Program-made: the position numbers and the translations under genes
Notes under the pieces: model-generated
Databases searched by the model: none
What the model saw: only the letters and a program-made list of their open reading frames with translations
Told to the model about the DNA's origin: nothing
In this document: positions 1-64,000 of the stretch, piece by piece
How positions within the stretch are numbered: the first letter of the stretch is position 1
Layout: the number at the start of each line of letters is the position of its first letter
Assembly: GCF_057098645.1 (NCBI RefSeq)
Contig: NZ_CM169472.1
Length of the DNA: 64,000 nt
Direction: 5' to 3' (one strand)

Positions 1-188
1 CGACGATGATGGGCAGCCGCAACGCCACGCCGGAAGATTTTGCTAAAGTCGGTCGACTGATGGCGGAAGGAAAAATCACTGCTGACATGATGTTAACCCA
101 TCGCTATCCGTTCGCCACGCTGGCAGAAACCTACGAGCGCGATGTGATTAACAATCGTGAGTTAATTAAAGGCGTAATTACTTTCTGA
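1..188 (+). CDS. lgoD: L-galactonate 5-dehydrogenase (YjjN/LgoD), C-terminal fragment; 5' end lies outside the window
   Basis: ORF 6..188 ends ...HRYPFATLAETYERDVINNRELIKGVITF, which I recognise as the C-terminus of the Zn-dehydrogenase upstream of opgB in K-12. Confidence 0.6.
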   Translation, partial: TMMGSRNATPEDFAKVGRLMAEGKITADMMLTHRYPFATLAETYERDVINNRELIKGVITF

Positions 189-325
189 TAAGGCGAGATT
201 ATTAAAGTTGCCATGCAGCGTCCGGGGAAGTGTTGGGCGCTGTTTTTTTTGTTTCTTAATAATGTGTTGTAAGCCGGAGAAGGTGTGTAGGTCGCACCCT
301 ATGCGACCTACATATCAGTCAGGAA

Positions 326-2614
326 TTACCCTTCACGTTCTACCACTTTAATTTCCACCATGCCGATCCCGAGCTTACGCGGCGAGTGTCCGAGGATATT
401 CCCTTCGTTGGTTGAGACAGGTTCCGGCGGCACAATTACCAGTGTGTCGGCATCGGTTGGGTTATCGAAATGCAGTGTGGTGGTGGTCACTTCATTGCCC
501 AGCACAAGAGTTTGTTCTTCATTGCCTACGCGTACCGGAATAGGACGGCTGGCGTTATTGCCGTATGCTTTGGCGGTAATCACCAGGTCAAATTTCTTCG
601 GCAGCGGATGCTTGTACTCGATTTTTACTTCATCGCCCAGCTGCGCGTTGGACCAGCGGCCCCACGACTCCGGACGGGAAATCCCGCTAAACTGTTTCAC
701 CTCTTCTGGCGCACCGGCGACGTTAAAGATGAAACTGTCGGCTTTGTAGCGAATATCGTTATCAACAATCTTCAGCGTATCGACATTGCCTTTGTAACGC
801 GCCATGTCGATGACCGTATCTTTAAATGCCGTCTTGCTCTTCCATGTTGTTTTGTCAACATGCTGAACAATTTGCTGACCGCCAAGCTGCCCCTGCGAGA
901 CACACCAGTCGGTGGAAAGTGCCAGTTCCGGAGCCCAGAGTTGTGCCATCTTGTAGCAACGGTCAACCCAGACGAAATTGTCGCGTGGAGCGAAATCGGC
1001 CAGCTGGAAACGCAGCGGTGCTGAGTATTCGCTTTCCGGCAGCGGTTCCACGCGTTTGTCTGAAACCCGCAACAGCAGCGGCAAACGGAAATGGCTACCC
1101 GAGAAGGCAATCATGTTTTTCTGCTGGTCGATGGTGAACTCTTTCATCTCTTTAGGGAATTTCCACAGGCGGATGATATCTGGCTTCCACGCCAATGTTT
1201 TCTCTTTGATATTGAGGAAGATTTCCGACATCGACTGCCCGGATAAACTGCTACGACCAAGTCCGAGATAGTTATCGCCACCGAGAATGTCCAGCACCGT
1301 CGCGCCGTTATCCATCGTGTTACGCTTCACTGCCAGCGTCTCTTGCTGCGGCTTGTCGCCACGAATGACAAAAAACAGGTTATTGCGATCCTGCTTATTG
1401 AGGTATTTCCACGCCGTGTTGTTCATCGCTAAATGGTCAGAAGAGACGACGATGACGGTATCTTTAAACCACGGTGACGCTTTGATTTTGTTGATAAACG
1501 TCGCGATGTTCTCCTGGCTGCAACTTACCGCGCTGAATGACTGATTCGGCTTACCGTCAAAATCATATTTTTTGCGGTTACAGGTGCGCGAGATAAAACC
1601 ATCCGGGTGATGGGTATCGACTGTCAGGGTAAACAGTGAGAATCGCTGACCTGAGCGGGAAAGCTCTTCAAACTTTTTCCACGCTTCATCGAGAACGGTA
1701 TCGTCGTAGAATCCCCAGTCGTTGCGATAGTGCGGGTCGGCTACCACGCTTTTCAGCTCTTCTGAGCCGTATAAGTGGTCGAAGCCATGCGACTTCAGGA
1801 ACACATCTTTACCGGCAAAACGCAGATTCGCGCCCTGCACGAAATAGTTCTGATAACCCGAGTTTTTCAGGATATCGCCCAGACAGATGTTCTGCGGGAA
1901 GAAGCTGGAAACAGAAGCGGAGGCGTTACCTTCAAAGGGGGCAAACAGCGGTATGCCACACTGAGAAGCCACCATGCCCGCAATCGTGTAATCTGTTCCC
2001 GGCAGCTGCTGCGTGTGGCTGAAATCCAGGCCTTCATCTTTCAACGCGCCCAGTTCAGGCGTGAGATCCGGGAAAGCCTCGTTATCAAAATAGGTCCGCT
2101 CGAGACTTTCGCCGTAGATATAAACCAGGTTGAGTTTCGGGTCAGGGATAGTTTTCGATGGCTCTTTATAATAAGCCGCAAAGTCCGGGTCGCCGTCGCG
2201 TGACTGGGATTTCACCAGTTCCGTTATCTGACGAAATGCCGGGCTGGCGTCCACCGAACCCAGCGCCAGTAAGAGCGCCAGCAGGCTGTAACCAAAATGG
2301 TGCGGATGATGACGACGGCGCAGGATCCAGCCCAGCGCACCGAACACCGCCGTCAGCCCCAGCACAATGCCGATACCCGGCAGGATGTATTTGCTGACGC
2401 CAGCACCGGTCAGGCTGTTGGTTAAGGTATAGAGAACCGCGTCGTTAATACCATCGCCAGTAAAATAGTCGCTGGCAAACAGGGTGATATTTAAAACGAC
2501 AAATAGCCCCAGCACCGTTAATGTGGCTGCAAACCACCAGGTGTTACGTCCCGCTTTCCATGCGTAAATCAGCACAGAGGCGAGAAAAAGGGCGAAAGAG
2601 AGTAGTTCTGACAA
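326..2614 (-). CDS. opgB: Phosphoglycerol transferase I (OPG biosynthesis, sulfatase family)
   Basis: 762-aa ORF with N-terminal membrane helices and a sulfatase-like domain; matches remembered OpgB/MdoB and the K-12 gene order. Confidence 0.9.
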
Positions 2615-2867
2615 CGGGCGATCCTCACTAAACCGGGCCGTTTAGCCAACGTTTAAGCTTTTTGAGAAGCACAATGTAATGGCGTCGCCATATTGCTGCA
2701 ATTCTAGTGTCAAAAAAATGCGATGTTGTTAGGAATTAGTTTATAAACAGACTTTTTTGATCGCGGTCGCTTCCCGTGTAACAGGGGGAAAACCGTCCAG
2801 GAGCAGGGAAAAGGGCAGGAGAGAGCCGCGTCAGCCGGGTAACAGCTAAAACGCGGCGTTTCGCGGT

Positions 2868-3302
2868 TCAGGAAATGAAGTTCAGCCCCTGCTTTAACAC
2901 CAGATCGCAGGCTTTGGTTTTCACCTTTTCTGCCAGCGGAGTCGTTCCGATGTTATCCAGATTGAGTTGCTGACCATCTTTGGTTTTCAGCAAACCCTGA
3001 ATACCGTCCAGATAGTTGGTGTCTTCTTTTTGCTCTTCACTGTTCAGGCCCAGCTTTTCCAGCACCTGATTCTTGATGTTTTCGGCATCGGTTACCGACG
3101 CCAGCTTTTGCTTCGCGCAGTATTGCAGAATGCCTGCGGCATTGTTCATGTTATCTGCGCTTAAGGCCTGGTTTCCGCTGCTAAGCAAGTTAGTTAATGA
3201 CGCGAGCGACCAACCGCCTTCCTGTGTCGTGCTGTTTTGGTTGCCAAGTTCGCTGGCGGCAATGGCACAGCACAGAAGATGTTTAACAGTTTTCATCATC
3301 AT
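2868..3302 (-). CDS. yjjA: YjjA, secreted DUF2501-family protein
   Basis: 144-aa ORF with an N-terminal signal peptide (MMMKTVKHLLCCAIAASE...); sits between opgB and dnaC. Confidence 0.8.
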   Translation of the reverse strand: MMMKTVKHLLCCAIAASELGNQNSTTQEGGWSLASLTNLLSSGNQALSADNMNNAAGILQYCAKQKLASVTDAENIKNQVLEKLGLNSEEQKEDTNYLDGIQGLLKTKDGQQLNLDNIGTTPLAEKVKTKACDLVLKQGLNFIS

Positions 3303-3347
3303 TACTCAAGGTGGAATTGTGTCGCAGTATACCGCCAGAAACGGGGA

Positions 3348-4085
3348 TTAATACTCTTTACCTGTTACACGGCTACGGTAGCTATCCCAGTTGAAGATCA
3401 CCCACAAACTGTTACCCAGGCGCATACGGTCCATCACGCGTTCGCCCAGCAACTTGGTCATCTCTTCCATATTACTATTGGTCAGCATCCCGGTTGGGCG
3501 TTTGGAAGAAGAGCGGCGATCGACGATCTGGTTGATGATCACTTTTTCGTATTTCGATTCGGTCTGCACGCCGATCTCATCGATCACCAGCAGATCAACG
3601 TTGCTCAGATCGTTAAGCAGTTGTTCTTCGCTGGTACCGCTATTCCTGAAGGTATCTTTCATCGCCGACATAATATCGGCCACGGTGATGATCAATACGG
3701 ATTTACCGCGTAGCAGCAGCTCGTTGCAGATTGCCGCCGCCAGATGGTTTTTGCCGGTTCCTGGCTTACCAGAAAAGATAAAGCTGGCGATGTTGCCGTC
3801 AAACTCTTCGACATACTGGCGCGCTTTGCTTAACGCATTCATCTGCCCTTCACACTCAACGCGATAGTTCTCAAAGGAGCAGTTCTGATGCAGTGGACGA
3901 ATACCGGAGCGGTTAAAGGTGCGCTGCATTTTCATCGCCCGATTTTCACGTTCGAGAGCGGCAGAGCGGATCGCCCCTTGTTCTTTTTGCCAGGCCAGTA
4001 GTTCTTCACCCGTTTTGAATGCGGGTTTGATATGGGCAGGCATCATTTTTTGCAGGCGTTGCATCAGGTCGCCAACGTTTTTCAT
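3348..4085 (-). CDS. dnaC: DNA replication protein DnaC (helicase loader)
   Basis: 245-aa ORF with Walker A GKPGTGKNHLAAAI; immediately downstream of dnaT. Confidence 0.92.
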   Translation of the reverse strand: MKNVGDLMQRLQKMMPAHIKPAFKTGEELLAWQKEQGAIRSAALERENRAMKMQRTFNRSGIRPLHQNCSFENYRVECEGQMNALSKARQYVEEFDGNIASFIFSGKPGTGKNHLAAAICNELLLRGKSVLIITVADIMSAMKDTFRNSGTSEEQLLNDLSNVDLLVIDEIGVQTESKYEKVIINQIVDRRSSSKRPTGMLTNSNMEEMTKLLGERVMDRMRLGNSLWVIFNWDSYRSRVTGKEY

Positions 4086-4087
4086 CG

Positions 4088-4627
4088 TTACCCTCTGAAT
4101 CCTGGTGGAATTTGGCTGTCAGGTTCGCTGACCGTATTCACATCTCGTTTCGGCAGTCCGCCGTTGCTGGCACGACCGATTTGCAGGCTGCGCGCCAGTT
4201 TTTGTTGCCACTGCACATGGTGAAAGACTTTACCTTCCGCCTGCCAGTAGGCAATGAATGAGGCCAGTTCTTCGGTGGTCACCGGCTCTCTTAGCGCCAC
4301 GCCCCATAGCGCCGCCAGGCGGATAAAATCGGCATCGGGTTGCCAGTCCGGATACATGGCGAATTTCCCCATGGGTACAGCAACGGGAGCGGCTTGCGGT
4401 TCCTGATAGAGTTGATCGTCCAGATCGACATCGCTTCCCGGACGCGCCAGCTTTTCTTCCAGCGCCAGCAGTTCAGCCAGGCGTGCAGGCGTGACGGCAT
4501 AAAACGCCGGGGCATTGTTAGCAAATACGGCAACCACACCGCCTTCAGCTTTTGCCAGAACGGTTTGGTGATCGTGTACCAGGGCGTCAATACCAACGAC
4601 GTCCGGGGTCAAAACTCTGGAAGACAT
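4088..4627 (-). CDS. dnaT: Primosomal protein DnaT
   Basis: Starts [16 protein letters not shown]... and ends ...[13 protein letters not shown]; the ORF-track start at 4639 looks like an upstream extension. Confidence 0.9.
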
Positions 4628-4733
4628 ACTGTTTCTCAAATATGGAACGATGAACGAGAAGGGAGATAACTTTTATAGTAACACACGGAGGAGAGGAGGC
4701 TGTCTCTCATCCGTGTGCTTAAGCGAGGCAATT

Positions 4734-5207
4734 TTATACGCGAGGGCGCTTGCGGTACAACCATAATCCAGGAATGGAAAGACCGATGGATAACGCACCA
4801 ACAATCGATGAAGCTGTAAGAAAGTTGGTTAACAGGGTAATCATCAACGGTTCGCTGTAACCTAACTGGCTGATTTTTACCGCCGAAATCATTGCGGTAT
4901 AAGCCGATATGCCCGGGAACATAGGGATAACGGCCGCCACGGTAAACACTTTCGGATGCGCCAGATACCAGCGCGACCATTGAATACCAATGGTGCCGAC
5001 CAGCATAGAAGCCATAAAGGTTGACCACTCAATATTCAACCCGCTGGTCATCAAGATCATTCGGGAACCATGACCTATCGAGCCAAGCAGCGCACACCAG
5101 CGTAACGCCCGCACGGGAACGTTGAACACCATCGCAAAGCCGACCGCAGGAATGGCGGCGAGGATCATATCCTGCGCCAATGCAAACAGAAATTCGATCA
5201 CACCCAT
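4734..5207 (-). CDS. yjjB: Inner membrane protein YjjB (ThrE-family transporter subunit)
   Basis: Hydrophobic 157-aa protein starting [14 protein letters not shown]...; paired with yjjP. Confidence 0.85.
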
Positions 5208-5968
5208 CCGCGTAGCCCCCAAATCGTCAGTGCCATCACCACGCCGACGCAGGTAGCCAGTGTCAGCAGACTGGCGATCGCCCAGCGTGCCAGTCCGGTA
5301 TTGATGTGGCCTTTAAACATATCGGCGACGGCATTAATCAACGGAAAGCCCGGCACCAGCAGCAGAACGCTGGCGGCCATCGCAATGGTGGGGGTATTGC
5401 TGAAAGTGGGGAGTTGCAAAAGCAATCCGGAAATGGTGGTGGCGGCGAAAGCGGTAAGGCAAAAGTTGATCTGTGGATGAAGATGACGTTGTGCCAGCAG
5501 CTGGCGGATATACATCGCGGTCGTACTGGCAAAGAAGGTGATGACGGCACCATCCCAGCCACCGTTATTGAGTTTACAGAAACAGGCGCAAGAAAGGCCA
5601 ACCATTAAGGCTACCAGCCATCTTGGGTAACGTAATGGCTGAATTTGGCTAAATCGTTTCTCTACGCCTTTGTAATCCAGCAGATGGTGCTCCGCCAGAA
5701 TCACAATGTGCTGGACTTCAGTCACCACATGCATATTAATGCCGCGATCGTGATTTTTTCGTGTCGATGTCAGGCATTGCCCATCTTTAATAGTTGTCAG
5801 CACTATGGCGTTCGAAGAGATAGAACTTTCGACGCTGTCCATTCCCAGCGCCCGACCCAGTCGTGAGGAAAGCTCATCAACCAACGCGCTTTCCGCACCA
5901 TGTTGCAAAAGAAATAATCCACACTGGATACAAAGCCGTGTTACGGCTCGCTGTTGCTCAGTTTGCAT
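5198..5968 (-). CDS. yjjP: Inner membrane protein YjjP (ThrE-family transporter subunit)
   Basis: Starts [21 protein letters not shown]...; overlaps the yjjB start; the ORF-track start at 6031 is an upstream extension. Confidence 0.85.
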
Positions 5969-6039
5969 AACTCGCCCTTTGTCATAGACGTGATGCGTAT
6001 TGTTCAGATAATGAGAATCCATTTGTATCATGAAGCACG

Positions 6040-6587
6040 GTTGTTTTGCGGTAGGTTAAGATCAAAATTGCGCTGATTAATCCTGGTTATCGGGAGACGC
6101 TTGGTGATAAAAAGCGAATTATCTCTCGCCGTAAACAAACTATCGCATGAATATTATCACTATAATGAATTTATTGTTTGACCTTTACGAGTCAGGATAA
6201 TAGATAACCGGGCGCGTTTTTTAGTGTTAACAAGTTAAAACCATCAGGTTTTATTGAATAAATATTGATTGTGTGATTTTTACATTCTGCGGGAAGAGAT
6301 ATCATTTAATTATAAATTAAATGAATGAGATTTCTGTTTTTCATTAAGTATTTCTAACAACTTAATGTAGATATTTTAAATGTCTCCAGGCTATTTCACC
6401 AGGTTATCATTTGATGCTAACCTTCTGACACATGCAGTGGAGTTAATGTGCAGCAGGAGTATGCTGATATGAAAGTGAATGCAAAGGATAAATTATTCGC
6501 TTAATCTATTAATTTGCTGGAAATATTTAAGGAATGAATATCCTGAATAAACCATCATGATTTATAGACAGTGGATGTGGAGGAAAT
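6040..6587. promoter_or_regulatory. AT-rich regulatory region upstream of yjjQ-bglJ (yjjP-yjjQ divergent intergenic region)
   Basis: ~550 bp strongly AT-rich non-coding stretch between divergent genes, typical of an H-NS-silenced promoter region. Confidence 0.5.
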
Positions 6588-7313
6588 ATGTTGCCAGGAT
6601 GCTGCAAAAATGGAATTGTTATCAGTAAAATACCTGTTATGCAAGCAGGGTTAAAAGAGGTCATGAGGACTCACTTCCCTGAATATGAAATAATATCCAG
6701 CGCCTCTGCGGAGGACCTTACCTTATTACAATTACGTCGTTCCGGATTAGTCATTGCTGATTTAGCCGGTGAAAGTGAAGATCCACGTTCTGTTTGTGAA
6801 CATTATTATTATTTAATCTCACAATATCGGGAAATTCACTGGGTTTTCATGGTGTCACGCTCCTGGTATTCCCAGGCAGTAGAACTGCTCATGTGCCCTA
6901 CGGCGACGTTATTGTCTGATGTTGAACCCATTGAGAATCTGGTCAAGACCGTACGTTCCGGCAATACGCACGCAGAGCGTATCAGCGCTATGCTGACTTC
7001 CCCGGCAATGACTGAAACTCATGATTTTAGCTATCGCTCCGTCATTCTCACTCTTTCAGAGCGCAAGGTACTGCGGCTATTAGGTAAAGGATGGGGCATC
7101 AACCAGATAGCTTCATTGCTTAAGAAAAGTAATAAAACTATCAGCGCCCAAAAAAACAGTGCGATGCGTCGACTGGCAATTCACAGCAACGCTGAAATGT
7201 ATGCATGGATAAATAGCGCGCAGGGTGCAAGAGAACTTAACTTGCCTTCTGTTTATGGAGATGCCGCAGAATGGAACACAGCCGAATTAAGAAGAGAAAT
7301 GTCGCACTCATAG
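6588..7313 (+). CDS. yjjQ: LuxR/FixJ-type transcriptional regulator YjjQ
   Basis: 241-aa ORF with a C-terminal LuxR-type HTH ([23 protein letters not shown]...). Confidence 0.88.
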
Positions 7314-7948
7314 AAAAATGCGTCATGAGTAGTATCGGTATTGAGAGTTTATTCAGAAAGTTTGCGGGTAGCCCTTATAAGCTCCATACCTATACCAGTC
7401 AGGAGTCATTTCAGGATGCCATGTCGCGGATCTCGTTTGCGGCGGTCATTTTTTCTTTTTCTGCCATGAGAAGTGAGCGCAGAGAGGGATTATCTTGCCT
7501 GACTGAACTGGCGATTAAGTTTCCGCGTACCCGGCGTTTAGTTATTGCGGATGATGATATTGAAGCTCGGCTGATTGGTTCATTGTCGCCATCACCGCTG
7601 GACGGTGTATTAAGTAAAGCGTCAACGCTGGAGATTTTTCATCAGGAACTCTTTTTGTCATTAAATGGTGTACGTCAGGCGACCGACCGACTGAACAATC
7701 AGTGGTACATTAACCAAAGCCGGACGCTAAGCCCGACGGAGAGAGAAATATTGCGCTTTATGTCGCGTGGCTACTCAATGACACAAATTGCCGAGCAGCT
7801 TAAACGTAATATCAAAACGATCCGCGCGCATAAATTTAATGTGATGTCGAAACTGGGCGTCAGTTCTGATGCAGGGTTGTTGGAGGCCGCAGATATTCTG
7901 TTATGTATGCGGCATTGCGAAGCAAGTAATGTGTTGCATCCCTATTAA
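7271..7948 (+). CDS. bglJ: LuxR-type transcriptional activator BglJ
   Basis: 225-aa ORF overlapping the yjjQ 3' end, with a C-terminal LuxR HTH ([25 protein letters not shown]...). Confidence 0.88.
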
Positions 7949-7985
7949 TCCGCATGATGCCGGGTTTACTTCCCCGGCAGTGCTT

Positions 7986-8774
7986 TCATTTCAGCGTACA
8001 ATCGCCACATTGCTGCACATCCGGTAAGCGATAACGCTGGCAGCAAGTGCGGCGCACCAGCAGGCCGTCGCGCAGTACCACGGTACGCCAGAGTGGATTA
8101 TCTTCACCGGTAGTAAGCGTTTTCTCAAAAAAGAGGGCATGGCGCAGCGATTCAACCGTCGCCTCGCCGAGCAGTTGCTTCATCTCAGTAAGATACCAGT
8201 TGATCAAATAACCGGTATTACTCCAGATAAGTTTGCCGTTAATCTCTCCCGTTGCTTCTAGTGCCAGCACAACCGGAACCAGCGCCTGGCTGATTAACGT
8301 TTCCATTCGATGCTGCGGCGAATGTGGTGTTACGTTTTTATCTTCACACACATCGACCCAGAAACAGGCGACGCGTCCGGTTTCGTGAAACTCAGCATGG
8401 AAATGTTCCGGCGACACATCTAATGCTTTTTCCTGCGTCAGTAGCGCCAGCATTAATGGTGGTACCATCAGGCCGATATACCACTGCGCCCACAGTGAGA
8501 TCAGCGGTTTGTTCTCGCGGATCATCGTTGGTTGGTTGCGATAGATATGATCGGAATAGACCGCCAGTAGAGAACTTAGAGCATTCGGTGATGACCATTG
8601 CGCCAGCGTCATGGCGTTAAGCGGAGCGGGTTCATCCAGGCGGATAAACTCCAGCAAATGTTCACGATGTTCGGCGATCATCGCCCGTACGGCTTGTGCA
8701 AGCCCAGCATCCTGCGGCTGGAGATGTGTTCGCCAGATGACATCTTCATAGAGCGGTGCGGAACGATAGGCCAT
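7986..8774 (-). CDS. fhuF: Ferric-siderophore reductase FhuF (2Fe-2S)
   Basis: 262-aa ORF ending with the Cys cluster ...RRTCCQRYRLPDVQQCGDCTLK. Confidence 0.88.
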   Translation of the reverse strand: MAYRSAPLYEDVIWRTHLQPQDAGLAQAVRAMIAEHREHLLEFIRLDEPAPLNAMTLAQWSSPNALSSLLAVYSDHIYRNQPTMIRENKPLISLWAQWYIGLMVPPLMLALLTQEKALDVSPEHFHAEFHETGRVACFWVDVCEDKNVTPHSPQHRMETLISQALVPVVLALEATGEINGKLIWSNTGYLINWYLTEMKQLLGEATVESLRHALFFEKTLTTGEDNPLWRTVVLRDGLLVRRTCCQRYRLPDVQQCGDCTLK

Positions 8775-8914
8775 AATCGGGATAGTAATCTAAATGATAA
8801 TGATTGCTAATCCTAGCGATAGGTTTACCCGATAGCAAGGGATTTCTCTGGCTTGCAAATGATAAAAATTATCATATGATATTGGTTATCATTATCAATG
8901 AAAGAGATGAAACC

Positions 8915-9151
8915 ATGTTGCAACGTACGCTGGGCAGTGGCTGGGGAGTGTTGCTGCCGGGATTGCTGATTGCAGGGCTGATGTATGCGGATTTATCGCC
9001 GGATCAGTGGCGGATTGTCATTCTGATGGGATTGATATTGACGCCGGTGATGCTGTATCACAAACAGTTACGGCATTACGTTTTGCTACCATCGTGCCTG
9101 GCGCTTAGTGCTGGCATCATGCTGATGCTAATGAATTTGAATCAGGGATGA
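8915..9151 (+). CDS. yjjZ: Small membrane protein YjjZ
   Basis: ATG at 8915 gives the 78-aa hydrophobic protein MLQRTLGSGWGVLLPGLLIAGL...; the longer track ORF from 8804 is probably an extension. Confidence 0.7.
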   Translation: MLQRTLGSGWGVLLPGLLIAGLMYADLSPDQWRIVILMGLILTPVMLYHKQLRHYVLLPSCLALSAGIMLMLMNLNQG

Positions 9152-9189
9152 AAAATCAAGGAAGAAACAAGAAAGGAAGTAAAGATAAT

Positions 9190-9276
9190 TGGTGCGAGGG
9201 GGGGGACTTGAACCCCCACGTCCGTAAGGACACTAACACCTGAAGCTAGCGCGTCTACCAATTCCGCCACCTTCGC
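9190..9276 (-). tRNA. leuV: tRNA-Leu (CAG)
   Basis: 87-nt sequence whose reverse complement is GCGAAGGTGGCGGAATTGGTAGACGCGCTAGCTTCAGGTGTTAGTGTCCTTACGGACGTGGGGGTTCAAGTCCCCCCCCTCGCACCA. Confidence 0.95.
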
Positions 9277-9310
9277 ACAGTCATCTTACTTTTTTTGATA
9301 TCGCCTCGTT

Positions 9311-9397
9311 TGGTGCGAGGGGGGGGACTTGAACCCCCACGTCCGTAAGAACACTAACACCTGAAGCTAGCGCGTCTACCAATTCCGCCACCTTCGC
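9311..9397 (-). tRNA. leuP: tRNA-Leu (CAG), middle copy with one base change in the variable arm
   Basis: Same 87-nt tRNA except gtaagaacact versus gtaaggacact on the plus strand. Confidence 0.93.
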
Positions 9398-9425
9398 CCA
9401 GTGCGAGCAATATCAACGTGGTTTT

Positions 9426-9512
9426 TGGTGCGAGGGGGGGGACTTGAACCCCCACGTCCGTAAGGACACTAACACCTGAAGCTAGCGCGTCTACCAATTC
9501 CGCCACCTTCGC
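9426..9512 (-). tRNA. leuQ: tRNA-Leu (CAG)
   Basis: Third tandem copy, identical to the first. Confidence 0.95.
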
Positions 9513-9629
9513 ATACCATCAATTCTTAAAAAGAATTGCTACCACGGAGGCGCATTCTAGTGGTTTTCAGCTTTTCGTCAATAGTTAATTATCGACAGAG
9601 GTGTAATTGCTGGAAAAATATCCATCAGG

Positions 9630-9800
<171 letters not shown>

Positions 9801-9812
9801 TCGGCGAGATAA

Positions 9813-10844
9813 TTAACCTTTCTTCGCCTGGAGGGTCATAATGGCGCGATACACCTTGAAGCGCCCGGTTTGCGCGATAACTTCATGGAAGCCAAATGTC
9901 TCATCCAGCACGTCCGGGTAAGGCAGGAAGGCGTTCGCTACAATTCGCAGCTCGCCGCCGCTATTAAGATGACGCACCGCGCCGCGAATCAGCGTTTGCG
10001 CCGCATCCAGGCTGGTTTGCATCCCATCGTGGAACGGCGGGTTGGAGATGATCATATCAAAACGACCTTTCACCTCGGAAAAGACGTTGCTGGCAAAGAC
10101 TTCACCTTCAACACCGTTGGCCGCAAGCGTTGCACGGCTGGCTTCTACCGCCGGGGCAGAGACATCGCACAGAGTGAGACGAATTTTCGGCGAATGGCGC
10201 GCAAAGGCAACCGAAAGCACGCCCGCGCCACAGCCGACATCCAGCACTTTACCTTTCGTGTGCGGAGTTAACGTTGAGAGCAGCAACTGGCTACCGACAT
10301 CCAGACCGTCGCGGCTAAACACGCCAGGCAGCGTTTTGACCGTCAGGCCATCGACGCTGTATTCGCCCCAGAATTTATCGGCATCAAATACCGGCTGTTT
10401 TTCCAGACGACCAAAATAGAGGCCACAGCGACGAGCGCTGTCGACTTTATTCAACGGCGCATAATCTGCCAGCATCTGCTCGGCGCTGCGCACGCCGCTG
10501 CGGTTCTCGCCAACGACAAAAATATCTGTCCCCACTGGCAGCAGAGAAAGTAAATTCATCAACTGGAACTGGGCTTCCGGTTTGTTCTTCGGCCAGTAGT
10601 AAATCAGCGTATCGCAATCTGCGACATCATCCGCCGTGGCGACCAGGCTAAAACGGGCGTTATCCCCCATCTGGCGGCTTAACACCTGCCAATGGTGGAA
10701 TTGCTGGGTATGAGCACGGCTGGCCGCGGTATCTAAACGCGCGGGCAGGTCATCCTGTAAGTCTCCGGCAAACAGAATACGGCTTTGTTCGAAATCATCA
10801 CTGTGACGCAGCAAGACTTCACTTGCCGGGGTAAATGCAGACAT
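9813..10844 (-). CDS. rsmC: 16S rRNA m2G1207 methyltransferase RsmC
   Basis: 343-aa ORF with a SAM-binding motif ([12 protein letters not shown]) and NPPFH motif. Confidence 0.9.
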
Positions 10845-10946
10845 GGAATGCTCCTCAATTGATACTGGCGGCGATTATAGCCATATGTTGGCGCGGTATC
10901 GACGAATTTGCTATATTTGCGCCCCTGACAACAGGAGCGATTCGCT

Positions 10947-11360
10947 ATGACATCCCGACGAGACTGGCAGTTACAGCAACTGGGCATTACCCAGTGGTCG
11001 CTGCGTCGCCCTGGCGCGTTGCAGGGGGAGATTGCCATTGCGATCCTGGCACACGTCCGTCTGGTGATGGTGGCAAACGATCTTCCCGCCCTGACTGATC
11101 CTTTAGTGAGCGATGTTCTGCGTGCATTAACCGTCAGCCCCGATCAAGTGCTGCAACTGACGCCAGAAAAAATCGCGATGCTGCCGCAAGGCAGTCGCTG
11201 CAACAGCTGGCGGTTGGGTACTGACGAACCGCTATCACTGGAAGGCGCTCAGGTGGCATCACCGGCGCTCACCGAATTACGGGCAAACCCAACGGCACGC
11301 GCCGCGTTATGGCAACAAATTTGCACATATGAACACGATTTCTTCCCTCGAAACGACTGA
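10947..11360 (+). CDS. holD: DNA polymerase III psi subunit
   Basis: 137-aa ORF MTSRRDWQLQQLGITQWSLRRP...; co-oriented with and overlapping rimI. Confidence 0.9.
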   Translation: MTSRRDWQLQQLGITQWSLRRPGALQGEIAIAILAHVRLVMVANDLPALTDPLVSDVLRALTVSPDQVLQLTPEKIAMLPQGSRCNSWRLGTDEPLSLEGAQVASPALTELRANPTARAALWQQICTYEHDFFPRND

Positions 11361-11775
11361 TTTACCAGCGGCTTACCACATTGAACAACGCGCCCACGCC
11401 TTTCCGTGGAGTGAAAAAACCTTTGCCAGCAACCAGGGCGAGCGTTATCTCAACTTTCAGTTAACGCAAAACGGCAAAATGGCGGCGTTTGCGATTACGC
11501 AAGTGGTGCTGGATGAAGCTACATTGTTCAATATTGCGGTCGATCCTGACTATCAGCGTCAGGGATTGGGAAGGGCGCTGCTGGAACATCTGATCGACGA
11601 ACTGGAAAAACGCGGCGTGGCGACACTATGGCTGGAAGTCCGTGCCTCAAATGCTGCCGCCATTGCCCTGTACGAAAGTTTAGGCTTTAACGAGGCGACG
11701 ATTCGCCGCAATTACTACCCCACCACGGACGGTCGCGAAGACGCCATCATCATGGCGTTGCCAATCAGTATGTAA
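11329..11775 (+). CDS. rimI: Ribosomal-protein-S18 alanine N-acetyltransferase RimI
   Basis: 148-aa GNAT-fold ORF ([21 protein letters not shown]). Confidence 0.9.
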
Positions 11776-11789
11776 GACAAGGTGGAATA

Positions 11790-12467
11790 ATGAAGTGGGA
11801 CTGGATTTTCTTTGATGCCGATGAAACGCTGTTTACCTTTGACTCATTCACCGGCCTGCAGCGGATGTTTCTTGATTACAGCGTCAACTTTACCGCTGAA
11901 GATTTTCAGGACTATCAGGCCGTTAACAAGCCACTGTGGGTGGATTATCAAAACGGCGCGATCACTTCATTACAGCTTCAGCACGGGCGTTTCGAGAGCT
12001 GGGCCGAACGGCTGAAAGTTGAAGCAGGCTTGCTTAACGATGCCTTTATTAATGCGATGGCGGAAATCTGTACGCCGTTGCCGGGCGCGGTTTCTCTGCT
12101 TAACGCCATTCGTGGCAACGCTAAAATCGGCATCATCACCAACGGTTTTAGCGCCTTGCAGCAAGTGCGTCTGGAACGGACGGGCCTGCGTGATTACTTC
12201 GATTTGCTGGTGATTTCCGAAGAAGTTGGCGTTGCCAAACCGAATAAGAAAATTTTCGATTATGCGCTGGAACAGGCGGGCAATCCTGACCGTTCACGCG
12301 TGCTGATGGTTGGCGACACTGCCGAGTCCGATATTCTCGGTGGCATCAACGCCGGGCTTGCGACCTGCTGGCTGAATGCGCACAATCGCGAGCAACCAGA
12401 AGGCATCGCGCCCACCTGGACCGTTTCTTCGTTGCACGAACTGGAGCAGCTCCTGTGTAAACACTGA
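11790..12467 (+). CDS. yjjG: HAD-family pyrimidine 5'-nucleotidase YjjG
   Basis: 225-aa ORF with the HAD motif FFDADETLF near the N-terminus. Confidence 0.9.
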
Positions 12468-12557
12468 TTGCCTCCCCCCCGTTGATGGGTAAAATAGCCG
12501 CAATTTTTCGTTTTCAACAAGCGCGGCGCGATGCCGCTTACTCAAGAAGAAAGAATT

Positions 12558-12622
12558 ATGACGTTGTCTCCTTATTTGCAAGAGGTGGCGAAGCGCCGCA
12601 CTTTTGCCATTATTTCTCACCC
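12558..12622 (+). pseudogene. prfC: Native 5' end of prfC ([22 protein letters not shown]...) cut off by prophage integration
   Basis: atgacgttgtctccttatttgcaagaggtggcgaagcgccgcacttttgccattatttctcaccc encodes the canonical PrfC N-terminus, then reading diverges into phage DNA at 12623. Confidence 0.8.
12609..12622. other. attL core (attatttctcaccc), identical 14-bp copy at attR
   Basis: Exact 14-bp identity with 55730..55743; chromosomal sequence on the left, phage sequence on the right. Confidence 0.7.
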
Positions 12623-12786
12623 CAATAATTAAGCCCAAATTAAAGCTCTTTTACTCTTTCAAAGTCCTTTCAGTTAATTGAGTGTTAATCATATAACTCA
12701 TTTAATAACATGATGTTATGTGGTTTCTTTAATTGAAAATTCTTTCATGTAACTTTAAATCGATCAGGTTGCTTTCATCAAAAATC

Positions 12787-12843
12787 TGTACATGTGCTTG
12801 TACATAATGTACAAAACAGCAGAGGTGGTTTTTTATTTGTACA
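12787..12843. promoter_or_regulatory. Cluster of four TGTACA motifs directly upstream of int; candidate integrase arm-type or repressor binding sites
   Basis: TGTACA at 12787, 12799, 12808 and 12838; TTGTACATAAT recurs at the attR side (55656). Confidence 0.4.
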
Positions 12844-12852
12844 AGGTGAGTA

Positions 12853-14091
12853 ATGGCGCTGTCTGATGCGTGGTTGCGTTCAGTCGTTGGAAAGGAACGT
12901 GATAAGGTTTTGGTTAAATCCGATCGTGATGGTCTGTCTGTCAGAGTATCACCGAAAGGTCGCGTAGTGTTCCAATATCGTTATCAATGGGCAGGGAAAG
13001 GTGAGCGCCTTGATATCGGAACTTACCCGGCAACTGGATTAAAAGAGGCCAGAGAAGAAGTTATCCGTCTCCGTGGTGAACTCGAGTCAAACCGCAATCC
13101 ACGATTAGTCAAGCAGGCTGAAAAACGAAAAGCTACTGAAGCTATGACGGTAGAGTCTGTGATCCGTGCCTGGTATGAAGCATATTGTGTAAAAAATAAA
13201 AAAGGTTCTGAACAGATACTCCGCTCGTTTGAGCTGCACCTGTTCTCTAAAATCGGGAATATCCCTCACGATGCAGCTACATTGCATGATTGGTTAGAAG
13301 TCCTGGAGCCTCTTAGCACTAAGACTCCAGCAATAGCAGACCGATTGCTAATTAACGCAAAGCAGGCCCATGTCTGGGCGTATAAGAGAAAGCTCATTGA
13401 AACTCGCCCGCTGTCGGATATCACGGGTAAAGATATGGATATCCGTAAAGGTCAGAAGAAACGGTTTCTGACACATGATGAAATTAAAATCCTTTATGCT
13501 GCGATCGATGGTTCTCGAATGGTTCCCAAATACCGGGCCTTCATTAAACTATTGCTGCATTTCGGCTGTCGTAGTTCAGAGCTGATTACTGCCAGGGTGG
13601 ATGATTTTGATTTCATTAATAAGGTATGGACTGTACCGCCAGAACGACATAAGACAGGTGATATAACAGGCGAACCGCTAAAGCGCCCCATTATTGAACC
13701 GGTTGAAGAGCTTATAAAATACGTTATCTCTATGAACAACGGTTCCGATATGCTTTTTACCAAGGAAGGAAGCAAGGAGCCAGTTGGTCGGACATCATTG
13801 CAGTCGCTGCCTTACAATTTAATGCAGTACGCATGGCGGCGTTTGGGGTATCAATTTCCTCATTGGTCTCTTCATGATTTGAGACGAACAGCACGAACAA
13901 ACTTTTCTGATCTTACTGCGCCTCATATTGCTGAAATAATGCTCGGTCATAAACTGCCAGGGGTATGGCAAGTTTATGATAAGAGCGATTATCTAGAAGA
14001 ACAGCGTAAAGCCTATCAGGCATGGTGGGATAGGGTTGATTCGATTCTTACTTACACTAATTTAGGTTCCAACAGACAGCCTATTGAATAA
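12853..14091 (+). CDS. int: Phage tyrosine integrase (P4-type, N-terminal arm-binding DUF4102-like domain)
   Basis: 412 aa; catalytic signature HDLRRTARTN ... LGHK ... VYDKSDY; adjacent to attL. Confidence 0.9.
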   Translation: MALSDAWLRSVVGKERDKVLVKSDRDGLSVRVSPKGRVVFQYRYQWAGKGERLDIGTYPATGLKEAREEVIRLRGELESNRNPRLVKQAEKRKATEAMTVESVIRAWYEAYCVKNKKGSEQILRSFELHLFSKIGNIPHDAATLHDWLEVLEPLSTKTPAIADRLLINAKQAHVWAYKRKLIETRPLSDITGKDMDIRKGQKKRFLTHDEIKILYAAIDGSRMVPKYRAFIKLLLHFGCRSSELITARVDDFDFINKVWTVPPERHKTGDITGEPLKRPIIEPVEELIKYVISMNNGSDMLFTKEGSKEPVGRTSLQSLPYNLMQYAWRRLGYQFPHWSLHDLRRTARTNFSDLTAPHIAEIMLGHKLPGVWQVYDKSDYLEEQRKAYQAWWDRVDSILTYTNLGSNRQPIE

Positions 14092-14203
14092 TGAATAGAC
14101 ATACAGAGTAAGAAAATAGTAATGATTCTTGGATTATAATTAACTGGTTGCTGATATTTTGATTTGCCGATTTATGAAGAGACGGTCATTATACTTATAA
14201 AAA

Positions 14204-14237
14204 CACCACTCCTTATCCTTACAGAAATAAGGAGTGG
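14204..14237. terminator. Bidirectional hairpin terminator between the convergent int and deaminase genes
   Basis: Perfect 10-bp inverted repeat ccactcctta / taaggagtgg with T/A-rich flanks. Confidence 0.6.
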
Positions 14238-14243
14238 AAACAG

Positions 14244-15851
14244 TTATGGCTGAGACTCTGGTTTAGCAATCTCGTTTATAAATTTCTTAGCTACAACAGT
14301 CTCATACTTTCTATAATCATCAAGATATTGAACATCTATATGATTTTCGTAGCGAGCATTAAATTTATTTGCAGCCCCTGTTTTATCATCTTTACGTTCA
14401 TCCGTTGGTCTGAAAAATTTATGGTAGCGGCGGGGTGATACCCCCTCAAAATCACAAAATATTACTTTGGAAGATTCTTCGTTCTTTGTTATTGCATCAT
14501 TATGCAGATCAAGAGCAAGACTTTTATCAAATGGCTCTATATATACTACTTTTTTTATTCCAGCTGCGACAATATGCCTTGCACAGTTGTGGCAGGGATA
14601 GGTTGTCGTAAAAAGAATTTTATCTTTAGTATCGCCGTTTTGTTTTCTAGCCATTGATGTAATGACGTCCATTTCAGCATGAATTGATCTGGAGTACTCC
14701 ATTACACTTGATATTTTGCTGTCTTTGTAAATGCCTTCTGCAATATTATCTAATTTGTTTAGAAGTCGTGTTATATTAATATCGGCAACAGTTTGTCCTG
14801 CGGAAATACCTAATACAGTTCTTACTTCGGTTGATAATATGCTTTTTATACGGTCTTTAATTTTTAGCTTGTTTGCATCATTATAACACTTACCACTTTT
14901 GTGAACGCATCGATGATCGTTATCAAAATCATCACTGCTATACAACCCGCCACCAGCTTTAGGTACGTCGTTCTTACCCACGGCAAGCAAATTCCCTTCA
15001 TCATCAAACAGTGCAGCCCCTACTTGACGTGATAAACAAGCTGATTGTAATGATGTTGAAAAGGCAGCATACATACCTTTCTCGTTAAAAGTTGGTGTTA
15101 AACCATTTTTGCCATGAATAAGACCGAAAAACCGATCAATCTTCTTCTTTAATTCACTTTTTTGGCTGAAGTTATTTTTAATAAAAAAATCTGAATCAAG
15201 AATGGTTTCCCCGGTTCTTTGTCCATACGGATCAGAGGATTTATTATCAATATTGATAATTAAATGAAGGTCGTTCTTTGTCGATTCGTCATCAATGAGA
15301 TTCTGAATTCGGTAATCTAAATCGCGCAAAACTCCTAACAAATAGAAATTATGCTGATATATAACTCTGAATAACTCTATTTCTTCCGGCCTTTTGAATT
15401 GATCAATGATGAAGACAGTACCTTTATATTCATCATTATTATAATCATTATTATAATCAATATTATTTTTCTCTGCTGCGATTGCTGCAATAGCAGCTTC
15501 TGCAAGCAACTCATTTTTTTTGTAATGTTTACGAAGTTTATTGGCAATATCCTGGAGTTTTAAATGTCTATTAGCTTGTGTGCTTTCGGATACCTTCAGT
15601 GCTGCTGGCTCAAAATATAATGGGTTTTCCATAAGCGCACTTATGCGGATGTGTACAACATTATACCCCCATTCTTTGGATATCTCTTCGATAATTTTGT
15701 TTATCGTTCTCATGCCACATCCAACATATCCACACAATCCAAGATAAATATCTTTTGATTGTCGTGAATTCACAATCTCAAGTGATGATGCCGATGTTGA
15801 GCCTTTTTTTTCATTCAGCTTTTGTGGAGTTTTTTTTGCTGCTTCAGCCAT
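14244..15851 (-). CDS. AvcD-like / dCTP-deaminase-family defense protein: N-terminal degenerate P-loop NTPase (kinase-like) fused to a C-terminal dCMP/cytidine-deaminase (CDA-fold) domain
   Basis: 535 aa; degenerate Walker A LGLCGYVGCGMRT (aa 38-49); deaminase zinc motifs HAEMDVI (aa 391) and PCHNCARH (aa 419-426); AT-rich cargo between int and xis. Confidence 0.7.
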   Translation of the reverse strand: MAEAAKKTPQKLNEKKGSTSASSLEIVNSRQSKDIYLGLCGYVGCGMRTINKIIEEISKEWGYNVVHIRISALMENPLYFEPAALKVSESTQANRHLKLQDIANKLRKHYKKNELLAEAAIAAIAAEKNNIDYNNDYNNDEYKGTVFIIDQFKRPEEIELFRVIYQHNFYLLGVLRDLDYRIQNLIDDESTKNDLHLIINIDNKSSDPYGQRTGETILDSDFFIKNNFSQKSELKKKIDRFFGLIHGKNGLTPTFNEKGMYAAFSTSLQSACLSRQVGAALFDDEGNLLAVGKNDVPKAGGGLYSSDDFDNDHRCVHKSGKCYNDANKLKIKDRIKSILSTEVRTVLGISAGQTVADINITRLLNKLDNIAEGIYKDSKISSVMEYSRSIHAEMDVITSMARKQNGDTKDKILFTTTYPCHNCARHIVAAGIKKVVYIEPFDKSLALDLHNDAITKNEESSKVIFCDFEGVSPRRYHKFFRPTDERKDDKTGAANKFNARYENHIDVQYLDDYRKYETVVAKKFINEIAKPESQP

Positions 15852-15861
15852 TGCTAATTAC

Positions 15862-16047
15862 CTAGTCGAAAACTATATCAGTATTTATTATTTCAAAAAA
15901 TGCATCAAGAATTTCTTTATTTTTCTTTTTACTTTCAAATGAAATGACATTATCTTGATTAAATGTTGTTAATTCAATGCAGATAGAATCAACCTGATCA
16001 TTGGCGGCGATGCTCGATTCTATTTCATTAAATGCTATTACATTCAT
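15862..16047 (-). CDS. Small upstream ORF (61 aa) co-oriented with the deaminase gene; possibly an AvcI-like antitoxin locus (peptide or sRNA)
   Basis: Stops 10 nt before the deaminase start codon; very AT-rich; no recognisable domain; weak RBS. Confidence 0.35.
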   Translation of the reverse strand: MNVIAFNEIESSIAANDQVDSICIELTTFNQDNVISFESKKKNKEILDAFFEIINTDIVFD

Positions 16048-16391
16048 TTATCTTATCCAAACATAATAAAAAACCATATGGCCTTTAGTGTACAACAAAA
16101 CCATACTCTTTCCCCTCATTTTAGAGGGGGAAGTGTGGTCCACATCATGTTTTTTCCCACCCATGAAAATGTTCACCTAGGCTGGTGATGCATTTTATGT
16201 ACATCAACTCTTTGAGTTGAATCATTATTTTAGTATTTTTTCTATCATTGTGTAAATGTCTTCGTTTCAATACATCATGCTTGGGGAGCGGTCCCCGTTT
16301 CCTGATAATTAATGCTTGTGGATAGCAACGTCCGTGCCTGTATCGCTCAGACAGACGCTTACCGTGCCATAGACGTGTCTGTTCACATACG

Positions 16392-16586
16392 TCATTCAAT
16401 AACTCCTGCAAACCTGTAAATCTTGCGTGAAGCCCATTTATTTGGGCATGATTTAATATCAGGATCTGGAAAATCAGGCCTGTACTTCTGGCCAGTTCTC
16501 CGGTTTACGCTGTTCCAGCGAAGAACTGTCGATACTGAAACGCCACAGAAGTCGGCGACTTGTTTAGTTGTCATTAAGTTGTTCAT
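16392..16586 (-). CDS. xis: Excisionase / AlpA-family HTH DNA-binding protein
   Basis: 64 aa; MTTKQVADFCGVSVSTVLRW HTH, then the proline-rich FPDP segment typical of AlpA/Xis. Confidence 0.65.
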   Translation of the reverse strand: MNNLMTTKQVADFCGVSVSTVLRWNSVNRRTGQKYRPDFPDPDIKSCPNKWASRKIYRFAGVIE

Positions 16587-17206
16587 TACTTCACCTCCTG
16601 CGGCGGTTCCGGTAGCGGCATCCAGTGGGTTACTTTCGATGCCGGTTCTTCTCCATTGTCAGTAACTGCCCACCATTTGTTTCTCGAACAATCATAATAC
16701 CCTTCGAAGGTATCGCACTCAGTCCAGCCGTAAGACTTACCCCGACACCAAACATACTGTTTATCGTTCGGCATTCGCTCACTACAGCTTATCCAACCAT
16801 CCGGAGTTACCGGAGAGTTGCCCGACAGCTTGTTCAACTTGTAAGTCTGGCTTACAGGTTTGGCACCATGAAGCATGGTGGCGCGGCAGGCGTTCCAGCC
16901 TTCATCAAAACCGACTATGCCATTATTTAAAGACGGACGAGCATCTGGCACCACCAGTACTGGCTTGGCTATATATAGCGGCTGAACATACCAGCCCTTT
17001 GATAACCAACTGTCAGCAATGTTTTTGCTCCTGGTTATTGCCGGAATACCTAAGCCATTGTCTGAATGCAGCCATGCCACCGGCTCCTCTTCCAGCGATG
17101 CCAGAGCAATTTCATAAGCACGGCGCTCAATATCGTCTCGAACCTCTAGGCTGCTGATTCGTTCTTTGATTTCTTTAATCAGTTCTTTATTGGTAAATGT
17201 GGTCAT
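16586..17206 (-). CDS. Phage DUF551-domain protein
   Basis: 206 aa with a Trp/Cys-rich C-terminus ending ...KVTHWMPLPEPPQEVK, typical of DUF551. Confidence 0.6.
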   Translation of the reverse strand: MTTFTNKELIKEIKERISSLEVRDDIERRAYEIALASLEEEPVAWLHSDNGLGIPAITRSKNIADSWLSKGWYVQPLYIAKPVLVVPDARPSLNNGIVGFDEGWNACRATMLHGAKPVSQTYKLNKLSGNSPVTPDGWISCSERMPNDKQYVWCRGKSYGWTECDTFEGYYDCSRNKWWAVTDNGEEPASKVTHWMPLPEPPQEVK

Positions 17207-17568
17207 TATGCTCCAGCCTCCGGCGCTTTGGGTATTACTGCCCAGTGAGTGATATTGAAGTTTTCAAGGTCCCCGACCTGAAATGTCCACTGCCATTCTC
17301 CGGTTTCTTTTTGTCCCCAGGTGTACCAGAGAGAACGCCAGCCAATCAGCCAGCCTTCTCCGTTAGCATCAAATAACAGAACACTTTCATTTGCTGGTGG
17401 CAGTTCAGCTGACACTGGTATTATTTTGTTTTCCAGTGCCGCACATTTAGCTTCAAGCGCGTCGAATTTACGTACCAGGTACTCAGCATTTGTTTCGTTC
17501 ACTTTCAGATCTCGCGGTACACATTTCCCGCGAAGAAACCCTTCCATTTCGAAAACATTCATGCGCAT
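17206..17568 (-). CDS. Phage early protein, hypothetical (YfdS-like position)
   Basis: 120-aa ORF translationally coupled to its neighbours in the early-left operon. Confidence 0.5.
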   Translation of the reverse strand: MRMNVFEMEGFLRGKCVPRDLKVNETNAEYLVRKFDALEAKCAALENKIIPVSAELPPANESVLLFDANGEGWLIGWRSLWYTWGQKETGEWQWTFQVGDLENFNITHWAVIPKAPEAGA

Positions 17569-18095
17569 TTGCGTAACTCCGATAATTCGTTAAAGCGTTC
17601 CATAAACATCCCGTAGGCATGGCCTGGAGCCAGTGGAATCACGTTGATCATCTCTGTTGCCGGGATACCTTCCAGCACAGGCCAGAAAGAGCCATCATCA
17701 AGCCCGAGATCGCGGCGTTCGGTTGCCAGCATGATGAGATCGGCATATTTCACGGGTGTACTCATAACCGGGGGTAACCCGTATTTCTCACGGATTACGG
17801 CGTCTATTTTTTCTTCCATCCGTTTATAGTCAGGAAGAAGGCGTTTCAGTGGAGCCGGGATGTCCTGGCAATACGCTTCTGTTGCATCATGCATTAACGC
17901 TTCAAAAGCAAATTCCTGCGGTACCAGTTTGCTGCAAAGCACCGCATGTTGGGCGACGCTGTAGAAGTGTGAAAGATGACCGGCAAAGCGACAGATATTT
18001 GAAAGGGAAACTGCGATATCGTTAATCACGATGTCGTCTTTATTTATCCTGTCATAATAAAAATGCTTCCCGGAAAAAGTTTTAATAAATGACAT
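17559..18095 (-). CDS. HD-domain phosphohydrolase (YfdR-like 5'-deoxynucleotidase)
   Basis: Starts MSFIKTFSGKHFYY...; HD motif ...VAQHAVLCS ... MHDATEAY; the ORF-track start at 18122 is an extension. Confidence 0.7.
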   Translation of the reverse strand: MSFIKTFSGKHFYYDRINKDDIVINDIAVSLSNICRFAGHLSHFYSVAQHAVLCSKLVPQEFAFEALMHDATEAYCQDIPAPLKRLLPDYKRMEEKIDAVIREKYGLPPVMSTPVKYADLIMLATERRDLGLDDGSFWPVLEGIPATEMINVIPLAPGHAYGMFMERFNELSELRKCA

Positions 18096-18222
18096 TTTGT
18101 TCTCCACGTATATGCGCTGCACCGCGCTGAATTTTGGTTAAAGAAAACCCTCGCCATCAGGCGATTATTGAGTCAATTATGTTTCCATAAATGCCCCCGC
18201 AGGGGCATTTGCAGTAAGGAAA

Positions 18223-19047
18223 TCAGGCGGTAAAAGTACCAATAAAGGTTTCTACTTTGCTGTCTTTGAGTTTCTCAACAAGCAGATCACGAAATTCGTT
18301 AGCCATTTCTTCCTGCACTGCTTCCAGCTGAATAATGCGCAGAACCAGTACAGGACGATCGCCAGTGATAATGCTGAGGCGTAATTTAAACGGACGTTCT
18401 TGCAGGCCTTCAAACGGAACGCATTTAAATTCAAATGCCACTGGCATAATGTCTTTGGTCTTCGCTTCGACAGATTCCATCAGGGAGCGTTTGCCGCTGA
18501 AGTCATTATCTTCAAAATCAGCGGTCTGGTTTGCTTCAATCGTGATTTTACGGACTGCCGCAGCCGCTTTTGTTGCCTGAATGGCGTCACCATTAGCATC
18601 AAAGCCCACAAGGTAGTCGGCCCAGTCTTCAATCCATTCTGCCAGTGACTTCTGGGAGTTACGCTCGCCGTTAACAGACAACAGGGCAGAGAACGGTGCT
18701 GTCTTTTTCAGTTTGAGAGTGGCGGTGTTATCTGCGTGACCTGGTTCATCAATAGTACCCAGGTTAAGCACACTGACGGCACGCATATTATCAGCATCGA
18801 TAAAGCAGCGGGTGCCTTCATCTGCAAGATCTTTAGAATAACGGGTAAAATCATCGATGCTGGCAGTGGAAAGCGCGCCACGGAAACGGAAGCGATTTAA
18901 ATTAAATTTTTCCAGATCATGAATGCGGAAATTCTCAGGCAATGCCACAGCATCGGCACCAATCTTACTGATAATTTCATTAACACCCTGAGCAGAAATA
19001 AGGGCATGGATTTGATTAATTGCGGTTGCGTCTAAGTTCTGAGACAT
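18223..19047 (-). CDS. YfdQ-like (DUF2303) phage protein
   Basis: 274 aa, [21 protein letters not shown]...; length and sequence match remembered CPS-53 YfdQ. Confidence 0.65.
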
Positions 19048-19112
19048 AATAAGTCCTCACTATATAAAGATATTCAGTGATGAGATAAATAATCAGTTAA
19101 TTAAGAACGATA

Positions 19113-19475
19113 TTAATGACCTGCTGCGCGTAGTTTTCCGTCAGGTTCACCGGCAAGAGTCAGTAATTGTCCCTGGTCTTCCTGCAGAATAGTCAGGCGA
19201 CCACCGCGATTGACATACATCGGCGTTTCGGTGGTGTCTTCTTCGGAAATTTTCCCGCGGTTAGTCGGGCGAACATATGAGAGTTTGTGTTTGATTTTCA
19301 CACGGTTCTCATCAAATGGTTCGATTTCCAGGTTGAGTGAGACCTTACCTTTGGTTTTCGTGTTCATCACACCGGAAGCGACTTCACTGAGAACTGCGCC
19401 GATTTTGGTTTCAAATACGCCGCCGTCCAGCTCCCCGATAAATGCCTGCACATCAGTACTGCGTTCGCTAGCCAT
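19113..19475 (-). CDS. Phage early protein, hypothetical (YfdP-like position)
   Basis: Likely start MASERSTDVQAFIG... preceded by AGGAG at the right spacing; the track ORF 19113..19706 runs further upstream with no RBS. Confidence 0.5.
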   Translation of the reverse strand: MASERSTDVQAFIGELDGGVFETKIGAVLSEVASGVMNTKTKGKVSLNLEIEPFDENRVKIKHKLSYVRPTNRGKISEEDTTETPMYVNRGGRLTILQEDQGQLLTLAGEPDGKLRAAGH

Positions 19476-20070
19476 TTTGCTGCTCCTCATCATATCGACC
19501 CTGCAAGGTCGGTTGGTTTCTCCACAAAACAGAGAAGAACACCTGCGGTGGCAGCCGCCCGGATGGATTGGGTTATGAGCCCGTCGTCCGGTGATGCTCT
19601 TCTCTGTTTTGTAAAAAGAGCGGTACCAGCCGGAAGCAAGTGTACAAACTGGTACCGCCAAAGCAGTGGCTGTTGTGGTGGGCTTGTCACTCAGGCGTAT
19701 GGTCAACCTGACAATCCGGTGTCCTCAACGGGGAAAGAGTAACCCCGCCATACTTACCGCCGCGCCATTTCGCGGATTACCACAACGCTGAGAGCACTTA
19801 GCCAGTTACAGCACCACACTTTGTCGCGGCTCCATAAATGCCCTCATCGTTGCACCCTGGTCTCTTCCCAGGCGTCAAACCGAATCGCCACGCTGGTTAG
19901 GCGTCTTATCAGCATCATCATTGACTTGCACATTCCGGCTACCTGGTTTGTTTGCCCGAGCAAGGAGTGGATTGTCCCCTTTAACGTCCCCAGACCGCTA
20001 ACGACGCATGTGCCATACGCCGTGTTACAACCAAATTTTGTTTAATCTTGCCTGTGCTGTGTTTCTTTTA

Positions 20071-20100
20071 GATACATTATGTATCCCAAGGGTACATTGT
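20071..20100. promoter_or_regulatory. Candidate OL/pL operator region (palindromes with the GGTACA half-site)
   Basis: Perfect 15-bp palindrome gatacattatgtatc (20071..20085) and gtatcccaagggtacat; the half-site recurs in the cI-cro intergenic region. Confidence 0.4.
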
Positions 20101-20106
20101 CAAGTA

Positions 20107-20129
20107 TAAAAAAACCTGCCGAAGCAGGT
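20107..20129 (-). terminator. Rho-independent terminator downstream of cI
   Basis: Minus-strand hairpin cctgcttcggcagg followed by a U7 tract. Confidence 0.75.
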
Positions 20130-20141
20130 TATAAATATTGA

Positions 20142-20816
20142 TTAGGCCTTTATTATGTATCTTCTTGGTTTTCCTGAGAAAATCACTGTACCAATTATAG
20201 AGCAATTACCGTTGATCTTAATGTAAGGTTCAGGCCAGTTTGGGTTTAATGCTTTGAGGTAACGCTGTGTTCCATCTTCTATCAACCGCTTGAAGGTGGT
20301 TTCGCCTGTATCGTGCATCAATGCAATAACGTCGTCACCGTGGCAGGCAGGGACTTCAGGATCAACAAAAATCATGTCTCCCGGGCGGTACTCATCAATC
20401 ATTGAATCACCAATCACCCGCAAGATATAAGTCATTTCGCCACAGGGTACAGGGCAGGGGTAAGTTTCTGCTGTGCTCAAATCAACCTCAGAATAGCCAA
20501 CTTCTTTCCATGCTCCGGCCTGTACCCATGATATGACAGGGACTAACGTTATTTGTTTGTTAGTGATTGAAACATCAGGTTTTTTTGTGATGTTCGTGGT
20601 CTGGTGTTCTTGATCAAGCCATCCGACAGGCAGGTCGAAACATTTTTCGATGTGCCGCGCCATGCTGTCACCGATATTTTTAGTAGCACCATCTCCCATA
20701 AACCTGCTGGTCTGGGTTGGCTCGCGATCAATCATGGTGGCAAAGGAAGAATTCCCGCCAACACCATCTCTCAGTTTTCTGGCGTTAGACCGCCGGATGT
20801 CATGGACTGTTTTCAT
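20142..20816 (-). CDS. cI: CI-like prophage repressor (HTH plus LexA-like S24 peptidase domain)
   Basis: 224 aa; C-terminal S24 region with GDSM motif (VIGDSMIDEYRPGDMIFVDPE); divergent from a cro-like gene. Confidence 0.85.
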   Translation of the reverse strand: MKTVHDIRRSNARKLRDGVGGNSSFATMIDREPTQTSRFMGDGATKNIGDSMARHIEKCFDLPVGWLDQEHQTTNITKKPDVSITNKQITLVPVISWVQAGAWKEVGYSEVDLSTAETYPCPVPCGEMTYILRVIGDSMIDEYRPGDMIFVDPEVPACHGDDVIALMHDTGETTFKRLIEDGTQRYLKALNPNWPEPYIKINGNCSIIGTVIFSGKPRRYIIKA

Positions 20817-20832
20817 AAAGAAATTAAAACCT

Positions 20833-20851
20833 TTGTACCGATAAGGTACAA
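20833..20851. promoter_or_regulatory. Operator in the cI/cro divergent promoter region (OR-like)
   Basis: Perfect palindrome TTGTACC-gataa-GGTACAA; a second imperfect copy (tgtatacc gga ggtacata) overlaps the cro RBS at 20884..20904. Confidence 0.6.
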
Positions 20852-20906
20852 GTATCTTGAAGGTTCATCTTAATCATGTAATATGTATACCGGAGGTACA
20901 TATTGT

Positions 20907-21107
20907 ATGAAAGCGTATTGGGACTCTTTAACCAAAGAACAGCAGGGCGAGTTGGCCGGAAAAGTTGGCTCAACACCAGGCTATTTACGGCTGGTTTTCA
21001 ATGGTTATAAAAAAGCCAGTTTTGTGCTGGCTAAAAAACTTGAGCAATGCACGTCAGGTGCAATTACGAAATCTGACTTAAGACCGGATATCTATCCGAA
21101 AGATTAA
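20907..21107 (+). CDS. cro: Cro/YdaS-like HTH regulator
   Basis: Small HTH ORF divergent from cI; GGAGG RBS before the ATG at 20907. Confidence 0.7.
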   Translation: MKAYWDSLTKEQQGELAGKVGSTPGYLRLVFNGYKKASFVLAKKLEQCTSGAITKSDLRPDIYPKD

Positions 21108-21138
21108 CAGAACACCTTCAATTTTTAACCACAGAACG

Positions 21139-21702
21139 ATGAGGCTAACCGTGGGTAAGCATCACTGGAAAGTAGAAAAACAGCCTGAGTGGTACGTGAA
21201 AGCTGTCAGAAAAACTATCGCGGCGTTGCCGGGGGGGTACGCTGAAGCTGCTGAGTGGCTAGATGTAACAGAGAACGCTTTATTCAACCGCCTTCGTGCA
21301 GATGGCGATCAGATTTTCCCGCTGGGATGGGCAATGATTTTACAGCGCGCGGCTGGCACTCACTACATTGCGGATGCTGTCGCACAGTCTGCTGGTGGGG
21401 TGTTTGTATCGCTTCCTGAAATTGAGGAAGTAGAGAACGCCGATATAAACCAGCGCCTGCTGGAAGTCATCGAACAGATCGGGAGTTACTCAAAGCAGAT
21501 TCGTTCGGCAATCGAAGATGGGGTAGTGGAGCCACACGAGCAGACAGCAATTAATGATGAGTTGTATCTGTCAATTTCGAAGCTCCAGGAGCATGCAGCA
21601 CTGGTCTACAAAATCTTTTGCGCTCCAGAAAAGAGTGACGCCCGCGAGTGTGCAGCTCCGGGCGTCGTGGCGTTTTGTGTCTGTGGAGAAACTAACGCAT
21701 GA
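21139..21702 (+). CDS. CII-like / YdaT-family phage regulatory protein
   Basis: 187-aa ORF directly after cro; assigned by position and general resemblance to prophage CII/CP76-type proteins. Confidence 0.45.
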   Translation: MRLTVGKHHWKVEKQPEWYVKAVRKTIAALPGGYAEAAEWLDVTENALFNRLRADGDQIFPLGWAMILQRAAGTHYIADAVAQSAGGVFVSLPEIEEVENADINQRLLEVIEQIGSYSKQIRSAIEDGVVEPHEQTAINDELYLSISKLQEHAALVYKIFCAPEKSDARECAAPGVVAFCVCGETNA

Positions 21703-22535
21703 ACAGTTTAACGGCAAATAACCGTTTGTCGCAACAGCTGGTGGTCAGCGTCGCTGAACACCTGTTGTTACGGCATGAATGCAGATTACCAAATCACCTG
21801 GCTGTAAGTAACCACAGAGAACTTTACCTGACTGTGGGGGGCGAGTTGTGCAGGAACTTAACCGCTGGTTTCGTGACGGAAGAGGGCTTTATGTCCATGT
21901 TATTCGTTGGGAGCCAGAAACACAGCGCGTTATCTATCTTCGCAAAGACTACCCGCATGAGTGCTTTAGTCCTTTGTGGAAATTCAGGCGTGATTTTGTT
22001 GAGTGTGAAGGACCACCAGCACATTGATTCTGCCATTCCGGGACGTTACACTGTTCAGGCACCTTATAAAGCGGGTGCCGGGATTGGCGTCCTGGAAATG
22101 TTATCGGCGATATATGACGCGCCAGCGTCTTTTTTATCGTCTGCGTCTGTGCACACCCAAATTATGGTGGGCTGGACGGGGGCACCGAAAGGTGCGCCGG
22201 TTTCCGATAACGCCGGTTACGCCAACCCCGTTCAGTTCACCACCAGCGAAATTGGCGTTTCCGGTGGTGAAGGTAATTCACTGTTATCGGAGGCTGCCAT
22301 CATGGCTACTGTCCCAGCCCTCACTCGTCTGAATGATGAAGACTTACATAAACTCAGTTATGTAACAACTGCACTACGTGCTCTGCGCAAGGTAACTCTT
22401 TCGGATCCGCAGGCGCATCAAGTTCTGGTAGAAACCCTTCTTAACTTGCAGGCTGAACGTATTCGTCTGGCGGATAAGGCTAATTTTCATATTCACCGTC
22501 TCCTGAATATCAGCGGAGGGCATCGTCATGCTTAA
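21699..22535 (+). CDS. Hypothetical phage protein (replication-module position)
   Basis: 278-aa ORF translationally coupled between the CII-like and O-like genes; no motif recognised. Confidence 0.5.
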   Translation: MNSLTANNRLSQQLVVSVAEHLLLRHECRLPNHLAVSNHRELYLTVGGELCRNLTAGFVTEEGFMSMLFVGSQKHSALSIFAKTTRMSALVLCGNSGVILLSVKDHQHIDSAIPGRYTVQAPYKAGAGIGVLEMLSAIYDAPASFLSSASVHTQIMVGWTGAPKGAPVSDNAGYANPVQFTTSEIGVSGGEGNSLLSEAAIMATVPALTRLNDEDLHKLSYVTTALRALRKVTLSDPQAHQVLVETLLNLQAERIRLADKANFHIHRLLNISGGHRHA

Positions 22536-22764
22536 TCCGTTGATCCTCAATATTTGCCGTTTGCTTCAGCGTAAAAAAACATCAATTCCTACAGTTGGGC
22601 AGTGGTACACCACACCTGCAGGGCATGTTCTACGTGTTAGCCTGGTTGACCGTGAATGCCAGAAGGTGATTTGTGAACCGCTGGGCCGTAATTACCGCGT
22701 CAGTATGCCGCTTATAGCCTTTCGCTCCGGAAAAAACATGAAGCATCTCGGAGGTGCAGCATGA
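22528..22764 (+). CDS. Hypothetical small phage protein
   Basis: 78-aa ORF with overlapping stop/start coupling to its neighbours. Confidence 0.4.
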   Translation: MLNPLILNICRLLQRKKTSIPTVGQWYTTPAGHVLRVSLVDRECQKVICEPLGRNYRVSMPLIAFRSGKNMKHLGGAA

Positions 22765-23579
22765 GTATGGAGCTGATGGTTAAAGCGATGAAAATTCGAG
22801 TGGGTAATCCATTGCGAAAACTGGTTCTGATCAAGCTGGCTGATAATGCCAGCGATCAGGGTGAGTGCTGGCCCAGCTACCAGCATATTGCTGACCAGTG
22901 CGAGATTAGCAAACGTTCTGTGATGAATCATATTGCGGCCCTTTGTGAGTCCGGGCTGGTAAAAAAAGTCACCCGGAAAGGTGAAAAAGGTAACTCAAGT
23001 AATATCTATCTCCTTCATCTGGATGGTGCAGGAGATTCACTAGGGGGTAGTGCAAATAATTCACTATCTGGTGCAGCAAATTCACCAGGTAGTGCAGGAG
23101 TTGCACCAGGGGGTAGTGCAGGAGATTCACCCAGAACCAGTCACTCTTTTGAACCAGTCAAAGAACCAGTCAATGAACCAATAGCTGTTGGTGCATCAGT
23201 TGATGAGTCCGTGCGAGTTCGTTCAAACCGACCGGAATATTCTCCGGAGTTTGAGCAGGCATGGCTGGCATATCCCAAACGTGCTGGTGGCAATTCAAAA
23301 TCTGCAGCCTTCAAAGCCTGGAAAGCCCGTTTGAATGAGGGGGTAAACCCCGAAACCATGCTGGAAGGTGTGAAACGCTATGCGGGCTGGGTATCTGCGA
23401 TGGGTAACAGCGGCACACAATTTGTGAAACAGGCTGTCACGTTCTTTGGTCCGGATCGTCATTTCGAAGAATCCTGGGAAGTTCCTGCGGTATCTGCAGC
23501 CAGACGTGAGGACCCGTACTTCAAATCCAGTTACGACAACGTGGACTACAGCCAGATCCCGGCAGGATTCAGGGGGTGA
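22761..23579 (+). CDS. Replication initiator (O-like N-terminal HTH) with a DnaT-like C-terminal domain
   Basis: N-terminal HTH (IADQCEISKRSVMNHIAALCESGLV); Gly/Ser-rich linker encoded by repeats; C-terminus ...DYSQIPAGFRG matches host DnaT ...[10 protein letters not shown]. Confidence 0.7.
   Translation: MSMELMVKAMKIRVGNPLRKLVLIKLADNASDQGECWPSYQHIADQCEISKRSVMNHIAALCESGLVKKVTRKGEKGNSSNIYLLHLDGAGDSLGGSANNSLSGAANSPGSAGVAPGGSAGDSPRTSHSFEPVKEPVNEPIAVGASVDESVRVRSNRPEYSPEFEQAWLAYPKRAGGNSKSAAFKAWKARLNEGVNPETMLEGVKRYAGWVSAMGNSGTQFVKQAVTFFGPDRHFEESWEVPAVSAARREDPYFKSSYDNVDYSQIPAGFRG
23034..23190. repeat. Iteron-like direct repeats inside the O-like gene (candidate ori)
   Basis: ggtgcaggagattcac at 23035 and 23126; five gtagtgca/ggtgcag units; three gaaccagtca units at 23145..23182. 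Confidence 0.5.
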
Positions 23580-23911
23580 TCATGAGTCTTTTGAATGACG
23601 TTCAGAAATTCATTGAAGCCCATCCGGGGTGTACTTCCGGAGACATTGCGGATGCTTTTGCAGGTTACTCACGGCAGCGCGTACTGCAGTCAGCAAGCAA
23701 GTTACGTCAGAGTGGGCGTGTGGCTCACCGTTGTGAAGGGGATACACGCAGACATTTCCCGCGCCTGACTGAGAGAGCGCAGGAGCCGGAACCACAACCA
23801 GTTCGTGAAACCAGACCTGTGCGCAATTTCTATGTCGGCACTAACGATTCCCGGGTGATTTTGTGCCTGACTCGCCAGGCGGAAAAACTGGTCAGGGAGA
23901 TGGCGGCATGA
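23576..23911 (+). CDS. Hypothetical phage protein
   Basis: 111-aa ORF coupled between the replication gene and the LexA-like gene. Confidence 0.4.
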   Translation: MIMSLLNDVQKFIEAHPGCTSGDIADAFAGYSRQRVLQSASKLRQSGRVAHRCEGDTRRHFPRLTERAQEPEPQPVRETRPVRNFYVGTNDSRVILCLTRQAEKLVREMAA

Positions 23912-24234
23912 CGACGTTAACTCAATGCCAGCAGCAGGTGCTGGATATGCTGATTTCTTACCAGAAAGAACGTGGCTTCCCGCCAACCAATCAGGAGGTG
24001 GCAACCATGCTGGGATACCGTTCAGTGAATGCAGCGGTGGAGCATCTTCGCGCACTGGAGAAAAAAGGCGTCATCACGATAAAGCGTGGCGTGGCCCGGG
24101 GGATCACGCTTCATACCGCAGTGAAGGACGACGACAGCGAAGCGGTCGGTATCATCCGCGCACTGCTTGCCGGTGAGGAGAACGCCAGGCTGCGTGCAGC
24201 CCACTGGTTACATGAGAGGGGCCTGAAAGTATGA
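23908..24234 (+). CDS. LexA N-terminal DNA-binding-domain-only protein (no S24 peptidase domain)
   Basis: MTTLTQCQQQVLDMLISYQKERGFPPTNQEVATMLGYRSVNAAVEHLRALEKKGVITIKRGVARGITL closely parallels the LexA N-domain; the protein ends after ~108 aa. Confidence 0.7.
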   Translation: MTTLTQCQQQVLDMLISYQKERGFPPTNQEVATMLGYRSVNAAVEHLRALEKKGVITIKRGVARGITLHTAVKDDDSEAVGIIRALLAGEENARLRAAHWLHERGLKV

Positions 24235-24620
24235 AGTTGATCCTGCCTTTCCCGCCCAGTGTGAACACGTACTGGCGACACCCCAACAAAGGGGCATTTG
24301 CTGGTAAGAGCCTGATAAGCGAGGCGGGGCGAAAATTTCAGAGCGCGGCGTGCGCAGCAATAGTTGAGCAGTTACGTCGTCTGCCGAAACCAACGTCGGC
24401 ACCTGCTTCAGTGGAGATCGTGTTGTTTCCTCCGGATAACCGGATCCGCGATCTGGACAACTATAACAAGGCGCTGTTTGACGCCCTGACCCACGCGGGT
24501 GTGTGGGAAGACGACAGACAGGTGAAAAGAATGCTGGTGGAGTGGGGACCGGTTATCCCGAAAGGGAAGGTCGAGATCACTATCAGTAAGTATGAGAAAC
24601 CGGCGGGTGCAGCCGCCTGA
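24231..24620 (+). CDS. rusA: Holliday junction resolvase RusA
   Basis: MKLILPFPPSVNTYWRH... canonical RusA N-terminus. Confidence 0.9.
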   Translation: MKLILPFPPSVNTYWRHPNKGAFAGKSLISEAGRKFQSAACAAIVEQLRRLPKPTSAPASVEIVLFPPDNRIRDLDNYNKALFDALTHAGVWEDDRQVKRMLVEWGPVIPKGKVEITISKYEKPAGAAA

Positions 24621-24639
24621 TTAAGAGGAGAAACGAAGT

Positions 24640-25449
24640 ATGAATAATCTGATGGTCATTGATGGTATTGAAGTTCGTCGTGATGCTTATGGGCGTTACA
24701 GCCTGAACGATCTGCATCGCGCAGCAGTAGCATCTGGTGCAAATGCCAGAACCAAGGAGCCAGGAAAGTTTCTTTCCAGCCAACAAACTGTTGAGCTTGT
24801 TCATGAATTGACCAACACCCAGAATTTGGGTGTTGACCCGGTGAGTGTGATTCATGGGGGAAATGAACGGGGAACGTATGTCTGCAAGGAACTGGTGTAT
24901 GCCTATGCAATGTGGATCAGCCCTTCATTCCATCTGAAGGTGATCCGTACTTTCGATATGGTAACCAGCGCACCGGAAAAATTATCCGGGCAGGCTGCTG
25001 ACAAGATGCAGGCTGGTGTGATTCTGCTGGACTTTATGCGTCGGGAATTAAACCTGTCTAACTCATCTGTGCTTGGTGCCTGTCAGAAACTCCAGGAGGC
25101 TGTTGGCTTACCGAATCTGGCACCGCGCTATGCCATTGATGCTCCAGCTGATGCACACGATGGCTCAAGTCGCCCGACACTGTCACTGAGTGCACTGCTG
25201 AAACAGTATGGTATCCGCCTGACGGCTAATCAGGCATATCATCAGATGGTGAAGCTGGGGATCGTCGAGCAGCGCGAACGATACAGCCGTACCGCGATTA
25301 ACAACATCAAAAAATTCTGGTCGCTGACAGCGAAAGGCTGCATGTTCGGCAAGAACATCACCAGTCCCGCAAATCCGCGCGAGACGCAGCCGCATTTCTT
25401 CGAATCCCGATTCCCTGAGCTGTTAAAGCTGCTCGATACCGTTCATTGA
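24640..25449 (+). CDS. KilA-N domain protein (antirepressor-like)
   Basis: N-terminal KilA-N-like segment (IEVRRDAYGRYSLNDLHRA). Confidence 0.65.
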   Translation: MNNLMVIDGIEVRRDAYGRYSLNDLHRAAVASGANARTKEPGKFLSSQQTVELVHELTNTQNLGVDPVSVIHGGNERGTYVCKELVYAYAMWISPSFHLKVIRTFDMVTSAPEKLSGQAADKMQAGVILLDFMRRELNLSNSSVLGACQKLQEAVGLPNLAPRYAIDAPADAHDGSSRPTLSLSALLKQYGIRLTANQAYHQMVKLGIVEQRERYSRTAINNIKKFWSLTAKGCMFGKNITSPANPRETQPHFFESRFPELLKLLDTVH

Positions 25450-25450
25450 G

Positions 25451-26446
25451 GTGACCGTGAGAGCACTACTGACCCCTGAAATTGCCCCGCGTATGGGGAT
25501 CGTATTGTTCAGGCCAGGTTCAGAGCTGATGCCCCTGTTTATGCAGGGGCGTGTCCTGCTGGAGCCTGAGCCGGAACGTTATTCATCTTTCGCTAGTGGT
25601 GCCGTTCCGGCGGCATCACAACCGCTGGCGGATGATCCTGCCGTTCGGGCCGTGTTCCGCAATGAGGCAGTGATCCGTCGTGCTGGTGGCGTGGAATGTC
25701 TTGAAAGCTGGTTACTTCGTGAAAAAGGCTGCCAGTGGCCTCATTCCGACTGGCACAGCGAGAACATGACCACAATGCGACACGCTCCGGGTGCAATCCG
25801 TCTGTGCTGGCACTGCGATAACCAGCTGCGCGATCAGTTCACGGAACGGCTGGAATCAATGGCAACGGATAACTGTGCCCGCTGGGTGTTGTCTGTTGTG
25901 CGTCGGGATCTCGGTTTTGATGACAGTCACGTTGTGACAATGCCGGAACTGTGCTGGTGGCTGATTCGTAATGACCTGGCGGATGCCTTACCGGAAAGTG
26001 CAGCCCGTAAGGCACTGAGATTACCGAAGCCTGTTGTGCCGTCTGTCACCCGGGAAAGTGACCTTGTGCCTTCGGTTCCTGCCACCAGCATCATCCAGGA
26101 TAAAGCGAAAAAGGTGCTGGCGCTGAAAGTGGATCCGGAGTCGCCGGAGTCTTTTATGTTACGCCCCAAACGTCGCCGCTGGGTTAATGAAAAGTACACG
26201 CGCTGGGTTAAGACGCAGCCGTGCGCATGTTGTGGAAAGCCAGCTGATGATCCCCACCACCTGATAGGCCACGGTCAGGGTGGAATGGGTACAAAAGCGC
26301 ATGATCTCTTTGTGTTGCCTTTGTGCAGAAAGCATCACGACGAGCTGCATGCGGATACCGTGACATTTGAAGAGAAGTATGGCTCCCAGCTGGAGCTGAT
26401 ATTTCGTTTTATCGATCGTGCGCTGGCAATAGGCGTACTGGCGTAA
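25451..26446 (+). CDS. DUF968-family phage protein (YdfU-like; Cys/His cluster, possible HNH-like nuclease)
   Basis: C-terminal CACCGKPADDPHHL ... LCRKHHDELH cluster; sits before Q as in Qin-type prophages. Confidence 0.6.
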   Translation: MTVRALLTPEIAPRMGIVLFRPGSELMPLFMQGRVLLEPEPERYSSFASGAVPAASQPLADDPAVRAVFRNEAVIRRAGGVECLESWLLREKGCQWPHSDWHSENMTTMRHAPGAIRLCWHCDNQLRDQFTERLESMATDNCARWVLSVVRRDLGFDDSHVVTMPELCWWLIRNDLADALPESAARKALRLPKPVVPSVTRESDLVPSVPATSIIQDKAKKVLALKVDPESPESFMLRPKRRRWVNEKYTRWVKTQPCACCGKPADDPHHLIGHGQGGMGTKAHDLFVLPLCRKHHDELHADTVTFEEKYGSQLELIFRFIDRALAIGVLA

Positions 26447-26459
26447 GTGGAGAACGAGC

Positions 26460-27212
26460 ATGAACCTTGAAGCCTTACCAAAATATTACTCCCCAAAATC
26501 TCCAAAACTGAGTGATGACGCACCGGCGACAGGCTCTGGTGGTTTAACAATTACGGATGTAATGGCTGCGCAGGGGATGGTGCAGTCGAAAGCACCGCTT
26601 GGGTTTGCCTTATTCCTGGCAAAAGTTGGCGTTCAGGATCCTCAGTTTGCGATTGAAGGTCTGCTCAATTACGCGATGGCACTGGATAACCCGACATTGA
26701 ACAAATTGAGTGAAGAAATCCGGTTACAGATCATCCCTTACCTTGTGAATTTTGCCTTTGCTGATTATTCCAGGTCTGCGGCAAGTAAGGCTCGCTGTGA
26801 GCATTGTGATGGTACTGGATTTCATAATGTATTGCGCGAGGTGGTGAAACACTCCAGAAGCGGGGAATCTGTTATCAAGGAAGAGTGGGTGAAGGAACTA
26901 TGTCAGCATTGTCATGGTAAGGGAGAAGTCAGCACAGCGTGCAGAGGGTGTAAGGGTAAAGGTATTGTCCTGGATGAAAAAAGAACCCGGCTTCATGGTA
27001 CGCCTGTTTATAAGATTTGTGGGCGTTGCAATGGTAACCGGTTTAGCCGTTTACCAACCACACTGGCGCGGCATCATGTCCAGAAGCTGGTACCTGCCCT
27101 GACGGATTATCAGTGGTACAAAGGATATGCAGATATCATTGATAAACTGGTTACAAAGTGCTGGCAGGAAGAAGCATATGCAGAGACACAATTGAGAAAA
27201 GTGACAAGATAA
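26460..27212 (+). CDS. Late-gene antiterminator Q (Qin QuuQ/YdfT-like, 250 aa, four CxxCxGxG zinc-finger repeats)
   Basis: CEHCDGTG, CQHCHGKG, CRGCKGKG, CGRCNGNR repeats; immediately upstream of a promoter-terminator pair and the lysis genes. Confidence 0.75.
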   Translation: MNLEALPKYYSPKSPKLSDDAPATGSGGLTITDVMAAQGMVQSKAPLGFALFLAKVGVQDPQFAIEGLLNYAMALDNPTLNKLSEEIRLQIIPYLVNFAFADYSRSAASKARCEHCDGTGFHNVLREVVKHSRSGESVIKEEWVKELCQHCHGKGEVSTACRGCKGKGIVLDEKRTRLHGTPVYKICGRCNGNRFSRLPTTLARHHVQKLVPALTDYQWYKGYADIIDKLVTKCWQEEAYAETQLRKVTR

Positions 27213-27249
27213 ATGATTTTCGCCGAAGATGGCGACATGATGCTTGCGT

Positions 27250-27290
27250 TTTTCAAAAAATATGGATAAGATTTTCCCAACGATGGGCTT
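27250..27290 (+). promoter_or_regulatory. Candidate late promoter PR' / Q-utilisation region
   Basis: TTGCGT-17 nt-TAAGAT about 40 nt upstream of the tR' hairpin; position typical for PR'. Confidence 0.35.
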
Positions 27291-27320
27291 TGTATGTCTA
27301 CCGTTGATAAGATTTAAGAA

Positions 27321-27345
27321 CCCGCCGCTGAGCGGGTTTTTTTGT
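27321..27345 (+). terminator. tR'-like intrinsic terminator downstream of Q
   Basis: aacccgccgctgagcgggttttttt hairpin plus T-tract. Confidence 0.75.
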
Positions 27346-27492
27346 GCCTGATGTCTCATGAAACTATGAAATGGATTGGTGCGTTAAACATTTTTTCTTA
27401 TTATCTTTTAGATTTTGGAGAGATGGGTAACGTCTGTATTCCAGAAACTCGATGAATATTTAATAAATTAGTTTCAATGATGCTTCTAGGTT

Positions 27493-27918
27493 ATGAGTGT
27501 AATGAAAAAGGTATTAATAGCAGCGATAGGTTTTTGTTTAGTTGGTTGTGCAGGTATGAAATTACCTGAGTATTCGCAAGTTAAAGCAAGTCCGTATTAT
27601 ACAGATTGCCGTGCGTTTGCCATGGATGTTTATAAAAATGATGGATACAGCAAAATTGCGAAAACCACTATCCTTAGCATGGATGATGTGAAGGCTAGAT
27701 ATATTGTTACAGGGTGTGTAGTTGCTATGGGGAAAAACACTGTAGAGGAAATTAAAGCTGATCTCTCTGCTAAAGGGAGTTCTTTTGGGCTTATCAGTGG
27801 TGCTTGTTCTAGTGCTGCATGTCGGGTTGATGTAGAGCAGCAAATGAACGCTTATATACTTGGTAGTTATTATGCTACAAATAAAAAATTCCCGGATAAA
27901 ATGAAAGCAGAGTTTTAA
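27493..27918 (+). CDS. Lipoprotein moron (signal peptide with lipobox LVGC, Cys-rich mature part)
   Basis: MKKVLIAAIGFCLVGCAG... (alternative start at 27502); AT-rich; bracketed by near-identical terminators. Confidence 0.65.
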   Translation: MSVMKKVLIAAIGFCLVGCAGMKLPEYSQVKASPYYTDCRAFAMDVYKNDGYSKIAKTTILSMDDVKARYIVTGCVVAMGKNTVEEIKADLSAKGSSFGLISGACSSAACRVDVEQQMNAYILGSYYATNKKFPDKMKAEF

Positions 27919-27996
27919 GCAAACCTTGTTTTCGATTATATGCCGAAGATAAATGTTAGTAACGGCATAATAAGTAAATATATAGCTGTGATAGCA

Positions 27997-28020
27997 ACCC
28001 GCCACTGAGCGGGTTTTTTG
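27997..28020 (+). terminator. Second copy of the tR'-like terminator after the lipoprotein gene
   Basis: aacccgccactgagcgggtttttt, nearly identical to 27321..27345. Confidence 0.7.
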
Positions 28021-28117
28021 TACCTGTAAACTTGGTGCAGTACAGTAAACACGCTGGTGGTCGTGAATACTGACTTTTTATCTTGCTGGCTTTTTAGACA
28101 AGAGTTATTGGTATGTC

Positions 28118-28345
28118 ATGTTAACCAGAAGGGAAAAAGACATGCTAAAACAGCAAGATATGACAGAAACCGCCGCCGCAGTCCTTCATTTCTTACCTGC
28201 TGACAAGTGGGTAACGCCACGCATGATGACGAGAACTACCGGAGTAAGCGAAGCCCAGTGCCAGTTAATACTGACTCAGTTAGTTCTGGCGGGTCTGGCG
28301 AAGGATAACGGCGGGTACGGGAATAAATTCAGACGCTGCCAGTAA
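28118..28345 (+). CDS. Hypothetical small phage protein
   Basis: 75-aa ORF between the moron and the methyltransferase. Confidence 0.4.
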   Translation: MLTRREKDMLKQQDMTETAAAVLHFLPADKWVTPRMMTRTTGVSEAQCQLILTQLVLAGLAKDNGGYGNKFRRCQ

Positions 28346-28495
28346 TGGCGGTTTCCTGCTGTGAAAATGGGCGGCTGGTGGGTGTTGGTAGCACCTGCCA
28401 GCCATTCGCTCATGCTTACTGGTCACAAGCGAACCACGGCCCACTGCTTTAGCGCAAAAGCAGAGTGAGCCTACCAGAGTTACGCTTACTGATCC

Positions 28496-29548
28496 ATGAA
28501 AAATACTGTAAAAATAAACAGTGTTGATTTAATCAACGCTGATTGCCTGCATTTTATTCAGTCCCTGCCTGATAACTCCATTGATCTGATTGTTACCGAT
28601 CCGCCGTACTTCAAAGTGAAGCCCAACGGCTGGGACAATCAGTGGAAAGGGGACGAAGATTACCTGAAGTGGCTGGACCACTGTCTGGCCCAGTTCTGGC
28701 GGGTACTGAAACCAGCCGGAAGCCTTTACCTGTTCTGTGGGCATCGCCTGGCATCTGATATTGAGATCATGATGCGTGAACGTTTCAACGTGCTTAACCA
28801 TATCATCTGGGCGAAGCCGTCCGGACGTTGGAATGGGTGTAATAAAGAAAGTCTGCGCGCATATTTTCCTGCCACAGAGCGCGTTCTGTTTGCTGAACAT
28901 TACCAGGGGCCATATCGCGGCAAAAGTGACGGCTATGCGGCAAAAGAAAGGGAACTCAAACAGCACATAATGGCACCGCTGATATCGTATTTCAGGGATG
29001 CTCGTGCCGAACTGGGTATAACGGCAAAACAAATTGCTGAAGCCACAGGTAAGAAAAATATGGTTTCCCACTGGTTTGGTGCCAGTCAGTGGCAGTTGCC
29101 GAATGAGGCTGACTATCGGAAGTTACAGGCACTGTTTTCCCGTATAGCGGCAGAGAAGTTTCAGGAACAACAACTGGAACAACCACACCACCAGCTGGTG
29201 GCATCTTATGATTCACTGAATCGCAAATATTCTGAATTGCTGGATGAGTTTAAATCTCTCCGGCGCTATTTCTCCGTATCAGTCTCCGTGCCTTATACCG
29301 ATGTCTGGATGCATAAACCCGTTCAGTTCTACCCGGGTAAACATCCGTGTGAGAAACCGGCGGATATGCTCAGGCAAATAATCAATGCCAGTAGTCGACC
29401 TGGTGATCTGGTTGCTGATTTTTTTATGGGATCCGGTTCCACAATAAAAGCAGCAATGGCGCTGGGGCGTCGGGCCTTAGGTGTTGAGCTTGAGTCAGAG
29501 CGGTTTAACCAGACAGTGAAAGAGATAAACGAGCTGGTGGGGAAATAA
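28496..29548 (+). CDS. Orphan DNA methyltransferase (N6-adenine/N4-cytosine class, DPPY motif)
   Basis: LIVTDPPYF catalytic motif and a C-terminal SAM-binding region ([13 protein letters not shown]); no adjacent restriction gene. Confidence 0.8.
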
Positions 29549-29554
29549 TCTGGT

Positions 29555-29577
29555 GGCCACGTCAGGTGGCCTTTTTA
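29555..29577 (+). terminator. Hairpin plus T-tract after the methyltransferase gene
   Basis: ggccacgtcaggtggcc followed by ttttta. Confidence 0.5.
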
Positions 29578-29615
29578 TTTCCATTACACAGCACCCGCAT
29601 CTGCGAGGTGGGGTT

Positions 29616-29831
29616 ATGAAATCCATGGATAAGTTAACAACGGGTGTCGCCTATGGCACCTCAGCAGGTAGTGCCGGTTACTGGTTTTTACAGCTGCTCG
29701 ATAAAGTCACGCCCTCACAGTGGGCAGCAATAGGTGTGCTGGGTAGCCTGGTATTTGGCCTGCTGACGTACCTGACAAACCTTTATTTCAAGATTAAAGA
29801 AGATAAGCGCAAGGCTGCGAGAGGTGAATAA
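29616..29831 (+). CDS. Pinholin, phage 21 S21-like, with dual start (MKSMDK... / MDK...)
   Basis: [71 protein letters not shown] closely matches remembered S21. Confidence 0.85.
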
Positions 29832-30328
29832 TGCCTCCATCATTACGAAAAGCAGTTGCTGCTGCTATTGGTGGCGGAGCAATTGCTATAGCATCAGTGT
29901 TAATCACTGGCCCAAGTGGTGACGATGGCCTGGAAGGTGTCAGCTACATACCATACAAAGATATCGTTGGCGTATGGACTGTATGTCACGGACACACCGG
30001 AAAAGACATCATGCTCGGTAAAACGTATACCGAAGCAGAATGCAAAGCCCTCCTGAATAAAGACCTTGCCACGGTTGCCAGACAAATTAACCCGTACATC
30101 AAAGTCGATATACCGGAAACAACGCGCGGCGCTCTTTACTCGTTCGTCTACAACGTGGGTGCTGGCAATTTCAGAACATCGACGCTTCTTCGCAAAATAA
30201 ACCAGGGCGATATCAAAGGCGCATGTGACCAGCTACGTCGCTGGATATACGCTGGCGGTAAGCAATGGAAAGGCCTGATGACTCGTCGTGAGATTGAGCG
30301 TGAAGTCTGTTTGTGGGGGCAACAATGA
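29831..30328 (+). CDS. SAR endolysin (phage 21 R21-like lysozyme with N-terminal signal-anchor-release helix)
   Basis: N-terminal Gly/Ala-rich SAR helix ([21 protein letters not shown]) followed by a lysozyme domain; start overlaps the holin stop. Confidence 0.85.
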
Positions 30329-30792
30329 GCAGAGTAACCGCGATTATCTCCGCTCTGGTTATCTGCATCATCGTCTGCCTGTCGTGGGCGGTCAATCATT
30401 ACCGTGATAACGCCATCGCCTACAAAGAACAGCGAGATAAAAAAGTCAGTGAGCTGAAGCAGGCGACCGCCACCATTACTGACATGCAGCAGCGCCAGCG
30501 TTCTGCTGATGCACTCGATGCTAAATACACGAAGGAGTTAGCTGATGCGAAAGCTGAAAATGATGCTCTTCGGCGCAAGCTTGATAATGGTGGTCGGGTG
30601 TTCGTCAAAGGAAAATGCCCTGTGCCATCCTCAGCCGAAACCTCCAGCGCCTCCGGCATGGGCAATGATGCCACCGTCGAACTCTCTCCAGTTGCTGGAC
30701 GAAACGTTCTCGGTATCCGGGACGGAATTATCCGCGACCAAACAGCACTGAGAACGCTTCAGGAATACATCAGGACGCAATGCCTTCGATGA
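30325..30792 (+). CDS. Spanin inner-membrane subunit Rz
   Basis: N-terminal TM helix then a coiled-coil periplasmic region; directly after the endolysin. Confidence 0.8.
30545..30751 (+). CDS. Spanin outer-membrane lipoprotein Rz1, embedded in Rz in the +1 frame
   Basis: [21 protein letters not shown] lipobox followed by a proline-rich segment; entirely inside the Rz ORF. Confidence 0.8.
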
Positions 30793-30965
30793 TAGCGATA
30801 ATTTTACTCATCATCCTTCACATCTGGCTCTGTAGACAGGATGGTGATCACTTCTGGAGTGAATCCAGATTAAACATCTCATTGCTGATGCTTGATATTG
30901 AGCATCTTGCGCGCGGTAAGGGGCTGCGTTGAGATAAGAGCCAGTCATTACAAATACCAGGATTT

Positions 30966-30990
30966 AGCCTCGCATTCGCGGGGCTTTTTA
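30966..30990 (+). terminator. Hairpin plus T-tract after the lysis cassette
   Basis: agcctcgcattcgcggggct followed by tttttatt. Confidence 0.5.
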
Positions 30991-31073
30991 TTGCCATTAC
31001 AAAAGCCACTCCCTACAGAGTGGCTTTGATAATGGCTTATACCCTACACGGGATAGCTTAACTGATATCCCTT

Positions 31074-31289
31074 TTAACGGATAAAGGTATTCAAGCCTGA
31101 CACATCATGCGCTGTATCGTCGCCGTATTCCCGTATTAACAGAGACCGTAGCCCGACGGGGAACTCCTTCTGCGCGAGTGTGCGGGAATAATCAAAAACG
31201 ATGCACACCGGGTTTTTACCGCGTTTATGGTTCGCGGGTTTGTCCCTCATGCTCGCCAGTCCTGTGCGGGGGTGGAAGAAACAGGACAC
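31074..31289 (-). CDS. Hypothetical small ORF at the phage right-end region
   Basis: 71-aa ORF with no recognisable features; may not be a real gene. Confidence 0.25.
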   Translation of the reverse strand: MSCFFHPRTGLASMRDKPANHKRGKNPVCIVFDYSRTLAQKEFPVGLRSLLIREYGDDTAHDVSGLNTFIR

Positions 31290-31418
31290 TTACACAGATT
31301 CTTGTGGGCACGATGCTATGCCTTTCTGGATTATCCCGATGCCATTCATGCAAGGTGTTGTATCAGACGTTCGTCAGAGCTGTCAGGCTGACGGGTCCTC
31401 CCGGTGGGGTGGCCTGCC

Positions 31419-31440
31419 ACGGGGCGGGAGCGTCGCGGAA
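31419..31440. other. Candidate cosN (cohesive-end site)
   Basis: acggggcgggagcgtcgcgg resembles lambda cosN ACGGGGCGGCGACCTCGCGG (16 of 20); lies ~186 bp before the small terminase start, as in lambda. Confidence 0.55.
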
Positions 31441-31607
31441 AAAGGCTAGTTTTTGCATTTTTATCGGCCACCATCATCTTTTCATCTTATTGATTATTAA
31501 TGGTTATTTGTTTTTTGTATGTCGAATTGAGTGTTTTTTGTTCGACATCGAACGCGTTTTCTTAAAGTTGTTCGCACGATGCATGTTTAAAGCTCTCCGG
31601 AGGAAAT

Positions 31608-32099
31608 ATGGATCATGAGTTGAAAAACCTGGTGCTGAATATTAATCAACTGGCGGCTTTATCTGGTCTGCACCGCCAGACTGTCGTGGCAAGACTGAAA
31701 AACATTCGTCCCGCTGGTGGACATGACAAACTCAAGCTATACCGGTTGACCGATATTCTGACTGAATTTATGGGGTTACCACCGCCGGTTGCTGAGGGCG
31801 AAATGGATCCACATGAACGCAAAGCCTGGTATCAGTCTGAACGTGAGCGTCTTAAGTTCGAACAGGAAACGGCACAACTCATTCCGGCCAGTGATGTCAG
31901 ACGGGAGTTTGCCATCTGGGCAAAAGCGGTCGTGCAGGTGCTGGAGACATTACCGGATATTCTGGAACGTGACTGCGGCCTGCAGCCTGCCGCTGTGAGC
32001 CGTGTTCAGTCCATTATTGATGATCTGCGCGATCAGATAGCCCTGCGGGTGACCGAAGCAGGTGCGGATGATGAGGAGGAATTACAGCAGGAGGAGTAA
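31608..32099 (+). CDS. Terminase small subunit (Nu1-like HTH)
   Basis: N-terminal HTH (LNINQLAALSGLHRQTVVARL); directly before and coupled to the large terminase. Confidence 0.75.
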   Translation: MDHELKNLVLNINQLAALSGLHRQTVVARLKNIRPAGGHDKLKLYRLTDILTEFMGLPPPVAEGEMDPHERKAWYQSERERLKFEQETAQLIPASDVRREFAIWAKAVVQVLETLPDILERDCGLQPAAVSRVQSIIDDLRDQIALRVTEAGADDEEELQQEE

Positions 32100-34201
32100 T
32101 GCTGAATCAGGAAACCGCAAAGGCAGCACGAACCGATTCAGGTTATATCCTTCGCGCACCGAGACGAATGCTGGTTGCTGATGCCGTTGCTCAGTATATG
32201 CGGGTGCCCATGGGGGCCGGGAATTCAGTCCCGTGGGATCCGCTGGTGGCACCGTATGTTATTGAGCCGATGAACTGCCTGGCCTCGCGTGAATACGACG
32301 CAGTGATATTTGTTGGCCCGGCACGAACTGGCAAGACTATCGGCCTGATTGACGGCTGGGTGATTTACAATGTGATTTGCGATCCTGCTGATATGCTGAT
32401 CATTCAGATGACGGAGGAAAAAGCCCGCGAACACTCCAAAAAACGACTTGCCAGAACGTTTCGCGTCAGCCCGGAAGTGGTCAGTCGCCTGAGTCCGAAC
32501 AAAAATGACAACAACGTTTATGACAGAACATTCCTTGCTGGCAACTACCTGAAAATCGGCTGGCCGTCAGTCAATATCATGTCCTCATCAGATTATAAAT
32601 GCGTGGCGCTGACGGATTATGACCGTTTTCCGGAAGATATTGATGGCGAGGGGGATGCCTTCTCTCTTGCCTCAAAACGTACCACCACATTTATGTCCAG
32701 TGGTATGACGCTGGTGGAGAGTTCCCCCGGCAGGGATGTGAAGGATGTGAAATGGCGACGGACTTCACCGCATGAGGCTCCACCAACCACGGGGATACTG
32801 TCGCTCTATAACCGTGGCGATCGCCGTCGCTGGTACTGGCCCTGTCCACACTGTGGTGAGTATTTTCAGCCCTGCGGCGATGTGGTTGCTGGTTTCCGTG
32901 ATATTGCCGATCCCGTGCTGGCAAGTGAGGCGGCTTATATTCAGTGTCCTTCCTGTTCAGGACGGATTATGCCTGAACAAAAACGTGAGCTGAACGGACG
33001 TGGGGTCTGGTTGCGGGATGGTGAATCCATCAATGCGGATGGCAGTCGTTATGGTGATCCCCGACGCTCACGTATTGCGTCATTCTGGATGGAGGGTCCG
33101 GCAGCTGCTTACCAGACACTCTCGCAACTCGTTTACAAACTGCTTACTGCAGAACAGGAATACGAGACAACCGGAAGTGAAGAAACACTCAAGACGGTTA
33201 TCAATACCGACTGGGGATTACCTTATCTTCCCCGTGCCAGCATGGAGCAACGAAAAAGTGAACTGCTTGAGCAGCGGGCAGAGCCAGTTCCTTCCCGCAG
33301 TGTGCCGGATGGCGTTAATTTCCTGGTGGCGACAGTGGATGTGCAGGCGGGACGTCATCGCCGTTTTGTGGTTCAGGTAACGGGCTATGGCAGCCGTGGC
33401 GAACGCTGGATTATTGATCGTTACAACATCACGCAGTCATTGCGCGGTGACAGCGACGGGGAGAGCCAGCGAATTGATCCGGCCAGCTATCCGGAAGACT
33501 GGGATGTCCTGCTGACGGATGTTTTTCATAAAAGCTGGCCGCTGGCCTCCGATCCTTCTCAACAAATGCGACTGATGGCTATGGCGGTGGACTCCGGCGG
33601 TGAAGACGGGGTCACTGATAATGCCTATAAATTCTGGCGTCGTTGCCGTCGTGATGGCCTTGGTAAACGTATTTACCTGTTTAAGGGCGACAGCATCCGG
33701 CGCGCAAAACTGATCACCCGTACATTCCCTGATAACACCGGACGAACGGGCCGACGGGCGCAGGCCGCAGGTGATGTGCCGCTCTGGCTTCTTCAGACGG
33801 ATGCCCTGAAAGACCGGGTGAATAACGCGTTATGGCGTGACTCTCCAGGTCCCGGCTATGTGCATTTCCCTGACTGGCTGGGGAGCTGGTTTTACGACGA
33901 ACTGACGTATGAAGAGCGGAGTAGTGACGGGAAATGGAGTAAGCCGGGTCGCGGTGCCAACGAAGCTTTTGACCTGATGGTGTATGCCGAGGCTCTGGTC
34001 ATTCTGCATGGATACGAAAAGATCCGCTGGCCGGATGCACCGGAGTGGGCGAGCCTGGAAACCTGGCTGGAGTGTGTCCCGGACAGTACCGAACCGTCAC
34101 CCTCACCGGAACCGGTATCCACGCCTGTTAAAAAACAAAAACGGAAGAAAACAGTAACTGACGATGTTAACCCCTGGCTGACTTCCGGAGGATGGTTATG
34201 A
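32099..34201 (+). CDS. Terminase large subunit (GpA-like)
   Basis: 700-aa ORF with a Walker A-like VGPARTGKT; position and size. Confidence 0.85.
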   Translation: MLNQETAKAARTDSGYILRAPRRMLVADAVAQYMRVPMGAGNSVPWDPLVAPYVIEPMNCLASREYDAVIFVGPARTGKTIGLIDGWVIYNVICDPADMLIIQMTEEKAREHSKKRLARTFRVSPEVVSRLSPNKNDNNVYDRTFLAGNYLKIGWPSVNIMSSSDYKCVALTDYDRFPEDIDGEGDAFSLASKRTTTFMSSGMTLVESSPGRDVKDVKWRRTSPHEAPPTTGILSLYNRGDRRRWYWPCPHCGEYFQPCGDVVAGFRDIADPVLASEAAYIQCPSCSGRIMPEQKRELNGRGVWLRDGESINADGSRYGDPRRSRIASFWMEGPAAAYQTLSQLVYKLLTAEQEYETTGSEETLKTVINTDWGLPYLPRASMEQRKSELLEQRAEPVPSRSVPDGVNFLVATVDVQAGRHRRFVVQVTGYGSRGERWIIDRYNITQSLRGDSDGESQRIDPASYPEDWDVLLTDVFHKSWPLASDPSQQMRLMAMAVDSGGEDGVTDNAYKFWRRCRRDGLGKRIYLFKGDSIRRAKLITRTFPDNTGRTGRRAQAAGDVPLWLLQTDALKDRVNNALWRDSPGPGYVHFPDWLGSWFYDELTYEERSSDGKWSKPGRGANEAFDLMVYAEALVILHGYEKIRWPDAPEWASLETWLECVPDSTEPSPSPEPVSTPVKKQKRKKTVTDDVNPWLTSGGWL

Positions 34202-34410
34202 ACCAGAATGATATCGAAGCCATGATTCAGCGTTATACGGAAGCTGAAATGGCGGTGCTGGACGGAAAATCCGTCACCTTTAATGGTCAGCAGATGACCA
34301 TGGAAAACTTATCTGAGATCCGGCAGGGACGGCAGGAGTGGGAGCGCCGCCTTGCGGCTCTGATTACACGACGACGGGGGCATCCTGGGTACCGGCTGGC
34401 GAGGTTCTGA
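34198..34410 (+). CDS. Head-tail joining protein (gpW-like)
   Basis: ~70 aa ending ...RRRGHPGYRLARF (lambda W ends ...RRRGPAGFYV); ATG overlaps the terminase stop (ATGA). Confidence 0.7.
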   Translation: MNQNDIEAMIQRYTEAEMAVLDGKSVTFNGQQMTMENLSEIRQGRQEWERRLAALITRRRGHPGYRLARF

Positions 34411-35918
34411 TGGCAATTCTTGATGATGTGATTGGCGTTTTTTCACCAGGATGGAAAGCGGCAAGGCTGCGTTCCCGTGCGGTGATCCAGGCTTATGAGG
34501 CCGTAAAAACGACACGGACACACAAAGCCCGGCGGGAAAACCGAACTGCCGACCAGTTAAGCCAGTACGGGGCCGTGTCGTTACGTGAGCAGGCCCGTTA
34601 CCTTGATAACAACCACGATCTGGTTATTGGTGTATTTGACAAGCTGGAAGAACGGGTGGTGGGGAAAAACGGGATTATTGTCGAGCCACATCCGGTATTA
34701 CGCAATGGGGCCATTGCCCGTGATCTGGCAGCGGAGATACGCACCCGATGGAGTGAATGGTCTGTCAGTCCGGAAGTCACCGGGCAGTTTACCCGTCCGA
34801 TGCTGGAACGTCTGATGCTGCGTACCTGGCTGCGCGATGGTGAGGTGTTTGCCCAGATGGTTTCCGGGCGCATAAACAGCCTGACGCCTTCTGCCGGTGT
34901 TCATTTCTGGCTGGAGGCGCTCGAGCCGGACTTTATTCCCATGACCAGTGATGAGAGCAACAGGCTGAATCAGGGCGTGTTTGTTGATGACTGGGGGCGT
35001 CCCGAAAAATATCTGGTGTATAAAAGCCGTCCCGTATCCGGGCGGCAGATGGAAACCAAAGAAGTGGATGCAGAGCGAATGCTGCATCTTAAATTTGTTC
35101 GCCGTCTGCACCAGATGCGCGGGACGTCTTTGTTGTCCGGTGTGCTGATCCGCCTCAGTGCCCTGAAAGAGTATGAAGATTCTGAGCTGACTGCAGCAAG
35201 GATCGCCGCTGCTCTGGGGATGTACATCCGGAAAGGCGACGGGCAGAGCTATGAACCGGATGGTAATGGCAGCAAGGAGAATGAACGCGAGCTTACCATT
35301 CAGCCAGGCATTATTTACGACGATCTGAAACCCGGCGAAGAAATCGGAATGGTGAAGTCGGATCGTCCCAATCCTAACCTTGAAACTTTTCGTAATGGTC
35401 AGTTGCGTGCCGTGGCGGCGGGCAGTCGTCTGAGTTTTTCCAGTACGGCACGCAACTATAACGGCACTTACAGCGCCCAGCGTCAGGAACTGGTTGAGTC
35501 TACTGATGGCTACCTGATCCTGCAGGACTGGTTTATTGGTGCCGTCACCCGCCCGATGTATCGTGCCTGGCTGAAACAGGCTGTGGCATCCGGTGTTATC
35601 AGGTTACCCCGCGATCTTGACCGTTCTTCACTGTATACCGCGGTGTATTCCGGACCAGTGATGCCGTGGATTGACCCTGTTAAGGAGGCTGAGGCCTGGA
35701 AAATCCAGATTCGTGGTGGAGCGGCGACAGAATCAGACTGGGTACGTGCTGGTGGTCGTAATCCGGATGATGTCAAACGTCGGCGCAAGGCCGAAATTGA
35801 TGAAAACCGCAAGCTGGATCTGGTATTTGATACCGATCCGGCCAGTGATAAAGGAGGCAGCAGTGCCGCAACGAAACGACAGGAGCCGCAGCACACCGAC
35901 GACCAGTCCGAAGAATAA
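34410..35918 (+). CDS. Portal protein
   Basis: ~500-aa ORF between W and the protease-capsid gene; start MAILDDVIGVF... Confidence 0.8.
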   Translation: MAILDDVIGVFSPGWKAARLRSRAVIQAYEAVKTTRTHKARRENRTADQLSQYGAVSLREQARYLDNNHDLVIGVFDKLEERVVGKNGIIVEPHPVLRNGAIARDLAAEIRTRWSEWSVSPEVTGQFTRPMLERLMLRTWLRDGEVFAQMVSGRINSLTPSAGVHFWLEALEPDFIPMTSDESNRLNQGVFVDDWGRPEKYLVYKSRPVSGRQMETKEVDAERMLHLKFVRRLHQMRGTSLLSGVLIRLSALKEYEDSELTAARIAAALGMYIRKGDGQSYEPDGNGSKENERELTIQPGIIYDDLKPGEEIGMVKSDRPNPNLETFRNGQLRAVAAGSRLSFSSTARNYNGTYSAQRQELVESTDGYLILQDWFIGAVTRPMYRAWLKQAVASGVIRLPRDLDRSSLYTAVYSGPVMPWIDPVKEAEAWKIQIRGGAATESDWVRAGGRNPDDVKRRRKAEIDENRKLDLVFDTDPASDKGGSSAATKRQEPQHTDDQSEE

Positions 35919-35931
35919 TTCCTGGTTCAGG

Positions 35932-37890
35932 ATGCAGGCTGGTCACCAGAGTGACGCGGATATTTATATTTATGACGAGATTGGTTTCTGGGGTGTTACA
36001 GCGAAGCAGTTTATCAGTGATCTGAATGCACTGGGCGATATCACCCACATTAATCTCCATATTAATTCACCGGGTGGCGATGTCTTTGAAGGCATCGCCA
36101 TTTTTAATGCGCTGAAAACACATGGTGCGTCCATTACCGTTTATGTCGACGGTGTGGCGGCGTCAATGGCGTCGGTCATTGCGATGGTGGGAAACCCGGT
36201 CATTATGCCGGAAAACACCTTCATGATGATTCATAAACCATTTGGCTTTACGGGCGGTGATGCGGAGGACATGCGCACCTATGCCGACCTGCTCGATAAG
36301 GTTGAGGCGGTTCTGTTACCCGCTTATGCACAGAAAACCGGGAAAACCACCGATGAAATTGCTGCCATGCTGGCGGATGAGACCTGGATGTCCGGTGCCG
36401 AATGTCTGGCACATGGATTTGCTGATCAGGTAACGCCAGCCGTTAAGGCAATGGCATGTATTCAGTCAAAACGTACAGAGGAATTTAAAAAGATGCCGGA
36501 ATCCATTCGAAACATGATTACTCCGCCACGCAACAGTGCTCCACGCGTACAGGATGATGAACCTGCAGCCTCCCGGACGCCAGTGCAGGCAGCAGCACCC
36601 GTGGTGGATGAAAACAGTATCCGTGCGCAGGTACTGGCAGAGCAAAAAGCGCGTGTAAACGGTATTAATGATCTGTTTGCCATGTTTGGCGGGCGTTATC
36701 AGACGCTGCAGGCTCAGTGTCTTGCCGATCCTGAATGTTCGCTGGAGCAGGCCCGCGAAAAGCTGTTGAACGAGATGGGGCGCGAGTCCACGCCATCCAA
36801 TAAAAATACCCCGGCTCATATTTATGCCGGTAACGGTAATTTTGTGGGGGACGGGATCCGCCAGGCGCTGATGGCGCGTGCCGGATTTGAAAAAACCGAA
36901 CGTGATAATGTCTACAACGGGATGACCCTGCGTGAATATGCCCGTATGTCACTGACTGAACGGGGTATTGGGGTTTCCAGTTATAACCCGATGCAGATGG
37001 TCGGTGCGGCGTTCACACACAGTACGTCTGACTTCGGTAATATTCTGCTGGATGTTGCGAACAAAGCCATTCTGCAGGGCTGGGAAGATGCCCCTGAAAC
37101 CTATGAACAGTGGACGCGGAAAGGTCAGTTGTCTGATTTTAAAATTGCCCATCGTGTGGGTATGGGGGGCTTCAGTGCTCTGCGTCAGGTGCGTGAAGGG
37201 GCGGAATATAAATACGTCACCACCGGAGATAAACAGGCCACTATTGCACTGGCGACCTATGGCGAGCTGTTCAGTATCACCCGTCAGGCCATTATCAATG
37301 ATGATCTGAATATGCTGACCGATGTCCCGATGAAACTGGGCCGTGCGGCGAAATCCACTATTGCCGATCTGGTTTATGCCATTCTGACGTCTAACCCGAA
37401 AATCTCCACAGATAATGTAAGTCTGTTCGATAAAGCGAAACATGCAAACGTACTGGAGAGCGCTGCAATGGACGTGGCATCGCTGGATAAAGCCCGCCAG
37501 TTGATGCGCGTTCAGAAAGAGGGGGAGCGTCATCTGAATATTCGTCCTGCGTTCGTACTGGTACCGACGGCGATGGAGTCTGTTGCTAACCAGGTCATTC
37601 GCTCCTCAAGTGTCAAGGGGGCTGACATTAACGCCGGTATTATTAACCCGGTGAAAGATTTTGCGACCGTTATTGCAGAGCCTCGTCTTGATGATAACAG
37701 CCAGACCACTTTCTACCTGGCTGCGTCCAAAGGCTCCGATACGATTGAAGTGGCTTATCTCAACGGTGTGGATACGCCATATATTGATCAGATGGAGGGC
37801 TTCAGTGTGGATGGCGTGACAACGAAAGTGCGTATTGACGCCGGTGTCGCGCCAGTTGATCACCGCGGTCTGGTGAAATGTACGGCGTAA
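35932..37890 (+). CDS. Prohead protease (ClpP/S49-like) fused to the major capsid protein
   Basis: N-terminal ClpP-like region (INSPGGDVFEGIAIFNALK ... MASVIAM), central coiled-coil scaffold-like segment, C-terminal ~300-aa capsid-like domain; ATG at 35932. Confidence 0.75.
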   Translation: MQAGHQSDADIYIYDEIGFWGVTAKQFISDLNALGDITHINLHINSPGGDVFEGIAIFNALKTHGASITVYVDGVAASMASVIAMVGNPVIMPENTFMMIHKPFGFTGGDAEDMRTYADLLDKVEAVLLPAYAQKTGKTTDEIAAMLADETWMSGAECLAHGFADQVTPAVKAMACIQSKRTEEFKKMPESIRNMITPPRNSAPRVQDDEPAASRTPVQAAAPVVDENSIRAQVLAEQKARVNGINDLFAMFGGRYQTLQAQCLADPECSLEQAREKLLNEMGRESTPSNKNTPAHIYAGNGNFVGDGIRQALMARAGFEKTERDNVYNGMTLREYARMSLTERGIGVSSYNPMQMVGAAFTHSTSDFGNILLDVANKAILQGWEDAPETYEQWTRKGQLSDFKIAHRVGMGGFSALRQVREGAEYKYVTTGDKQATIALATYGELFSITRQAIINDDLNMLTDVPMKLGRAAKSTIADLVYAILTSNPKISTDNVSLFDKAKHANVLESAAMDVASLDKARQLMRVQKEGERHLNIRPAFVLVPTAMESVANQVIRSSSVKGADINAGIINPVKDFATVIAEPRLDDNSQTTFYLAASKGSDTIEVAYLNGVDTPYIDQMEGFSVDGVTTKVRIDAGVAPVDHRGLVKCTA

Positions 37891-37914
37891 ACGTCGCAGA
37901 CAACAACTCTGATG

Positions 37915-37933
37915 GCCCGTAAGGGCTTTTTTT
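37915..37933 (+). terminator. Intrinsic terminator after the capsid gene
   Basis: gcccgtaagggc followed by ttttttt. Confidence 0.7.
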
Positions 37934-37976
37934 GTACCTGAAATCAGCCCCTGAACGGGGCTGTGCGGAGACAGTT

Positions 37977-38300
37977 ATGGCAAAGAATTTTGTAGAAGAA
38001 GGAAAAACGGTGGCGATTGTTGCCAGTGCAGCCATCAGCAGCGGAGATCTGGTGCAGGTGGGCGATGTTTTTGCGGTGGCGCTGACCGATATTCCACAGG
38101 GTGAAACAGGCGACGGCATGACCGAAGGTGTGTTTATGCTGCCTAAGCTGAAAACGGATGACATGAAAACGGGTAAGAAGGTTTATCTGAAGTCCGGAAA
38201 AGTTCAGCTGACTAACAGCGGCTCTGATCCGCTGGTCGGGGTTGTCTGGGCAGATGCCGGAACCAGTGCAGAAGAAGTGCCGGTAAAACTCAATGTCTGA
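37977..38300 (+). CDS. Head decoration / DUF2190-like small head protein
   Basis: ~107 aa from MAKNFVEEGKTVAI... with a GGAG RBS; directly after the capsid gene. Confidence 0.5.
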   Translation: MAKNFVEEGKTVAIVASAAISSGDLVQVGDVFAVALTDIPQGETGDGMTEGVFMLPKLKTDDMKTGKKVYLKSGKVQLTNSGSDPLVGVVWADAGTSAEEVPVKLNV

Positions 38301-38568
38301 TCCCTTTTCCCGGCTGGCAGCGCGTATGGATGCTATCACGGTCAGAAAGATGGGAAAGACAGCCTCGATTAATGATGTCGATATGACTGTGATCCCGGGA
38401 GAAACACTGGCAGAACTGAATGCTCTGTCCGGACCTGCGGTCTCTCTGGTGGTGTTTTCTTCGGGATACCGCCCACGGCGCGGGGATCGCGTTGTTTATG
38501 ACGGACAACAATGGACGGTCACACGGCATGAACGCTTTAACGGTAAGCCAATGATCTTTATTGAGTAA
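38293..38568 (+). CDS. Head-tail joining protein (lambda FII-like)
   Basis: 91 aa with ...RPRRGDRVVYDGQQWTVTRHE..., similar pattern to lambda FII; precedes Z. Confidence 0.55.
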   Translation: MSDPFSRLAARMDAITVRKMGKTASINDVDMTVIPGETLAELNALSGPAVSLVVFSSGYRPRRGDRVVYDGQQWTVTRHERFNGKPMIFIE

Positions 38569-38579
38569 AGAGGTGTGGG

Positions 38580-39158
38580 ATGAAGGGGCTTGAGAATGCC
38601 ATCCGTAATCTGAACAGCCTTGATACCCGTATGGTGCCACAGGCCAGCGCATGGGCGATAAACCGTGTGGCACAGAAAGCGGTCTCGGTTGCCACCCGGC
38701 AGGTTGCCGGGAATACCGTTGCGGGAGATAACCAGGTGAAAGGGATCCCCCTGAAACTGGTACGTCAGCGTGTCCGGGTGTTTAAAGCCAGTCCGTCAGG
38801 AAAAATGACGGCCAGGATCCGCGTTAACCGGGGCAATCTGCCCGCCATTAAGCTGGGGACAGCCCGGGTCAGACTGGCCCGGCGTGGTGGAAAACTGCAG
38901 TACCGTGGCAGTGTGCTGAAGGTGGGTAAATATCTTTTCCGGGATGCGTTTATTCAGCAACTGGCGAATGGTCGCTGGCATGTGATGCGGCGTATTGATG
39001 GCAAAAATCGTTACCCCATTGATGTGGTGAAAATCCCGCTTTCCGGACCGCTGACACAGGCATTTGAAGATGCCCGCGACCGCATCATTGCTGCGGAAAT
39101 GCCGAAACAGCTGGGGTATGCACTGAAACAACAACTGAGGTTATGGCTGACCCGATGA
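38580..39158 (+). CDS. Tail completion protein Z (lambda gpZ-like)
   Basis: 192 aa; MKGLENAIRNLNSLDTRMVPQASAWAINRVAQKAVSVATRQVA... matches remembered lambda Z. Confidence 0.8.
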   Translation: MKGLENAIRNLNSLDTRMVPQASAWAINRVAQKAVSVATRQVAGNTVAGDNQVKGIPLKLVRQRVRVFKASPSGKMTARIRVNRGNLPAIKLGTARVRLARRGGKLQYRGSVLKVGKYLFRDAFIQQLANGRWHVMRRIDGKNRYPIDVVKIPLSGPLTQAFEDARDRIIAAEMPKQLGYALKQQLRLWLTR

Positions 39159-39556
39159 ACCGACATACACAAATCCGCCAGGCCGTACTGGCACGCCTTC
39201 GGGAACAGTGTGGAGACAGCGCCACGTTTTTTGACGGGCTTCCGGCATTTATTGATGCGCAGGAACTGCCTGCCGTGGCGGTGTGGCTGAGTGATGCTCA
39301 GTACACCGGAAAAATGACGGATGAAGATGACTGGCAGGCTGTTCTGCATATTGCTGTCTTCATCCGGGCACAGGCACCGGATTCAGAGCTGGATATGTGG
39401 ATGGAGAGCACCATTTTCCCGGCCCTGAATGATATACCGGCACTTTCCGGACTCATCGACACCCTGATCCCTCTCGGTTTTAACTATCAACGTGATAATG
39501 AGATGGCCACCTGGGCGATGGCGGAAATCACGTACCAGATCACGTACACGAATTAA
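39143..39556 (+). CDS. Tail terminator protein U (lambda gpU-like)
   Basis: ...ATFFDGLPAFIDAQELPAVAVWLSDAQYTG ... ELDMWMESTIFPALNDIPALSGL ... ITYQITY parallels lambda U. Confidence 0.85.
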   Translation: MADPMNRHTQIRQAVLARLREQCGDSATFFDGLPAFIDAQELPAVAVWLSDAQYTGKMTDEDDWQAVLHIAVFIRAQAPDSELDMWMESTIFPALNDIPALSGLIDTLIPLGFNYQRDNEMATWAMAEITYQITYTN

Positions 39557-39567
39557 AGGAGGTGGCA

Positions 39568-40311
39568 ATGACCACACCAAATCCACTGGCAAAAACGAAA
39601 GGTGCGGGAACGACGTTCTGGATGTACACCGGCAAGGGCGATGCGTTTGCGAACCCTTTATCGGACACTGACTGGCTGCGTCTTGCGATGGTGAAGGATC
39701 TGCAACCTGGCGAAATGACCGCTGATGCAGAAGATGACACTTATCTCGATGATGAAGATGCAGACTGGAAAACGACAACCCAGGGGCAGAAATCCGTCGG
39801 TGATACTTCGGCGACGCTGGCCTGGCGTCCGGGTGACAGCGGGCAGAAAAAACTGGTTCAGTTGTTCGACTCCGGTGAAGTCTGCGCGTTTCGTATCAAA
39901 TATCCCAACGGCACTGTTGATGTTTTCCGTGGCTGGCTGAGCTCACTGGGTAAAACCATTGCCTCAAAAGACGTGATGACCCGCACAGTGAAAATCAGCG
40001 GTGTGGGGCGTCCGTATCTGGCAGAGGAAGGCACTGAAACAGTGAGCGTTACCGGGCTGACGGTGGCACCGGCATCTGCCAGTGTAAAAGTGGGAGCAAC
40101 CACCACGCTGACCTTTACAGTAAAACCTGACGGAGCCAGTGACAAAGCGATCAGTGTGCATTCGACAGATCCACAGACTGCCACGGTGACCCTGAACGGG
40201 CTTGTGGCCACGGTGAAAGGCGTGAAGCAGGGCAGTGTCAGCATTGTGGGCATGACTTCTGACGGCGATTTTGTGGCAGTGGCTGCGGTGGCTGTCAGCG
40301 CCGCAGGTTAA
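39568..40311 (+). CDS. Major tail protein V (lambda gpV-like, C-terminal Ig-like domain)
   Basis: ...KGAGTTFWMYTGKGDAFANPLSD ... YLDDEDADWKTTTQGQKSVGDTS ... matches lambda V; AAGGAGG RBS before the ATG at 39568. Confidence 0.9.
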   Translation: MTTPNPLAKTKGAGTTFWMYTGKGDAFANPLSDTDWLRLAMVKDLQPGEMTADAEDDTYLDDEDADWKTTTQGQKSVGDTSATLAWRPGDSGQKKLVQLFDSGEVCAFRIKYPNGTVDVFRGWLSSLGKTIASKDVMTRTVKISGVGRPYLAEEGTETVSVTGLTVAPASASVKVGATTTLTFTVKPDGASDKAISVHSTDPQTATVTLNGLVATVKGVKQGSVSIVGMTSDGDFVAVAAVAVSAAG

Positions 40312-40331
40312 CAGGACGATACTCATCATTT

Positions 40332-40356
40332 GCCCCGGTTATCCGGGGCTTTTTTG
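40332..40356 (+). terminator. Intrinsic terminator after V
   Basis: gccccggttatccggggc followed by tttttt. Confidence 0.7.
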
Positions 40357-40371
40357 CAGGTGGAGAACATG

Positions 40372-40758
40372 ATGTTTCTGAAACAGGGCACGTTTAATTA
40401 TGAAAAGCAGTCCGTGGTGCTCAGTGAGCTGTCCGGGCTGCAGAGAATTGAATATCTGGCGTTTGTTCAGCAGCGAACGGCAAAGTTTGATGCCGAAGAG
40501 GGAGAACTGCCGGAGGCTGAACGACAGATTGCTTTTCTGCGGATGGGGATGGATATCAATGCCTGGCTGGTTTCCCGCTCACTGTGGAATGCGGAACAGT
40601 CTCAGGATGTTGAGACGCTTTGCGCATCCGTTATTACAACATGGTCGTATGATGCCCTGGGAGCGGGGGCGGAGATGGTTCTGTCGCTGAGCGGTATGGG
40701 AGCCATTGAGAATGCCGGGGATTTGGAGCATGAGGTGCTGACGCCGGAAAAGTCCTGA
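40372..40758 (+). CDS. Tail assembly chaperone G (lambda gpG-like)
   Basis: MFLKQGTFNYEKQSVVLSELSGLQRIEYLAF... parallels lambda G. Confidence 0.85.
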   Translation: MFLKQGTFNYEKQSVVLSELSGLQRIEYLAFVQQRTAKFDAEEGELPEAERQIAFLRMGMDINAWLVSRSLWNAEQSQDVETLCASVITTWSYDALGAGAEMVLSLSGMGAIENAGDLEHEVLTPEKS

Positions 40759-41096
40759 CGCGGGAAATGCAGTTTGTCATGCGGCTTGCCCGGGAGTTCC
40801 GGCGGGCAGACTGGCGGCGGATGCTGTCGGAAATGTCGGCCACTGAGCTTGGTGAGTGGGGCGATTATTTCCGGATGCAGAGCTTCAGTGATGTCTGGAT
40901 GGATGCGCAGTTTGCCTCGCTGAAGGCATTGATCGTGAGAATGGTGTCCGGCAGCAGTGATGCTGCGGTGGCTGATTTCAGCCTTTTACCGGAAGAGAAC
41001 GGGATACCGGAGCGAACGGACGAAGAACTGATGCATCTTGGAGAAGGTATTTCCGGAGGTGTGCGTTATGGACCAGATAGCCAACCTGGTCATTGA
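40745..41096 (+). CDS. gpT-like segment, expected to be made only as a G-T fusion by programmed -1 frameshift near the end of G
   Basis: Open -1 frame continues from before the G stop (40756..40758) to 41096; candidate slip region ccggaaaag at 40744..40752; exact slip site not resolved. Confidence 0.5.
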
Positions 41097-44000
41097 TTTG
41101 GGGATTGATGCGGCAGAGTTTAAAAATGAAATTCCCCGTATCAAAAACCTTCTGAATGGTGCCGCCAGCGATGCAGAACGGTCTTCTGCCCGTATGCAGC
41201 GTTTTATGGAGCGTCAGACTCAGGCCGCCCGGCAGACAACGCAGGCGGCTTCTTCGGCTGCAACAGCCGCCTCCGTCCATGCGCAGACGGTGGAGAAGAA
41301 CGCACAGGCTCATGAACGCATGGCCCGCGAGGTGGAGAAAACCCGCCAGCGCATGGAGGCGCTGAGCCAGAAAATGCGCGATGAACAGGCGCAGGCCATG
41401 GCTCTGGCGGAGGCTCAGGATAAAGCGGCTGCTGCGTTTTATCGTCAGATTGACAGTGTGAAACAGGCCAGTGCGGGGCTGCAGGAATTACAGCGTATTC
41501 AGCAGCAGATCCGACAGGCCAGAAACAGTGGCGGGATTGGTCAGCAGGATTATCTGGCGCTGATTTCTGAGGTTACGGCGAAAACCCGTGTTCTTACACA
41601 GGCTGAGGAAGAGGCTACCCGACAGAAAGTGGCGTTTATCCGTCAGCTTAAAGAGCAGGCAACCCGCCAGAATCTTTCTTCTTCTGAGTTGCTTCGTGCT
41701 AAGGCTGCCCAGCTGGGGGTAAGCAGTGCTGCAGAAGTGTATATCCGCAAAATGGAGCAGGCAGGAAAAGCCACGCATTCGCTGGGTCTGAAAAGTGCAG
41801 CGGCCCGCCAGGAGATAGGCGTTCTGATAGGTGAACTGGCTCGCGGCAATTTAGGTGCGCTGAGGGGATCCGGGATAACGCTGGCTAACCGTGCCGGATG
41901 GATAGACACACTGATGTCACCGAAAGGCATGATGCTGGGCGGGGTTATTGGCGGTATTGCCGCGGCCGTCTATGGTCTGGGTAAAGCCTGGTATGATGGT
42001 CAGAAGGAGGGGGAAGAATTTAACCGCCAGTTGTCGCTGACGGGGCATTATGCCGGAGTCACTGCCGGGCAGCTGTGGACGCTCAGTCGTGCTATTTCCG
42101 GGAATGGTATTACGCAACATGCTGCAGCCGGTGCGCTGGCTCAGGTGGTGGGGAGTGGTGCATTTCGTGGAAACGATATCGGTATGGTGGCGAGAGCTGC
42201 CGCACAGATGGAGCGATCGGTTGGCCAGTCGGTCAGCGATACCATAAATCAGTTTAAGCGGCTGAAGGATGATCCTGTAAATGCCGCGAAGGCTCTGGAC
42301 AATGAGCTGCATTTTCTTACTGCCACTCAGCTTGAGCAGATACGCGTCCTTGGGGAACAGGGGCGGTCCAGTGATGCGGCACGGATAGCCATGTCTGCAC
42401 TGGCAGAGGAAACCGGTCGGCGTACTGCGGATATTGATAATAACCTCAATGCGCTGGGCAGTACGCTGAAGTATCTGTCTGATTTATGGAGTCGTTTCTG
42501 GGATGCGGCCATGAATATTGGTCGTGAAGACTCGCTGGATGAACAGATTTCCGCTTTACAGGAGAAAGTGTCGCAGGCGAAAAGACTCCCCTGGACGGCA
42601 TCATCTTCTCAGGTTGAGTACGATCAGCAGCGTCTTAACGAGCTTCAGGAGAAAAAACGCCAGAAGGATTTGCAGGATGCAAAAGAGCAGGCAGAGCGGA
42701 ATTATCAGGAGCAACAGAAACGCCGTAATGCTGAAAATGCTGCACTGAACCGGATGAATGAAACGGAAGCAGCACGACATCAGCGTGAAATTGCGCGTAT
42801 TAATGCCATGCAGTACGCCGATCAGGCTGTCAGGGATGCGGCGATACAACGTGAAAATGAACGTTACGAGAAAGCCCTGGCATCCGGTAAGAAAAAAACA
42901 CGCGAACCCCGTAATGATGAGGCCACCCGGTTATTGCTGCAGTACAGTCAGCAACAGGCACAGGTGGAAGGACAGATTGCTGCTGCCAGACAGTCAGCAG
43001 GCATTGCCACGGAAAGGATGACAGAAGCGCATAAACAGCTTCTGGCTCTGCAGCAGCGCATCAGCGACCTGGACGGGAAAAAACTGACGGCAGATGAAAA
43101 GAGTGTGCTGGCCCGTAAAGATGAACTGATTCAGGCACTGACGCTGCTGGATGTAAAACAGCAGGAGCTTCAGAAACAGACGGCACTCAACGAGCTGAAG
43201 AAAAAAACAATTCAGCTGACCAGTCAACTGGCTGAAGAAGAGCGCGCTCAGCGTCAGCAACATGACCTGGATATCGCCACGGTGGGTATGGGTGATCAGC
43301 AGCGGCAGCGATATCAGGTACAACTGAGTCTTCGCCAGAAATACCAGCAACAGCTGGAACAGTTGAGGCGGGATAGTGAGCAGAAAGGAACATATAACAC
43401 GGATGACTACAGAAAGGCCGAGCAGGCGCTGACGGAGAGCCTGAACCGACAACTGAATGAGAATCGCCGTTACTGGCAACAGCTTGAAGTTGTGCAGGGT
43501 AACTGGAAAAACGGAGTCCTGCGTGCATTTCAGGATTTTACCGTGGATGCAGATAATACGGCAGGAACAGCAGAACAGGTGTTCTCGTCAGCCTTCAGCA
43601 ACATGGGAAATGGCCTGGCAACTTTTGTCACTACCGGCAAACTCAATTTCAAATCCTTCACCTCTTCTGTGCTGTCAGATATGGCGAAAATCCTGGCGCA
43701 GGCAACCATGATGAAATCGATAAAAGGGATTGGCAGTGTACTGGGATTTGATCTCAGCAGCCTTTCCCTGAATGCCAATGGGGGGATTTATCAGTCTGCT
43801 GATTTGAGTCGTTACAGTGGCACGGTGGTTAACCGTCCGACGTTTTTTGCTTTTGCAAAAGGCGCGGGTGTGATGGGGGAAGCGGGACCTGAAGCCATTC
43901 TGCCACTGCGTCGTGGTGCTGACGGTAAGCTGGGGGTTGTGGCGGATATTGGTGGTTCAGGTATGGCGATGTTTGCCCCGCAGTACAACATCGAGATCAA

Positions 44001-44133
44001 TAACGATGGCACGAACGGGCAGATAGGTCCGGCTGCCCTGAAGGTGGTTTATGACCTTGGGAAAAAAGCGGCAGCGGACTTTATGCAACAGCAGGCCCGT
44101 GATGGTGGTCGGTTAAGTGGAGCATATCGGTAA
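41068..44133 (+). CDS. Tail tape measure protein (gpH-like)
   Basis: ~1020-aa coiled-coil-rich protein between G-T and M; GGAGG RBS before the ATG at 41068. Confidence 0.88.
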   Translation: MDQIANLVIDLGIDAAEFKNEIPRIKNLLNGAASDAERSSARMQRFMERQTQAARQTTQAASSAATAASVHAQTVEKNAQAHERMAREVEKTRQRMEALSQKMRDEQAQAMALAEAQDKAAAAFYRQIDSVKQASAGLQELQRIQQQIRQARNSGGIGQQDYLALISEVTAKTRVLTQAEEEATRQKVAFIRQLKEQATRQNLSSSELLRAKAAQLGVSSAAEVYIRKMEQAGKATHSLGLKSAAARQEIGVLIGELARGNLGALRGSGITLANRAGWIDTLMSPKGMMLGGVIGGIAAAVYGLGKAWYDGQKEGEEFNRQLSLTGHYAGVTAGQLWTLSRAISGNGITQHAAAGALAQVVGSGAFRGNDIGMVARAAAQMERSVGQSVSDTINQFKRLKDDPVNAAKALDNELHFLTATQLEQIRVLGEQGRSSDAARIAMSALAEETGRRTADIDNNLNALGSTLKYLSDLWSRFWDAAMNIGREDSLDEQISALQEKVSQAKRLPWTASSSQVEYDQQRLNELQEKKRQKDLQDAKEQAERNYQEQQKRRNAENAALNRMNETEAARHQREIARINAMQYADQAVRDAAIQRENERYEKALASGKKKTREPRNDEATRLLLQYSQQQAQVEGQIAAARQSAGIATERMTEAHKQLLALQQRISDLDGKKLTADEKSVLARKDELIQALTLLDVKQQELQKQTALNELKKKTIQLTSQLAEEERAQRQQHDLDIATVGMGDQQRQRYQVQLSLRQKYQQQLEQLRRDSEQKGTYNTDDYRKAEQALTESLNRQLNENRRYWQQLEVVQGNWKNGVLRAFQDFTVDADNTAGTAEQVFSSAFSNMGNGLATFVTTGKLNFKSFTSSVLSDMAKILAQATMMKSIKGIGSVLGFDLSSLSLNANGGIYQSADLSRYSGTVVNRPTFFAFAKGAGVMGEAGPEAILPLRRGADGKLGVVADIGGSGMAMFAPQYNIEINNDGTNGQIGPAALKVVYDLGKKAAADFMQQQARDGGRLSGAYR

Positions 44134-44462
44134 TGGAGACGTTTCACTGGAAAGTGCGCCCGGATATGAATGTGGTATCAGAGCCGAAAGTGGTGACAGT
44201 GAAGCTGGGCGATGGTTATGAACAGCGTCGTGCGGCGGGACTGAATAACCAGTTGTCGACTTACAGCGTGACGATACGTGTTCGTAAATGTGAACACCCA
44301 TCTTTAAAAGCCTTTCTGGAACGGCACGGTGGCGTCCGTGCATTTCAGTGGACGCCACCTTATGACTGGAAACCGATTAGGGTGGTTTGTCGTAAATGGT
44401 CGGCAAGCGTGGGGGCGCTGTGGGTAACCATAACGGCAGATTTTGAACAGGTCGTGGCATAG
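44133..44462 (+). CDS. Minor tail protein M (lambda gpM-like)
   Basis: 109 aa, METFHWKVRPDMNVVSEPKV... Confidence 0.85.
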   Translation: METFHWKVRPDMNVVSEPKVVTVKLGDGYEQRRAAGLNNQLSTYSVTIRVRKCEHPSLKAFLERHGGVRAFQWTPPYDWKPIRVVCRKWSASVGALWVTITADFEQVVA

Positions 44463-44471
44463 GAGGCTCTG

Positions 44472-45170
44472 ATGCAGGATATTCCACAGGAAACACATCA
44501 TGAGACGACACGCCTCACTCAGTCAGCCCAGGTGGTGCTCTGGGAAATCGATCTGACAGAGGTCGGTGGTGAACGTTATTTTTTCTGTAATGAGCAGAAC
44601 GAAAAAGGTGAGCCGGTTACCTGGCAGGGGCGGCAGTATCAGGCATACCCCATTCAGGGGACGGGATTTGAACTGAATGGCAAGGGCAGTGCTGCCCGTC
44701 CGACACTGACGGTTTCTAACCTGCACGGCATGGTCACCGGGATGGCGGAAGACCTGCAGAGTCTGGTCGGCGGAACGGTGGTCAGGCGTAAGGTTTACGC
44801 CCGTTTTCTGGATGCGGTGAACTTCGTCAACGGAAACAGCGACGCCGATCCGGAGCAGGAGGTGATCAGCCGCTGGCGCATCGAGCAGTGCAGCGAACTG
44901 AGTGCGGTCAGTGCCTCCTTTGTGTTGTCCACACCGACGGAAACGGATGGTGCCGTTTTTCCGGGGCGCATCATGCTGGCCAACACCTGCACCTGGACCT
45001 ATCGCAGTGATGAGTGCGGTTATCACGGTCCGGCTGTCGCGGATGAATATGATCAGCCGACGTCCGATATCACGAAGGATAAATGCAGCAAATGCCTGAG
45101 TGGCTGTAAGTTCCGCAATAATGTCGGCAACTTTGGCGGCTTCCTTTCCATTAACAAACTTTCGCAGTAA
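44472..45170 (+). CDS. Minor tail protein L (lambda gpL-like)
   Basis: 232 aa with a C-terminal Cys cluster (CSKCLSGCKF). Confidence 0.85.
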   Translation: MQDIPQETHHETTRLTQSAQVVLWEIDLTEVGGERYFFCNEQNEKGEPVTWQGRQYQAYPIQGTGFELNGKGSAARPTLTVSNLHGMVTGMAEDLQSLVGGTVVRRKVYARFLDAVNFVNGNSDADPEQEVISRWRIEQCSELSAVSASFVLSTPTETDGAVFPGRIMLANTCTWTYRSDECGYHGPAVADEYDQPTSDITKDKCSKCLSGCKFRNNVGNFGGFLSINKLSQ

Positions 45171-45175
45171 ATCCC

Positions 45176-45919
45176 ATGACAGAGACAGAATCAGCGATTC
45201 TGGCGCACGCCCGGCGATGTGCGCCAGCGGAGTCGTGCGGCTTCGTGGTGAGAACGCCGGAAGGGGAAAGATATTTTCCCTGCGTGAATATCTCCGGTGA
45301 GCCGGAGGATTATTTCCGGATGTCGCCGGAGGACTGGCTGCGGGCAGAGATGCAGGGTGAGATTGTGGCGCTGGTCCACAGCCACCCCGGTGGCCTGCCC
45401 TGGCTGAGTGAGGCTGACCGGCGGCTGCAGGTGCAGAGTGATTTGCCATGGTGGCTGGTCTGCCGGGGGGCGATTCATAAATTCCGCTGTGTGCCGCATC
45501 TTACCGGGCGGCGCTTTGAGCACGGGGTGACGGATTGTTACACGCTGTTCCGGGACGCTTACCATCTGGCGGGGATTGAGATGCCGGATTTTCATCGTGA
45601 GGATGACTGGTGGCGTAACGGCCAGAATCTCTATCTGGATAATCTGGAGGCCACAGGACTGTATCAGGTGCCGTTGTCATCAGCACAACCGGGTGATGTG
45701 CTGCTGTGCTGTTTTGGTTCATCGGTGCCGAATCATGCCGCCATTTACTGTGGTGACGGCGAGCTGCTGCACCATATTCCTGAACAACTGAGCAAACGAG
45801 AGAGGTATACAGACAAATGGCAGCGACGCACACACTCCCTCTGGCGTCACCGGGCATGGCACGCATCTGCCTTTACGGGGATTTACAACGATTTGGCCGC
45901 CGCATCGACCTTCGTGTGA
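45176..45919 (+). CDS. Tail assembly protein K (lambda gpK-like, JAB/MPN plus NlpC/P60 domains)
   Basis: JAB-like HSHPGG motif and an NlpC/P60-like Cys/His region. Confidence 0.85.
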   Translation: MTETESAILAHARRCAPAESCGFVVRTPEGERYFPCVNISGEPEDYFRMSPEDWLRAEMQGEIVALVHSHPGGLPWLSEADRRLQVQSDLPWWLVCRGAIHKFRCVPHLTGRRFEHGVTDCYTLFRDAYHLAGIEMPDFHREDDWWRNGQNLYLDNLEATGLYQVPLSSAQPGDVLLCCFGSSVPNHAAIYCGDGELLHHIPEQLSKRERYTDKWQRRTHSLWRHRAWHASAFTGIYNDLAAASTFV

Positions 45920-46458
45920 AAACGGGGGCTGAAGCCATCCGCGCACTGGCCACACAGCTCCCGGCGTTTCGTCAGAAACTGAGCGACGGCTGGTATCAGG
46001 TACGGATTGCCGGGCGTGATGCAGGCGAAAATGAATTATCAGCCCGTCTTAATGAACCGCTGGCAAATGGTGCTGTGATCCATATCGTGCCGCGTCTGGC
46101 AGGAGCCAAAAGTGGCGGTGTGTTTCAGGCTGTGCTGGGGGCGGCTGTTATGGCGGTTGCTATATGGATGCCGGGGGTAGGAATTATGGCGAGTAATCTG
46201 CTGTTTTCTCTCGGTGCCAGTATGACGCTTGGCGGTGTTGCACAGATGCTGGCCCCTAAACCCAAAACCCCCCGCACACAGACAACGGATAACGGCAAAC
46301 AGAACACCTATTTTTCTTCACTGGATAATATGGTTGCCCAGGGCAATGTCCTGCCCGTTCTGTACGGTGAAATGCGTGTGGGGTCGCGGGTGGTATCTCA
46401 GGAGATCAGCACGGCAGATGAAGGTGATGGTGGTCAGGTTGTGGTGATTGGTCGCTGA
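45817..46458 (+). CDS. Tail assembly protein I (lambda gpI-like)
   Basis: MAATHTLPLASPGMARICLYGDLQRFGRRIDLRVKTGAEAIRALATQLPAFRQKLSDGWYQVRIAGRD... near-identical to remembered lambda I; overlaps the K 3' end. Confidence 0.88.
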   Translation: MAATHTLPLASPGMARICLYGDLQRFGRRIDLRVKTGAEAIRALATQLPAFRQKLSDGWYQVRIAGRDAGENELSARLNEPLANGAVIHIVPRLAGAKSGGVFQAVLGAAVMAVAIWMPGVGIMASNLLFSLGASMTLGGVAQMLAPKPKTPRTQTTDNGKQNTYFSSLDNMVAQGNVLPVLYGEMRVGSRVVSQEISTADEGDGGQVVVIGR

Positions 46459-46518
46459 TGAAAAATGTTTTATGTGAAACCGCCTGCGGGCGGTTTTGTC
46501 GTTTATGGAGCGTGACGA

Positions 46519-49500
46519 ATGGGTAAAGGCAGCAGTAAGGGGCATACCCCGCGCGAAGCGAAGGACAACCTGAAATCCACGCAGTTGCTGAGTGTGATTG
46601 ATGCCATCAGTGAAGGGCCGGTTGAAGGTCCGGTGGATGGATTAAAAAGCGTGCTGCTGAACAGTACGCCGGTGCTGGACAGTGAGGGGAATACCAACAT
46701 CGCCGGTGTCACGGTGGTGTTCCGGGCTGGTGAGCAGGAGCAGACTCCGCCGGAGGGATTTGAATCCTCCGGCTCCGAGACGGTGCTGGGTACGGAAGTG
46801 AAATACGACACGCCGATCACCCGCACCATCACGTCGGCAAACATCGACCGTCTGCGCTTTACCTTCGGTGTACAGGCACTGGTGGAAACCACCTCAAAGG
46901 GTGACAGGAATCCGTCGGAAGTCCGTCTGCTGGTTCAGATACAACGTAACGGTGGCTGGGTGACGGAAAAAGACATCACCATTAAGGGCAAAACCACCTC
47001 GCAGTATCTGGCCTCGGTGGTGGTGGGTAGCCTGCCGCCGCGCCCGTTTAATATCCGGATGCGCAGGATGACGCCGGACAGCACCACAGACCAGCTGCAG
47101 AACAAAACGCTCTGGTCGTCATACACCGAAATCATCGATGTGAAACAGTGCTACCCGAACACGGCACTGGTCGGCGTGCAGGTGGACTCGGAGCAGTTCG
47201 GCAGCCAGCAGGTGAGCCGTAATTATCATCTTCGCGGGCGCATTCTGCAGGTGCCGTCGAACTATAACCCGCAGACGCGGCAATACAGCGGTATCTGGGA
47301 CGGAACGTTAAAGCCAGCATACAGCAACAACATGGCCTGGTGTCTGTGGGATATGCTGACCCACCCGCGCTACGGCATGGGGAAACGTCTTGGTGCGGCG
47401 GATGTGGACAAATGGGCGCTGTATGTCATCGGCCAGTATTGCGACCAGTCGGTGCCGGACGGTTTTGGCGGCACGGAGTCGCGCATCACCTGTAACGCTT
47501 ACCTGACCACACAGCGTAAGGCGTGGGATGTTCTCAGTGATTTCTGCTCGGCGATGCGCTGTATGCCGGTATGGAACGGGCAGACGCTGACGTTCGTGCA
47601 GGACCGACCGTCGGATAAGGTGTGGACCTATAACCGCAGTAATGTGGTGATGCCGGATGATGGCGCGCCGTTCCGCTACAGTTTCAGCGCCCTGAAGGAC
47701 CGCCATAATGCCGTTGAGGTGAACTGGATTGACCCGAATAACGGCTGGGAGACGGCGACAGAGCTTGTGGAGGACACGCAGGCCATTCTCCGTTACGGTC
47801 GTAACGTCACGAAGATGGATGCCTTTGGCTGTACCAGCCGGGGGCAGGCACACCGCGCCGGGCTGTGGCTGATTAAAACGGAGCTGCTGGAAACGCAGAC
47901 TGTGGACTTCAGCGTGGGCGCAGAAGGGCTTCGCCATGTACCGGGCGATGTCATTGAAATCTGCGATGATGACTATGCGGGTATCAGCGTCGGCGGGCGC
48001 GTGCTTGCGGTAAACAGCCAGACCCGGACACTGACGCTCGACCGTGAAATCATGCTGCCATCCTCCGGAACCACGCTGATAAGCCTGGTTGACGGAAATG
48101 GCAATCCGGTCAGCGTGGAGGTCCAGTCCGTCACCGACGGCGTGAAGGTGAAAGTGAGCCGTGTTCCTGACGGCGTTGCCGAATACAGCGTGTGGGGGCT
48201 GAAGCTGCCGACGCTGCGCCAGCGCCTGTTCCGCTGCGTGAGTATCCGTGAGAACGATGACGGCACGTATGCCATCACCGCCGTGCAGCATGTACCGGAG
48301 AAAGAAGCCATCGTGGATAACGGGGCGCACTTTGACGGTGACCAGAGCGGCACGGTGAATGGTGTCACGCCGCCAGCAGTGCAGCACCTGACCGCCGAAG
48401 TCACTGCAGACAGCGGGGAATATCAGGTGCTGGCGCGATGGGACACACCGAAGGTGGTGAAGGGCGTGAGCTTCCTGCTCCGTCTGACCGTAACAGCGGA
48501 TGACGGCAGTGAGCGGCTGGTCAGCACGGCCCGGACGACGGAAACCACTTACCGCTTCACACAACTGGCGCTGGGGAACTACAGGCTGACAGTCCGGGCA
48601 GTAAATGCGTGGGGGCAGCAGGGCGATCCGGCGTCGGTATCGTTCCGGATTGCCGCACCGGCAGCGCCGTCGCGGATTGAGCTGACGCCGGGCTATTTTC
48701 AGATAACCGCCACGCCGCATCTTGCGGTTTATGATCCGACGGTACAGTTTGAGTTCTGGTTCTCGGAAAAGCGGATTGCGGATATCAGGCAGGTTGAAAC
48801 CACAGCACGCTATCTTGGCACGGCGCTGTACTGGATAGCCGCCAGTATCAATATCAAACCGGGCCATGATTATTACTTTTATATCCGCAGTGTGAACACC
48901 GTTGGCAAATCGGCATTCGTGGAGGCTGTTGGTCAGCCGAGTGATGATGCATCCGGTTATCTGGATTTTTTCAAAGGCGAGATAGGGAAAACCCATCTGG
49001 CTCAGGAGCTGTGGACGCAGATTGATAACGGTCAGCTTGCGCCTGACCTGGCTGAAATCAGGACGTCCATTACGGATGTCAGCAATGAAATCACGCAGAC
49101 CGTCAATAAGAAACTGGAAGACCAGAGTGCTGCAATTCAGCAGATACAGAAGGTTCAGGTTGATACAAATAATAACCTGAACAGCATGTGGGCTGTGAAG
49201 CTGCAGCAGATGCAGGACGGACGCCTTTATATCGCGGGTATTGGTGCCGGTATTGAGAATACCCCTGACGGCATGCAGAGTCAGGTGCTGCTGGCGGCGG
49301 ACAGGATTGCGATGGTTAATCCTGCGAATGGCAACACAAAACCGATGTTTGTTGGTCAGGGCGATCAGATATTCATGAACGACGTGTTCCTGAAACGCCT
49401 GACGGCTCCCACCATTACCAGCGGTGGAAATCCGCCGGCATTTTCCCTGACACCAGACGGAAAGCTGACCGCTAAAAATGCGGATATCAGCGGTAATGTG

Positions 49501-50001
49501 AATGCAAATTCAGGGACGCTCAACAATGTCACGATTAATGAAAACTGTCAGATTAAGGGGAAACTGTCAGCCAATCAGATTGAAGGCGATATTGTCAAAA
49601 CGGTCAGCAAGTCTTTCCCCTGCACGAACAGTTATGCCAGTGGCACCATCACGGTAAGAATCAGTGATGATCAGAAATTTGACCGGCAGGTCATGATACC
49701 GCCAGTGTTATTCCGCGGTGGTAAGCATGAGAATTTCAACAGTAATAACCAACAGTCATACTGGTATTCAACCTGCCGGTTAAGAGTGACCCGCAATGGT
49801 CAGGAGATTTTTAAGCAGTCCACGACGGATGCTCAGGGCGTATTTTCCTCAGTTATAGATATGCCTGCCGGACAGGGGACGCTGACACTGACATTCACCG
49901 TATCTTCATCAGGAGCGAATAACTGGACACCAACAACCAGTATCAGCGATCTGCTGGTTGTGGTGATGAAAAAATCCACAGCAGGTATCAGTATCAGCTG
50001 A
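46519..50001 (+). CDS. Central tail fiber / host specificity protein J (lambda gpJ-like)
   Basis: 1160-aa ORF following I; size, position and fibronectin-like repeats. Confidence 0.9.
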
Positions 50002-50018
50002 ATTTTATAACCCAGAAC

Positions 50019-50043
50019 GGGCGTCAGAAATGACGCCTTTTTT
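50019..50043 (+). terminator. Intrinsic terminator after J
   Basis: ggcgtcagaaatgacgcc followed by ttttttatt. Confidence 0.7.
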
Positions 50044-50067
50044 ATTGCAGAAAAGCGAGAGGTAATT

Positions 50068-50667
50068 ATGCGTAAACTTTATGCCGCCATTTTGTCCGCA
50101 GCCATTTGTCTGGCCGTATCCGGTGCGCCTGCATGGGCGTCTGAACATCAGTCCACGCTGAGCGCGGGGTATCTTCATGCCCGGACGAACGTTCCCGGCG
50201 GTGATGATCTGAACGGGATTAACGTGAAATACCGTTATGAGTTTACGGACACACTGGGGATGGTGACGTCGTTCAGCTATGCAGGAGACAAGAATCGCCA
50301 GATTACCCGTTACAGCGATACCCGCTGGCATGAAGATTCCATTCGTAACCGCTGGTTCAGCGTAATGGCGGGGCCGTCTGTGCGCGTGAATGAATGGTTC
50401 AGCGCGTATGCGATGGCGGGTGTGGCTTACAGCCGTGTGTCGACTTTCTCCGGGGATTATCTCCGCGTAACTGACAACAAGGGGAAAAAGCACGATGTGC
50501 TGACCGGAAGTGATGACGGTCGCCACAGCAACACGTCTCTGGCGTGGGGAGCTGGCGTGCAGTTTAACCCGACCGAATCCGTGGCCATTGATGTCGCTTA
50601 TGAAGGCTCCGGCAGTGGTGACTGGCGCACTGACGGTTTCATCGTGGGTGTCGGTTATAAATTCTGA
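50068..50667 (+). CDS. lom: Lom outer-membrane beta-barrel protein (Ail/Lom family moron)
   Basis: Signal peptide and beta-barrel ending ...GVGYKF; position after J as in lambda. Confidence 0.88.
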
Positions 50668-50695
50668 TTAGCCAGGTAACACAGTGTTATGACAG

Positions 50696-50720
50696 CCCGC
50701 CGGTTCAGGCGGGCTTTTTT
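50696..50720 (+). terminator. Intrinsic terminator after lom
   Basis: gcccgccggttcaggcgggc followed by tttttt. Confidence 0.7.
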
Positions 50721-50725
50721 GTGGG

Positions 50726-53700
50726 GTGAATATGGCAGTAAAGATTTCAGGTGTACTGAAAGACGGCACAGGAAAACCGGTACAGAACTGCACAATCCAG
50801 CTGAAAGCAAAACGTAACAGCACCACGGTGGTGGTGAACACGCTGGCCTCAGAAAATCCGGATGAAGCCGGGCGTTACAGCATGGACGTTGAGTACGGGC
50901 AGTACAGCGTTATTCTGTTGGTGGAGGGATTCCCGCCGTCACATGCCGGGACCATCACCGTGTATGAAGATTCCCGACCCGGTACGCTGAATGATTTTCT
51001 CGGTGCCATGACGGAGGATGATGCCCGTCCTGAGGCACTGCGCCGTTTTGAACTGATGGTGGAAGAGGTGGCGCGTAACGCGTCCGCGGTGGCACAGAAC
51101 ACGGCAGCCGCGAAGAAGTCAGCCAGCGATGCCGGCACATCAGCCCGTGAGGCGGCAACCCATGCGACTGATGCTGCAGGCTCAGCACGCGCAGCCAGCA
51201 CGTCAGCCGGACAGGCCGCGTCGTCGGCTCAGTCAGCGTCTTCCAGCGCAGGAACGGCATCAACAAAGGCCAGTGAAGCATCGAAAAGTGCTGCTGCTGC
51301 AGAGTCCTCAAAAAGCGCGGCGGCTACCAGTGCCGGTGCGGCGAAAACGTCAGAAACGAATGCTGCAGCGTCACAAAAATCTGCAGCCACTTCTGCATCC
51401 ACCGCGACCACGAAAGCGTCAGAAGCTGCCACCTCAGCCCGGGATGCAGCGGCCTCAAAAGAGGCAGCGAAATCATCAGAAACGAGCGCAGCCTCGAGCG
51501 CCAGTAATGCCGCTTCCTCGGCAACAGCGGCAGGAAATTCCGCGAAGGCGGCAAAAACGTCCGAGACGAACGCCAGGTCTTCTGAAACGGCAGCGGAACA
51601 GAGCGCCTCAGCTGCGGCAGACTCTGAGACAACAGCTGCATCATCGGCCCGTGAGGCGTCCATTAAGGCAGAGGAGGCAGCAGTCAGTGCCACCGCCGCC
51701 GGAAAATCGGCAGAAAGCGCCGCATCATCCGCTTCAACAGCCACAACGAAGGCTGGCGAAGCCACTGAACAGGCCAGCGCAGCAGCGAGGTCTGCTTCCG
51801 CAGCGAAGACATCCGAAACGAACGCGAAAGCGTCGGAAACCAGCGCAGAATCCTCAAAAACGGCTGCCGCATCGTCCGCCAGTTCGGCGGCGTCATCGGC
51901 ATCATCGGCGTCTGCTTCAAAAGATGAGGCGACCAGACAGGCGTCAGCAGCGAGGGGCAGCGCCACGACGGCATCCACGAAGGCGACAGAGGCTGCTGGC
52001 AGTGCGGCAGCGGCAGCACAGAGCAAAAGTACGGCAGAATCCGCAGCAACGCGCGCCGAGACAGCAGCAAAACGGGCAGAGGATATTGCATCCGCCGTGG
52101 CGCTTGAGGATGCGAGCACGACGAAAAAGGGGATAGTACAGCTCAGCAGTGCGACCAACAGCACTTCCGAGTCACTGGCGGCAACGCCAAAAGCCGTTAA
52201 GGCCGCGTATGACCTGGCTAACGGGAAATACACCGCACAGGATGCAACGACAGCACAGAAAGGGATAATCCAGCTAAGCAGCGCGACCAACAGCACGTCT
52301 GAAACGCTGGCGGCAACGCCAAAGGCAGTAAAAGCAGCCAATGACAATGCTGAGAAACGTCTGCAGAAAGATCAGAACGGTGCGGATATCCCTGGCAAAG
52401 ACACCTTTACGAAAAATATTGGTGCCTGCCGTGCCTTCGGTGGGTCAGTAAGCACAACAACAGGAAACTGGACGACTGCACAGTTTATCGAGTGGCTGGA
52501 TTCTCAGGGAGCATTTAACCATCCATACTGGATGTGCAAGGGTTCCTGGTCTTATGGCAATAATAAAATCATTACTGATACTGGCTGCGGTAATATTCAT
52601 CTCGCCGGAGCTGTCATTGAAGTAATGGGGATAAAGTCAGCGATGACGATCCGCATTACCACACCGACCACCTCCACTGGTGGTGGAACAACTAACGCCC
52701 AGTTTACCTATATTAATCACGGAACAGATTATTCACCTGGCTGGCGAAGGGACTATAACTCCAGAAATAAGCCAACGGCATCAGAGATCGGGGCGTTACC
52801 GTCAGGTGGAACAGCAGTATCATCAGTTAATCTGTCTTCAAAAGGTCGGGTAACCGCGCTGACAGACAATACGCAGGGGGCAACAGGTCTTGAGTTATAC
52901 GAGGTGTATAACAACGGATATCCAACAGCGTATGGAAATATCATTCACCTGAAAGGGATGACAGCCGTTGGCGAAGGTGAGTTACTCATCGGCTGGAGTG
53001 GTACAAGCGGTGCTCATGCTCCGGCATTTATTCGTTCACGACGGGATACGACCGACGCAAACTGGTCGCCGTGGGCGCAGCTTTACACCTCGGCTCATCC
53101 TCCTGCAGAGTTTTATCCAGTCGGTGCACCAATCCCGTGGCCATCAGATACCGTTCCGTCTGGTTATGCCCTGATGCAGGGGCAGACTTTTGACAAATCT
53201 GCTTACCCGAAACTTGCAGCCGCTTATCCGTCAGGCGTGATCCCTGATATGCGTGGCTGGACGATTAAGGGCAAGCCCGCCAGTGATCGAGCCGTATTGT
53301 CTCAGGAACAGGACGGCATTAAATCACACACCCACAGCGCCAGCGTATCCAGTACGGATTTGGGGACGAAAACCACATCGTCGTTTGATTACGGCACTAA
53401 ATCCACGAATAACACTGGTGCGCATACCCATAGTGTTAGCGGTACGGCTGCTTCAGCCGGTGCACATACCCATTCGATGACATTTGTTTCAGGTGGTTCC
53501 AGTGGTGCTCCGGGAAGTGGATCACCTGATTACTCTAAATACAGTGTTAACACTTCTTCTGCAGGCGCTCATACGCACTCTGTATCGGGTACTGCTGCAA
53601 GCGCAGGTGCACACGCACATACTGTCGGTATTGGTGCTCATACGCACTCCGTTGCGATTGGTTCACATGGACATACCATCACCGTTAACGCTGCTGGTAA

Positions 53701-53755
53701 CGCGGAAAACACCGTCAAAAACATCGCATTTAACTATATTGTGAGGCTTGCATAA
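50726..53755 (+). CDS. Side tail fiber protein (Stf-like) with a long Ala/Ser/Thr-rich repeat region and C-terminal GAHTHS repeats
   Basis: 1009 aa; residues ~120-470 are low-complexity repeats; C-terminal [20 protein letters not shown] tail-fibre repeat motifs. Confidence 0.85.
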
Positions 53756-54336
53756 TGGCATTCAGAATGAGTGAACAACCACGGACCATAAAAATTTATA
53801 ATCTGCTGGCCGGAACTAATGAATTTATTGGTGAAGGTGACGCATATATTCCGCCTCATACAGGTCTGCCTGTAAACAGTACCTATATTGCACCGCCAGA
53901 TATTCCGGCTGGTTTCGTGGCTGTTTTCAACAGTGATGAGTCATCGTGGCATCTCGTTGAAGATCATCGGGGTAAAACGGTTTATGACGTGGCTTCCGGC
54001 GACGCGTTATTTATTTCTGAACTCGGTCCGTTACCGGAAAATGTTACCTGGTTATCGCCGGAAGGGGAGTTTCAGAAGTGGAACGGCACAGCCTGGTTGA
54101 AGGATACGGAAGCAGAAAAACTGTTCCGGATCCGGGAGGCGGAAGAAACAAAAAACAACCTGATGCAGGTAGCCAGTGAGCATATTGCGCCGCTTCAGGA
54201 TGCTGCAGATCTGGAAATTGCAACGGAGGAAGAAATCTCGTTGCTGGAAGCATGGAAAAAGTATCGGGTATTGCTGAACCGTGTTGATACATCAACTGCA
54301 CCTGATATTGAGTGGCCAGCAGCACCTGTAGGATAA
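53755..54336 (+). CDS. tfa: Tail fiber assembly protein (Tfa)
   Basis: 193 aa following and coupled to stf; C-terminal ...[23 protein letters not shown]... Confidence 0.85.
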
Positions 54337-54434
54337 AACAAAAACTTTATATAGAGTGCTCTTTTTACAATGTCAGATAAATGCTGGCCGAAATGTAATT
54401 CATTAGAAGTAAAAAACAGAATGGTTTGAGGGTG

Positions 54435-54480
54435 TGTCATCCCTTTATTATTAATAGTGAAAGGGATGACATTCTTTTTT
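54435..54480 (+). terminator. Strong intrinsic terminator after the tail fiber operon
   Basis: tgtcatccctttattattaatagtgaaagggatgaca followed by ttctttttt. Confidence 0.75.
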
Positions 54481-54676
54481 AAGGAGTGTCTTTTTTATCG
54501 GAATATAAGTTGAGATAATGTTTAACTCGATTATAAAAATGTTTTTTCTTATCTCTTGGAATGCTTACTATTATATGCATTATGGGGCTTGTGTTTGCCG
54601 ATAATTTAGCTGATGCATACATTGAAGCAAGGAATTCAATATCAGTATTGTCAAAATTAAAACTTTCTCCATCCAT
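54479..54676 (-). CDS. Hypothetical small ORF in an AT-rich insert
   Basis: 65-aa ORF in very AT-rich DNA; no motif; may be non-coding. Confidence 0.25.
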   Translation of the reverse strand: MDGESFNFDNTDIEFLASMYASAKLSANTSPIMHIIVSIPRDKKKHFYNRVKHYLNLYSDKKDTP

Positions 54677-54996
54677 TTCAATTCCTTATGTGTTTGGCTC
54701 GGTATACTGTATCCCATGAGATTTTACGTAAATTGTCATATCTAATATTGCAATTATAATTGTAGCTAATTATTTTAAATTAGGTGAAAGTTTATTGCGA
54801 ATGATTAACTCGGAAAAAAAGATTTCTCACGGTTAGTAAGTATATTAGGTCAGTATTCAGATATGAGTAGTGTTAACGACTAAATTTGCAATCACATATA
54901 GATTTTTGTTCTAATAAAGATGTTTTATTTGGCGATTCGTCAAGCATCTCCACTTAAGCAATCGTATATATTAAGAGTGCAAAAGAGAAGGGACAA

Positions 54997-55095
54997 CGTT
55001 GCTCGCACTCTGGAATAAATATCGGGTATTGTTAAAGTGTGGTGATACATAATTGTACGGGATATTGAGTGGCCTGAAGTCCCAGTCATTGAGTA
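54997..55095 (+). pseudogene. Remnant of a tail fiber assembly gene 3' end
   Basis: ...ctggaataaatatcgggtattgttaaagtgtggtgatacat... is ~70% identical to the tfa 3' end at 54255..54336; reading frame broken. Confidence 0.6.
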
Positions 55096-55213
55096 ATCTT
55101 TTCGTGATATGCCGCAGAAACGTTGTATGCAGGAACGTGCTGCGGCTAACTGGTGAACTTTCGATAGTGCGGGTATTGAATGATTTCCAGCCGTTACCGA
55201 TTTTACGTGCTAA

Positions 55214-55462
55214 TTAGTGAACAAACCACTCGTCAGCAGACTCCCAGGTATCTTTCAGAGTTTCCTGAACAAAAGTTTTAGCTGAATCTTTATCGGCAGT
55301 GCGCGTAACAGAAAGGCCATCGTTGCTGGTGGTTTTTACGATCACCTCTACATCGTCATAACGCTTACTGATGCGTCGAGTTAATTCTTCCTTTAACGCA
55401 TCCACAGCACCGTTTGGCATTTTAGTCATTTTCTCTTTGGCTATGCAGATCTCAATACGCAT
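55214..55462 (-). CDS. DinI-like protein (SOS-regulated RecA modulator family)
   Basis: 82 aa, [11 protein letters not shown]...[16 protein letters not shown] closely parallels chromosomal DinI. Confidence 0.85.
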
Positions 55463-55477
55463 AAAAATCCCTCTACA

Positions 55478-55521
55478 CTGTGTTTGTATACAGTATTATT
55501 TTTAACTGTATGAATAAACAG
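55478..55521. promoter_or_regulatory. Two tandem LexA boxes (CTGT-N8-ACAG) in the dinI-like promoter
   Basis: CTGTgtttgtatACAG at 55478..55493 and CTGTatgaataaACAG at 55506..55521, directly upstream of the minus-strand dinI-like start. Confidence 0.8.
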
Positions 55522-55546
55522 TGTCAATAGAACAAAGATTGCTGCA

Positions 55547-55662
55547 TGTACAAATGTTCTTTGGCTACAAATACACCTACTGATCATGTTCTGCTATGCT
55601 CTGATACCTCCAAAATGTACAATCAGCGGCATGAATTTTTCTTTGTACATATGATTGTACAT
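55547..55662. promoter_or_regulatory. TGTACA motif cluster on the attR arm / phage-supplied prfC promoter region
   Basis: TGTACA at 55547, 55616, 55644 and 55657; mirrors the cluster at attL. Confidence 0.4.
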
Positions 55663-55681
55663 AATCAAAGAGACAACAATT

Positions 55682-57268
55682 ATGACAAGCCTTTTGGCCG
55701 CAGAGGTAGCGAAAAGAAGAACCTTTGCAATTATTTCTCACCCGGACGCCGGTAAGACTACCATCACCGAGAAGGTGCTGCTGTTCGGACAGGCCATTCA
55801 GACTGCCGGTACAGTAAAAGGCCGTGGTTCCAACCAGCACGCTAAGTCGGACTGGATGGAGATGGAAAAGCAGCGTGGGATCTCCATTACTACGTCTGTG
55901 ATGCAGTTTCCGTATCACGATTGCCTGGTTAACCTGCTCGACACCCCGGGGCACGAAGACTTCTCGGAAGATACCTACCGTACCCTGACGGCGGTGGACT
56001 GCTGCCTGATGGTTATCGACGCCGCAAAAGGTGTTGAAGATCGTACCCGTAAGCTGATGGAAGTTACCCGTCTGCGCGACACGCCGATCCTCACCTTTAT
56101 GAACAAACTTGACCGTGATATCCGCGACCCGATGGAATTGCTCGATGAAGTTGAGAACGAGCTGAAAATTGGCTGCGCACCGATCACCTGGCCAATTGGC
56201 TGCGGCAAGCTGTTTAAAGGCGTTTACCACCTTTATAAAGATGAAACCTATCTCTATCAGAGCGGTAAAGGGCACACCATTCAGGAAGTCCGCATTGTTA
56301 AAGGGCTGAATAACCCGGATCTCGATGCTGCGGTTGGTGAAGATCTGGCACAGCAGCTGCGTGACGAACTGGAACTGGTTAAAGGCGCGTCTAACGAGTT
56401 CGACAAAGAGCTGTTCCTTGCGGGCGAAATCACTCCGGTATTCTTCGGTACTGCGCTGGGTAACTTCGGCGTTGATCATATGCTGGATGGCCTGGTGGAG
56501 TGGGCGCCTGCGCCGATGCCGCGTCAGACCGATACCCGTACCGTAGAAGCGAGCGAAGATAAATTTACCGGCTTCGTATTTAAAATTCAGGCCAACATGG
56601 ACCCGAAACACCGCGACCGCGTGGCGTTTATGCGTGTGGTGTCCGGTAAATATGAAAAAGGCATGAAACTGCGCCAGGTGCGCACTGCGAAAGATGTGGT
56701 GATCTCCGACGCGCTGACCTTTATGGCGGGTGACCGTTCGCACGTTGAAGAAGCGTATCCGGGCGATATCCTCGGCCTGCACAACCACGGCACCATTCAG
56801 ATCGGCGACACCTTTACCCAGGGTGAGATGATGAAGTTCACCGGTATTCCGAACTTCGCACCAGAACTGTTCCGTCGTATCCGCCTGAAAGATCCGCTGA
56901 AGCAAAAACAGCTGCTCAAAGGGCTGGTACAGCTTTCCGAAGAGGGCGCGGTGCAGGTGTTCCGTCCAATCTCCAACAACGATCTGATCGTTGGTGCAGT
57001 TGGTGTGCTGCAGTTTGATGTGGTGGTAGCGCGCCTGAAGAGCGAATACAACGTTGAAGCAGTGTATGAGTCAGTCAACGTTGCCACTGCCCGCTGGGTA
57101 GAATGTGCAGACGCGAAGAAATTCGAAGAGTTCAAGCGTAAGAACGAAAGCCAACTGGCGCTTGATGGCGGCGATAACCTCGCTTACATCGCTACCAGCA
57201 TGGTCAACCTGCGCCTGGCACAGGAACGTTATCCGGACGTTCAGTTCCACCAGACCCGCGAGCATTAA
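55682..57268 (+). CDS. prfC: Peptide chain release factor 3 with a phage-supplied replacement N-terminus
   Basis: Translational GTPase with G1 motif [12 protein letters not shown]; N-terminus [16 protein letters not shown]... replaces native [17 protein letters not shown]... Confidence 0.9.
55730..55743. other. attR core (attatttctcaccc)
   Basis: Exact copy of 12609..12622; phage sequence on the left, native prfC on the right. Confidence 0.7.
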
Positions 57269-57660
57269 TTCTTGCCTCCAGGGCGCGGTAGCCGCTGCGC
57301 CCTGTCAATTTCCCTTCCTTATTAGCCGCTTACGGAATGTTCTTAAAACATTCACTTTTGCTTATGTTTTCGCTGATATCCCGAGCGGTTTCAAAATTGT
57401 GAACTATATTTAACAAAGTGATGACATTTCTGACGGCGTTAAATACCGTTCAATGCGTAGATATCAGTATCTAAAGCCGTCGATTGTCATTCTACCGATA
57501 TTAATAACTGATTCAGAGGCTGTAATGGTCGTTATTCATCACTCATCGCTTTTGTGATGGCGACCATTGACTTCTGTAGAGGGTGAAGTCTCTCCCTATT
57601 CAGCAATGCAACCTCGTGTTGCCAGGCTCAAATTACGAGCAAACATACAGGAATAAATCG

Positions 57661-58266
57661 ATGACTATGACAAGACTGAAGATTTCGAAAACTCTGCTGG
57701 CTGTAATGTTGACCTCTGCCGTCGCGACCGGCTCTGCCTACGCGGAAAACAACGCGCAGACTACCAATGAAAGCGCAGGGCAAAAAGTCGATAGCTCTAT
57801 GAATAAAGTCGGTAATTTCATGGATGACAGCGCCATCACCGCGAAAGTGAAGGCGGCCCTGGTGGATCATGACAACATCAAGAGCACCGATATCTCTGTA
57901 AAAACCGATCAAAAAGTCGTGACCCTGAGCGGTTTCGTTGAAAGCCAGGCCCAGGCCGAAGAGGCAGTGAAAGTGGCGAAAGGCGTTGAAGGGGTGACCT
58001 CTGTCAGCGACAAACTGCACGTTCGCGACGCTAAAGAAGGCTCGGTGAAGGGCTACGCGGGTGACACCGCCACCACCAGTGAAATCAAAGCCAAACTGCT
58101 GGCGGACGATATCGTCCCTTCCCGTCATGTGAAAGTTGAAACCACCGACGGCGTGGTTCAGCTCTCCGGTACCGTCGATTCTCAGGCACAAAGTGACCGT
58201 GCTGAAAGTATCGCCAAAGCGGTAGATGGTGTGAAAAGCGTTAAAAATGATCTGAAAACTAAGTAA
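57661..58266 (+). CDS. osmY: Osmotically inducible periplasmic protein OsmY (two BON domains)
   Basis: [28 protein letters not shown] signal peptide then BON repeats. Confidence 0.9.
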
Positions 58267-58392
58267 TTCGTCGTAATTCGTCCTCCCGAACTTTGTCGGG
58301 AGGCGCGATGTGCACCACACTAAAAATATCGCATTGAGTGATTTTCACGCTCATATCAAGCGGTGACATTAACTATGGTAAAGGAGACGCTT

Positions 58393-58554
58393 ATGTTTCG
58401 TTGGGGCATCATATTTCTGGTTATCGCGTTAATCGCCGCCGCACTTGGGTTTGGTGGTCTGGCCGGTACCGCTGCAGGCGCAGCTAAAATTGTCTTTGTC
58501 GTCGGGATTATTCTGTTCCTGGTGAGTTTGTTCATGGGCCGAAAACGACCCTAG
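58393..58554 (+). CDS. ytjA: Small membrane protein YtjA (DUF1328)
   Basis: 53 aa, [53 protein letters not shown]. Confidence 0.8.
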
Positions 58555-58584
58555 ATTTCAGACCATTAAGAAAATTTTATCCAA

Positions 58585-58610
58585 AGCCAGTCCAGCGGAC
58601 TGGCTTTTGC
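58585..58610 (+). terminator. Intrinsic terminator after ytjA
   Basis: agccagtccagcggactggct followed by tttg. Confidence 0.6.
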
Positions 58611-58675
58611 GGTTTTAGCGAATAATAAATTGCGTTACTTTGTCATTCTTTCACAACAAAAACAGGAAGGCAGAG

Positions 58676-59749
58676 GTGGGGCAGCGAATACCTGTAACGC
58701 TTGGTAATATTGCGCCGTTGTCGCTAAGGCCGTTCCAGCCTGGACGAATAGCTCTGGTGTGCGAAGGCGGCGGACAGCGTGGAATTTTCACGGCTGGCGT
58801 GCTGGATGAGTTTATGCGCGCGCAGTTTAATCCTTTCGATCTTTATCTCGGCACATCTGCCGGGGCGCAGAACCTCTCGGCGTTTATCTGCAATCAGCCC
58901 GGTTACGCGCGCAAAGTCATCATGCGCTATACCACAAAACGCGAATTTTTCGATCCATTGCGCTTTGTCCGTGGAGGAAATCTTATCGATCTCGACTGGC
59001 TGGTGGAGGCCACCGCAAGCCAGATGCCGTTGCAAATGGATACCGCCGCGCGGTTGTTTGACAGCGGCAAATCGTTTTATATGTGCGCCTGTCGTCAGGA
59101 TGACTACGCGCCGAATTACTTTTTACCAACCAAACAAAACTGGCTGGATGTGATTCGCGCCTCCAGTGCGATACCTGGCTTTTATCGTAGCGGAGTGTCG
59201 CTGGAAGGCATTAACTACCTGGATGGCGGGATCAGTGATGCGATTCCGGTTAAAGAGGCGGCAAGGCAGGGCGCTAAAACGTTGGTCGTCATCCGCACTG
59301 TGCCGTCACAAATGTACTACACGCCGCAGTGGTTCAAACGCATGGAACGCTGGCTGGGTGACAGTAGCCTGCAGCCGCTGGTCAATCTGGTGCAGCATCA
59401 TGAAACCAGCTATCGTGACATTCAGCAATTTATTGAGAAACCACCGGGCAAGCTGCGGATATTCGAAATTTATCCGCCGAAGCCATTACATAGTATCGCG
59501 CTTGGCAGTCGGATTCCGGCGCTGCGTGAAGACTATAAACTTGGGCGTTTATGCGGTCGTTATTTCCTCGCCACGGTTGGCAAGCTATTAACTGAAAAAG
59601 CGCCGCTTACCCGCCATCTGGTGCCAGTGGTGACGCCGGAATCGATTGTCATTCCGCCTGCGCCAGTCGCCAACGATACGCTGGTTGCCGAAGTGAGCGA
59701 CGCTCCGCAGGCGAACGACCCGACATTTAACAATGAGGATCTGGCTTGA
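58676..59749 (+). CDS. yjjU: Patatin-like phospholipase YjjU
   Basis: GTG start giving MGQRIPVTLGN...; patatin motifs GGGQRG and GTSAG. Confidence 0.85.
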   Translation: MGQRIPVTLGNIAPLSLRPFQPGRIALVCEGGGQRGIFTAGVLDEFMRAQFNPFDLYLGTSAGAQNLSAFICNQPGYARKVIMRYTTKREFFDPLRFVRGGNLIDLDWLVEATASQMPLQMDTAARLFDSGKSFYMCACRQDDYAPNYFLPTKQNWLDVIRASSAIPGFYRSGVSLEGINYLDGGISDAIPVKEAARQGAKTLVVIRTVPSQMYYTPQWFKRMERWLGDSSLQPLVNLVQHHETSYRDIQQFIEKPPGKLRIFEIYPPKPLHSIALGSRIPALREDYKLGRLCGRYFLATVGKLLTEKAPLTRHLVPVVTPESIVIPPAPVANDTLVAEVSDAPQANDPTFNNEDLA

Positions 59750-60528
59750 TTTGCCGTTTTATCGATACCCACTGCCATTTTGATTTCCCGCCGTTTAGTG
59801 GCGATGAAGAGGCCAGCCTGCAACGCGCGGCACAAGCGGGCGTAGGCAAGATCATTGTTCCGGCGACAGAGGCGGAAAATTTTGCCCGTGTGTTGGCATT
59901 AGCGGAAAATTATCAACCGCTGTATGCCGCATTGGGCTTGCATCCTGGTATGTTGGAAAAACATAGCGATGTGTCTCTTGAACAGCTACAGCAGGCGCTG
60001 GAAAGGCGTCCGGCGAAGGTGGTTGCGGTGGGGGAGATCGGTCTGGATCTCTTCGGCGACGATCCGCAATTTGAGAGGCAGCAGTGGTTACTCGACGAAC
60101 AACTGAAACTGGCGAAACGCTACGATCTGCCGGTGATCCTGCATTCACGGCGCACGCACGACAAACTGGCGATGCATCTTAAACGCCACGATTTATCGCG
60201 CACTGGCGTGGTTCACGGTTTTTCCGGCAGCCTGCAACAGGCCGAGCGGTTTGTACAGCTGGGCTACAAAATCGGCGTAGGCGGTACTATCACCTATCCA
60301 CGCGCCAGTAAAACCCGCGATGTCATCGCAAAATTACCGCTGGCATCGTTATTGCTGGAAACCGACGCGCCGGATATGCCGCTCAACGGTTTTCAGGGGC
60401 AGCCTAACCGCCCGGAGCATGCTGCCCGTGTGTTTGCCGTGCTTTGCGAGTTACGCCCGGAACCCGCGGATGAGATTGCCGAAGTGTTGCTTAATAACAC
60501 GTATGCGGTGTTTAACGTTCGTGGGTAG
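59746..60528 (+). CDS. yjjV: TatD-family metal-dependent hydrolase YjjV
   Basis: IDTHCHFDF N-terminal metal-binding motif of the TatD family. Confidence 0.85.
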   Translation: MICRFIDTHCHFDFPPFSGDEEASLQRAAQAGVGKIIVPATEAENFARVLALAENYQPLYAALGLHPGMLEKHSDVSLEQLQQALERRPAKVVAVGEIGLDLFGDDPQFERQQWLLDEQLKLAKRYDLPVILHSRRTHDKLAMHLKRHDLSRTGVVHGFSGSLQQAERFVQLGYKIGVGGTITYPRASKTRDVIAKLPLASLLLETDAPDMPLNGFQGQPNRPEHAARVFAVLCELRPEPADEIAEVLLNNTYAVFNVRG

Positions 60529-60945
60529 TTTGCCCTTCGTAGGCAGCATCCGGCAGTCGGCGCATAATGCCTGATGCGACGCTTAACGCGTCTTATCATG
60601 CCTACAGGTTTGTGCCGAACCGTAGGCCGGATAAGGCGTTCACGCCGCATCCGGCAGTTGGCGCACAATGCCTGATGCGACGCTTGTCGCGTCTTATCAT
60701 GCCTACAAGTCTGTGCCGAACCGTAGGCCGGATAAGGCGTTCACGCCGCATCCGGCAGTCGGCGCATAATGCCTGATGCGACGCTTGTCGCGTCTTATCA
60801 TGCCTACAGGTTTGTGCCGAACCGTAGGCCGGATAAGGCGTTCACGCCGCATCCGGCAGTTGGCGCACAATGCCTGATGCGACGCTTGACGCGTCTTATC
60901 AGGCCTACAAGTCTGTGCCGAACCGTAGGCCGTATCCGGCATGTC
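60529..60945. repeat. Tandem REP/BIME array (four ~100-bp units)
   Basis: Four repeats of ...gcctgatgcgacgctt(g/a)(t/a)cgcgtcttatcatgcctaca(g/a)g(t)ttgtgccgaaccgtaggccggataaggcgttcacgccgcatccggcagt(c/t)ggcgca(t/c)aat... Confidence 0.85.
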
Positions 60946-61807
60946 ACAAATAGAGCGCCGGAAATATCAACCGGCTCACCCCGCGCACCTTTAATGCATC
61001 AGCCAACGGCTCAACGTCTTCCGGCGTGGCGCTCGCCCAGCTTTGCGCCTCGCCATACACGCCGTGGGCATGAAACGCGTTCAGGCGAACCGGAACATCG
61101 CCAAGTCCCTTGATAAACGCCGCCAGTTCTTCGATGTGTTGCAAATAATCCACCTGGCCTGGGATCATCAGCAAACGCAGTTCCGCCAGCTTGCCGCGCT
61201 CTGCCAGCAAATAGATGCTGCGCTTAATCTGTTGATTATCGCGTCCGGTTAATTGTTGATGACATTCGCTACCCCATGCTTTGAGATCGAGCATTGCGCC
61301 GTCACACACCGGGAGTAATTTTTCCCAGCCGGTTTCGCTCAACATACCGTTACTGTCCACCAGACAGGTGAGATGGCGCAGTTGCGGATCGTTTTTGATA
61401 GCAGTAAACAGCGCCACTACAAACGGCAGTTGGGTCGTGGCTTCGCCGCCGCTTACCGTTATCCCTTCAATAAACAGCACCGCTTTGCGCACATGGCTAA
61501 GCACCTCATCCACGCTCATGGATTGCGCCATTGGCGTGGCATGTTGCGGACACCTCTTCAGGCTGGTATCACATTGCTCGCAGACCACAGCGTTCCACAC
61601 CACTTTGCCGTCAACAATCTGCAACGCCTGATGCGGACACTGTGGCACGCACTCCCCACAGTCATTGCAACGTCCCATCGTCCACGGATTGTGACAGTTT
61701 TTGCAGCGCAGATTGCAGCCCTGCAAAAACAGAGCCAGACGACTGCCTGGCCCGTCAACGCAGGAGAAGGGGATAATCTTACTGACTAAAGCGCATCTGC
61801 TGTTCAT
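60944..61807 (-). CDS. yjjW: Glycyl-radical enzyme activating protein YjjW (radical SAM)
   Basis: N-terminal radical-SAM cysteines ([16 protein letters not shown]) plus ferredoxin-like Cys clusters. Confidence 0.88.
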
Positions 61808-63329
61808 GGCTTATCACGCGCGGCTGGCGTTCCAGAATACGAGTGTTGCGTGCGGCTTCTTCGCCCAGCCAGGTGGTGTTGGTGCGTGAACCTTCGGCGC
61901 GATATTTTTCTAAATCCGACAAACGCACCATATAACCGGTAACGCGAACCAGATCGTTACCGCTGACATTAGCGGTAAATTCACGCATTCCGGCTTTAAA
62001 GGCACCGAGGCAAAGCTGTACCAGCGCCTGCGGATTACGTTTGATGGTTTCGTCGAGCGTCAGAATGTCGCTGATGCCGGAATAATAATAAGCATGATGC
62101 GGGGCGACAGTTTGCAGATGGGTGATCGGATCTGGCTCATCGCCATACGGCAAACGCGCGCCCGGCGTGGTGCCGATATCGGAACTGATCCCCGACTGTG
62201 CGTGTAACATGGCGCGTTTTTGCCAGCCATATTTCACGGGGGTATTGGCGACAAACTCCGCCAGTTGCGCGCTGATGCGATAACCTACTTCATTTGCGGC
62301 GGCTTCTTTACCGTAGCGCGCGGCAATCCCTTCTTTTTCACACAGCAAGTTAACCGCTTCCGCCAGCCCATACATGCCAAACATTGGCACAAAACGTTCA
62401 GGGTTAATCAGCCCTTCTTTCACCAGGAAGCTATTCTCAAAGAAGTGTGATTGTTGATAGAGGAATTCACACCGCGCATCGATGATGGCGATCTGCTGCT
62501 GGCAGTAGTGCGGTAGAGTGCGCGTAAAGAAGTCATCCAGCGATTCGCTGCGCTCGGCAATGGCTTTCAGGTTAAGGCGTACCAGCGTGCTGCCACCACC
62601 CGCCAGCGGCAGTGAGTTGTAACAGCTCACTATCCCGTAGCCCCCTTTTGTGAAAATTTTATCATGCACCGGACCGTTGGCGACGTGCGGTTTGCTACAT
62701 TCACAGATGTTTTTCGCCACTTCCAGCAGCAGGTCATCAGGGGTGATTTCAGGATCGTAGATAAAGGTCAGGTTCGGTGAAACCTGCTTCAACTCTGCGT
62801 CTGCACGTAAGATTGCACGGGTAATGGGCGAATCAGACGGGCCGATATTGGCGTGCATAAAGGCGTCTGGCAGGGTTCTGTCGAGGTAACGCCAGAAACG
62901 TTTTATTCGAAGATCGATCTCGTCTTGTGTTAGAATTCTAACATGCGGTTGCAACAACACATCCAGTTGCCCCAGGTAGACCGGCATCGATGTGACCGAC
63001 GGTACGTGGTGGTAAAGAATGGTCAGCAGAGAGAGTGCGTCATCAAGATCTTTCGCGCCTTCCAGCTCCAGCCATTCGGAACCGTTCGCCAGAAAACGGG
63101 CGTAATCGGGTAAGACATAGCGCGGTTTGTACGGCGCATGACCTTCAAACATATCGCAGATTACACCTTCATCCAGCGCGCGGCGGGCTTCGGCAGGAAG
63201 CTGTGGGTAAGGCAGATTGTTTTCTGCTTCCAGTGCCAGAAAATGGCGCTTCTGCTCCGGGCTAAGCACTGGGCTGGTGACAATTTGCTGGCAACGTTGT
63301 TGCAGTGCATTTTCATGAGAAGTGGGCAT
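61779..63329 (-). CDS. yjjI: YjjI, glycine-radical-enzyme family protein
   Basis: 516-aa ORF co-transcribed with yjjW; matches the K-12 gene order. Confidence 0.85.
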
Positions 63330-63586
63330 CTTCTTTTCCTTTTATGCCGAAGGTGATGCGCCATTGTAAGAAGTTTCGTGATGTTCACTTTGATCCTGAT
63401 GCGTTTGCCACCACTGACGCATTCATTTGAAAGTGAATTATTTGAACCAGATCGCATTACAGTGATGCAAACTTGTAAGTAGATTTCCTTAATTGTGATG
63501 TGTATCGAAGTGTGTTGCGGAGTAGATGTTAGAATACTAACAAACTCGCAAGGTGAATTTTATTGGCGACAAGCCAGGAGAATGAA

Positions 63587-64000
63587 ATGATTGATCTGAA
63601 AGCAAGCAGCCTGCGTGCACTGAAATTGATGGACCTGACCACCCTGAATGACGACGACACCGACGAGAAAGTAATTGCTCTGTGTCATCAGGCCAAAACC
63701 CCGGTCGGCAATACCGCCGCTATCTGTATCTATCCTCGCTTTATCCCGATTGCTCGCAAAACACTGAAAGAGCAGGGCACCCCGGAAATCCGTATTGCTA
63801 CGGTAACCAACTTCCCACACGGTAACGACGACATCGAAATCGCGCTGGCAGAAACCCGTGCGGCAATCGCCTACGGTGCTGATGAAGTTGACGTGGTGTT
63901 CCCGTACCGCGCGCTGATGGCGGGTAACGAGCAGGTTGGTTTTGACCTGGTGAAAGCCTGTAAAGAGGCTTGCGCGGCAGCGAATGTACTGCTGAAAGTG
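63587..64000 (+). CDS. deoC: Deoxyribose-phosphate aldolase, N-terminal part; 3' end lies outside the window
   Basis: [52 protein letters not shown]... matches DeoC. Confidence 0.9.

What the first reader, a model, noticed from the sequence alone, without database searches (positions are those of the whole stretch)
28496..29548. Orphan DNA methyltransferase just upstream of the lysis cassette
A DPPY-motif methyltransferase with no partner restriction enzyme; it probably protects phage DNA from host restriction systems or acts in regulation. Its target specificity is unknown.
Basis: partly seen in the sequence, partly recalled or inferred. Interest (0 to 1): 0.3.

Follow-up and report, generated by a model that had tools for sequence, protein, structure and literature searches.

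The report
Prophage EcoGII-type adenine methyltransferase gene
The gene is real and is a close relative of M.EcoGII, a well-studied prophage enzyme that methylates adenine in any sequence, so it is ordinary; the one new thing is a conserved folded RNA leader just upstream that may control it.

Summary
The ORF at 28496-29548 (+, 350 aa) is a real beta-class N6-adenine DNA methyltransferase. DPPY lies at residues 35-38 and FMGSG at 310-314; Pfam PF01555 E=2e-42.

"Specificity unknown" is out of date. The protein is about 81% identical over its full length to M.EcoGII, the characterised non-specific adenine methyltransferase. It is about 90% identical to Anc291, a reconstructed ancestor that is also non-specific. 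It is 99.4% identical to phage mEp460 gp53. Homologous DNA occurs in 1264 of 5426 complete E. coli genomes.

The gene lies in the Q-dependent late operon, downstream of a lambda-like pR'/tR'.

Most likely mechanism (inferred): late expression after induction, blanket m6A on progeny DNA, and generic protection from restriction.

One possibly new item: a 115-nt structured element (28364-28479) precedes the gene. It has covariation support, was found in 78 of 78 related viral loci with enough upstream sequence, has no Rfam match, and survives as a degenerate remnant in phage lambda. It may gate translation of this toxic enzyme.

The parts
26460..27212 (+). Antiterminator Q gene (250 aa)
   Evidence: Pfam PF03589 Antiterm E=1e-52. 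RefSeq homologue is annotated 'antitermination protein'.
27244..27272 (+). pR'-like late promoter (TTGCGT, 17 nt, TAAGAT), followed by CAACGATGGG at 27279-27288, which is identical to lambda's initial transcribed region
   Evidence: Alignment with lambda's post-Q region and the sequence itself. The function is inferred by analogy with lambda pR'.
27319..27345 (+). tR'-like intrinsic terminator (ACCCGC..GCGGGT plus a T-run)
   Evidence: Sequence. It was picked up as terminator-type leader matches in the Rfam E-value scan.
27493..27918 (+). Lipoprotein-like moron ORF (141 aa, function unknown), followed by a second copy of the terminator at 27996-28015
   Evidence: PHROG 4748 E=2e-90, no Pfam hit. 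Terminator. The ORF is absent from related prophages.
28142..28345 (+). Small conserved ORF (67 aa), a minimal winged-helix protein of unknown function
   Evidence: PHROG 331 E=1e-25. It lies ~150-200 nt upstream of the methyltransferase in almost all related loci. Sub-threshold TrmB, DprA_WH and HTH_24 hits occur in 5-6 of 8 homologues. AlphaFold2 pLDDT 86.8; the best TM-score, 0.82, is to Zalpha-type winged helices, with weak E-values.
28364..28479 (+). Conserved structured leader element: a three-way junction (P1 UGGGC/GCCCA, P2, P3), a hairpin P4, and an invariant GAGCCUAYCA tail. It ends 16 nt before the methyltransferase ATG.
   Evidence: Nucleotide conservation across seven genera. Alignments and RNAalifold. 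Covariation counts with controls. Covariance model R1 gives one hit in the window, E=2.5e-33, and hits in 78 of 80 viral loci at a fixed position. No Rfam match.
28496..29548 (+). Beta-class N6-adenine DNA methyltransferase of the M.EcoGII clade (350 aa): the finding
29555..29579 (+). Intrinsic-terminator-like hairpin (GGCCAC..GTGGCC) plus T-run, between the methyltransferase and the holin
   Evidence: Phage Ayreon annotates a terminator at the same place.
29616..29831 (+). Phage-21-type holin (71 aa)
   Evidence: Pfam PF04971 E=4e-35. RefSeq homologue 'EssD' is 216 nt. The ATG at 29616 was read.
29831..30328 (+). Endolysin (lysozyme family)
   Evidence: Pfam PF00959 E=2e-45.
30313..30792 (+). 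Rz spanin, with an embedded Rz1-like lipoprotein ORF at 30545-30751
   Evidence: Pfam PF03245 E=9e-29. The embedded ORF appears.

Best explanation
The ORF encodes an orphan beta-class N6-adenine DNA methyltransferase of the M.EcoGII clade. It is carried by a lambdoid prophage integrated between yjjG and prfC.

By homology it most likely methylates adenine with little or no sequence specificity. This is inferred, not assayed.

The gene sits near the start of the Q-dependent late operon. The order is pR'/tR', a lipoprotein moron with its own terminator, a small winged-helix ORF, a structured leader, the methyltransferase, another terminator, and then holin, endolysin and Rz/Rz1.

In the lysogen, transcripts from pR' should stop at tR' and the later terminators, so this toxic enzyme is not made. 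After induction, Q-modified RNA polymerase reads through. The enzyme then appears late and methylates replicating phage DNA just before packaging and lysis. Progeny DNA would enter the next host pre-protected against m6A-sensitive Type I, II and III restriction, whatever the recognition site. The cost is sensitivity to m6A-dependent nucleases.

Shown here: family, motifs, fold, gene order, terminators and the lambda-like pR' sequence. Inferred: non-specificity, late timing and the anti-restriction benefit.
For: Family and architecture. Pfam PF01555 E=2e-42. The motif order DPPY, then TRD, then FxGxG is seen. The AlphaFold2 model has pLDDT 93.3 and shows a Rossmann core plus a helical insert at ~147-255. 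This matches the published description of M.EcoGII (catalytic residues 1-134 and 260-349; four-helix-bundle TRD 160-237; PMC11551740). The top Foldseek matches are beta-class methyltransferases: M.BceJIV, CcrM, M.RsrI and M.MboIIA.

Closeness to characterised enzymes. Identity is 81% to M.EcoGII over 349 aa with 2 gaps. The TRD segment is 77% identical to M.EcoGII and 86% to Anc291. Overall identity is 89.9% to Anc291, 87.8% to Anc289 and 71.4% to Anc284/SUPREM. In a neighbour-joining tree the protein falls in the same subclade as M.EcoGII, below the Anc291/Anc289 nodes. M.EcoGII is non-specific on DNA (PMC5778455). Anc291 and SUPREM show no motif on RNA, and all the ancestors methylate DNA (PMC11551740).

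Late-operon position. Q lies at 26460-27212. The post-Q sequence aligns with lambda pR', including an identical CAACGATGGG. Terminator-like hairpins lie at ~27320-27345, 27996-28015 and 29555-29571.

Conserved gene order. The order Q..., methyltransferase, holin/endolysin (or tRNAs plus stx, then lysis genes) holds in mEp460, Stx2a_WGPS2, a Serratia phage and metagenomic relatives. In the N15-like phage and Vibrio phage MAR, where no Q is annotated, the methyltransferase still sits directly upstream of the lysis genes.

Silence and toxicity of homologues. PMC5778455, PMC4659465, PMC6602927 and PMC12707154.

Orphan status..
Against: No member of this exact subtype (mEp460, cdtI, SfV type) is reported as assayed in the papers I could search. 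19% of residues, and 23% of TRD residues, differ from M.EcoGII, and what makes M.EcoGII non-specific is not understood structurally.

The M.EcoGII and ancestor sequences came from a machine-read supplementary table with visible errors. The identities are therefore good to about 1-2 points, and the tree is rough.

RefSeq names some copies 'site-specific DNA-methyltransferase'. That is a generic label, not data.

I found no paper showing that virion DNA of such phages is hypermethylated, or that the enzyme improves plating on restricting hosts.

Late, Q-dependent expression is inferred from gene order and from analogy with lambda and Stx phages, not from transcript data for this prophage.
Confidence: 0.7

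Rival explanations
1. It is a sequence-specific orphan methyltransferase with an as-yet unknown recognition motif. It would protect phage DNA only against particular restriction systems.
For: The TRD differs from M.EcoGII at ~23% of positions. The nearest site-specific relative named in the literature, M.PflMI, belongs to the same wider family (PMC11551740). This subtype has not itself been assayed.
Against: The protein is bracketed by M.EcoGII (extant) and by Anc291, Anc289 and Anc284 (reconstructed), all broadly active without a motif. The TRD has no insertion, deletion or domain swap relative to M.EcoGII.
Confidence: 0.12
2. The enzyme is non-specific, but its main role is not anti-restriction. 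Alternatives are methylating host or phage RNA, changing recombination or repair of phage DNA, marking DNA for packaging, or shutting the host down late in infection.
For: M.EcoGII also methylates RNA and DNA:RNA hybrids (PMC5778455). EcoGII-hypermethylated cells show increased RecA-dependent recombination (PMC12403123). The gene sits immediately before the lysis genes in very different phage types, which fits any late function.
Against: No direct evidence for any of these roles in a phage context was found. Blanket m6A blocks many restriction enzymes, which gives a simple selective benefit that explains the wide spread (1264 of 5426 genomes). Residue 179 is Q, as in M.EcoGII, not the E linked to higher RNA activity in SUPREM.
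Confidence: 0.13
3. It acts as an epigenetic regulator in the lysogen, like Dam or CcrM. This is the 'acts in regulation' part of the reader's interpretation.
For: Orphan methyltransferases such as Dam and CcrM do regulate genes. NCBIfam gives weak sub-threshold similarity to YhdJ and CcrM models.
Against: The NCBIfam scores are far below the cut-offs: 110 against 292, and 69 against 830. The gene lies behind pR'/tR' and further terminators. [quoted passage not shown]
Confidence: 0.03
4. It is an inactive relic.
For: Fragments and truncated copies exist. The 90% cluster contains partial proteins. 933W-type Stx2 phages keep only the last ~34 codons.
Against: This copy is full length, with every nearly invariant family residue present. 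The exact protein occurs on 437 contigs. It is 99.4% identical to the copy in the sequenced phage mEp460.
Confidence: 0.02

Closest known systems
M.EcoGII and M.EcoGI (E. coli O104:H4 C227-11 prophages; GenBank EGT69837.1 for M.EcoGII)
   Same: Beta-class N6-adenine methyltransferases of 349-350 aa with the same motif order and a helical TRD. Both are prophage-borne and orphan. Identity is ~81% over the full length with 2 gaps. The same leader element and small upstream ORF accompany M.EcoGII-like genes, for example in Stx2a_WGPS2 and phage 1720a-02.
   Different: ~19% of residues differ, and ~23% in the TRD. This subtype (mEp460, cdtI, SfV type) has not been assayed. Here the holin follows directly, whereas many STEC prophages have tRNAs, stx or other morons between the methyltransferase and the lysis genes.
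Anc291, Anc289 and Anc284 (SUPREM), reconstructed ancestors of the M.EcoGII clade (PMC11551740)
   Same: ~90%, 88% and 71% identity to the window protein. All methylate DNA and RNA. No motif was found for Anc291 or SUPREM on RNA.
   Different: They are synthetic proteins. Their non-specificity was mapped on RNA rather than DNA. The sequences used here are machine-read copies with errors.
M.EcoMV (EC958_1545, prophage Phi4 of E. coli ST131)
   Same: A prophage orphan of the same family, 99% identical to M.EcoGI. RT-PCR showed it is not expressed in the lysogen, and it has no assignable motif (PMC4659465).
   Different: It is closer to M.EcoGI than to the window protein. Its sequence was not compared directly here.
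Phage Mu Mom with its Com translational activator
   Same: Works alike, by analogy only: a toxic phage DNA-modification function that is silent in lysogens and made late. In Mu, a small upstream-encoded protein and an mRNA structure at the start site gate translation. Here a small upstream ORF and a structured leader that can pair with the start region precede the gene. A review draws the Mom/M.EcoGII parallel (PMC12707154).
   Different: There is no sequence or fold relationship. Mom is not a methyltransferase of this class. The small ORF here is a winged helix, whereas Com is a zinc-finger protein (my own knowledge). The regulatory link here is untested.
Solved beta-class methyltransferases M.BceJIV (8URK, 9C3U), CcrM (6PBD), M.RsrI and M.MboIIA
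   Same: The same catalytic core. phmmer E-values run from 3e-24 to 1e-16. Foldseek probability is 1.0.
   Different: They are site-specific enzymes with only ~18-21% identity. Only the core superposes (TM-score normalised to the query ~0.5). Their TRDs are unrelated.
Dam-type phage methyltransferases (alpha class, GATC), for example the 'phage N-6-adenine-methyltransferase' in the related prophage of strain WWCOL-256
   Same: A phage-borne orphan adenine methyltransferase.
   Different: A different class and motif order, with a specific GATC target, encoded in the early-right operon. RefSeq annotates no counterpart in the closest relative, CFSAN061770 (97% coverage); the window's own ORFs there were not scanned.

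Membership tests
Beta-class N6/N4 amino-methyltransferases (Pfam PF01555 N6_N4_Mtase) | Profile match above the curated gathering score | tested here: met
   145.9 bits against a cut-off of 26.7, E=2.2e-42, covering residues 29-341.
Beta-class N6/N4 amino-methyltransferases (Pfam PF01555 N6_N4_Mtase) | Motif order: catalytic motif IV (D/S-P-P-Y/F) N-terminal, TRD central, SAM motif I (FxGxG) C-terminal | tested here: met
   DPPY at 35-38 and FMGSG at 310-314, with a helical insert between them.
Beta-class N6/N4 amino-methyltransferases (Pfam PF01555 N6_N4_Mtase) | Rossmann-type methyltransferase fold resembling solved beta-class enzymes | tested here: met
   AlphaFold2 pLDDT 93.3. Foldseek top hits are M.BceJIV, CcrM, RsrI and MboIIA at probability 1.0.
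Beta-class N6/N4 amino-methyltransferases (Pfam PF01555 N6_N4_Mtase) | Functional dimer | not testable with these tools
   Reported for M.EcoGII by size exclusion (PMC11551740). Not modelled here.
M.EcoGII clade of non-specific adenine methyltransferases | High full-length sequence identity and the same length and domain layout as M.EcoGII | tested here: met
   282 of 349 residues identical (81%) with 2 gaps. Per-domain identity is 70-90%. The sequence is a machine-read copy, so allow 1-2 points either way.
M.EcoGII clade of non-specific adenine methyltransferases | Phylogenetic position among descendants of the experimentally non-specific ancestral nodes | tested here: inconclusive
   The neighbour-joining tree places it with M.EcoGII, phiP27 and Stx2c copies below Anc291/Anc289, and it is 89.9% identical to Anc291. 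However, the tree is a distance tree built on OCR-damaged sequences, and it has one aberrant long branch.
M.EcoGII clade of non-specific adenine methyltransferases | Methylation of adenine in any sequence context, on DNA and also on RNA | not testable with these tools
   Needs expression plus SMRT or nanopore sequencing, or LC-MS.
M.EcoGII clade of non-specific adenine methyltransferases | Prophage-borne, orphan, silent in the lysogen and toxic when expressed | tested here: inconclusive
   Prophage location and orphan status are met. Silence is only inferred, from the position behind pR'/tR' and terminators. Toxicity was not tested.
Type II restriction-modification system (methyltransferase with cognate endonuclease) | A restriction endonuclease gene adjacent to, or in the same element as, the methyltransferase | tested here: not met
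   The neighbours are a winged-helix ORF and a holin. No REase is annotated in near-identical prophages. PADLOC gave no REase model for the neighbouring ORFs tested.
YhdJ (NF008572) and CcrM (NF050803) equivalogs | NCBIfam score above the curated cut-off | tested here: not met
   110.2 against 292, and 69 against 830. Only the N- and C-terminal core segments match.
Any Rfam 15 RNA family (for the upstream leader element) | Covariance-model match at the gathering score, or at E<=5 | tested here: not met
   No match covers 28346-28495 at the gathering threshold or at E<=5. ARAGORN finds no tRNA there.

The most novel reading that the evidence does not exclude
The 115-nt element at 28364-28479 may be an undescribed cis-regulatory RNA that gates translation of EcoGII-family methyltransferases.

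In one fold it forms a three-way junction (P1, P2, P3) plus hairpin P4, which leaves the start site free. In the alternative fold, the 3' half of P3 pairs with the 25 nt that include the start codon and hides it.

Some factor would tip the balance so that this toxic, non-specific enzyme is made only briefly and late. Candidates are the small winged-helix protein encoded just upstream, the methyltransferase itself, a metabolite such as SAM, or simply co-transcriptional folding kinetics.

A decayed copy in phage lambda, which has no methyltransferase, would then be a fossil of a lost module.
Probability: 0.35. Interest if true: 0.55.

Novelty: already known. Interest (0 to 1): 0.3.

Why it matters
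For the gene itself there is little new. The exact protein is already in public databases. It is 99.4% identical to a sequenced phage's annotated methylase. Its family prototype, M.EcoGII, is a commercial enzyme with published biochemistry.

The practical value of this check is corrective. Annotators and methylome studies should expect 'non-specific, silent until induction' rather than 'unknown motif'. A lysogen-versus-cured methylome comparison is the wrong experiment. Induced cultures, virion DNA or heterologous expression are needed instead.

Homologous DNA occurs in about a quarter of complete E. coli genomes. In some Stx2 phages it lies immediately upstream of the tRNA and stx genes. Blanket adenine methylation of progeny DNA may therefore influence how easily toxin-converting and other lambdoid phages cross restriction barriers.

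If the upstream structured leader is a real regulator, it would explain how cells tolerate carrying such a dangerous gene. It could also offer a compact control element for expressing EcoGII-type enzymes.

Tried and rejected
1. Obtaining M.EcoGII's sequence directly. The supplement of Murray et al. is not held. I used the machine-read Table S1 of PMC11551740. It has visible errors such as NHHIW for NHIIW and GRRRA for GRRA, so the identities are approximate.

2. Specificity from structure. Foldseek against the PDB matched only the catalytic core (TM-score normalised to the query ~0.5), and no solved structure resembles the TRD. No motif prediction was possible.

3. Reaching distant loci. The search for related loci failed with the 80-sequence alignment. 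With 12 sequences it returned only relatives at 77-100% identity. Distant contexts came from the look-up of encoding contigs instead. Three of the five representatives at or below ~45% identity with enough flanking DNA sit in other, tightly packed contexts, and the covariance model, run on L106 and L108-L111, found no leader.

4. Identity of the leader. It is not a tRNA and not an Rfam family, including AgvB, AsxR and riboswitch families. The convergent anti-sRNA idea from Tree et al. 2014 does not fit its position or strand. Exact sequence strings are absent from the paper library.

5. A pseudoknot between the invariant GAGCC tail and P2 or P3 was considered. It is not supported by consistent changes across genera, judged by reading the alignment.

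6. Lambda orf-64 as a homologue of the small ORF: no similarity.

7. Literature on hypermethylated virion DNA, or on a plating advantage conferred by this family: none found.

8. The small ORF as an m6A-sensing or RNA-binding winged helix. The fold is a generic minimal winged helix, closest in TM-score to Zalpha domains, but all E-values are 0.0066 or weaker. No functional call is justified.
Full report
OBSERVATION

It carries TDPPYF (D35-Y38) near the N-terminus and DFFMGSGST (F310-G314) near the C-terminus. That is the motif order of beta-class amino-methyltransferases.

The profile matches are overwhelming:
- Pfam N6_N4_Mtase, 145.9 bits against a cut-off of 26.7.
- PHROG 67, E=3e-103.
- PADLOC MTase_II, E=1e-152.

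Downstream lie a terminator-like hairpin at 29555-29571 and then the lysis genes. These are a phage-21-type holin (29616-29831), a lysozyme (29831-30328), and Rz (30313-30792) with an embedded Rz1-like ORF.

No restriction endonuclease is annotated in two near-identical RefSeq prophages, and none was detected among the neighbouring ORFs.

SETTING

The window is E. coli chromosome. It contains three tRNA-Leu(CAG) genes, rsmC, holD, rimI and yjjG, with a prfC-sized ORF (55655-57268, not checked) beyond the right end of the prophage. A lambdoid prophage is inserted after yjjG, running from the integrase gene at 12853 to tail-fibre genes near 54300.

The exact window is not in the collection of complete E. 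coli genomes, but mosaic relatives cover 91-97% of the 25 kb tested at 97-99% identity.

The methyltransferase DNA is 100% identical to a gene in strain WWCOL-256. Related DNA occurs in 1264 of 5426 complete genomes. The protein is 99.4% identical to mEp460 gp53. At DNA level the gene is 98.6% identical to the copy in phage cdtI and 96.4% identical to SfV orf48. The exact protein is in NCBI, seen on 437 contigs, within a 4060-member cluster at 90% identity.

WHAT IT IS

The closest characterised enzyme is M.EcoGII, from a prophage of E. coli O104:H4. Murray et al. showed that it methylates adenine in any DNA context, and also in RNA. They found it silent in its native lysogen and harmful when expressed. 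[quoted passage not shown]

I took the M.EcoGII sequence from Table S1 of the SUPREM paper. It is a machine-read copy with a few visible errors. The window protein is 282/349 (81%) identical to it, with two single-residue gaps.

By segment, identity to M.EcoGII is 90% in the N-terminal catalytic part, 77% in the published TRD segment (160-237) and 75% in the C-terminal part.

The protein is closer still to Anc291 (89.9%) and Anc289 (87.8%), the reconstructed ancestors of the M.EcoGII clade. It is 71% identical to Anc284/SUPREM. All of these proteins methylate DNA and RNA, and nanopore analysis found no motif for M.EcoGII, Anc291 or SUPREM (PMC11551740).

In a rough neighbour-joining tree, the window protein groups with M.EcoGII, phiP27 and Stx2c-phage copies below the Anc291/Anc289 nodes.

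An AlphaFold2 model (pLDDT 93.3) shows a Rossmann core interrupted by a helical insert at ~147-255. This matches the published description of a four-helix-bundle TRD. Foldseek finds only the catalytic cores of site-specific beta-class enzymes: M.BceJIV, CcrM, RsrI and MboIIA. No structure resembles the TRD.

Membership of the beta class is therefore established. Membership of the M.EcoGII clade is established by sequence. The defining biochemical property, lack of specificity, is a strong inference and not a result.

HOW IT IS PROBABLY USED

The gene lies in the late operon.
- Q ends at 27212.
- The next 130 nt align with lambda's post-Q region. They contain a -35/-10 pair and the identical string CAACGATGGG, which begins lambda's pR' transcript. 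The role of that string in lambda comes from my own knowledge of pR'.
- A strong terminator hairpin follows at ~27320-27345.
- A lipoprotein-like moron (27493-27918), absent from the nearest relatives, carries a second copy of that terminator at 27996-28015.
- Then come a 67-aa ORF, a 150-nt gap, the methyltransferase, a third terminator, and the holin.

Without Q, transcription should stop before the methyltransferase. With Q, it should read through. This fits three published observations: M.EcoGI and M.EcoGII leave no trace in the lysogen's methylome; M.EcoMV is not transcribed in ST131 strain EC958; and homologues gave no signal in O111 STEC. [quoted passage not shown]

The arrangement is old. 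The methyltransferase sits directly upstream of holin/endolysin genes in several very different phages:
- a Serratia phage (63% identity);
- an N15-like E. coli phage (56%);
- Vibrio phage MAR of the VHML group (50%);
- metagenomic relatives at 53-64%.

In STEC prophages, tRNAs, stx or other morons are wedged between it and the lysis genes. In 933W-type Stx2 phages only its last ~34 codons survive, between Q and the tRNAs.

The most economical reading is a late-made enzyme that blankets progeny DNA with m6A just before packaging. This would give protection independent of any restriction site. That last step is inference. I found no paper demonstrating it for this family.

Comparing the methylome of a lysogen with that of a cured strain is expected to show nothing even if the enzyme is fully active. 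'No lysogen-specific motif' therefore cannot refute the interpretation. The informative experiments use induced cells, virion DNA or heterologous expression.

THE UPSTREAM LEADER, FOUND IN PASSING AND PARTLY FOLLOWED UP

Conservation. The 150 nt between the small ORF and the methyltransferase are better conserved than the small ORF beside them. They are 75-100% identical in phages of Escherichia, Klebsiella, Citrobacter, Morganella, Providencia, Hafnia and Serratia. They are recognisable in the N15-like and Vibrio phages. The element stays with the methyltransferase in phages that lack the small ORF, such as Flotzy, LLS and Eeyore.

Structure. The consensus has four helices:
- P1, an invariant 5-bp helix (UGGGC/GCCCA);
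- P2, a 10-12-bp hairpin enclosed by P1;
- P3, an 8-bp hairpin also enclosed by P1;
- P4, a separate hairpin, followed by an invariant GAGCCUAYCA tail.

Covariation. On 22 distinct sequences, 83% of cells are paired, against 25-47% when the partners are slid by 1-3 columns. Fifteen pairs change on both sides, against 7.5±1.5 in shuffles, with 0 of 500 shuffles reaching any observed measure. One junction-closing pair occurs as C-G, A-U and U-A. Two caveats apply: the structure was derived from these same sequences, and many of them are related. Frequent G-U pairs favour the + (mRNA) strand.

Distribution. A covariance model built on this structure finds:
- one site in the 64-kb window (28364-28479, E=2.5e-33);
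- one site in each of 78 of 80 related viral loci, always ending 16 nt before the ATG; the other two loci lack upstream sequence;
- a weak full-length match in phage lambda at 45022-45133, between orf-64 and S (23.9 bits, E about 3e-5 to 3e-4). P2, the GGUCAC loop of P3 and CUAUCAG survive there, but P1 and P4 are broken. Lambda has no methyltransferase, so this looks like a remnant.

The element matches no Rfam 15 family, is not a tRNA, and its sequence is absent from the searchable papers.

Possible switch. Single-sequence folds give either the three-way junction or an alternative fold in which the 3' half of P3 pairs with the ~25 nt that include the start codon. Duplex calculations give -11 to -18.5 kcal/mol for that alternative in 14 of 16 divergent representatives. 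The z-scores against shuffled start regions are -1.3 to -3.9 in 13 of the 16, and the pairing partners differ in sequence between genera.

This is the anatomy of a translational switch, but the evidence is suggestive only, and the trigger is unknown.

The small ORF. The 67-aa ORF upstream (PHROG 331) is a minimal winged helix. AlphaFold2 gives pLDDT 86.8. There are weak TrmB, DprA_WH and HTH_24 matches. The best TM-score, 0.82, is to Zalpha domains, with E-values of 0.0066 or weaker. Whether it has anything to do with the leader or the enzyme is open.

VERDICT

The finding as stated is real but ordinary: an already catalogued member of the M.EcoGII family. Its likely property (no sequence specificity) and its behaviour (silent until induction) are in the literature.

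Its claim of unknown specificity is outdated and its proposed test is uninformative.

The conserved structured leader is the only element here that may be new. It deserves a proper covariance search of whole collections and a reporter experiment.

Noticed in passing
window 28364-28479 (+): A 115-nt conserved structured element lies directly upstream of the methyltransferase: a three-way junction, a hairpin, and an invariant GAGCCUAYCA tail. It has covariation support and occurs at a fixed distance from the ATG in 78 of 78 related viral loci with enough upstream sequence. It has no Rfam match. An alternative pairing of its P3 3' half with the start-codon region suggests a translational switch.
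   Followed up: partly
L010 1223-1334 (phage lambda NC_001416 positions 45022-45133): Lambda has no methyltransferase but carries a degenerate copy of the same element between orf-64 and S. P2, the GGUCAC loop and CUAUCAG are kept, while P1 and P4 are broken (23.9 bits). This looks like a fossil of a lost small-ORF/leader/methyltransferase module.
   Followed up: partly
window 28142-28345 (+): A 67-aa ORF (PHROG 331) is conserved ~150-200 nt upstream of the methyltransferase in almost all related phages, at only 45-57% identity between subtypes. It is predicted to be a minimal winged helix. The closest TM-scores are to Zalpha Z-DNA/Z-RNA-binding domains, but all matches are statistically weak. 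Its function is unknown.
   Followed up: partly
L005 3962-4114 (Stx2-converting phage 86); L003 6001-8683 (Stx2a_WGPS2): In some Stx2 phages (WGPS2; phiP27 similar by tblastn) the full methyltransferase sits immediately upstream of ileZ-argN-argO and stx2AB. In 933W-type Stx2a phages only its last ~34 codons remain, between Q and the tRNAs. The toxin module therefore lies at, and has in places eroded, the methyltransferase locus.
   Followed up: partly
window 27278-27345 and 27951-28022 (+): The tR'-type terminator (AACCCGCC..GAGCGGGTTTTTT) is present twice, flanking the lipoprotein-like moron at 27493-27918. That moron is absent from the closest RefSeq prophages. This is consistent with a moron insertion at tR' that duplicated, or brought along, the terminator.
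   Followed up: no
window 14244-15851 (-): An anti-phage dCTP deaminase defence gene lies next to the prophage integrase (PADLOC dCTPase E=2e-164). Sister prophages carry an AIPR-family gene at this spot, so it appears to be a defence-gene swap site.
   Followed up: no
window 22059-22135 and 22160-22247 (+); 54098-54296 (+): Rfam matches above gathering score were found for isrK and for a C4 antisense RNA, side by side in the prophage early region near the ash-family gene. There is also an IS009 RNA match at the tail-fibre end of the prophage.
   Followed up: no
window 28475-28498 (+): The methyltransferase start has no GGAGG-type Shine-Dalgarno sequence in the E. coli-type leaders. Instead, a conserved UGAUC(C/U) lies directly before the AUG. 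By my recollection of the 16S sequence, this is complementary to 16S rRNA just 5' of the anti-SD. It also creates a GATC (Dam) site at the start codon.
   Followed up: no

Follow-up and report, generated by a model that had tools for sequence, protein, structure and literature searches.

A lysis cassette with a phage 21-family pinholin and SAR endolysin and HK620-type spanins in a lambdoid prophage

Lysis by way of a pinholin, a SAR endolysin and a spanin is textbook phage biology. Pinholins of the S21 type form heptameric pinholes of ~2 nm, by which the membrane is depolarised while cytoplasmic endolysin is not released (PMC9636201). For the outer-membrane component of the spanin, Kongari et al. 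2018 describe an 'HK620' o-spanin family, which includes HK620 and SPN9CC, separate from a 'Lambda' family to which lambda and phage 21 both belong (PMC6139136). Several described phages combine these parts in different ways. Phage 434 and the DLP12 prophage carry S434/essD and rrrD, the product of the latter being known from a crystal structure (RrrD, PDB 4ZPU), followed by lambda-type Rz/Rz1 of 153 and 60 aa and then by bor on the opposite strand. HK620 carries lambda-type S and R with an HK620-type spanin, whereas SPN9CC has an HK620-type spanin and an R21-like SAR endolysin with an unrelated 67-aa holin. Lambda itself has an unrelated class I holin with three transmembrane domains (TMDs) and a cytoplasmic transglycosylase with no SAR domain.

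We compared these systems with the lysis genes of a prophage contained in a 64,000-nucleotide stretch of DNA, referred to here as the window. The cassette lies at precisely the position that an earlier note on this DNA had given for it, 29616-30792, where the first S start codon begins at 29616 and the Rz stop codon ends at 30792. It consists of S (71/68 aa), R (165 aa) and Rz (155 aa), with Rz1 embedded in the last of these, and the genes overlap tightly: the S stop and R start share TAATG, and the R stop and Rz start share ATGA. Family assignments for S, R, Rz and Rz1 all score far above curated cut-offs; NCBIfam holds no specific model for S, Rz1 or the downstream reading frame orf50, and gave only sub-threshold matches for R and Rz. 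The features discussed below are as follows.

26460..27212, plus strand: late antiterminator of the Q family, 250 aa (PHROG 127 'anti-termination protein Q-like', E=2.9e-108; Ayreon annotation, antitermination protein Q)
28496..29548, plus strand: DNA methyltransferase (Pfam PF01555, E=2.2e-42; PADLOC MTase_II, E=1e-152)
29555..29581, plus strand: intrinsic-terminator-like hairpin, GGCCAC-GTCAG-GTGGCC followed by TTTTTATTT (terminator scan, RNA fold, terminator annotated at the equivalent place in Ayreon)
29616..29831, plus strand: S71, antiholin, the longer of the two products of the pinholin gene with its dual start, 71 aa (identity 71/71 to phage 434 S and K-12 EssD)
29625..29831, plus strand: S68, the pinholin proper, 68 aa from Met4 (second ATG at codon 4; similar annotation in phages 21 and 434)
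29831..30328, plus strand: R, SAR endolysin, GH24 lysozyme, 165 aa (Pfam PF00959, 154.7 bits, E=1.8e-45; PDB 4ZPU, E=6e-110; PDB 3HDE, E=4e-109)
30325..30792, plus strand: Rz, i-spanin, 155 aa (Pfam PF03245, E=8e-29; PHROG 13, E=5e-75; 151/155 identical to SPN9CC Rz)
30526..30572, no strand assigned: dual-coding stretch of Rz and the Rz1 N-terminus MRKLKMML (sliding identity; BLAST alignment ends at 30572)
30545..30751, plus strand: Rz1, o-spanin lipoprotein, 68 aa (Pfam PF06085, E=3.8e-21; PHROG 3198; 67/68 identical to SPN9CC; frame check)
30780..30932, plus strand: orf50, conserved 50-codon reading frame (PHROG 11822, E=9e-38)
30966..30995, plus strand: intrinsic-terminator-like hairpin closing the cassette, 8 pairs (6 G-C) followed by TTTTTATT (terminator annotated at the equivalent place in Ayreon)
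38574..54336, plus strand: lambda-order tail block Z, U, V, G, T, H, M, L, K, I, J, lom, stf, tfa (lambda and phage 21 proteins as tblastn queries; megablast)

The holin gene begins Met1-Lys2-Ser3-Met4, with GAGGTGGGG before it and start codons at 29616 and 29625 on either side of Lys2; the genes of phages 21 and 434 are annotated alike, and the dual start claimed by the earlier note is thus real. S scores 121 bits against Pfam model PF04971, 'Bacteriophage P21 holin S' (Phage_holin_2_1; cut-off 26, E=2e-35), and shares 61 of 71 residues with S21 of phage 21 (OL657228), while BLASTP returns no alignment between it and lambda S. Its identification as a class II holin of the S21 family, rather than one of lambda type, is confirmed by these sequence comparisons. 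Within that family, its DNA is ~95-100% identical to 434 in 60-nt windows versus ~74% to S21, which places it by sequence as the 434/DLP12 allele. By hydropathy, TMD2 is strongly hydrophobic and above threshold; TMD1 is weak, below threshold, and SAR-like in its richness in Gly, Ala and Ser. The TMD2 motif G40xxxS44xxxG48 is kept, with G40, S44 and G48 unchanged from S21 and changes nearby at positions 47 and 49 only. The ten differences from S21 are I7L, S8T, I11V, W27L, Q30K, S32T, L47F, F49L, R61K and R64K; because 10 of 71 residues differ from the protein that has been studied, lysis timing may differ too. A 92-aa, GTG-initiated extension of S (29553..) was rejected, as its start lies inside the terminator hairpin and it is absent from 434 and phage 21.

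The endolysin is closer still to known proteins. R is identical to R21 (PDB 3HDE) at 160 of 165 positions and to RrrD (PDB 4ZPU) at 162 of 165, that is, 97-98% to two solved structures of SAR endolysins, and it has the catalytic triad E35/D44/T50. Its first 30 residues are those of R21, and the Gly/Ala-rich, weakly hydrophobic stretch at the N-terminus is the predicted SAR helix. A BLASTP comparison with lambda R yields E=2.1. When S and R are aligned with both reference pairs, the check that the earlier note had proposed, each matches its phage 21 counterpart closely and bears no resemblance to that of lambda; the sequence evidence confirms R as a SAR endolysin of the R21 type. Given how nearly identical it is to R21 and RrrD, its release from the membrane would depend on the proton-motive force (PMF) and be followed by refolding to the active form. 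A canonical lambda-type system, in which a holin makes large holes for a cytoplasmic endolysin, has in common with this locus only where it lies in the late operon and an Rz N-terminus of the lambda family, the first 31 residues of which are identical to those of lambda. We give that reading practically no credence, given the lack of any lambda-like holin or endolysin in these alignments, the PF04971 match, an S with two TMDs and not three, and the N-terminal SAR helix of R where lambda R has none.

The spanin genes proved to be a different matter. Rz has an N-terminal TMD at residues 1-24 by hydropathy, and Rz1 lies wholly within it in the +1 frame with AAGGAG 7 nt upstream, so that the embedded gene reported by the earlier note is present. 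Rz1 shows a putative signal peptide by hydropathy, the lipobox VVGC19-S-S with a residue other than Asp at +2, Cys27 and a proline-rich core. The spanin cysteines are conserved, Rz Cys98/Cys153 corresponding to lambda Rz C99/C152 and Rz1 Cys27 to lambda Rz1 C29. The same embedded architecture occurs in lambda, whose Rz is of the same family as the window Rz, and, in the +1 frame, in the HK620-family spanins (HK620, SE1, SPN9CC and PS119 gp15; Kongari et al. 2018). In Ayreon and in WWCOL-256, the one PGAP-annotated relative examined, embedded Rz1 is left without annotation.

The earlier note had further held that Rz1 is of the phage 21 type rather than the lambda type, and this does not stand. 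Phage 21 and lambda are identical to each other at 149 of 153 Rz positions and 59 of 60 Rz1 positions; the two have nearly identical spanins, so a separate '21 type' of spanin does not exist. The window Rz shares 91/152 residues (60%) with phage 21 and 94/152 with lambda, which makes it marginally closer to lambda, and the window Rz1, 68 aa long versus 60, shares 29/58 (50%) with phage 21 and 28/58 with lambda. Identity to the spanins of SPN9CC, a P22-like phage, is by contrast 97-99%. The window Rz matches that of HK620 at 143 of 155 positions, and the embedded Rz1 reading frame of HK620 differs from the window Rz1 at 2 of 68 residues, as read from the sequences and not counted by a tool. By sequence, then, the window Rz/Rz1 pair is of the HK620/SPN9CC type, belonging with the published 'HK620' o-spanin family, and Rz1 falls outside the phage 21/lambda allele that makes up the 'Lambda' family. 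A uniform phage-21-type cassette, in which S, R and the embedded Rz1 were grafted together onto a lambda-type structural module, accords with the clear S21/R21 membership of S and R and with the first ~250 nt of Rz, where identity to phage 21, 434 and lambda is 88-95%. The divergence of the rest of the spanin from an allele that phage 21 and lambda practically share, within the same published families, together with the match to SPN9CC and HK620, makes that reading highly improbable; its Rz/Rz1 part is refuted by these sequence comparisons.

The change of allegiance within the spanin can be located. The dual-coding stretch is nearly invariant across spanin alleles, and past its end alignable homology to the lambda/phage 21/434 allele is gone, as judged from BLAST end points. 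The cdtI phage, which has S, R and 5' Rz in common with the window, switches to a lambda-type spanin at ~30576. We tentatively suggest that this stretch of ~40 nt, because it is nearly invariant, may serve as a preferred joint of homologous recombination at which C-terminal spanin modules are swapped. A map of informative sites in R and Rz shows agreement with 434 at 35 of 35 sites up to 29997, a mixed section from 30032 to 30411, and agreement with SPN9CC at 19 of 19 sites from 30428. Joints lie near 29600, at roughly 30000-30428, and at 30572. Phage 434/DLP12 shares the dual start, the Shine-Dalgarno sequence, the overlaps between genes and the opening ~100 nt of Rz, with 94.9% nucleotide identity over 29600-30572. 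Phage 21 likewise has the same families, gene order, MKSM start, overlaps and SAR domain. As read from its sequence, the cassette is a patchwork of an S of the 434/DLP12 kind, an R common to phage 21, 434 and SPN9CC, spanins of the HK620/SPN9CC kind, and orf50, which is shared with HK620, Sf6 and epsilon34.

The lambda-like tails described in the earlier note are indeed there. The order from Z to tfa is kept, and all 14 lambda tail proteins find colinear matches by tblastn, at 93% identity for L, 97% for K, 81% for I, 83% for J and 94% for tfa, with weaker matches of 50-56% for Z, U, V and M, 32-38% for G and T, and 25% for H. Against phage 21 proteins, the tail tip scores 94% for L, 96% for K, 82% for I and 95% for J, so that L-K-I-J resembles phage 21 at least as closely as lambda (J, 95% vs 83%; megablast, 92-94% to each). 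Phage 21 itself carries lambda-type tail genes by annotation, and the presence of 21-type lysis genes beside lambda-type tails is therefore no signature of mosaicism; this weighs further against the idea of a graft. The earlier note was right that the prophage is a modular mosaic, but the contrast between lysis and tail genes on which it relied is not evidence for it. Mosaicism shows instead at the joints of the cassette and in the head genes, which are not those of lambda. Terminase A (25%) and the portal protein B (21%) give only distant tblastn matches, and the window has no tblastn match to lambda nu1, W, C, D, E, FI or FII. The lambda-type head and packaging module is absent, its place taken by a DUF1441 small terminase and a capsid fused to a ClpP-like protease, whereas phage 21 has lambda-like heads. 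HK620 and SPN9CC are P22-like podophages; the window prophage is of the lambda-tailed siphophage type.

The surroundings of the cassette also differ from those of its relatives. Directly 5' of it stands the DNA methyltransferase gene, which is outside the lysis function and holds the site occupied by tRNAs in phage 21 and by nmpC in 434/DLP12. Hairpins flank the lysis unit on both sides in the terminator scan, the first 35 nt upstream of S and the second, 3' of orf50, the top score of that scan. Folding of the S leader (29545-29650) returned the terminator hairpin together with a short stem in which the Shine-Dalgarno sequence is paired; the leader folds no better than shuffled sequences (z=-0.99), which leaves the masking hairpin without statistical support, and for this reason we make no claim on regulation of the S71:S68 ratio. 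An Rfam scan of 26000-32200 at E<=1 found no known RNA element in or beside the cassette, only sub-threshold chance matches to ST7-OT4_3, the Trp and Leu leaders, and STnc560. A 'putative late gene regulator' annotated in Ayreon (corresponding to ~31313-31615 of the window) was rejected as a gene, having no PHROG match and a sequence that looks non-coding.

Downstream, where phage 21 and 434/DLP12 have bor, the window has orf50. Its start overlaps the end of Rz, including the stop codon, by 13 nt, and its product has an N-terminal hydrophobic helix. The reading frame accompanies the Rz 3' end in 44 phage records irrespective of their Rz1 family, and one record names it 'Rz2'; in a diverged Klebsiella phage, a 45-aa reading frame persists at this place and in this frame. 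That orf50 encodes a small, uncharacterised inner-membrane protein, which serves as a fifth component of the lysis cassette or modulates it, is a tentative suggestion, to which we assign a rather low probability.

A close relative of the whole is phage Ayreon (MF807953), whose cassette is 99.7% identical and whose genome is 96-98% identical to the prophage over ~36 kb, with the same gene order. Ayreon is reported to integrate into prfC (PMC5764929). The window prophage adjoins yjjG, both thus lying at the yjjG-prfC end of the chromosome; a search for att sites by exact repeats found only a 14-mer (12609/55730). The two differ beside the integrase, where the window has a dCTP deaminase and Ayreon an unrelated gene of 2.2 kb, and in the distal side tail fibre. 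We consider the region very probably the complete late lysis cassette of an E. coli lambdoid prophage of the Ayreon/cdtI kind, and its similarity to a viable phage indicates that it is apparently functional. Identical S and an R matching at 162 of 165 positions occur in DLP12, a defective prophage, so an intact sequence is not in itself proof that the cassette serves to release phage. The cassette might instead survive as a remnant, domesticated or cryptic, in the manner of essD-rrrD-rzpD/rzoD of DLP12, and be kept by the host for vesicle, biofilm or envelope functions and not for the release of phage; the DLP12 lysis module has reportedly been linked to production of outer membrane vesicles, and matches to the S-R part turn up in nearly all E. 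coli genomes, 5160 of 5426. We judge this improbable, however, since the integrase, repressor, replication, Q, terminase, head and tail genes of the prophage are intact, as are all four lysis reading frames with their overlaps and key residues, and since the relative at 96-98% identity is an inducible, plaque-forming phage.

For an active lysis cassette, a course of events can be proposed from the literature on S21/R21 and Rz/Rz1 (PMC9636201, PMC6139136). The Q-family protein presumably drives late transcription across the cassette; antiterminated transcripts would read through the hairpin at 29555 into S, R, Rz/Rz1 and orf50, whose overlapping genes would be expressed as a single unit with coupled translation. 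S68 would act as the pinholin and S71 as the antiholin, its extra Lys2 delaying exit of TMD1 from the membrane. Sec would export R, which its SAR helix at the N-terminus would keep anchored in the inner membrane and inactive. When lysis is triggered, TMD1 of S68 would leave the bilayer, TMD2 would assemble into small heptameric pinholes and the proton-motive force would collapse, whereupon the SAR helix of R would leave the membrane and the enzyme refold around E35/D44/T50 to cut murein. Last, a complex of Rz in the inner membrane and Rz1, as an outer-membrane lipoprotein, would fuse the two membranes. Pinhole size, dependence on the proton-motive force, SAR release and spanin fusion are all attributed to this locus by homology.

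The cassette is ordinary and already known: the full cassette occurs in 1165 of 5426 complete E. coli genomes, and its sequence is in GenBank, nearly so in Ayreon and at 100% identity in several E. coli chromosomes. The value of the comparison lies mostly in correct annotation, in that 'phage-21-type' is valid for S and R only, while the spanin is of the HK620 type. Because phage 21 and lambda share one spanin allele, Rz/Rz1 are useless for telling 21-like from lambda-like cassettes. The locus illustrates how holin, endolysin and spanin reassort independently, with HK620-type Rz/Rz1 found behind lambda S/R in HK620, behind another holin in SPN9CC and behind S434/R21 in the prophage described here.

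The interval 29616-30792, which the earlier note had read as a phage-21-type lysis cassette in a lambda-tailed mosaic prophage, encodes four tightly packed plus-strand genes, and the ORF list and raw sequence show the boundaries it gave to be exact.

29616..29831, plus strand: S, holin gene, 71 aa, with a second in-frame ATG at 29625 giving 68 aa; Pfam PF04971, 'Bacteriophage P21 holin S', bit score 121 with a cut-off of 26.
29831..30328, plus strand: R, endolysin gene, 165 aa, start overlapping the S stop (TAATG); PF00959, 155 bits.
30325..30792, plus strand: Rz, i-spanin gene, 155 aa, start overlapping the R stop (ATGA); PF03245, 101 bits.
30545..30751, plus strand: Rz1, o-spanin gene, 68 aa, in the +1 frame and wholly within Rz, with AAGGAG 7 nt upstream; PF06085, 75 bits.

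All four proteins score far above curated Pfam cut-offs, with PHROGs in agreement, and the dual start of S and the embedding of Rz1 are both as previously described. Terminator-like hairpins are found at both ends of the cassette (29555-29571 and 30966-30985). Omission of the embedded Rz1 from annotation is common: the gene, at 30545-30751 in the window, is unannotated both in the Ayreon GenBank record and in the PGAP annotation of WWCOL-256, a near-identical E. coli genome (loci L005, 30625-31092, and L001, 6826-7293).

Holin and endolysin were aligned with their counterparts from the annotated genomes of phage 21 (OL657228) and lambda. S is identical to phage 21 S at 61 of 71 positions and has no alignment to lambda S in BLASTP, while R matches phage 21 R at 160 of 165 positions and lambda R only at E=2.1. 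A canonical lambda-type lysis system is thereby refuted, and the assignment of S and R to the phage 21 type holds; neither is closer to canonical holin or endolysin families than to S21/R21. Against solved structures, R shows 160/165 identity to PDB 3HDE and 162/165 to RrrD (PDB 4ZPU); its N-terminal 30 residues, the SAR helix, are exactly those of R21, and the catalytic triad E35/D44/T50 is kept. The closest relatives of S lie elsewhere, as all 71 residues are shared with phage 434 S and with EssD from DLP12, a cryptic prophage of K-12. Nucleotide identity of the S gene to 434, taken in 60-nt windows, is about 95-100%, versus only about 74% to phage 21, with the 434 homology starting at 29600, just 5' of the S Shine-Dalgarno sequence. 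Matches to S occur in 438 phage records, Stx phages among them at about 80%.

A uniform phage-21 cassette would require the spanins to follow S and R, and for Rz and Rz1 this is refuted. Rz is identical to its phage 21 counterpart at 91/152 positions and to that of lambda at 94/152; for Rz1 the values are 29/58 and 28/58. Phage 21 and lambda themselves carry almost a single spanin allele (Rz 149/153, Rz1 59/60 identical), and the description of Rz1 as of phage 21 rather than lambda type is therefore meaningless. Far closer are the spanins of the P22-like Salmonella phage SPN9CC (Rz 151/155, Rz1 67/68) and of HK620 (Rz 143/155; 2 differences over the 68 residues of the embedded Rz1 ORF, read by eye rather than counted by a tool). 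In the classification of Kongari et al. (2018, PMC6139136), the i-spanins of these phages all belong to one 'Lambda Rz' family, with o-spanins of lambda, phage 21 and cdtI in family 'Lambda' and those of HK620, SE1 and SPN9CC in family 'HK620'. Because of these published families and the SPN9CC and HK620 identities, we assign the window Rz1, by sequence, to the HK620 family.

When the full sets of structural proteins from lambda and phage 21 were searched against the window by tblastn, the lambda-like tail genes reported previously were recovered as a colinear block at 38574-54336, at 25-97% identity to lambda: Z 50%, U 54%, V 55%, G 32%, T 38%, H 25%, M 56%, L 93%, K 97%, I 81%, J 83%, lom 45%, stf 84% (first 320 aa) and tfa 94%. 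By sequence, close likeness begins only at L. The tail genes of phage 21 are annotated as lambda-type too, and the window proteins match them as well (L 94%, K 96%, I 82%, J 95%); nucleotide identity to phage 21 is 92-94% across 44469-50046, and megablast to lambda gives similar values. Phage 21 itself thus pairs S21/R21-type lysis genes with lambda-type tails, so that such a pairing alone shows no mosaicism. Mosaicism does show at the joints within the cassette and in the non-lambda head genes, of which only gpA and gpB match lambda, weakly.

31608-37890, plus strand: head and packaging module, comprising a small terminase (DUF1441), a large terminase of the gpA family (700 aa, 25% to lambda A), a portal protein (21% to lambda B) and a fusion of a ClpP-like protease with the major capsid protein.

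Several neighbouring features deserve description.

14244-15851, minus strand: anti-phage dCTP deaminase (PADLOC dCTPase, E=2.4e-164), adjoining the integrase gene (12853-14091).
27212-29548, plus strand: about 2.4 kb of cargo between the late antiterminator gene Q and the lysis genes, with two ORFs of 141 and 67 aa (PHROG 4748 and PHROG 331 respectively, both unknown) and an N6/N4 DNA methyltransferase of 350 aa.
30780..30932, plus strand: 50-codon ORF, ATG overlapping the Rz stop (ATGCCTTCGATGA); PHROG 11822, function unknown.

In the deaminase position Ayreon has an unrelated 2.2-kb gene and other E. coli relatives an AIPR-family gene, and the site looks like a slot whose defence gene varies. 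The Q-to-lysis cargo has terminator-like hairpins at 27996 and 29555, and its position is taken by tRNAs in phage 21 and by nmpC in 434 and DLP12. The 50-codon ORF, with a hydrophobic helix at its N-terminus, is found in 44 phage records at the 3' end of Rz, irrespective of Rz1 family, including Sf6 (gp65), epsilon34 (gp67), HK620, CUS-3 and mEp460, and is named 'Rz2' in HF4s; a diverged Klebsiella phage (~78% nucleotide identity) retains a 45-aa ORF there, in an unchanged frame and likewise ending in ...ARGKGLR. The interval of about 650 nt that separates the cassette terminator from the small terminase gene (30950-31607) has no convincing ORF, and the 'putative late gene regulator' annotated there in Ayreon has no PHROG match. 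The Ayreon authors expect the cos site to lie upstream of the small terminase gene, no more than ~1 kb away; the window/Ayreon megablast alignment is interrupted between window positions 31424 and 31583, and the interval differs.

The prophage starts in the E. coli chromosome just past yjjG, at the integrase gene (12853). Ayreon, whose reported integration site is prfC and whose lysogens are inducible by UV and mitomycin C (PMC5764929), is 96-98% identical across about 36 kb, and 99.7% in the cassette. A domesticated remnant like DLP12 is unlikely, given that the surrounding Ayreon-like prophage is complete. The cassette is most likely functional, because its ORFs, overlaps, lipobox, spanin cysteines and catalytic residues are all intact. 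By analogy with characterised homologues (PMC9636201; PMC6139136), S68 pinholin and S71 antiholin would build up in the inner membrane while Sec-exported R is held tethered and inactive by its SAR helix; pinhole formation would collapse the PMF, freeing R to refold and degrade murein, and Rz-Rz1 would then fuse the inner and outer membranes.

This is an ordinary element, already described; the earlier observation is confirmed in part, and its interpretation likewise has partial support. Of 5426 complete E. coli genomes, 1165 cover the segment 29600-30950 to at least 80%, at least eight carry it at 100% identity and 5160 match some part of it; the HK620-type distal half is present in 2122. A map of informative sites, 434 versus SPN9CC, locates the breakpoints. 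The window follows 434 at 35/35 sites in 29834-29997, intermixes 434-like and SPN9CC-like sites in 30032-30411, and follows SPN9CC at 19/19 sites from 30428 onward. Alignment to the lambda/phage 21/434 allele stops at 30572, where cdtI diverges as well. The 40 nt at 30526-30565, which code for Rz and for the Rz1 N-terminus MRKLKMML, keep 97-100% identity across the alleles compared (lambda, 434, SPN9CC and HK620), whereas their flanks diverge. We infer that the dual-coding stretch 30526-30572 may be a favoured recombination joint, one that looks to have been created by the dual-coding constraint. In HK620 this spanin allele lies behind S and R of the lambda type, and in SPN9CC behind a different small holin and an R21-like endolysin; since one allele follows such different partners, holin, endolysin and spanin evidently reassort independently of one another.

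Follow-up and report, generated by a model that had tools for sequence, protein, structure and literature searches.

A very probable lambda-type cos site upstream of the terminase genes of an apparently intact lambdoid prophage in Escherichia coli prfC

Variation of the cos site among lambda-like phages has reportedly been treated by Vahanian et al. 2017, as cited by others. In these phages, variation in cosN, conservation of cosQ, and swapping of cassettes made up of cosB and the small terminase have already been described (PMC4669245). Natural changes in cosN are confined to bp 7 to 12, the right half of the site, which is tolerant of change (bp 9 and 12 vary in N15, and bp 8, 9, and 11 vary in Gifsy-1), while cosQ is highly conserved and the CG dinucleotides flanking the nicks are conserved across the group as well (PMC4669245). 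The cosB of lambda has a "complex" layout, in which a forward R3 is followed by I1, an inverted R2, and a forward R1 (PMC4669245). R3 occupies bp 50 to 65 in lambda and bp 48 to 60 in N15 (PMC9026076), and the lambda IHF site lies at bp 79 to 91. Lambda and phage 21 have cosQ and cosN in common and differ in cosB and in the recognition helix of the small terminase (PMC4669245).

We analyzed a stretch of 64,000 nucleotides (the window) from contig NZ_CM169472.1 of RefSeq assembly GCF_057098645.1, in which a preliminary description had pointed to a lambda-like cos site. Very probably, this site is the cos of a lambdoid prophage that occupies prfC in E. coli, belongs to the mEp460/Ayreon/cdtI group, and is complete and apparently intact. 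The string quoted in the preliminary description, acggggcgggagcgtcgcgg, is present at 31419 to 31438, within the interval of 31419 to 31440 given there, and its likeness to the lambda cosN was borne out: lambda (J02459) reads ACGGGGCGGCGACCTCGCGG across its joined ends, as stated there, and 16 of the 20 bases agree between the two 20-mers. With three mismatches allowed, a search of the window for the lambda 20-mer gave no match, the true distance being four mismatches; at up to four mismatches, with both strands scanned, there was a single match in the 64 kb. In 300 first-order Markov simulations of the window, chance matches to the lambda 20-mer had a mean of 0.06 per window, and for this reason the 20-mer match taken alone is weak evidence, only marginally beyond chance. 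The same figure for the 16/20 match is what can be said for a chance resemblance, that is, for a GC-rich stretch that looks like the lambda cosN and has no role in packaging. Against it stand the sequences around the 20-mer and their distribution among relatives.

The heptamer GGGTCCT at 31393 to 31399 (+) is identical at 7/7 positions to the lambda packaging-termination signal cosQ (48473 to 48479), and the distance from cosQ to the top-strand nick is 22 nt in the window versus 23 nt in lambda. cosN itself (31420 to 31435) reads CG-GGGCGGGAGCGT-CG, with predicted nicks at 31421/31422 on the top strand and 31433/31434 on the bottom strand. The predicted 12-nt 5′ cohesive end, GGGCGGGAGCGT (31422 to 31433, +; bp 1 is 31422), was assigned by homology with the lambda end, GGGCGGCGACCT, to which it is identical at 8/12 positions. 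All of bp 1 to 6 agree (6/6), and the differences are at bp 7, 8, 9, and 11 only, so that annealing with the ends of lambda would be imperfect. Since all four differences fall in the variable right half of cosN, they agree with the published natural pattern. The CG dinucleotides are kept at both nick flanks, as in lambda, and the rotational symmetry of cosN extends to 8/16 bp, compared to 10/16 in lambda. A spacer between cosN and cosB, bp 13 to 33 (CGCGGAAAAAGGCTAGTTTTT; 31434 to 31454, +), forms a conserved block that cdtI, Tritos, and phi458 share without a difference and that mEp043/LLS, VT1-Sakai, Fels-1, and Gifsy-2 have in similar form despite the different cosB sequences that lie beyond it. 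A literature search for the literal string GGGCGGGAGCGT returned unrelated eukaryotic papers only, and no report of virion-end sequencing for this cosN variant was found in the accessible literature.

Alignment with the cos regions of lambda-family phages, which the preliminary description had proposed as a check, showed that the same cosQ-cosN forms the ends of two phage records. The records of cdtI (AB285204) and Tritos (OV696610) end with CCACG and begin with GGGCGGGAGCGT CGCGGAAAAAGGCTAGTTTTT; both are opened exactly at the predicted nick. Around 30 nt to the left of the nick are the same in these phages and in the window (1 to 3 substitutions), the sequences are identical from the nick through bp 33, and the head and tail genes are ~97% identical. 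In contrast, cosB beyond bp 33 is unrelated to that of the window, and the small terminase is only 42% identical. Tritos forms plaques, and the paper on this phage contains no description of how the ends of the record were chosen (PMC9928086). The record of a third phage, Hafnia phage yong2, opens at the base that corresponds to bp 13 and closes with its 12-nt sequence. It is the combination of a lambda-identical cosQ at the right spacing with identity to the termini of deposited phage records that places the site well beyond chance.

The distribution of the site among relatives argues in the same direction. The cos site is retained at 78 of 80 IMG/VR loci that encode small terminases closely related to that of the window (77 by pattern and one with a point change), and the remaining two have truncated genes. 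The upstream flank is complete at each of the 80 loci, most of which look like prophages within the genomes of isolates; their contig ends are thus no proxy for physical ends. In the 77 relatives that match by pattern, the cohesive end varies at bp 11 to 12 only, and cosQ is kept in nearly all, with GGCTCCT instead of GGGTCCT at four loci. Homology among the 77 has its exact start at cosQ; directly to the left, ~30 to 45 nt upstream of cosN (31377 to 31392 in the window), at least seven unrelated sequences occur, which marks a sharp mosaic boundary. The cosN motif was not seen at unrelated positions in the relatives. Among 5,426 complete genomes of E. coli, about 2,167 also contain a match to the region. 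Retention in 77/80 relatives, together with the placement of the site directly upstream of terminase genes, leaves a chance resemblance with practically no probability; the comparative data effectively refute it. Directly to the left of cosQ, a GATAATCATTATC-like palindrome occurs in lambda, mEp043, VT1-Sakai, and cdtI/phi458. The window (31360 to 31392) and Tritos are without this palindrome and have CTGTCAGGCTG repeats instead, in three tandem copies in Tritos.

Three plaque-forming phages (bioRxiv 10.1101/2025.11.03.685801), PhiR40_1, PhiR47_1, and PhiR55_1 (PV340560, PV340566, and PV340571), encode the small terminase of the window without a single difference (100% identity). The cos region of PhiR40_1 is identical at 245/249 bases, with all proposed elements included. 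In all three records, cos is unannotated and the sequence is in prophage order; the rest of the genome is mosaic, with 60 to 64% coverage of the late half.

LLS, mEp213, and mEp043 resemble the window in small-terminase family (62 to 63% identity), cosQ, the CG flanks, the bp 13 to 33 block, and the R3/R2/R1 layout, but their putative cohesive end, GGGCGGCGCGCT, differs at bp 7 to 11, and their cosB is shorter, with the small-terminase ATG at bp 130. In the annotation of LLS, GGGCGGCGCGCT is marked at the corresponding place as a 5′ cohesive end of 12 nt; the LLS cos has been called inferred, matching the "putative" cos of mEp213, with Vahanian et al. 2017 and M. Feiss cited as sources (PMC12315714). 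The small terminase of cyanophage Cr-LKS3 is a homologue of that of the window (tblastn E value of 2e-17), and for this phage 5′ cohesive ends of 9 nt, GGGCTCGCG, beginning with GGGC and with lambda-matching flanks, have been reported (PMC9303873). Together with the record ends of cdtI, Tritos, and yong2, these measured ends of a distant relative lend indirect support to the predicted 5′ overhang of the window. In Gifsy-2, 14 nt rather than 12 (GGTGGCTTCGGGCT) lie between the CACG and CGCGG flanks, ~170 nt upstream of the small-terminase gene, and the first six bases of GGTGGCTTCGGGCT differ from GGGCGG; judging from this sequence, the length of the overhang or the positions of the nicks in Gifsy-2 may differ from those of lambda. 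With 9 nt in Cr-LKS3 and 14 nt between conserved flanks in Gifsy-2, the wider family has no constant length of overhang. A further record, mEp460_4F5 (LR595868.1), was set aside as evidence on the ends. It starts 5 nt before the nick and is without 3 nt in cosN (GGGCGGGAGCG-CGG) compared to all relatives, probably as an assembly artifact where the physical genome ends.

To the right of the conserved block, the window contains candidate counterparts of R3, I1, R2, and R1 of the lambda cosB. A candidate R3, CCACCATCATC, was assigned by sequence pattern as a binding site for the small terminase at 31468 to 31478 (+), or bp 47 to 57, and is thus ~50 bp from the nick, as in lambda; a CATCATC- or CATCACC-type motif is present at the R3 position in 6/6 of the other aligned cosB types with this R-motif family. 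The candidate I1 (IHF site), AATCAATAAGATG, is on the minus strand at 31483 to 31495 (bp 62 to 74) and matches WATCAANNNNTTR at 12/13 positions. With up to one mismatch to this consensus allowed, it is the single match in cosB, where 0.12 would be expected; the figure describes a match to the consensus, not binding. A match with zero or one mismatch is found on the same strand at bp 61 to 76 in the window, cdtI, phi458, mEp043, VT1-Sakai, and Fels-1, and the match is perfect, at the conserved position, in two of the relatives of the window. In Gifsy-2, in contrast, the match is at bp 76 to 88 on the opposite strand. The candidate R2, ATGTCGAA, at 31519 to 31526 (bp 98 to 105), is on the minus strand, where it reads TTCGACAT, and is therefore inverted relative to R3 and R1. 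The candidate R1, TTCGACATCGAAC, is at 31541 to 31553 (+; bp 120 to 132). R2 and R1 form an inverted repeat whose 8-bp arms match perfectly and stand 14 nt apart, and in variant cosB types the two co-vary (TCGACAT/TCGACAT, TTAACAT/TCAACAT, and TCAACAT/TCAACAT). An uncertain fourth R-like copy may be present at 31568 to 31577 (+; TTGTTCGCAC); it shares TTGTTCG with the context of R1 and is conserved in phi458-type relatives.

The proposed layout of the window cosB, with R3 forward, an IHF-like site, R2 inverted, and R1 forward, is that of lambda, although the sequences of the R sites are unrelated to those of lambda. Eight cos types from phages with this family of small terminase were compared after anchoring at the nick (window, phi458/mEp460, mEp043/LLS, yong2, VT1-Sakai, Fels-1, Gifsy-2, and cdtI/Tritos). 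R3 forward, R2 inverted, and R1 forward were found in 7/8 types, window included, with the R motif changing in concert in each phage; the exception is cdtI/Tritos, which has different cosB repeats of the TTTTCACCTG type. The assignments of the R and IHF sites, inferred as they are from sequence pattern and position, are those of candidates. A weak terminator-like hairpin at 31539 to 31554 (+) coincides with the candidate R1. A role of R1 as a terminator was considered and set aside; the hairpin is not kept in phi458-type relatives, which retain the R-site layout.

The small-terminase gene begins at ATG 31608 and ends at 32099 (+). Its start is at bp 187, compared to bp 191 in lambda, in agreement with the distance of ~186 bp noted in the preliminary description. 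The 163-aa product, which PGAP labels only as "DUF1441 family protein," matches Pfam DUF1441 (E value of 4.6e-44) and PHROG 141, "terminase small subunit" (E value of 2.7e-77). BLASTP showed no similarity between this protein and lambda Nu1. At the level of profiles, it cross-matches phrog_57, the family of Nu1, at 8e-9, and lambda Nu1 matches phrog_141 in return at 5.6e-8, nearly over the full length. On the basis of these reciprocal matches, the small terminase is probably a remote relative of Nu1 and not a close homologue, with the link at the profile level only. An AlphaFold model of the small terminase (mean pLDDT of 76) has an N-terminal strand-helix-helix-beta-hairpin-helix unit followed by long helices. 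All Foldseek matches to the model were nonsignificant, several MerR-type winged-helix DNA-binding domains being among them; the match to the DNA-binding domain of Nu1 (1J9I), likewise nonsignificant (E value of 2.8, TM score of 0.54 on the target, root mean square deviation of 2.5 Å over 50 columns), is weakly consistent with the relation to Nu1. A sequence search of the PDB with the small terminase returned nothing significant.

The large-terminase gene follows at 32099 to 34201 (+). Its 700-aa product contains the Pfam domains GpA_ATPase (E value of 8.7e-72) and GpA_nuclease (E value of 1.1e-85) and shares 25% identity with lambda gpA in an alignment of 623 columns (E value of 6e-19). Downstream are a lambda-family portal gene and then a ClpP-capsid fusion, so that the head genes are of the Gifsy-2 type; in this, as in its DUF1441 small terminase, the window differs from lambda. 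Headful (pac) packaging, in which the cos-like sequence would not be a cleavage site, had been named in the preliminary description as a finding that would contradict a cos. Nothing was found in favor of it. The gpA ATPase and nuclease domains of the large terminase and the full cosQ-cosN-cosB architecture of the site both argue against it, as does the published large-terminase phylogeny, in which the close relatives Ayreon (PMC5764929) and LLS (PMC12315714) are placed in the cos, lambda-TerL group; we consider headful packaging extremely improbable. The proposal of a lambda-like cos upstream of the small-terminase gene is instead supported, both by the order and spacing of cosQ, cosN, and cosB and by the gpA-family large-terminase gene. 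With a complete set of lambda-type cos elements directly upstream of the terminase genes, what was a marginal 20-mer match becomes a very probable cos.

Comparison with phi458, mEp460, and Ayreon suggests where the specificity of this packaging system may reside. These phages have a cosQ-cosN identical to that of the window and the small-terminase ATG at bp 187, and the large terminase is near-identical between the window and phi458/mEp460. Relative to phi458, the sequence of the window is unrelated to the left of cosQ, 93 to 100% identical over cosQ-cosN (31390 to 31449; 100% over 31420 to 31449), 67 to 87% identical through cosB and ~200 nt into the small-terminase gene, and ~100% identical from 31810 onwards. 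The N-terminal ~70 residues contain every difference from the phi458 small terminase; the C-terminal ~95 residues show none. The R motifs also differ, being TCATCACC/TCGACACC in phi458/mEp460 versus CCACCATC/TTCGACAT in the window. This arrangement parallels that of lambda and phage 21 (PMC4669245). It is possible, and we propose it tentatively, that cosB and the N-terminal part of the small terminase form a cassette in the window that confers a packaging specificity distinct from that of phi458/mEp460.

The site lies within a full-length prophage. The attL core, ATTATTTCTCACCC, is inside a prfC remnant at 12609 to 12622 (+) and has an exact repeat at 55730 to 55743 (+), the 14-bp attR core; together, the two set a unit of 43,121 bp. 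The host genes rsmC, holD, rimI, and yjjG are to the left of the prophage and prfC is to the right, where the end of the phage supplies a replacement 5′ end that gives the prfC open reading frame (ORF) a new start. The integrase gene is at 12853 to 14091, and homology to phage Ayreon spans 12581 to 55743, of which Ayreon covers only 66%. Ayreon/cdtI have been reported to integrate in prfC (PMC5764929). Counted from the predicted nick, the left arm (31422 to 55729) is 24,308 bp and the right arm (12609 to 31421) is 18,813 bp, and the length of the unit falls inside the range of the relatives (42 to 47 kb). A cos belonging to a PICI was rejected as an explanation, given that the site is inside a full-length prophage and directly upstream of the prophage's own terminase genes.

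Many lambdoid prophages of E. coli are defective, and the main rival to the cos of a functional phage is a relic, in which cos is genuine in sequence and the prophage is noninducible or unable to assemble virions. The early region, which is mosaic compared to known phages, could be read in this way: Ayreon covers only 66%, and the otherwise closely related prophage of strain YPE10 differs beside the integrase. However, both att cores are intact, the 43.1-kb unit is plausible in length, and uninterrupted ORFs are present for the integrase, both terminase subunits, the portal, the protease-capsid fusion, the tape measure (1,031 aa), J (1,160 aa), and the tail fiber (1,009 aa). The late region (27,996 to 51,700) is 99.92% identical to YPE10, in which PGAP flagged no pseudogenes there, and the identical small terminase and nearly identical cos of plaque-forming phages also argue against a relic, which we regard as quite unlikely. 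An apparently intact prophage with its own cos is thus the reading that we follow here.

Several other features of the prophage were observed. Beside the integrase, at 14244 to 15851 (−), a 535-aa ORF matches the dCTPase anti-phage defense family in PADLOC (E value of 1.9e-164) and contains a cytidine/dCMP deaminase domain. The YPE10 prophage, otherwise 97 to 99.9% identical, has the defense gene Dsr1 at the position of the dCTPase ORF, and this substitution points to a putative swappable slot for defense genes next to the integrase. Upstream of cos, at 28496 to 30792, are an ORF for a 350-aa DNA methyltransferase and a lysis cassette that encodes a holin-like product of 71 aa, a lysozyme of 165 aa, and Rz with an embedded Rz1-like ORF. 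In these products the cassette resembles that of phage 21. Its equivalents in YPE10 are named EssD and RrrD by PGAP. Between the lysis cassette and cos, at 30966 to 30985 (+), there is a terminator-like hairpin with a strong stem of 8 pairs (6 GC) followed by a T-run.

If the system operates like that of lambda, induction and rolling-circle replication would be followed by binding of the small terminase to the R sites of cosB through its putative N-terminal helix-turn-helix, a step proposed from homology with lambda, and a bend induced by IHF between R3 and R2 would assist this binding. The bound small terminase would position the gpA-family large terminase on cosN, where it would nick the top strand at 31421/31422 and the bottom strand at 31433/31434 to yield 12-nt 5′ overhangs of GGGCGGGAGCGT. 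Packaging would then run to the right, from the terminase, head, and tail genes over the joined att site into the early and lysis genes, and would end at the next cos, with cosQ (31393 to 31399) needed for the terminating cut. The predicted virion chromosome would be 43,121 bp in length, extending from 31422 at its left end to 31421 (top) and 31433 (bottom) at its right end. What the comparison demonstrates is the set of sequence elements with their spacing and conservation, together with the gene families; that proteins bind the R and IHF sites, where exactly the nicks fall, and that the prophage is inducible are inferred.

The finding is an ordinary one, since two published phage records open at the same cosQ-cosN and near-identical copies abound in E. 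coli. It is a sound annotation point and nothing new in principle, the cos type and its natural variation having already been described (PMC4669245). The predicted virion ends would be useful for annotation, for choosing the start of phage records, and for assigning the direction of packaging, as well as for considering cos-dependent transduction or hijacking by satellites. If the proposed difference in specificity is true, the type found in the window and that of phi458/mEp460 would constitute an uncharacterized natural specificity pair, like that of lambda and phage 21, in the DUF1441 family of small terminases.

Follow-up and report, generated by a model that had tools for sequence, protein, structure and literature searches.

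A single Gifsy-2-type gene encodes a ClpP-like protease and an HK97-fold capsid protein in a lambdoid prophage of E. coli

We analysed a window of 64,000 nucleotides (contig NZ_CM169472.1, assembly GCF_057098645.1) that carries a lambdoid prophage of the Gifsy-2 type, whose insertion site in E. coli lies between yjjG and prfC. All features described below lie on the + strand. The head-tail module is complete from the terminase to the tail fibres, and its genes follow the order TerS, TerL, small W-like gene, portal, protease-capsid fusion, cement protein, PF13856 protein, gpZ, gpU, and gpV. The profile matches flanking the fusion gene were GpA_ATPase/GpA_nuclease, Phage_portal_2, and Phage_cement_2. 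The upstream neighbour is the portal gene (34410..35918; lambda family PF05136), whose last 56 nt overlap the fusion gene. Downstream lies the gene of a 107-aa cement/decoration protein (37977..38300; Phage_cement_2, DUF2190), which is 61% identical to its Gifsy-2 counterpart.

The reading frame of the fusion gene is open without interruption from 35671, the earliest potential start codon downstream of the in-frame stop at 35659, to the stop at 37888-37890. Translation from ATG 35932 resulted in 652 aa, exactly the length given in the initial annotation, so the single ORF ending at 37890 is present as described there. The stop of that interval (35932-37890) was retained, whereas translation probably starts at GTG 35863, 69 nt upstream of the ATG. 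A Shine-Dalgarno sequence, AAAGGAGG (35850..35857), was read 5 nt upstream of GTG 35863 and forms with it the sole strong Shine-Dalgarno/start pair in the fusion frame; inspection of the sequence before ATG 35932 revealed no comparable one. RefSeq/PGAP also uses GTG 35863, and in each of the 14 close homologs inspected the protein begins 36 residues ahead of the YDEIG motif. Additionally, homologs keep the NSWF motif that precedes Met24 but rarely Met24 itself: only 11 of 84 diverse homologs have Met at this position, and Gifsy-2 has Ile. Due to these observations taken together, GTG 35863 was considered the likely start. The probable full gene then covers 35863..37890 and encodes 675 aa (73.5 kDa), with ATG 35932 as codon 24. 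Residues 1-20 (35863..35922), coded mostly inside the portal overlap, constitute a basic, disordered tail (AF2 pLDDT about 35-52) that varies in sequence among homologs and is conserved in start position. The start of the fusion gene overlaps the 3' end of the portal gene in the window, in Gifsy-2, in a Pseudomonas phage, and in a Paenibacillus phage.

It is hardly credible that a frameshift or an assembly error joined separate protease and capsid genes here. Merges made by indels do occur at the locus, as sporadic 1159-aa ORFs of portal plus fusion are found in databases; however, the protease-capsid frame is unbroken in 1971 complete E. coli genomes, in phages, and across over 100 clusters that share the architecture at 35-60% identity and lengths of about 640-750 aa, and NCBIfam holds a model specifically for the protease-capsid fusion. 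The phages with the continuous frame include about 16 near-identical genomes, Gifsy-2, and Pseudomonas and Paenibacillus phages. A programmed portal-to-capsid frameshift was also rejected. The 1159-aa ORFs switch frame at many positions (portal residues 421-492), and such scattered switches point to independent indels or errors.

The first folded part, residues 21-195 (35923..36447), is a ClpP-fold S14-like serine protease according to HMM searches, PDB alignments, and Foldseek. The Pfam CLP_protease profile matched residues 23-168 (E 4e-36), starting at position 29 of its 182 positions, and the NCBIfam model NF045542, 'head maturation protease, ClpP-related', scored 216 bits against a cut-off of 120. 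Foldseek retrieved ClpP at an E-value of about 1e-13 with a TM (target) of about 0.8. In the PDB ClpP alignments, Ser101 (codon 36163-36165) and His124 (codon 36232-36234) line up with the ClpP catalytic residues, and both are invariant in 84 of 84 homologs. The acidic Glu173 (codon 36379-36381), located by homolog alignment, is kept in 72 of the 84 and is Asp in 8 more. The catalytic residues are intact in the window copy. The HMM check passed, and the strong homology upholds the N-terminal ClpP-like protease proposed earlier; we looked for merged genes and for a lack of protease homology and found neither. The previous designation 'ClpP/S49-like' is correct in its ClpP/S14 part but not in its S49 part, as the SppA/S49 model matched weakly (22 bits against a cut-off of 155). 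The protein is not a member of the cellular ATP-dependent ClpP family (TIGR00493; 59.7 bits against a cut-off of 308.6), and the domain sits in a 675-aa capsid precursor.

The segment between protease and capsid, residues 196-326, comprises a disordered linker and three helices that are weakly Nu3-like. The 'coiled-coil linker' described initially had to be abandoned, as AF2 secondary structure gives a disordered Pro/Ala-rich stretch and three short helices and does not support a long coiled coil. AF2 and the 84-sequence alignment delimit the linker to residues 196-249 (36448..36609), the least conserved and most gapped region of that alignment; within it, residues 224-246 are Pro/Ala-rich, disordered (pLDDT below 50), and different in length among homologs. 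Because this variable linker splits the alignment, some matches appear as two stretches. An alternative N-terminal protease in the two-stretch matches was rejected, as eight of ten proteins scanned have ClpP and capsid domains only. The single-stretch exceptions among the ten are P0265, which adds a portal domain, and P0166 (443 aa), which has no ClpP domain.

The helical middle domain, residues 250-307 (36610..36783), contains helices at 250-273, 280-288, and 294-307 (24, 9, and 14 residues) in the AF2 model and is a putative internal scaffold, Nu3-like and delta-domain-like. The family definition places a central scaffold domain of about 130-200 residues between the protease and capsid parts, and residues 250-307 may act as the scaffold. 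The hhalign comparison of the whole family profile with lambda gpC/Nu3 gave a weak, collinear match (probability 86.6%, E 4.5e-6) that extends over gpC 123-422, the Nu3 part included. The middle domain alone scored 20.4 against Nu3, compared with 9.8 ± 1.6 for shuffled Nu3, at an hhalign probability of 7%. It is followed by a variable, low-confidence junction, residues 308-326 (ESTPSNKNTPAHIYAGNGN; 36784..36840; pLDDT 57-76), which differs in length and sequence among homologs between the conserved LLxxLG...P and ARAG motifs. Judging from this variability and from the model, the cut that releases the capsid protein during maturation would most likely fall within the junction.

Residues 327-675 (36841..37887; about 38 kDa) form an HK97-fold major capsid protein domain according to Pfam, AF2, and Foldseek. 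Pfam Phage_capsid_4 matched residues 352-649 with an E-value of 7e-55, and the Mu gpT match in the same domain was weak. The AF2 model of the domain reached a pLDDT of 92 and a pTM of 0.86, and Foldseek retrieved HK97 Head II, phage D3, phiXacJX1, and encapsulins (E about 1e-10, 13-15% identity). A PDB sequence search with the domain returned only a marginal Mu gpT-domain match (8rkc/8rkx; E 3e-4, about 55 residues), and the PDB searches yielded no high-resolution structure of the capsid family, the best matches being at 13-15% identity. The profile match and the fold, by AF2 and Foldseek, bear out the C-terminal capsid-like domain of the initial annotation. It is very improbable that the gene encodes a protease/scaffold only, with the capsid protein encoded elsewhere. 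Many phage records do annotate the same gene as protease, scaffold, Nu3, or preconnector; however, the Phage_capsid_4 match and the HK97-type fold occupy the C-terminal 350 residues, neither the window ORFs nor the annotation contain another capsid-like gene between the terminase/portal and tail genes, and some records call the same gene major head or capsid protein. The deposited names range over 'putative protease/scaffold protein', 'head-tail preconnector protease C', 'Nu3', 'head maturation protease', 'terminase protein', and major head/capsid protein.

The complete protein scored 985.2 bits against NCBIfam NF045540 (scaf_prot_MCP1; cut-off 475), in an alignment that spans positions 2-651 of the 652 in the model, and the Gifsy-2 protein scored 949.6 bits. 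PHROG 133 matched over the full length. Membership in NF045540 is indicated by the family HMM, the Ser and His of the ClpP fold, the HK97 fold, and the head-module context. The architecture is already known, and the protein is an ordinary member of a named family; the initial annotation described the architecture correctly but did not recognise that the family had been named and characterised. Among 5426 complete E. coli genomes, 1971 (about 36%) carry the same gene at ≥80% coverage, with an identical PGAP name. The isolated phages Tritos, mEp460, cdtI, and Ayreon also carry it, with 99-99.8% DNA identity for the latter three. Defective prophages are frequent in E. coli, and the annotation of a related genome marks some neighbouring genes (DUF551, tail fibre assembly) as partial pseudogenes, which would suit a decaying gene with no present function. 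Such a relic is nevertheless unlikely, as the ORF is intact, its product is 100% identical in amino acids to that of the isolated phage Tritos, the catalytic residues are preserved, and the head-tail module is complete.

The window protein shares 70% full-length identity with that of Gifsy-2 (STM1034.3n / STM1033 region), together with the three-part architecture, an NF045540 score above the cut-off, the flanking gene order, and the portal overlap. The differences are an 11-residue shorter linker and a different N-terminal tail in the window, which represent ordinary divergence only. The synteny of the head module extends to Gifsy-2 and Pseudomonas phage BR133a. Effantin et al. 2010 (Virology 402:355) reportedly described the protease, scaffold, and capsid of Gifsy-2 as one gene. 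Passages of a published article refer to this 'tripartite capsid gene' and credit it to Effantin et al. 2010 (PMC12315714), and passages of another place a trimeric decoration protein on the 3-fold axes of Gifsy-2 (PMC8538268). A T=7 shell is likewise mentioned in published passages, for Gifsy-2 only. Our literature searches on the fusion and on ClpP prohead proteases retrieved nothing beyond citations of Effantin et al. 2010 and no biochemical study of the E. coli copy itself. For the window, the ORF, domain folds, catalytic residues, family membership, and synteny were established directly.

The fusion resembles the lambda system in its position after a lambda-family portal, in a ClpP-clan protease followed by a scaffold-like helical segment, and in an HK97-fold shell with a small trimeric cement protein. 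However, lambda gpC is an S49 protease, gpNu3 a nested scaffold, and gpE a separate capsid gene, whereas the window protease is S14-like and the capsid is fused to it; the decoration gene follows the capsid region in the window and precedes it in lambda (gpD). BLASTP of the fusion protein against lambda gpC and gpE found no significant similarity, and a profile comparison with gpE found no match. A gpE-family capsid protein, an S49 protease, and a nested scaffold start, which make up a lambda-type head gene set, were not found. HMM searches, structure prediction, and fold search agree that the single ORF replaces lambda C/Nu3/E, as previously proposed.

In HK97, the gp5 capsid protein similarly carries a fused scaffold-like N-terminal extension that is cut off by a phage protease, and Head II matched the window C-terminal domain in Foldseek (E 5e-10), although the shell identity is just 13-15%. 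In contrast to the window, the HK97 protease gp4 (S78) is a separate gene of another fold family, and the shell has no cement protein and is held by covalent chainmail cross-links. The middle and capsid parts are homologous to NF045541 (scaf_prot_MCP2), on which the window protein scored 400 bits over residues 197-649 only, below the cut-off of 525 for membership. An example of NF045541 is the 680-aa 'peptidase' of Paenibacillus phage Pd_22F, which shares with the window the order TerL, small gene, portal, fusion, and small gene, as well as the portal overlap; its first 370 or so residues have no ClpP or other Pfam match. Stand-alone ClpP-related proteases (NF045542) of staphylococcal, streptococcal, mycobacterial, and Paenibacillus phages are 32-48% identical to the window protease domain over about 160-200 residues; they are separate proteins of about 200 aa, encoded beside individual genes for scaffold and capsid. 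Of 1563 phage records that matched, about 1480 align to the protease part alone.

The initial annotation also assigned the head module to a different lineage from the lambda-like tail module, which is true in degree. TerL is 24.6% identical to gpA and the portal 22.5% to gpB, whereas gpZ/U/V share 50-55% identity with the lambda proteins and the tail-tip DNA (M-J) shares 89%. The head module belongs to the Gifsy-2 type; however, sequence comparison still identifies TerL, the portal, and the protease-scaffold part as remote homologs of lambda A, B, and C/Nu3, arranged as in lambda.

We are highly confident that the gene encodes a Gifsy-2-type capsid precursor, consisting of a protease, a flexible linker, a Nu3-like helical domain, and an HK97 shell domain, that would mature by self-cleavage. 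By extension from studies of Gifsy-2 and from the way HK97 and lambda assemble, we infer where cleavage falls, which part serves as scaffold, in what stoichiometry the parts occur, and in which order assembly proceeds. One 73.5-kDa polypeptide, probably translated from GTG 35863, would supply each capsid subunit, and on the portal the shell domains would jointly form a T=7 procapsid in which the protease and scaffold parts face the interior. By analogy, the protease to capsid protein ratio would be fixed at 1:1, and a separate scaffold and a protease-targeting signal would then be unnecessary.

With about 415 proteases in every T=7 shell, such a ratio looks wasteful and could favour a nested gene, in which an internal in-frame start yields a bulk scaffold-capsid protein and the full-length fusion is minor, as in lambda, where Nu3 is annotated as nested in C. 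The linker does contain ATG codons at residues 197 and 211, but neither has a good Shine-Dalgarno. Alanine occupies position 197 in 48 of 84 homologs, 62 of the 84 have Ala, Val, Ile, or Pro at position 211, and Met falls outside the five commonest residues at both positions. With neither a conserved Met nor a Shine-Dalgarno, an internal start like that of lambda Nu3 was rejected, and the nested gene is improbable.

For the full-length precursor, the model continues with crowding within the shell, which may switch the protease on. The protease would then cut the variable junction (around residues 308-326) and degrade the N-terminal parts, leaving a mature capsid protein of roughly 38-40 kDa. 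With DNA packaging the shell would expand, and trimers of the cement protein (37977-38300) may stabilise it, like lambda gpD.

Whether residues 250-307 are truly homologous to the C-terminal region of lambda Nu3 and the portal overlap is also functional was considered jointly, and we regard this combination as possible but doubtful. If the homology is true, the Gifsy-2-type gene and lambda C/Nu3 would share one protease-scaffold ancestor, which would have gained different HK97-fold capsid genes by fusion or lost them by a split. If the overlap is functional, it may provide translational coupling or a role of the basic N-terminal tail in portal-nucleated assembly. The identity of the gene is unchanged either way.

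The fusion is among the commonest prophage head genes of E. coli. Its discovery value is small due to the Gifsy-2 description of 2010, the NCBIfam model of its own, and this commonness. Passages of the literature report that one or more automated capsid-finding pipelines retrieved no capsid protein for Gifsy-2. Given this miss and the inconsistent naming of the gene, recognising the fusion prevents 'missing capsid gene' errors.

The fusion frame on the + strand extends without interruption from 35671 to the stop codon at 37888-37890, with the preceding in-frame stop at 35659, and its ATG at 35932 yields exactly the 652-aa product proposed in the initial annotation. The HMM search detected Pfam CLP_protease at residues 23-168 (E 4e-36) and Phage_capsid_4 at residues 352-649 (E 7e-55), together with a weak Mu gpT match; residues are numbered on the 675-aa product from GTG 35863. 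PHROG 133 matched the protein end to end, and NCBIfam NF045540 (ClpP-like prohead protease/major capsid protein fusion; cut-off 475 bits) matched over the whole model length with 985 bits. The protease part reached 216 bits against NF045542, "head maturation protease, ClpP-related". The single ORF with protease and capsid domains was thus read directly in the frame, and the observation is real, far beyond chance, because both domains were confirmed by HMM searches. Of the "ClpP/S49-like" description, the ClpP half was retained, but S49 was replaced by S14. The reading in the initial annotation is right, but the gene family has been described and named before and is very common; new here are only the upstream start with its portal overlap, S14 instead of S49, the linker structure, and a tentative Nu3 link.

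The sequence AAAGGAGG precedes GTG 35863 with a 5-nt spacing, whereas no comparable Shine-Dalgarno was found for ATG 35932. PGAP also starts the gene at 35863, and the start lies 36 residues before the YDEIG motif in all 14 close homologs, in which NSWF, just upstream of Met24, is conserved as well. Only 11 of 84 diverse homologs have Met at position 24, and Gifsy-2 has Ile there. Therefore, the fusion gene probably starts 56 nt inside the portal gene, at GTG 35863. The annotated portal/fusion overlap spans 56 nt in the window (35863-35918), 86 nt in the Gifsy-2 record L004 (22471-22556), 29 nt in Pseudomonas phage BR133a (L007, 3905-3933), and 35 nt in Paenibacillus phage Pd_22F (L006, 2323-2357), and this recurrence may be a sign of translational coupling. 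A nested internal start supplying protease-free subunits is unlikely, because the internal ATGs of the fusion gene lack both a good Shine-Dalgarno and a conserved Met.

An AlphaFold2 model built on the 84 diverse homologs (mean pLDDT 89) predicted a disordered basic tail (residues 1-20) followed by a ClpP fold (21-195), which matched ClpP structures in Foldseek (E ~1e-13, target TM ~0.8). In the alignment with ClpP, the catalytic Ser and His correspond to Ser101 (AASMA) and His124 (MIHKP), which are invariant in 84/84 homologs; the ClpP Asp position is occupied by Glu173, with Glu in 72/84 homologs and Asp in 8/84. The "coiled-coil linker" of the initial annotation gave way in the model to a flexible linker and a small helical domain. 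The linker (196-249) has a predicted disordered, Pro/Ala-rich core at 224-246, the least conserved and most gapped region of the homolog alignment, and precedes three predicted helices of 24, 9, and 14 residues (250-307). A low-confidence junction, variable among homologs (308-326), leads to an HK97-fold domain (327-675; separate model pLDDT 92, pTM 0.86), whose Foldseek matches were HK97 Head II, D3, phiXacJX1, and encapsulins (E ~1e-10, 13-15% identity).

At the DNA level, 1971 of the 5426 complete E. coli genomes contained the fusion gene with a coverage of ≥80%, the copies carrying exactly the NF045540 name in their annotation. The gene was 98.6-99.8% identical in the isolated phages mEp460, cdtI, Tritos, Ayreon, HannyBb, and others, and at the protein level Tritos shows 100% identity. 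When the representatives of 50%-identity clusters were searched exhaustively, well over 100 relatives of ~640-750 aa came up, 35-60% identical and aligned from around residue 20 through to the C-terminus. ClpP and capsid domains occurred together in nine of the 10 representatives scanned, and the remaining one, P0166 (443 aa), comprised the capsid part only. Pseudomonas phage BR133a shares both the fusion and its gene order. The merging of two genes by a frameshift or assembly error, raised initially, was ruled out by these E. coli and phage copies, the relatives, and the BR133a synteny, with the frame intact throughout.

At least a dozen public-database ORFs of ~1159 aa (also 1135 and 1080 aa) join the portal to the protease-capsid protein, which concerns window 35662-35918, the portal 3' end and the upstream open part of the fusion frame. 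A programmed portal-to-fusion event was excluded for these, since the frame switches at many different portal positions (421-492), as expected of independent indels or sequencing errors. The representative P0265 (1224 aa, 37% identical) also holds portal, ClpP, and capsid within one ORF. GenBank phage records name the same gene (≥99% identical; 74% in mEp043) in highly inconsistent ways: 'Major head protein', 'putative protease/scaffold protein', 'head-tail preconnector protease C', 'head-tail preconnector protein Nu3', 'head maturation protease', and 'terminase protein'. One published pipeline missed the HK97-fold capsid protein of Gifsy-2.

The Gifsy-2 fusion gene is, according to citing papers, the subject of Effantin et al., and Gifsy-2 is listed as T=7 in PMC8814770. 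Its product, annotated "Clp protease involved in capsid processing", is 70% identical to the window protein over the full length and scores 950 bits on NF045540. The Effantin et al. abstract reportedly describes an N-terminal ClpP-like protease, a central domain of ~200 residues with a possible scaffolding role, and a C-terminal capsid protein. The Paenibacillus phage Pd_22F gene (L006, 2323-4362) belongs to the sister fusion family NF045541 (630 bits). Its middle and capsid parts are homologous and it keeps the window's order of TerL, portal, and fusion, but neither ClpP nor any other Pfam model hit its N-terminal ~370 aa; this suggests that the protease domain was replaced while the fusion architecture was conserved.

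Upstream of the fusion gene lie a gpA-family large terminase, a 72-aa gene at the W position, and a lambda-family portal; downstream are a Phage_cement_2 protein, a PF13856 "Gifsy-2" family protein, and gpZ, gpU, and gpV homologs. TerL and portal are 24.6% and 22.5% identical to lambda gpA and gpB, the fusion protein had no significant BLASTP match to gpC or gpE, and the head genes share no DNA similarity with lambda, whereas the gpZ, gpU, and gpV homologs are 50-55% identical and the tail-tip genes M-J 89% in DNA. Because the identities fall into two classes, the head module is deeply diverged and the tail close, a typical lambdoid mosaic with a sharp boundary between modules. The proposed "different lineage" of the head thus agrees with its 22-25% identity against 50-89% for the tail, but a distant relationship persists: the fusion-family profile aligned to gpC 123-422, including the Nu3 portion (hhalign probability 86.6%, E 4.5e-6), so that the head module is not unrelated to that of lambda; the profile did not match gpE. 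The middle domain alone (250-307, window 36610-36783) scored 20.4 when aligned to Nu3 103-157, at an hhalign probability of only 7%, and 50 shuffled Nu3 sequences scored 9.8 ± 1.6 (maximum 14.4). The alignment, weak but collinear, with motifs AE..R...I and tv..Ar..L, tentatively links this domain to Nu3.

The whole element is a ~42-kb lambdoid prophage (~12600-54900) between yjjG (11790-12467) and prfC, flanked by ordinary E. coli core genes (opgB, dnaC, dnaT, fhuF, rsmC, holD, rimI; yjjI, yjjU, yjjW). Lambda-like tail DNA occupies 43995-49015 and 50540-51622; the M, L, K, I, J region is 89% identical to lambda 12965-18002, and identity reaches 87% in part of the side tail fibre region. Just inside the integrase end, a 535-aa ORF (14244-15851, - strand) adjoins the integrase (12853-14091, + strand) where the GC content is low (34% across 14001-16000), and appears to be a defence gene carried by the prophage as cargo, because near-identical E. 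coli genomes annotate its counterpart as 'anti-phage dCTP deaminase'. The three tRNA-Leu(CAG) genes in tandem upstream of the prophage (9190-9512, - strand), annotated only as tRNA-Leu in a near-identical genome and probably the E. coli leuQPV cluster, are ordinary chromosomal content, not the attachment site.

One polypeptide thus carries a catalytically equipped ClpP-fold protease, a variable flexible linker and junction, a helical domain, and an HK97-fold shell domain, and the cement protein gene comes after it. From Gifsy-2, HK97, and lambda, we infer that shell domains would build a T=7 procapsid on the portal and enclose the N-terminal parts. The protease, present in a 1:1 ratio to the shell protein, would be activated by crowding, cut in the 308-326 junction, and then degrade the internal parts, leaving a shell protein of ~38-40 kDa; cement-protein trimers would bind the 3-fold sites once DNA is packaged and the shell expanded.
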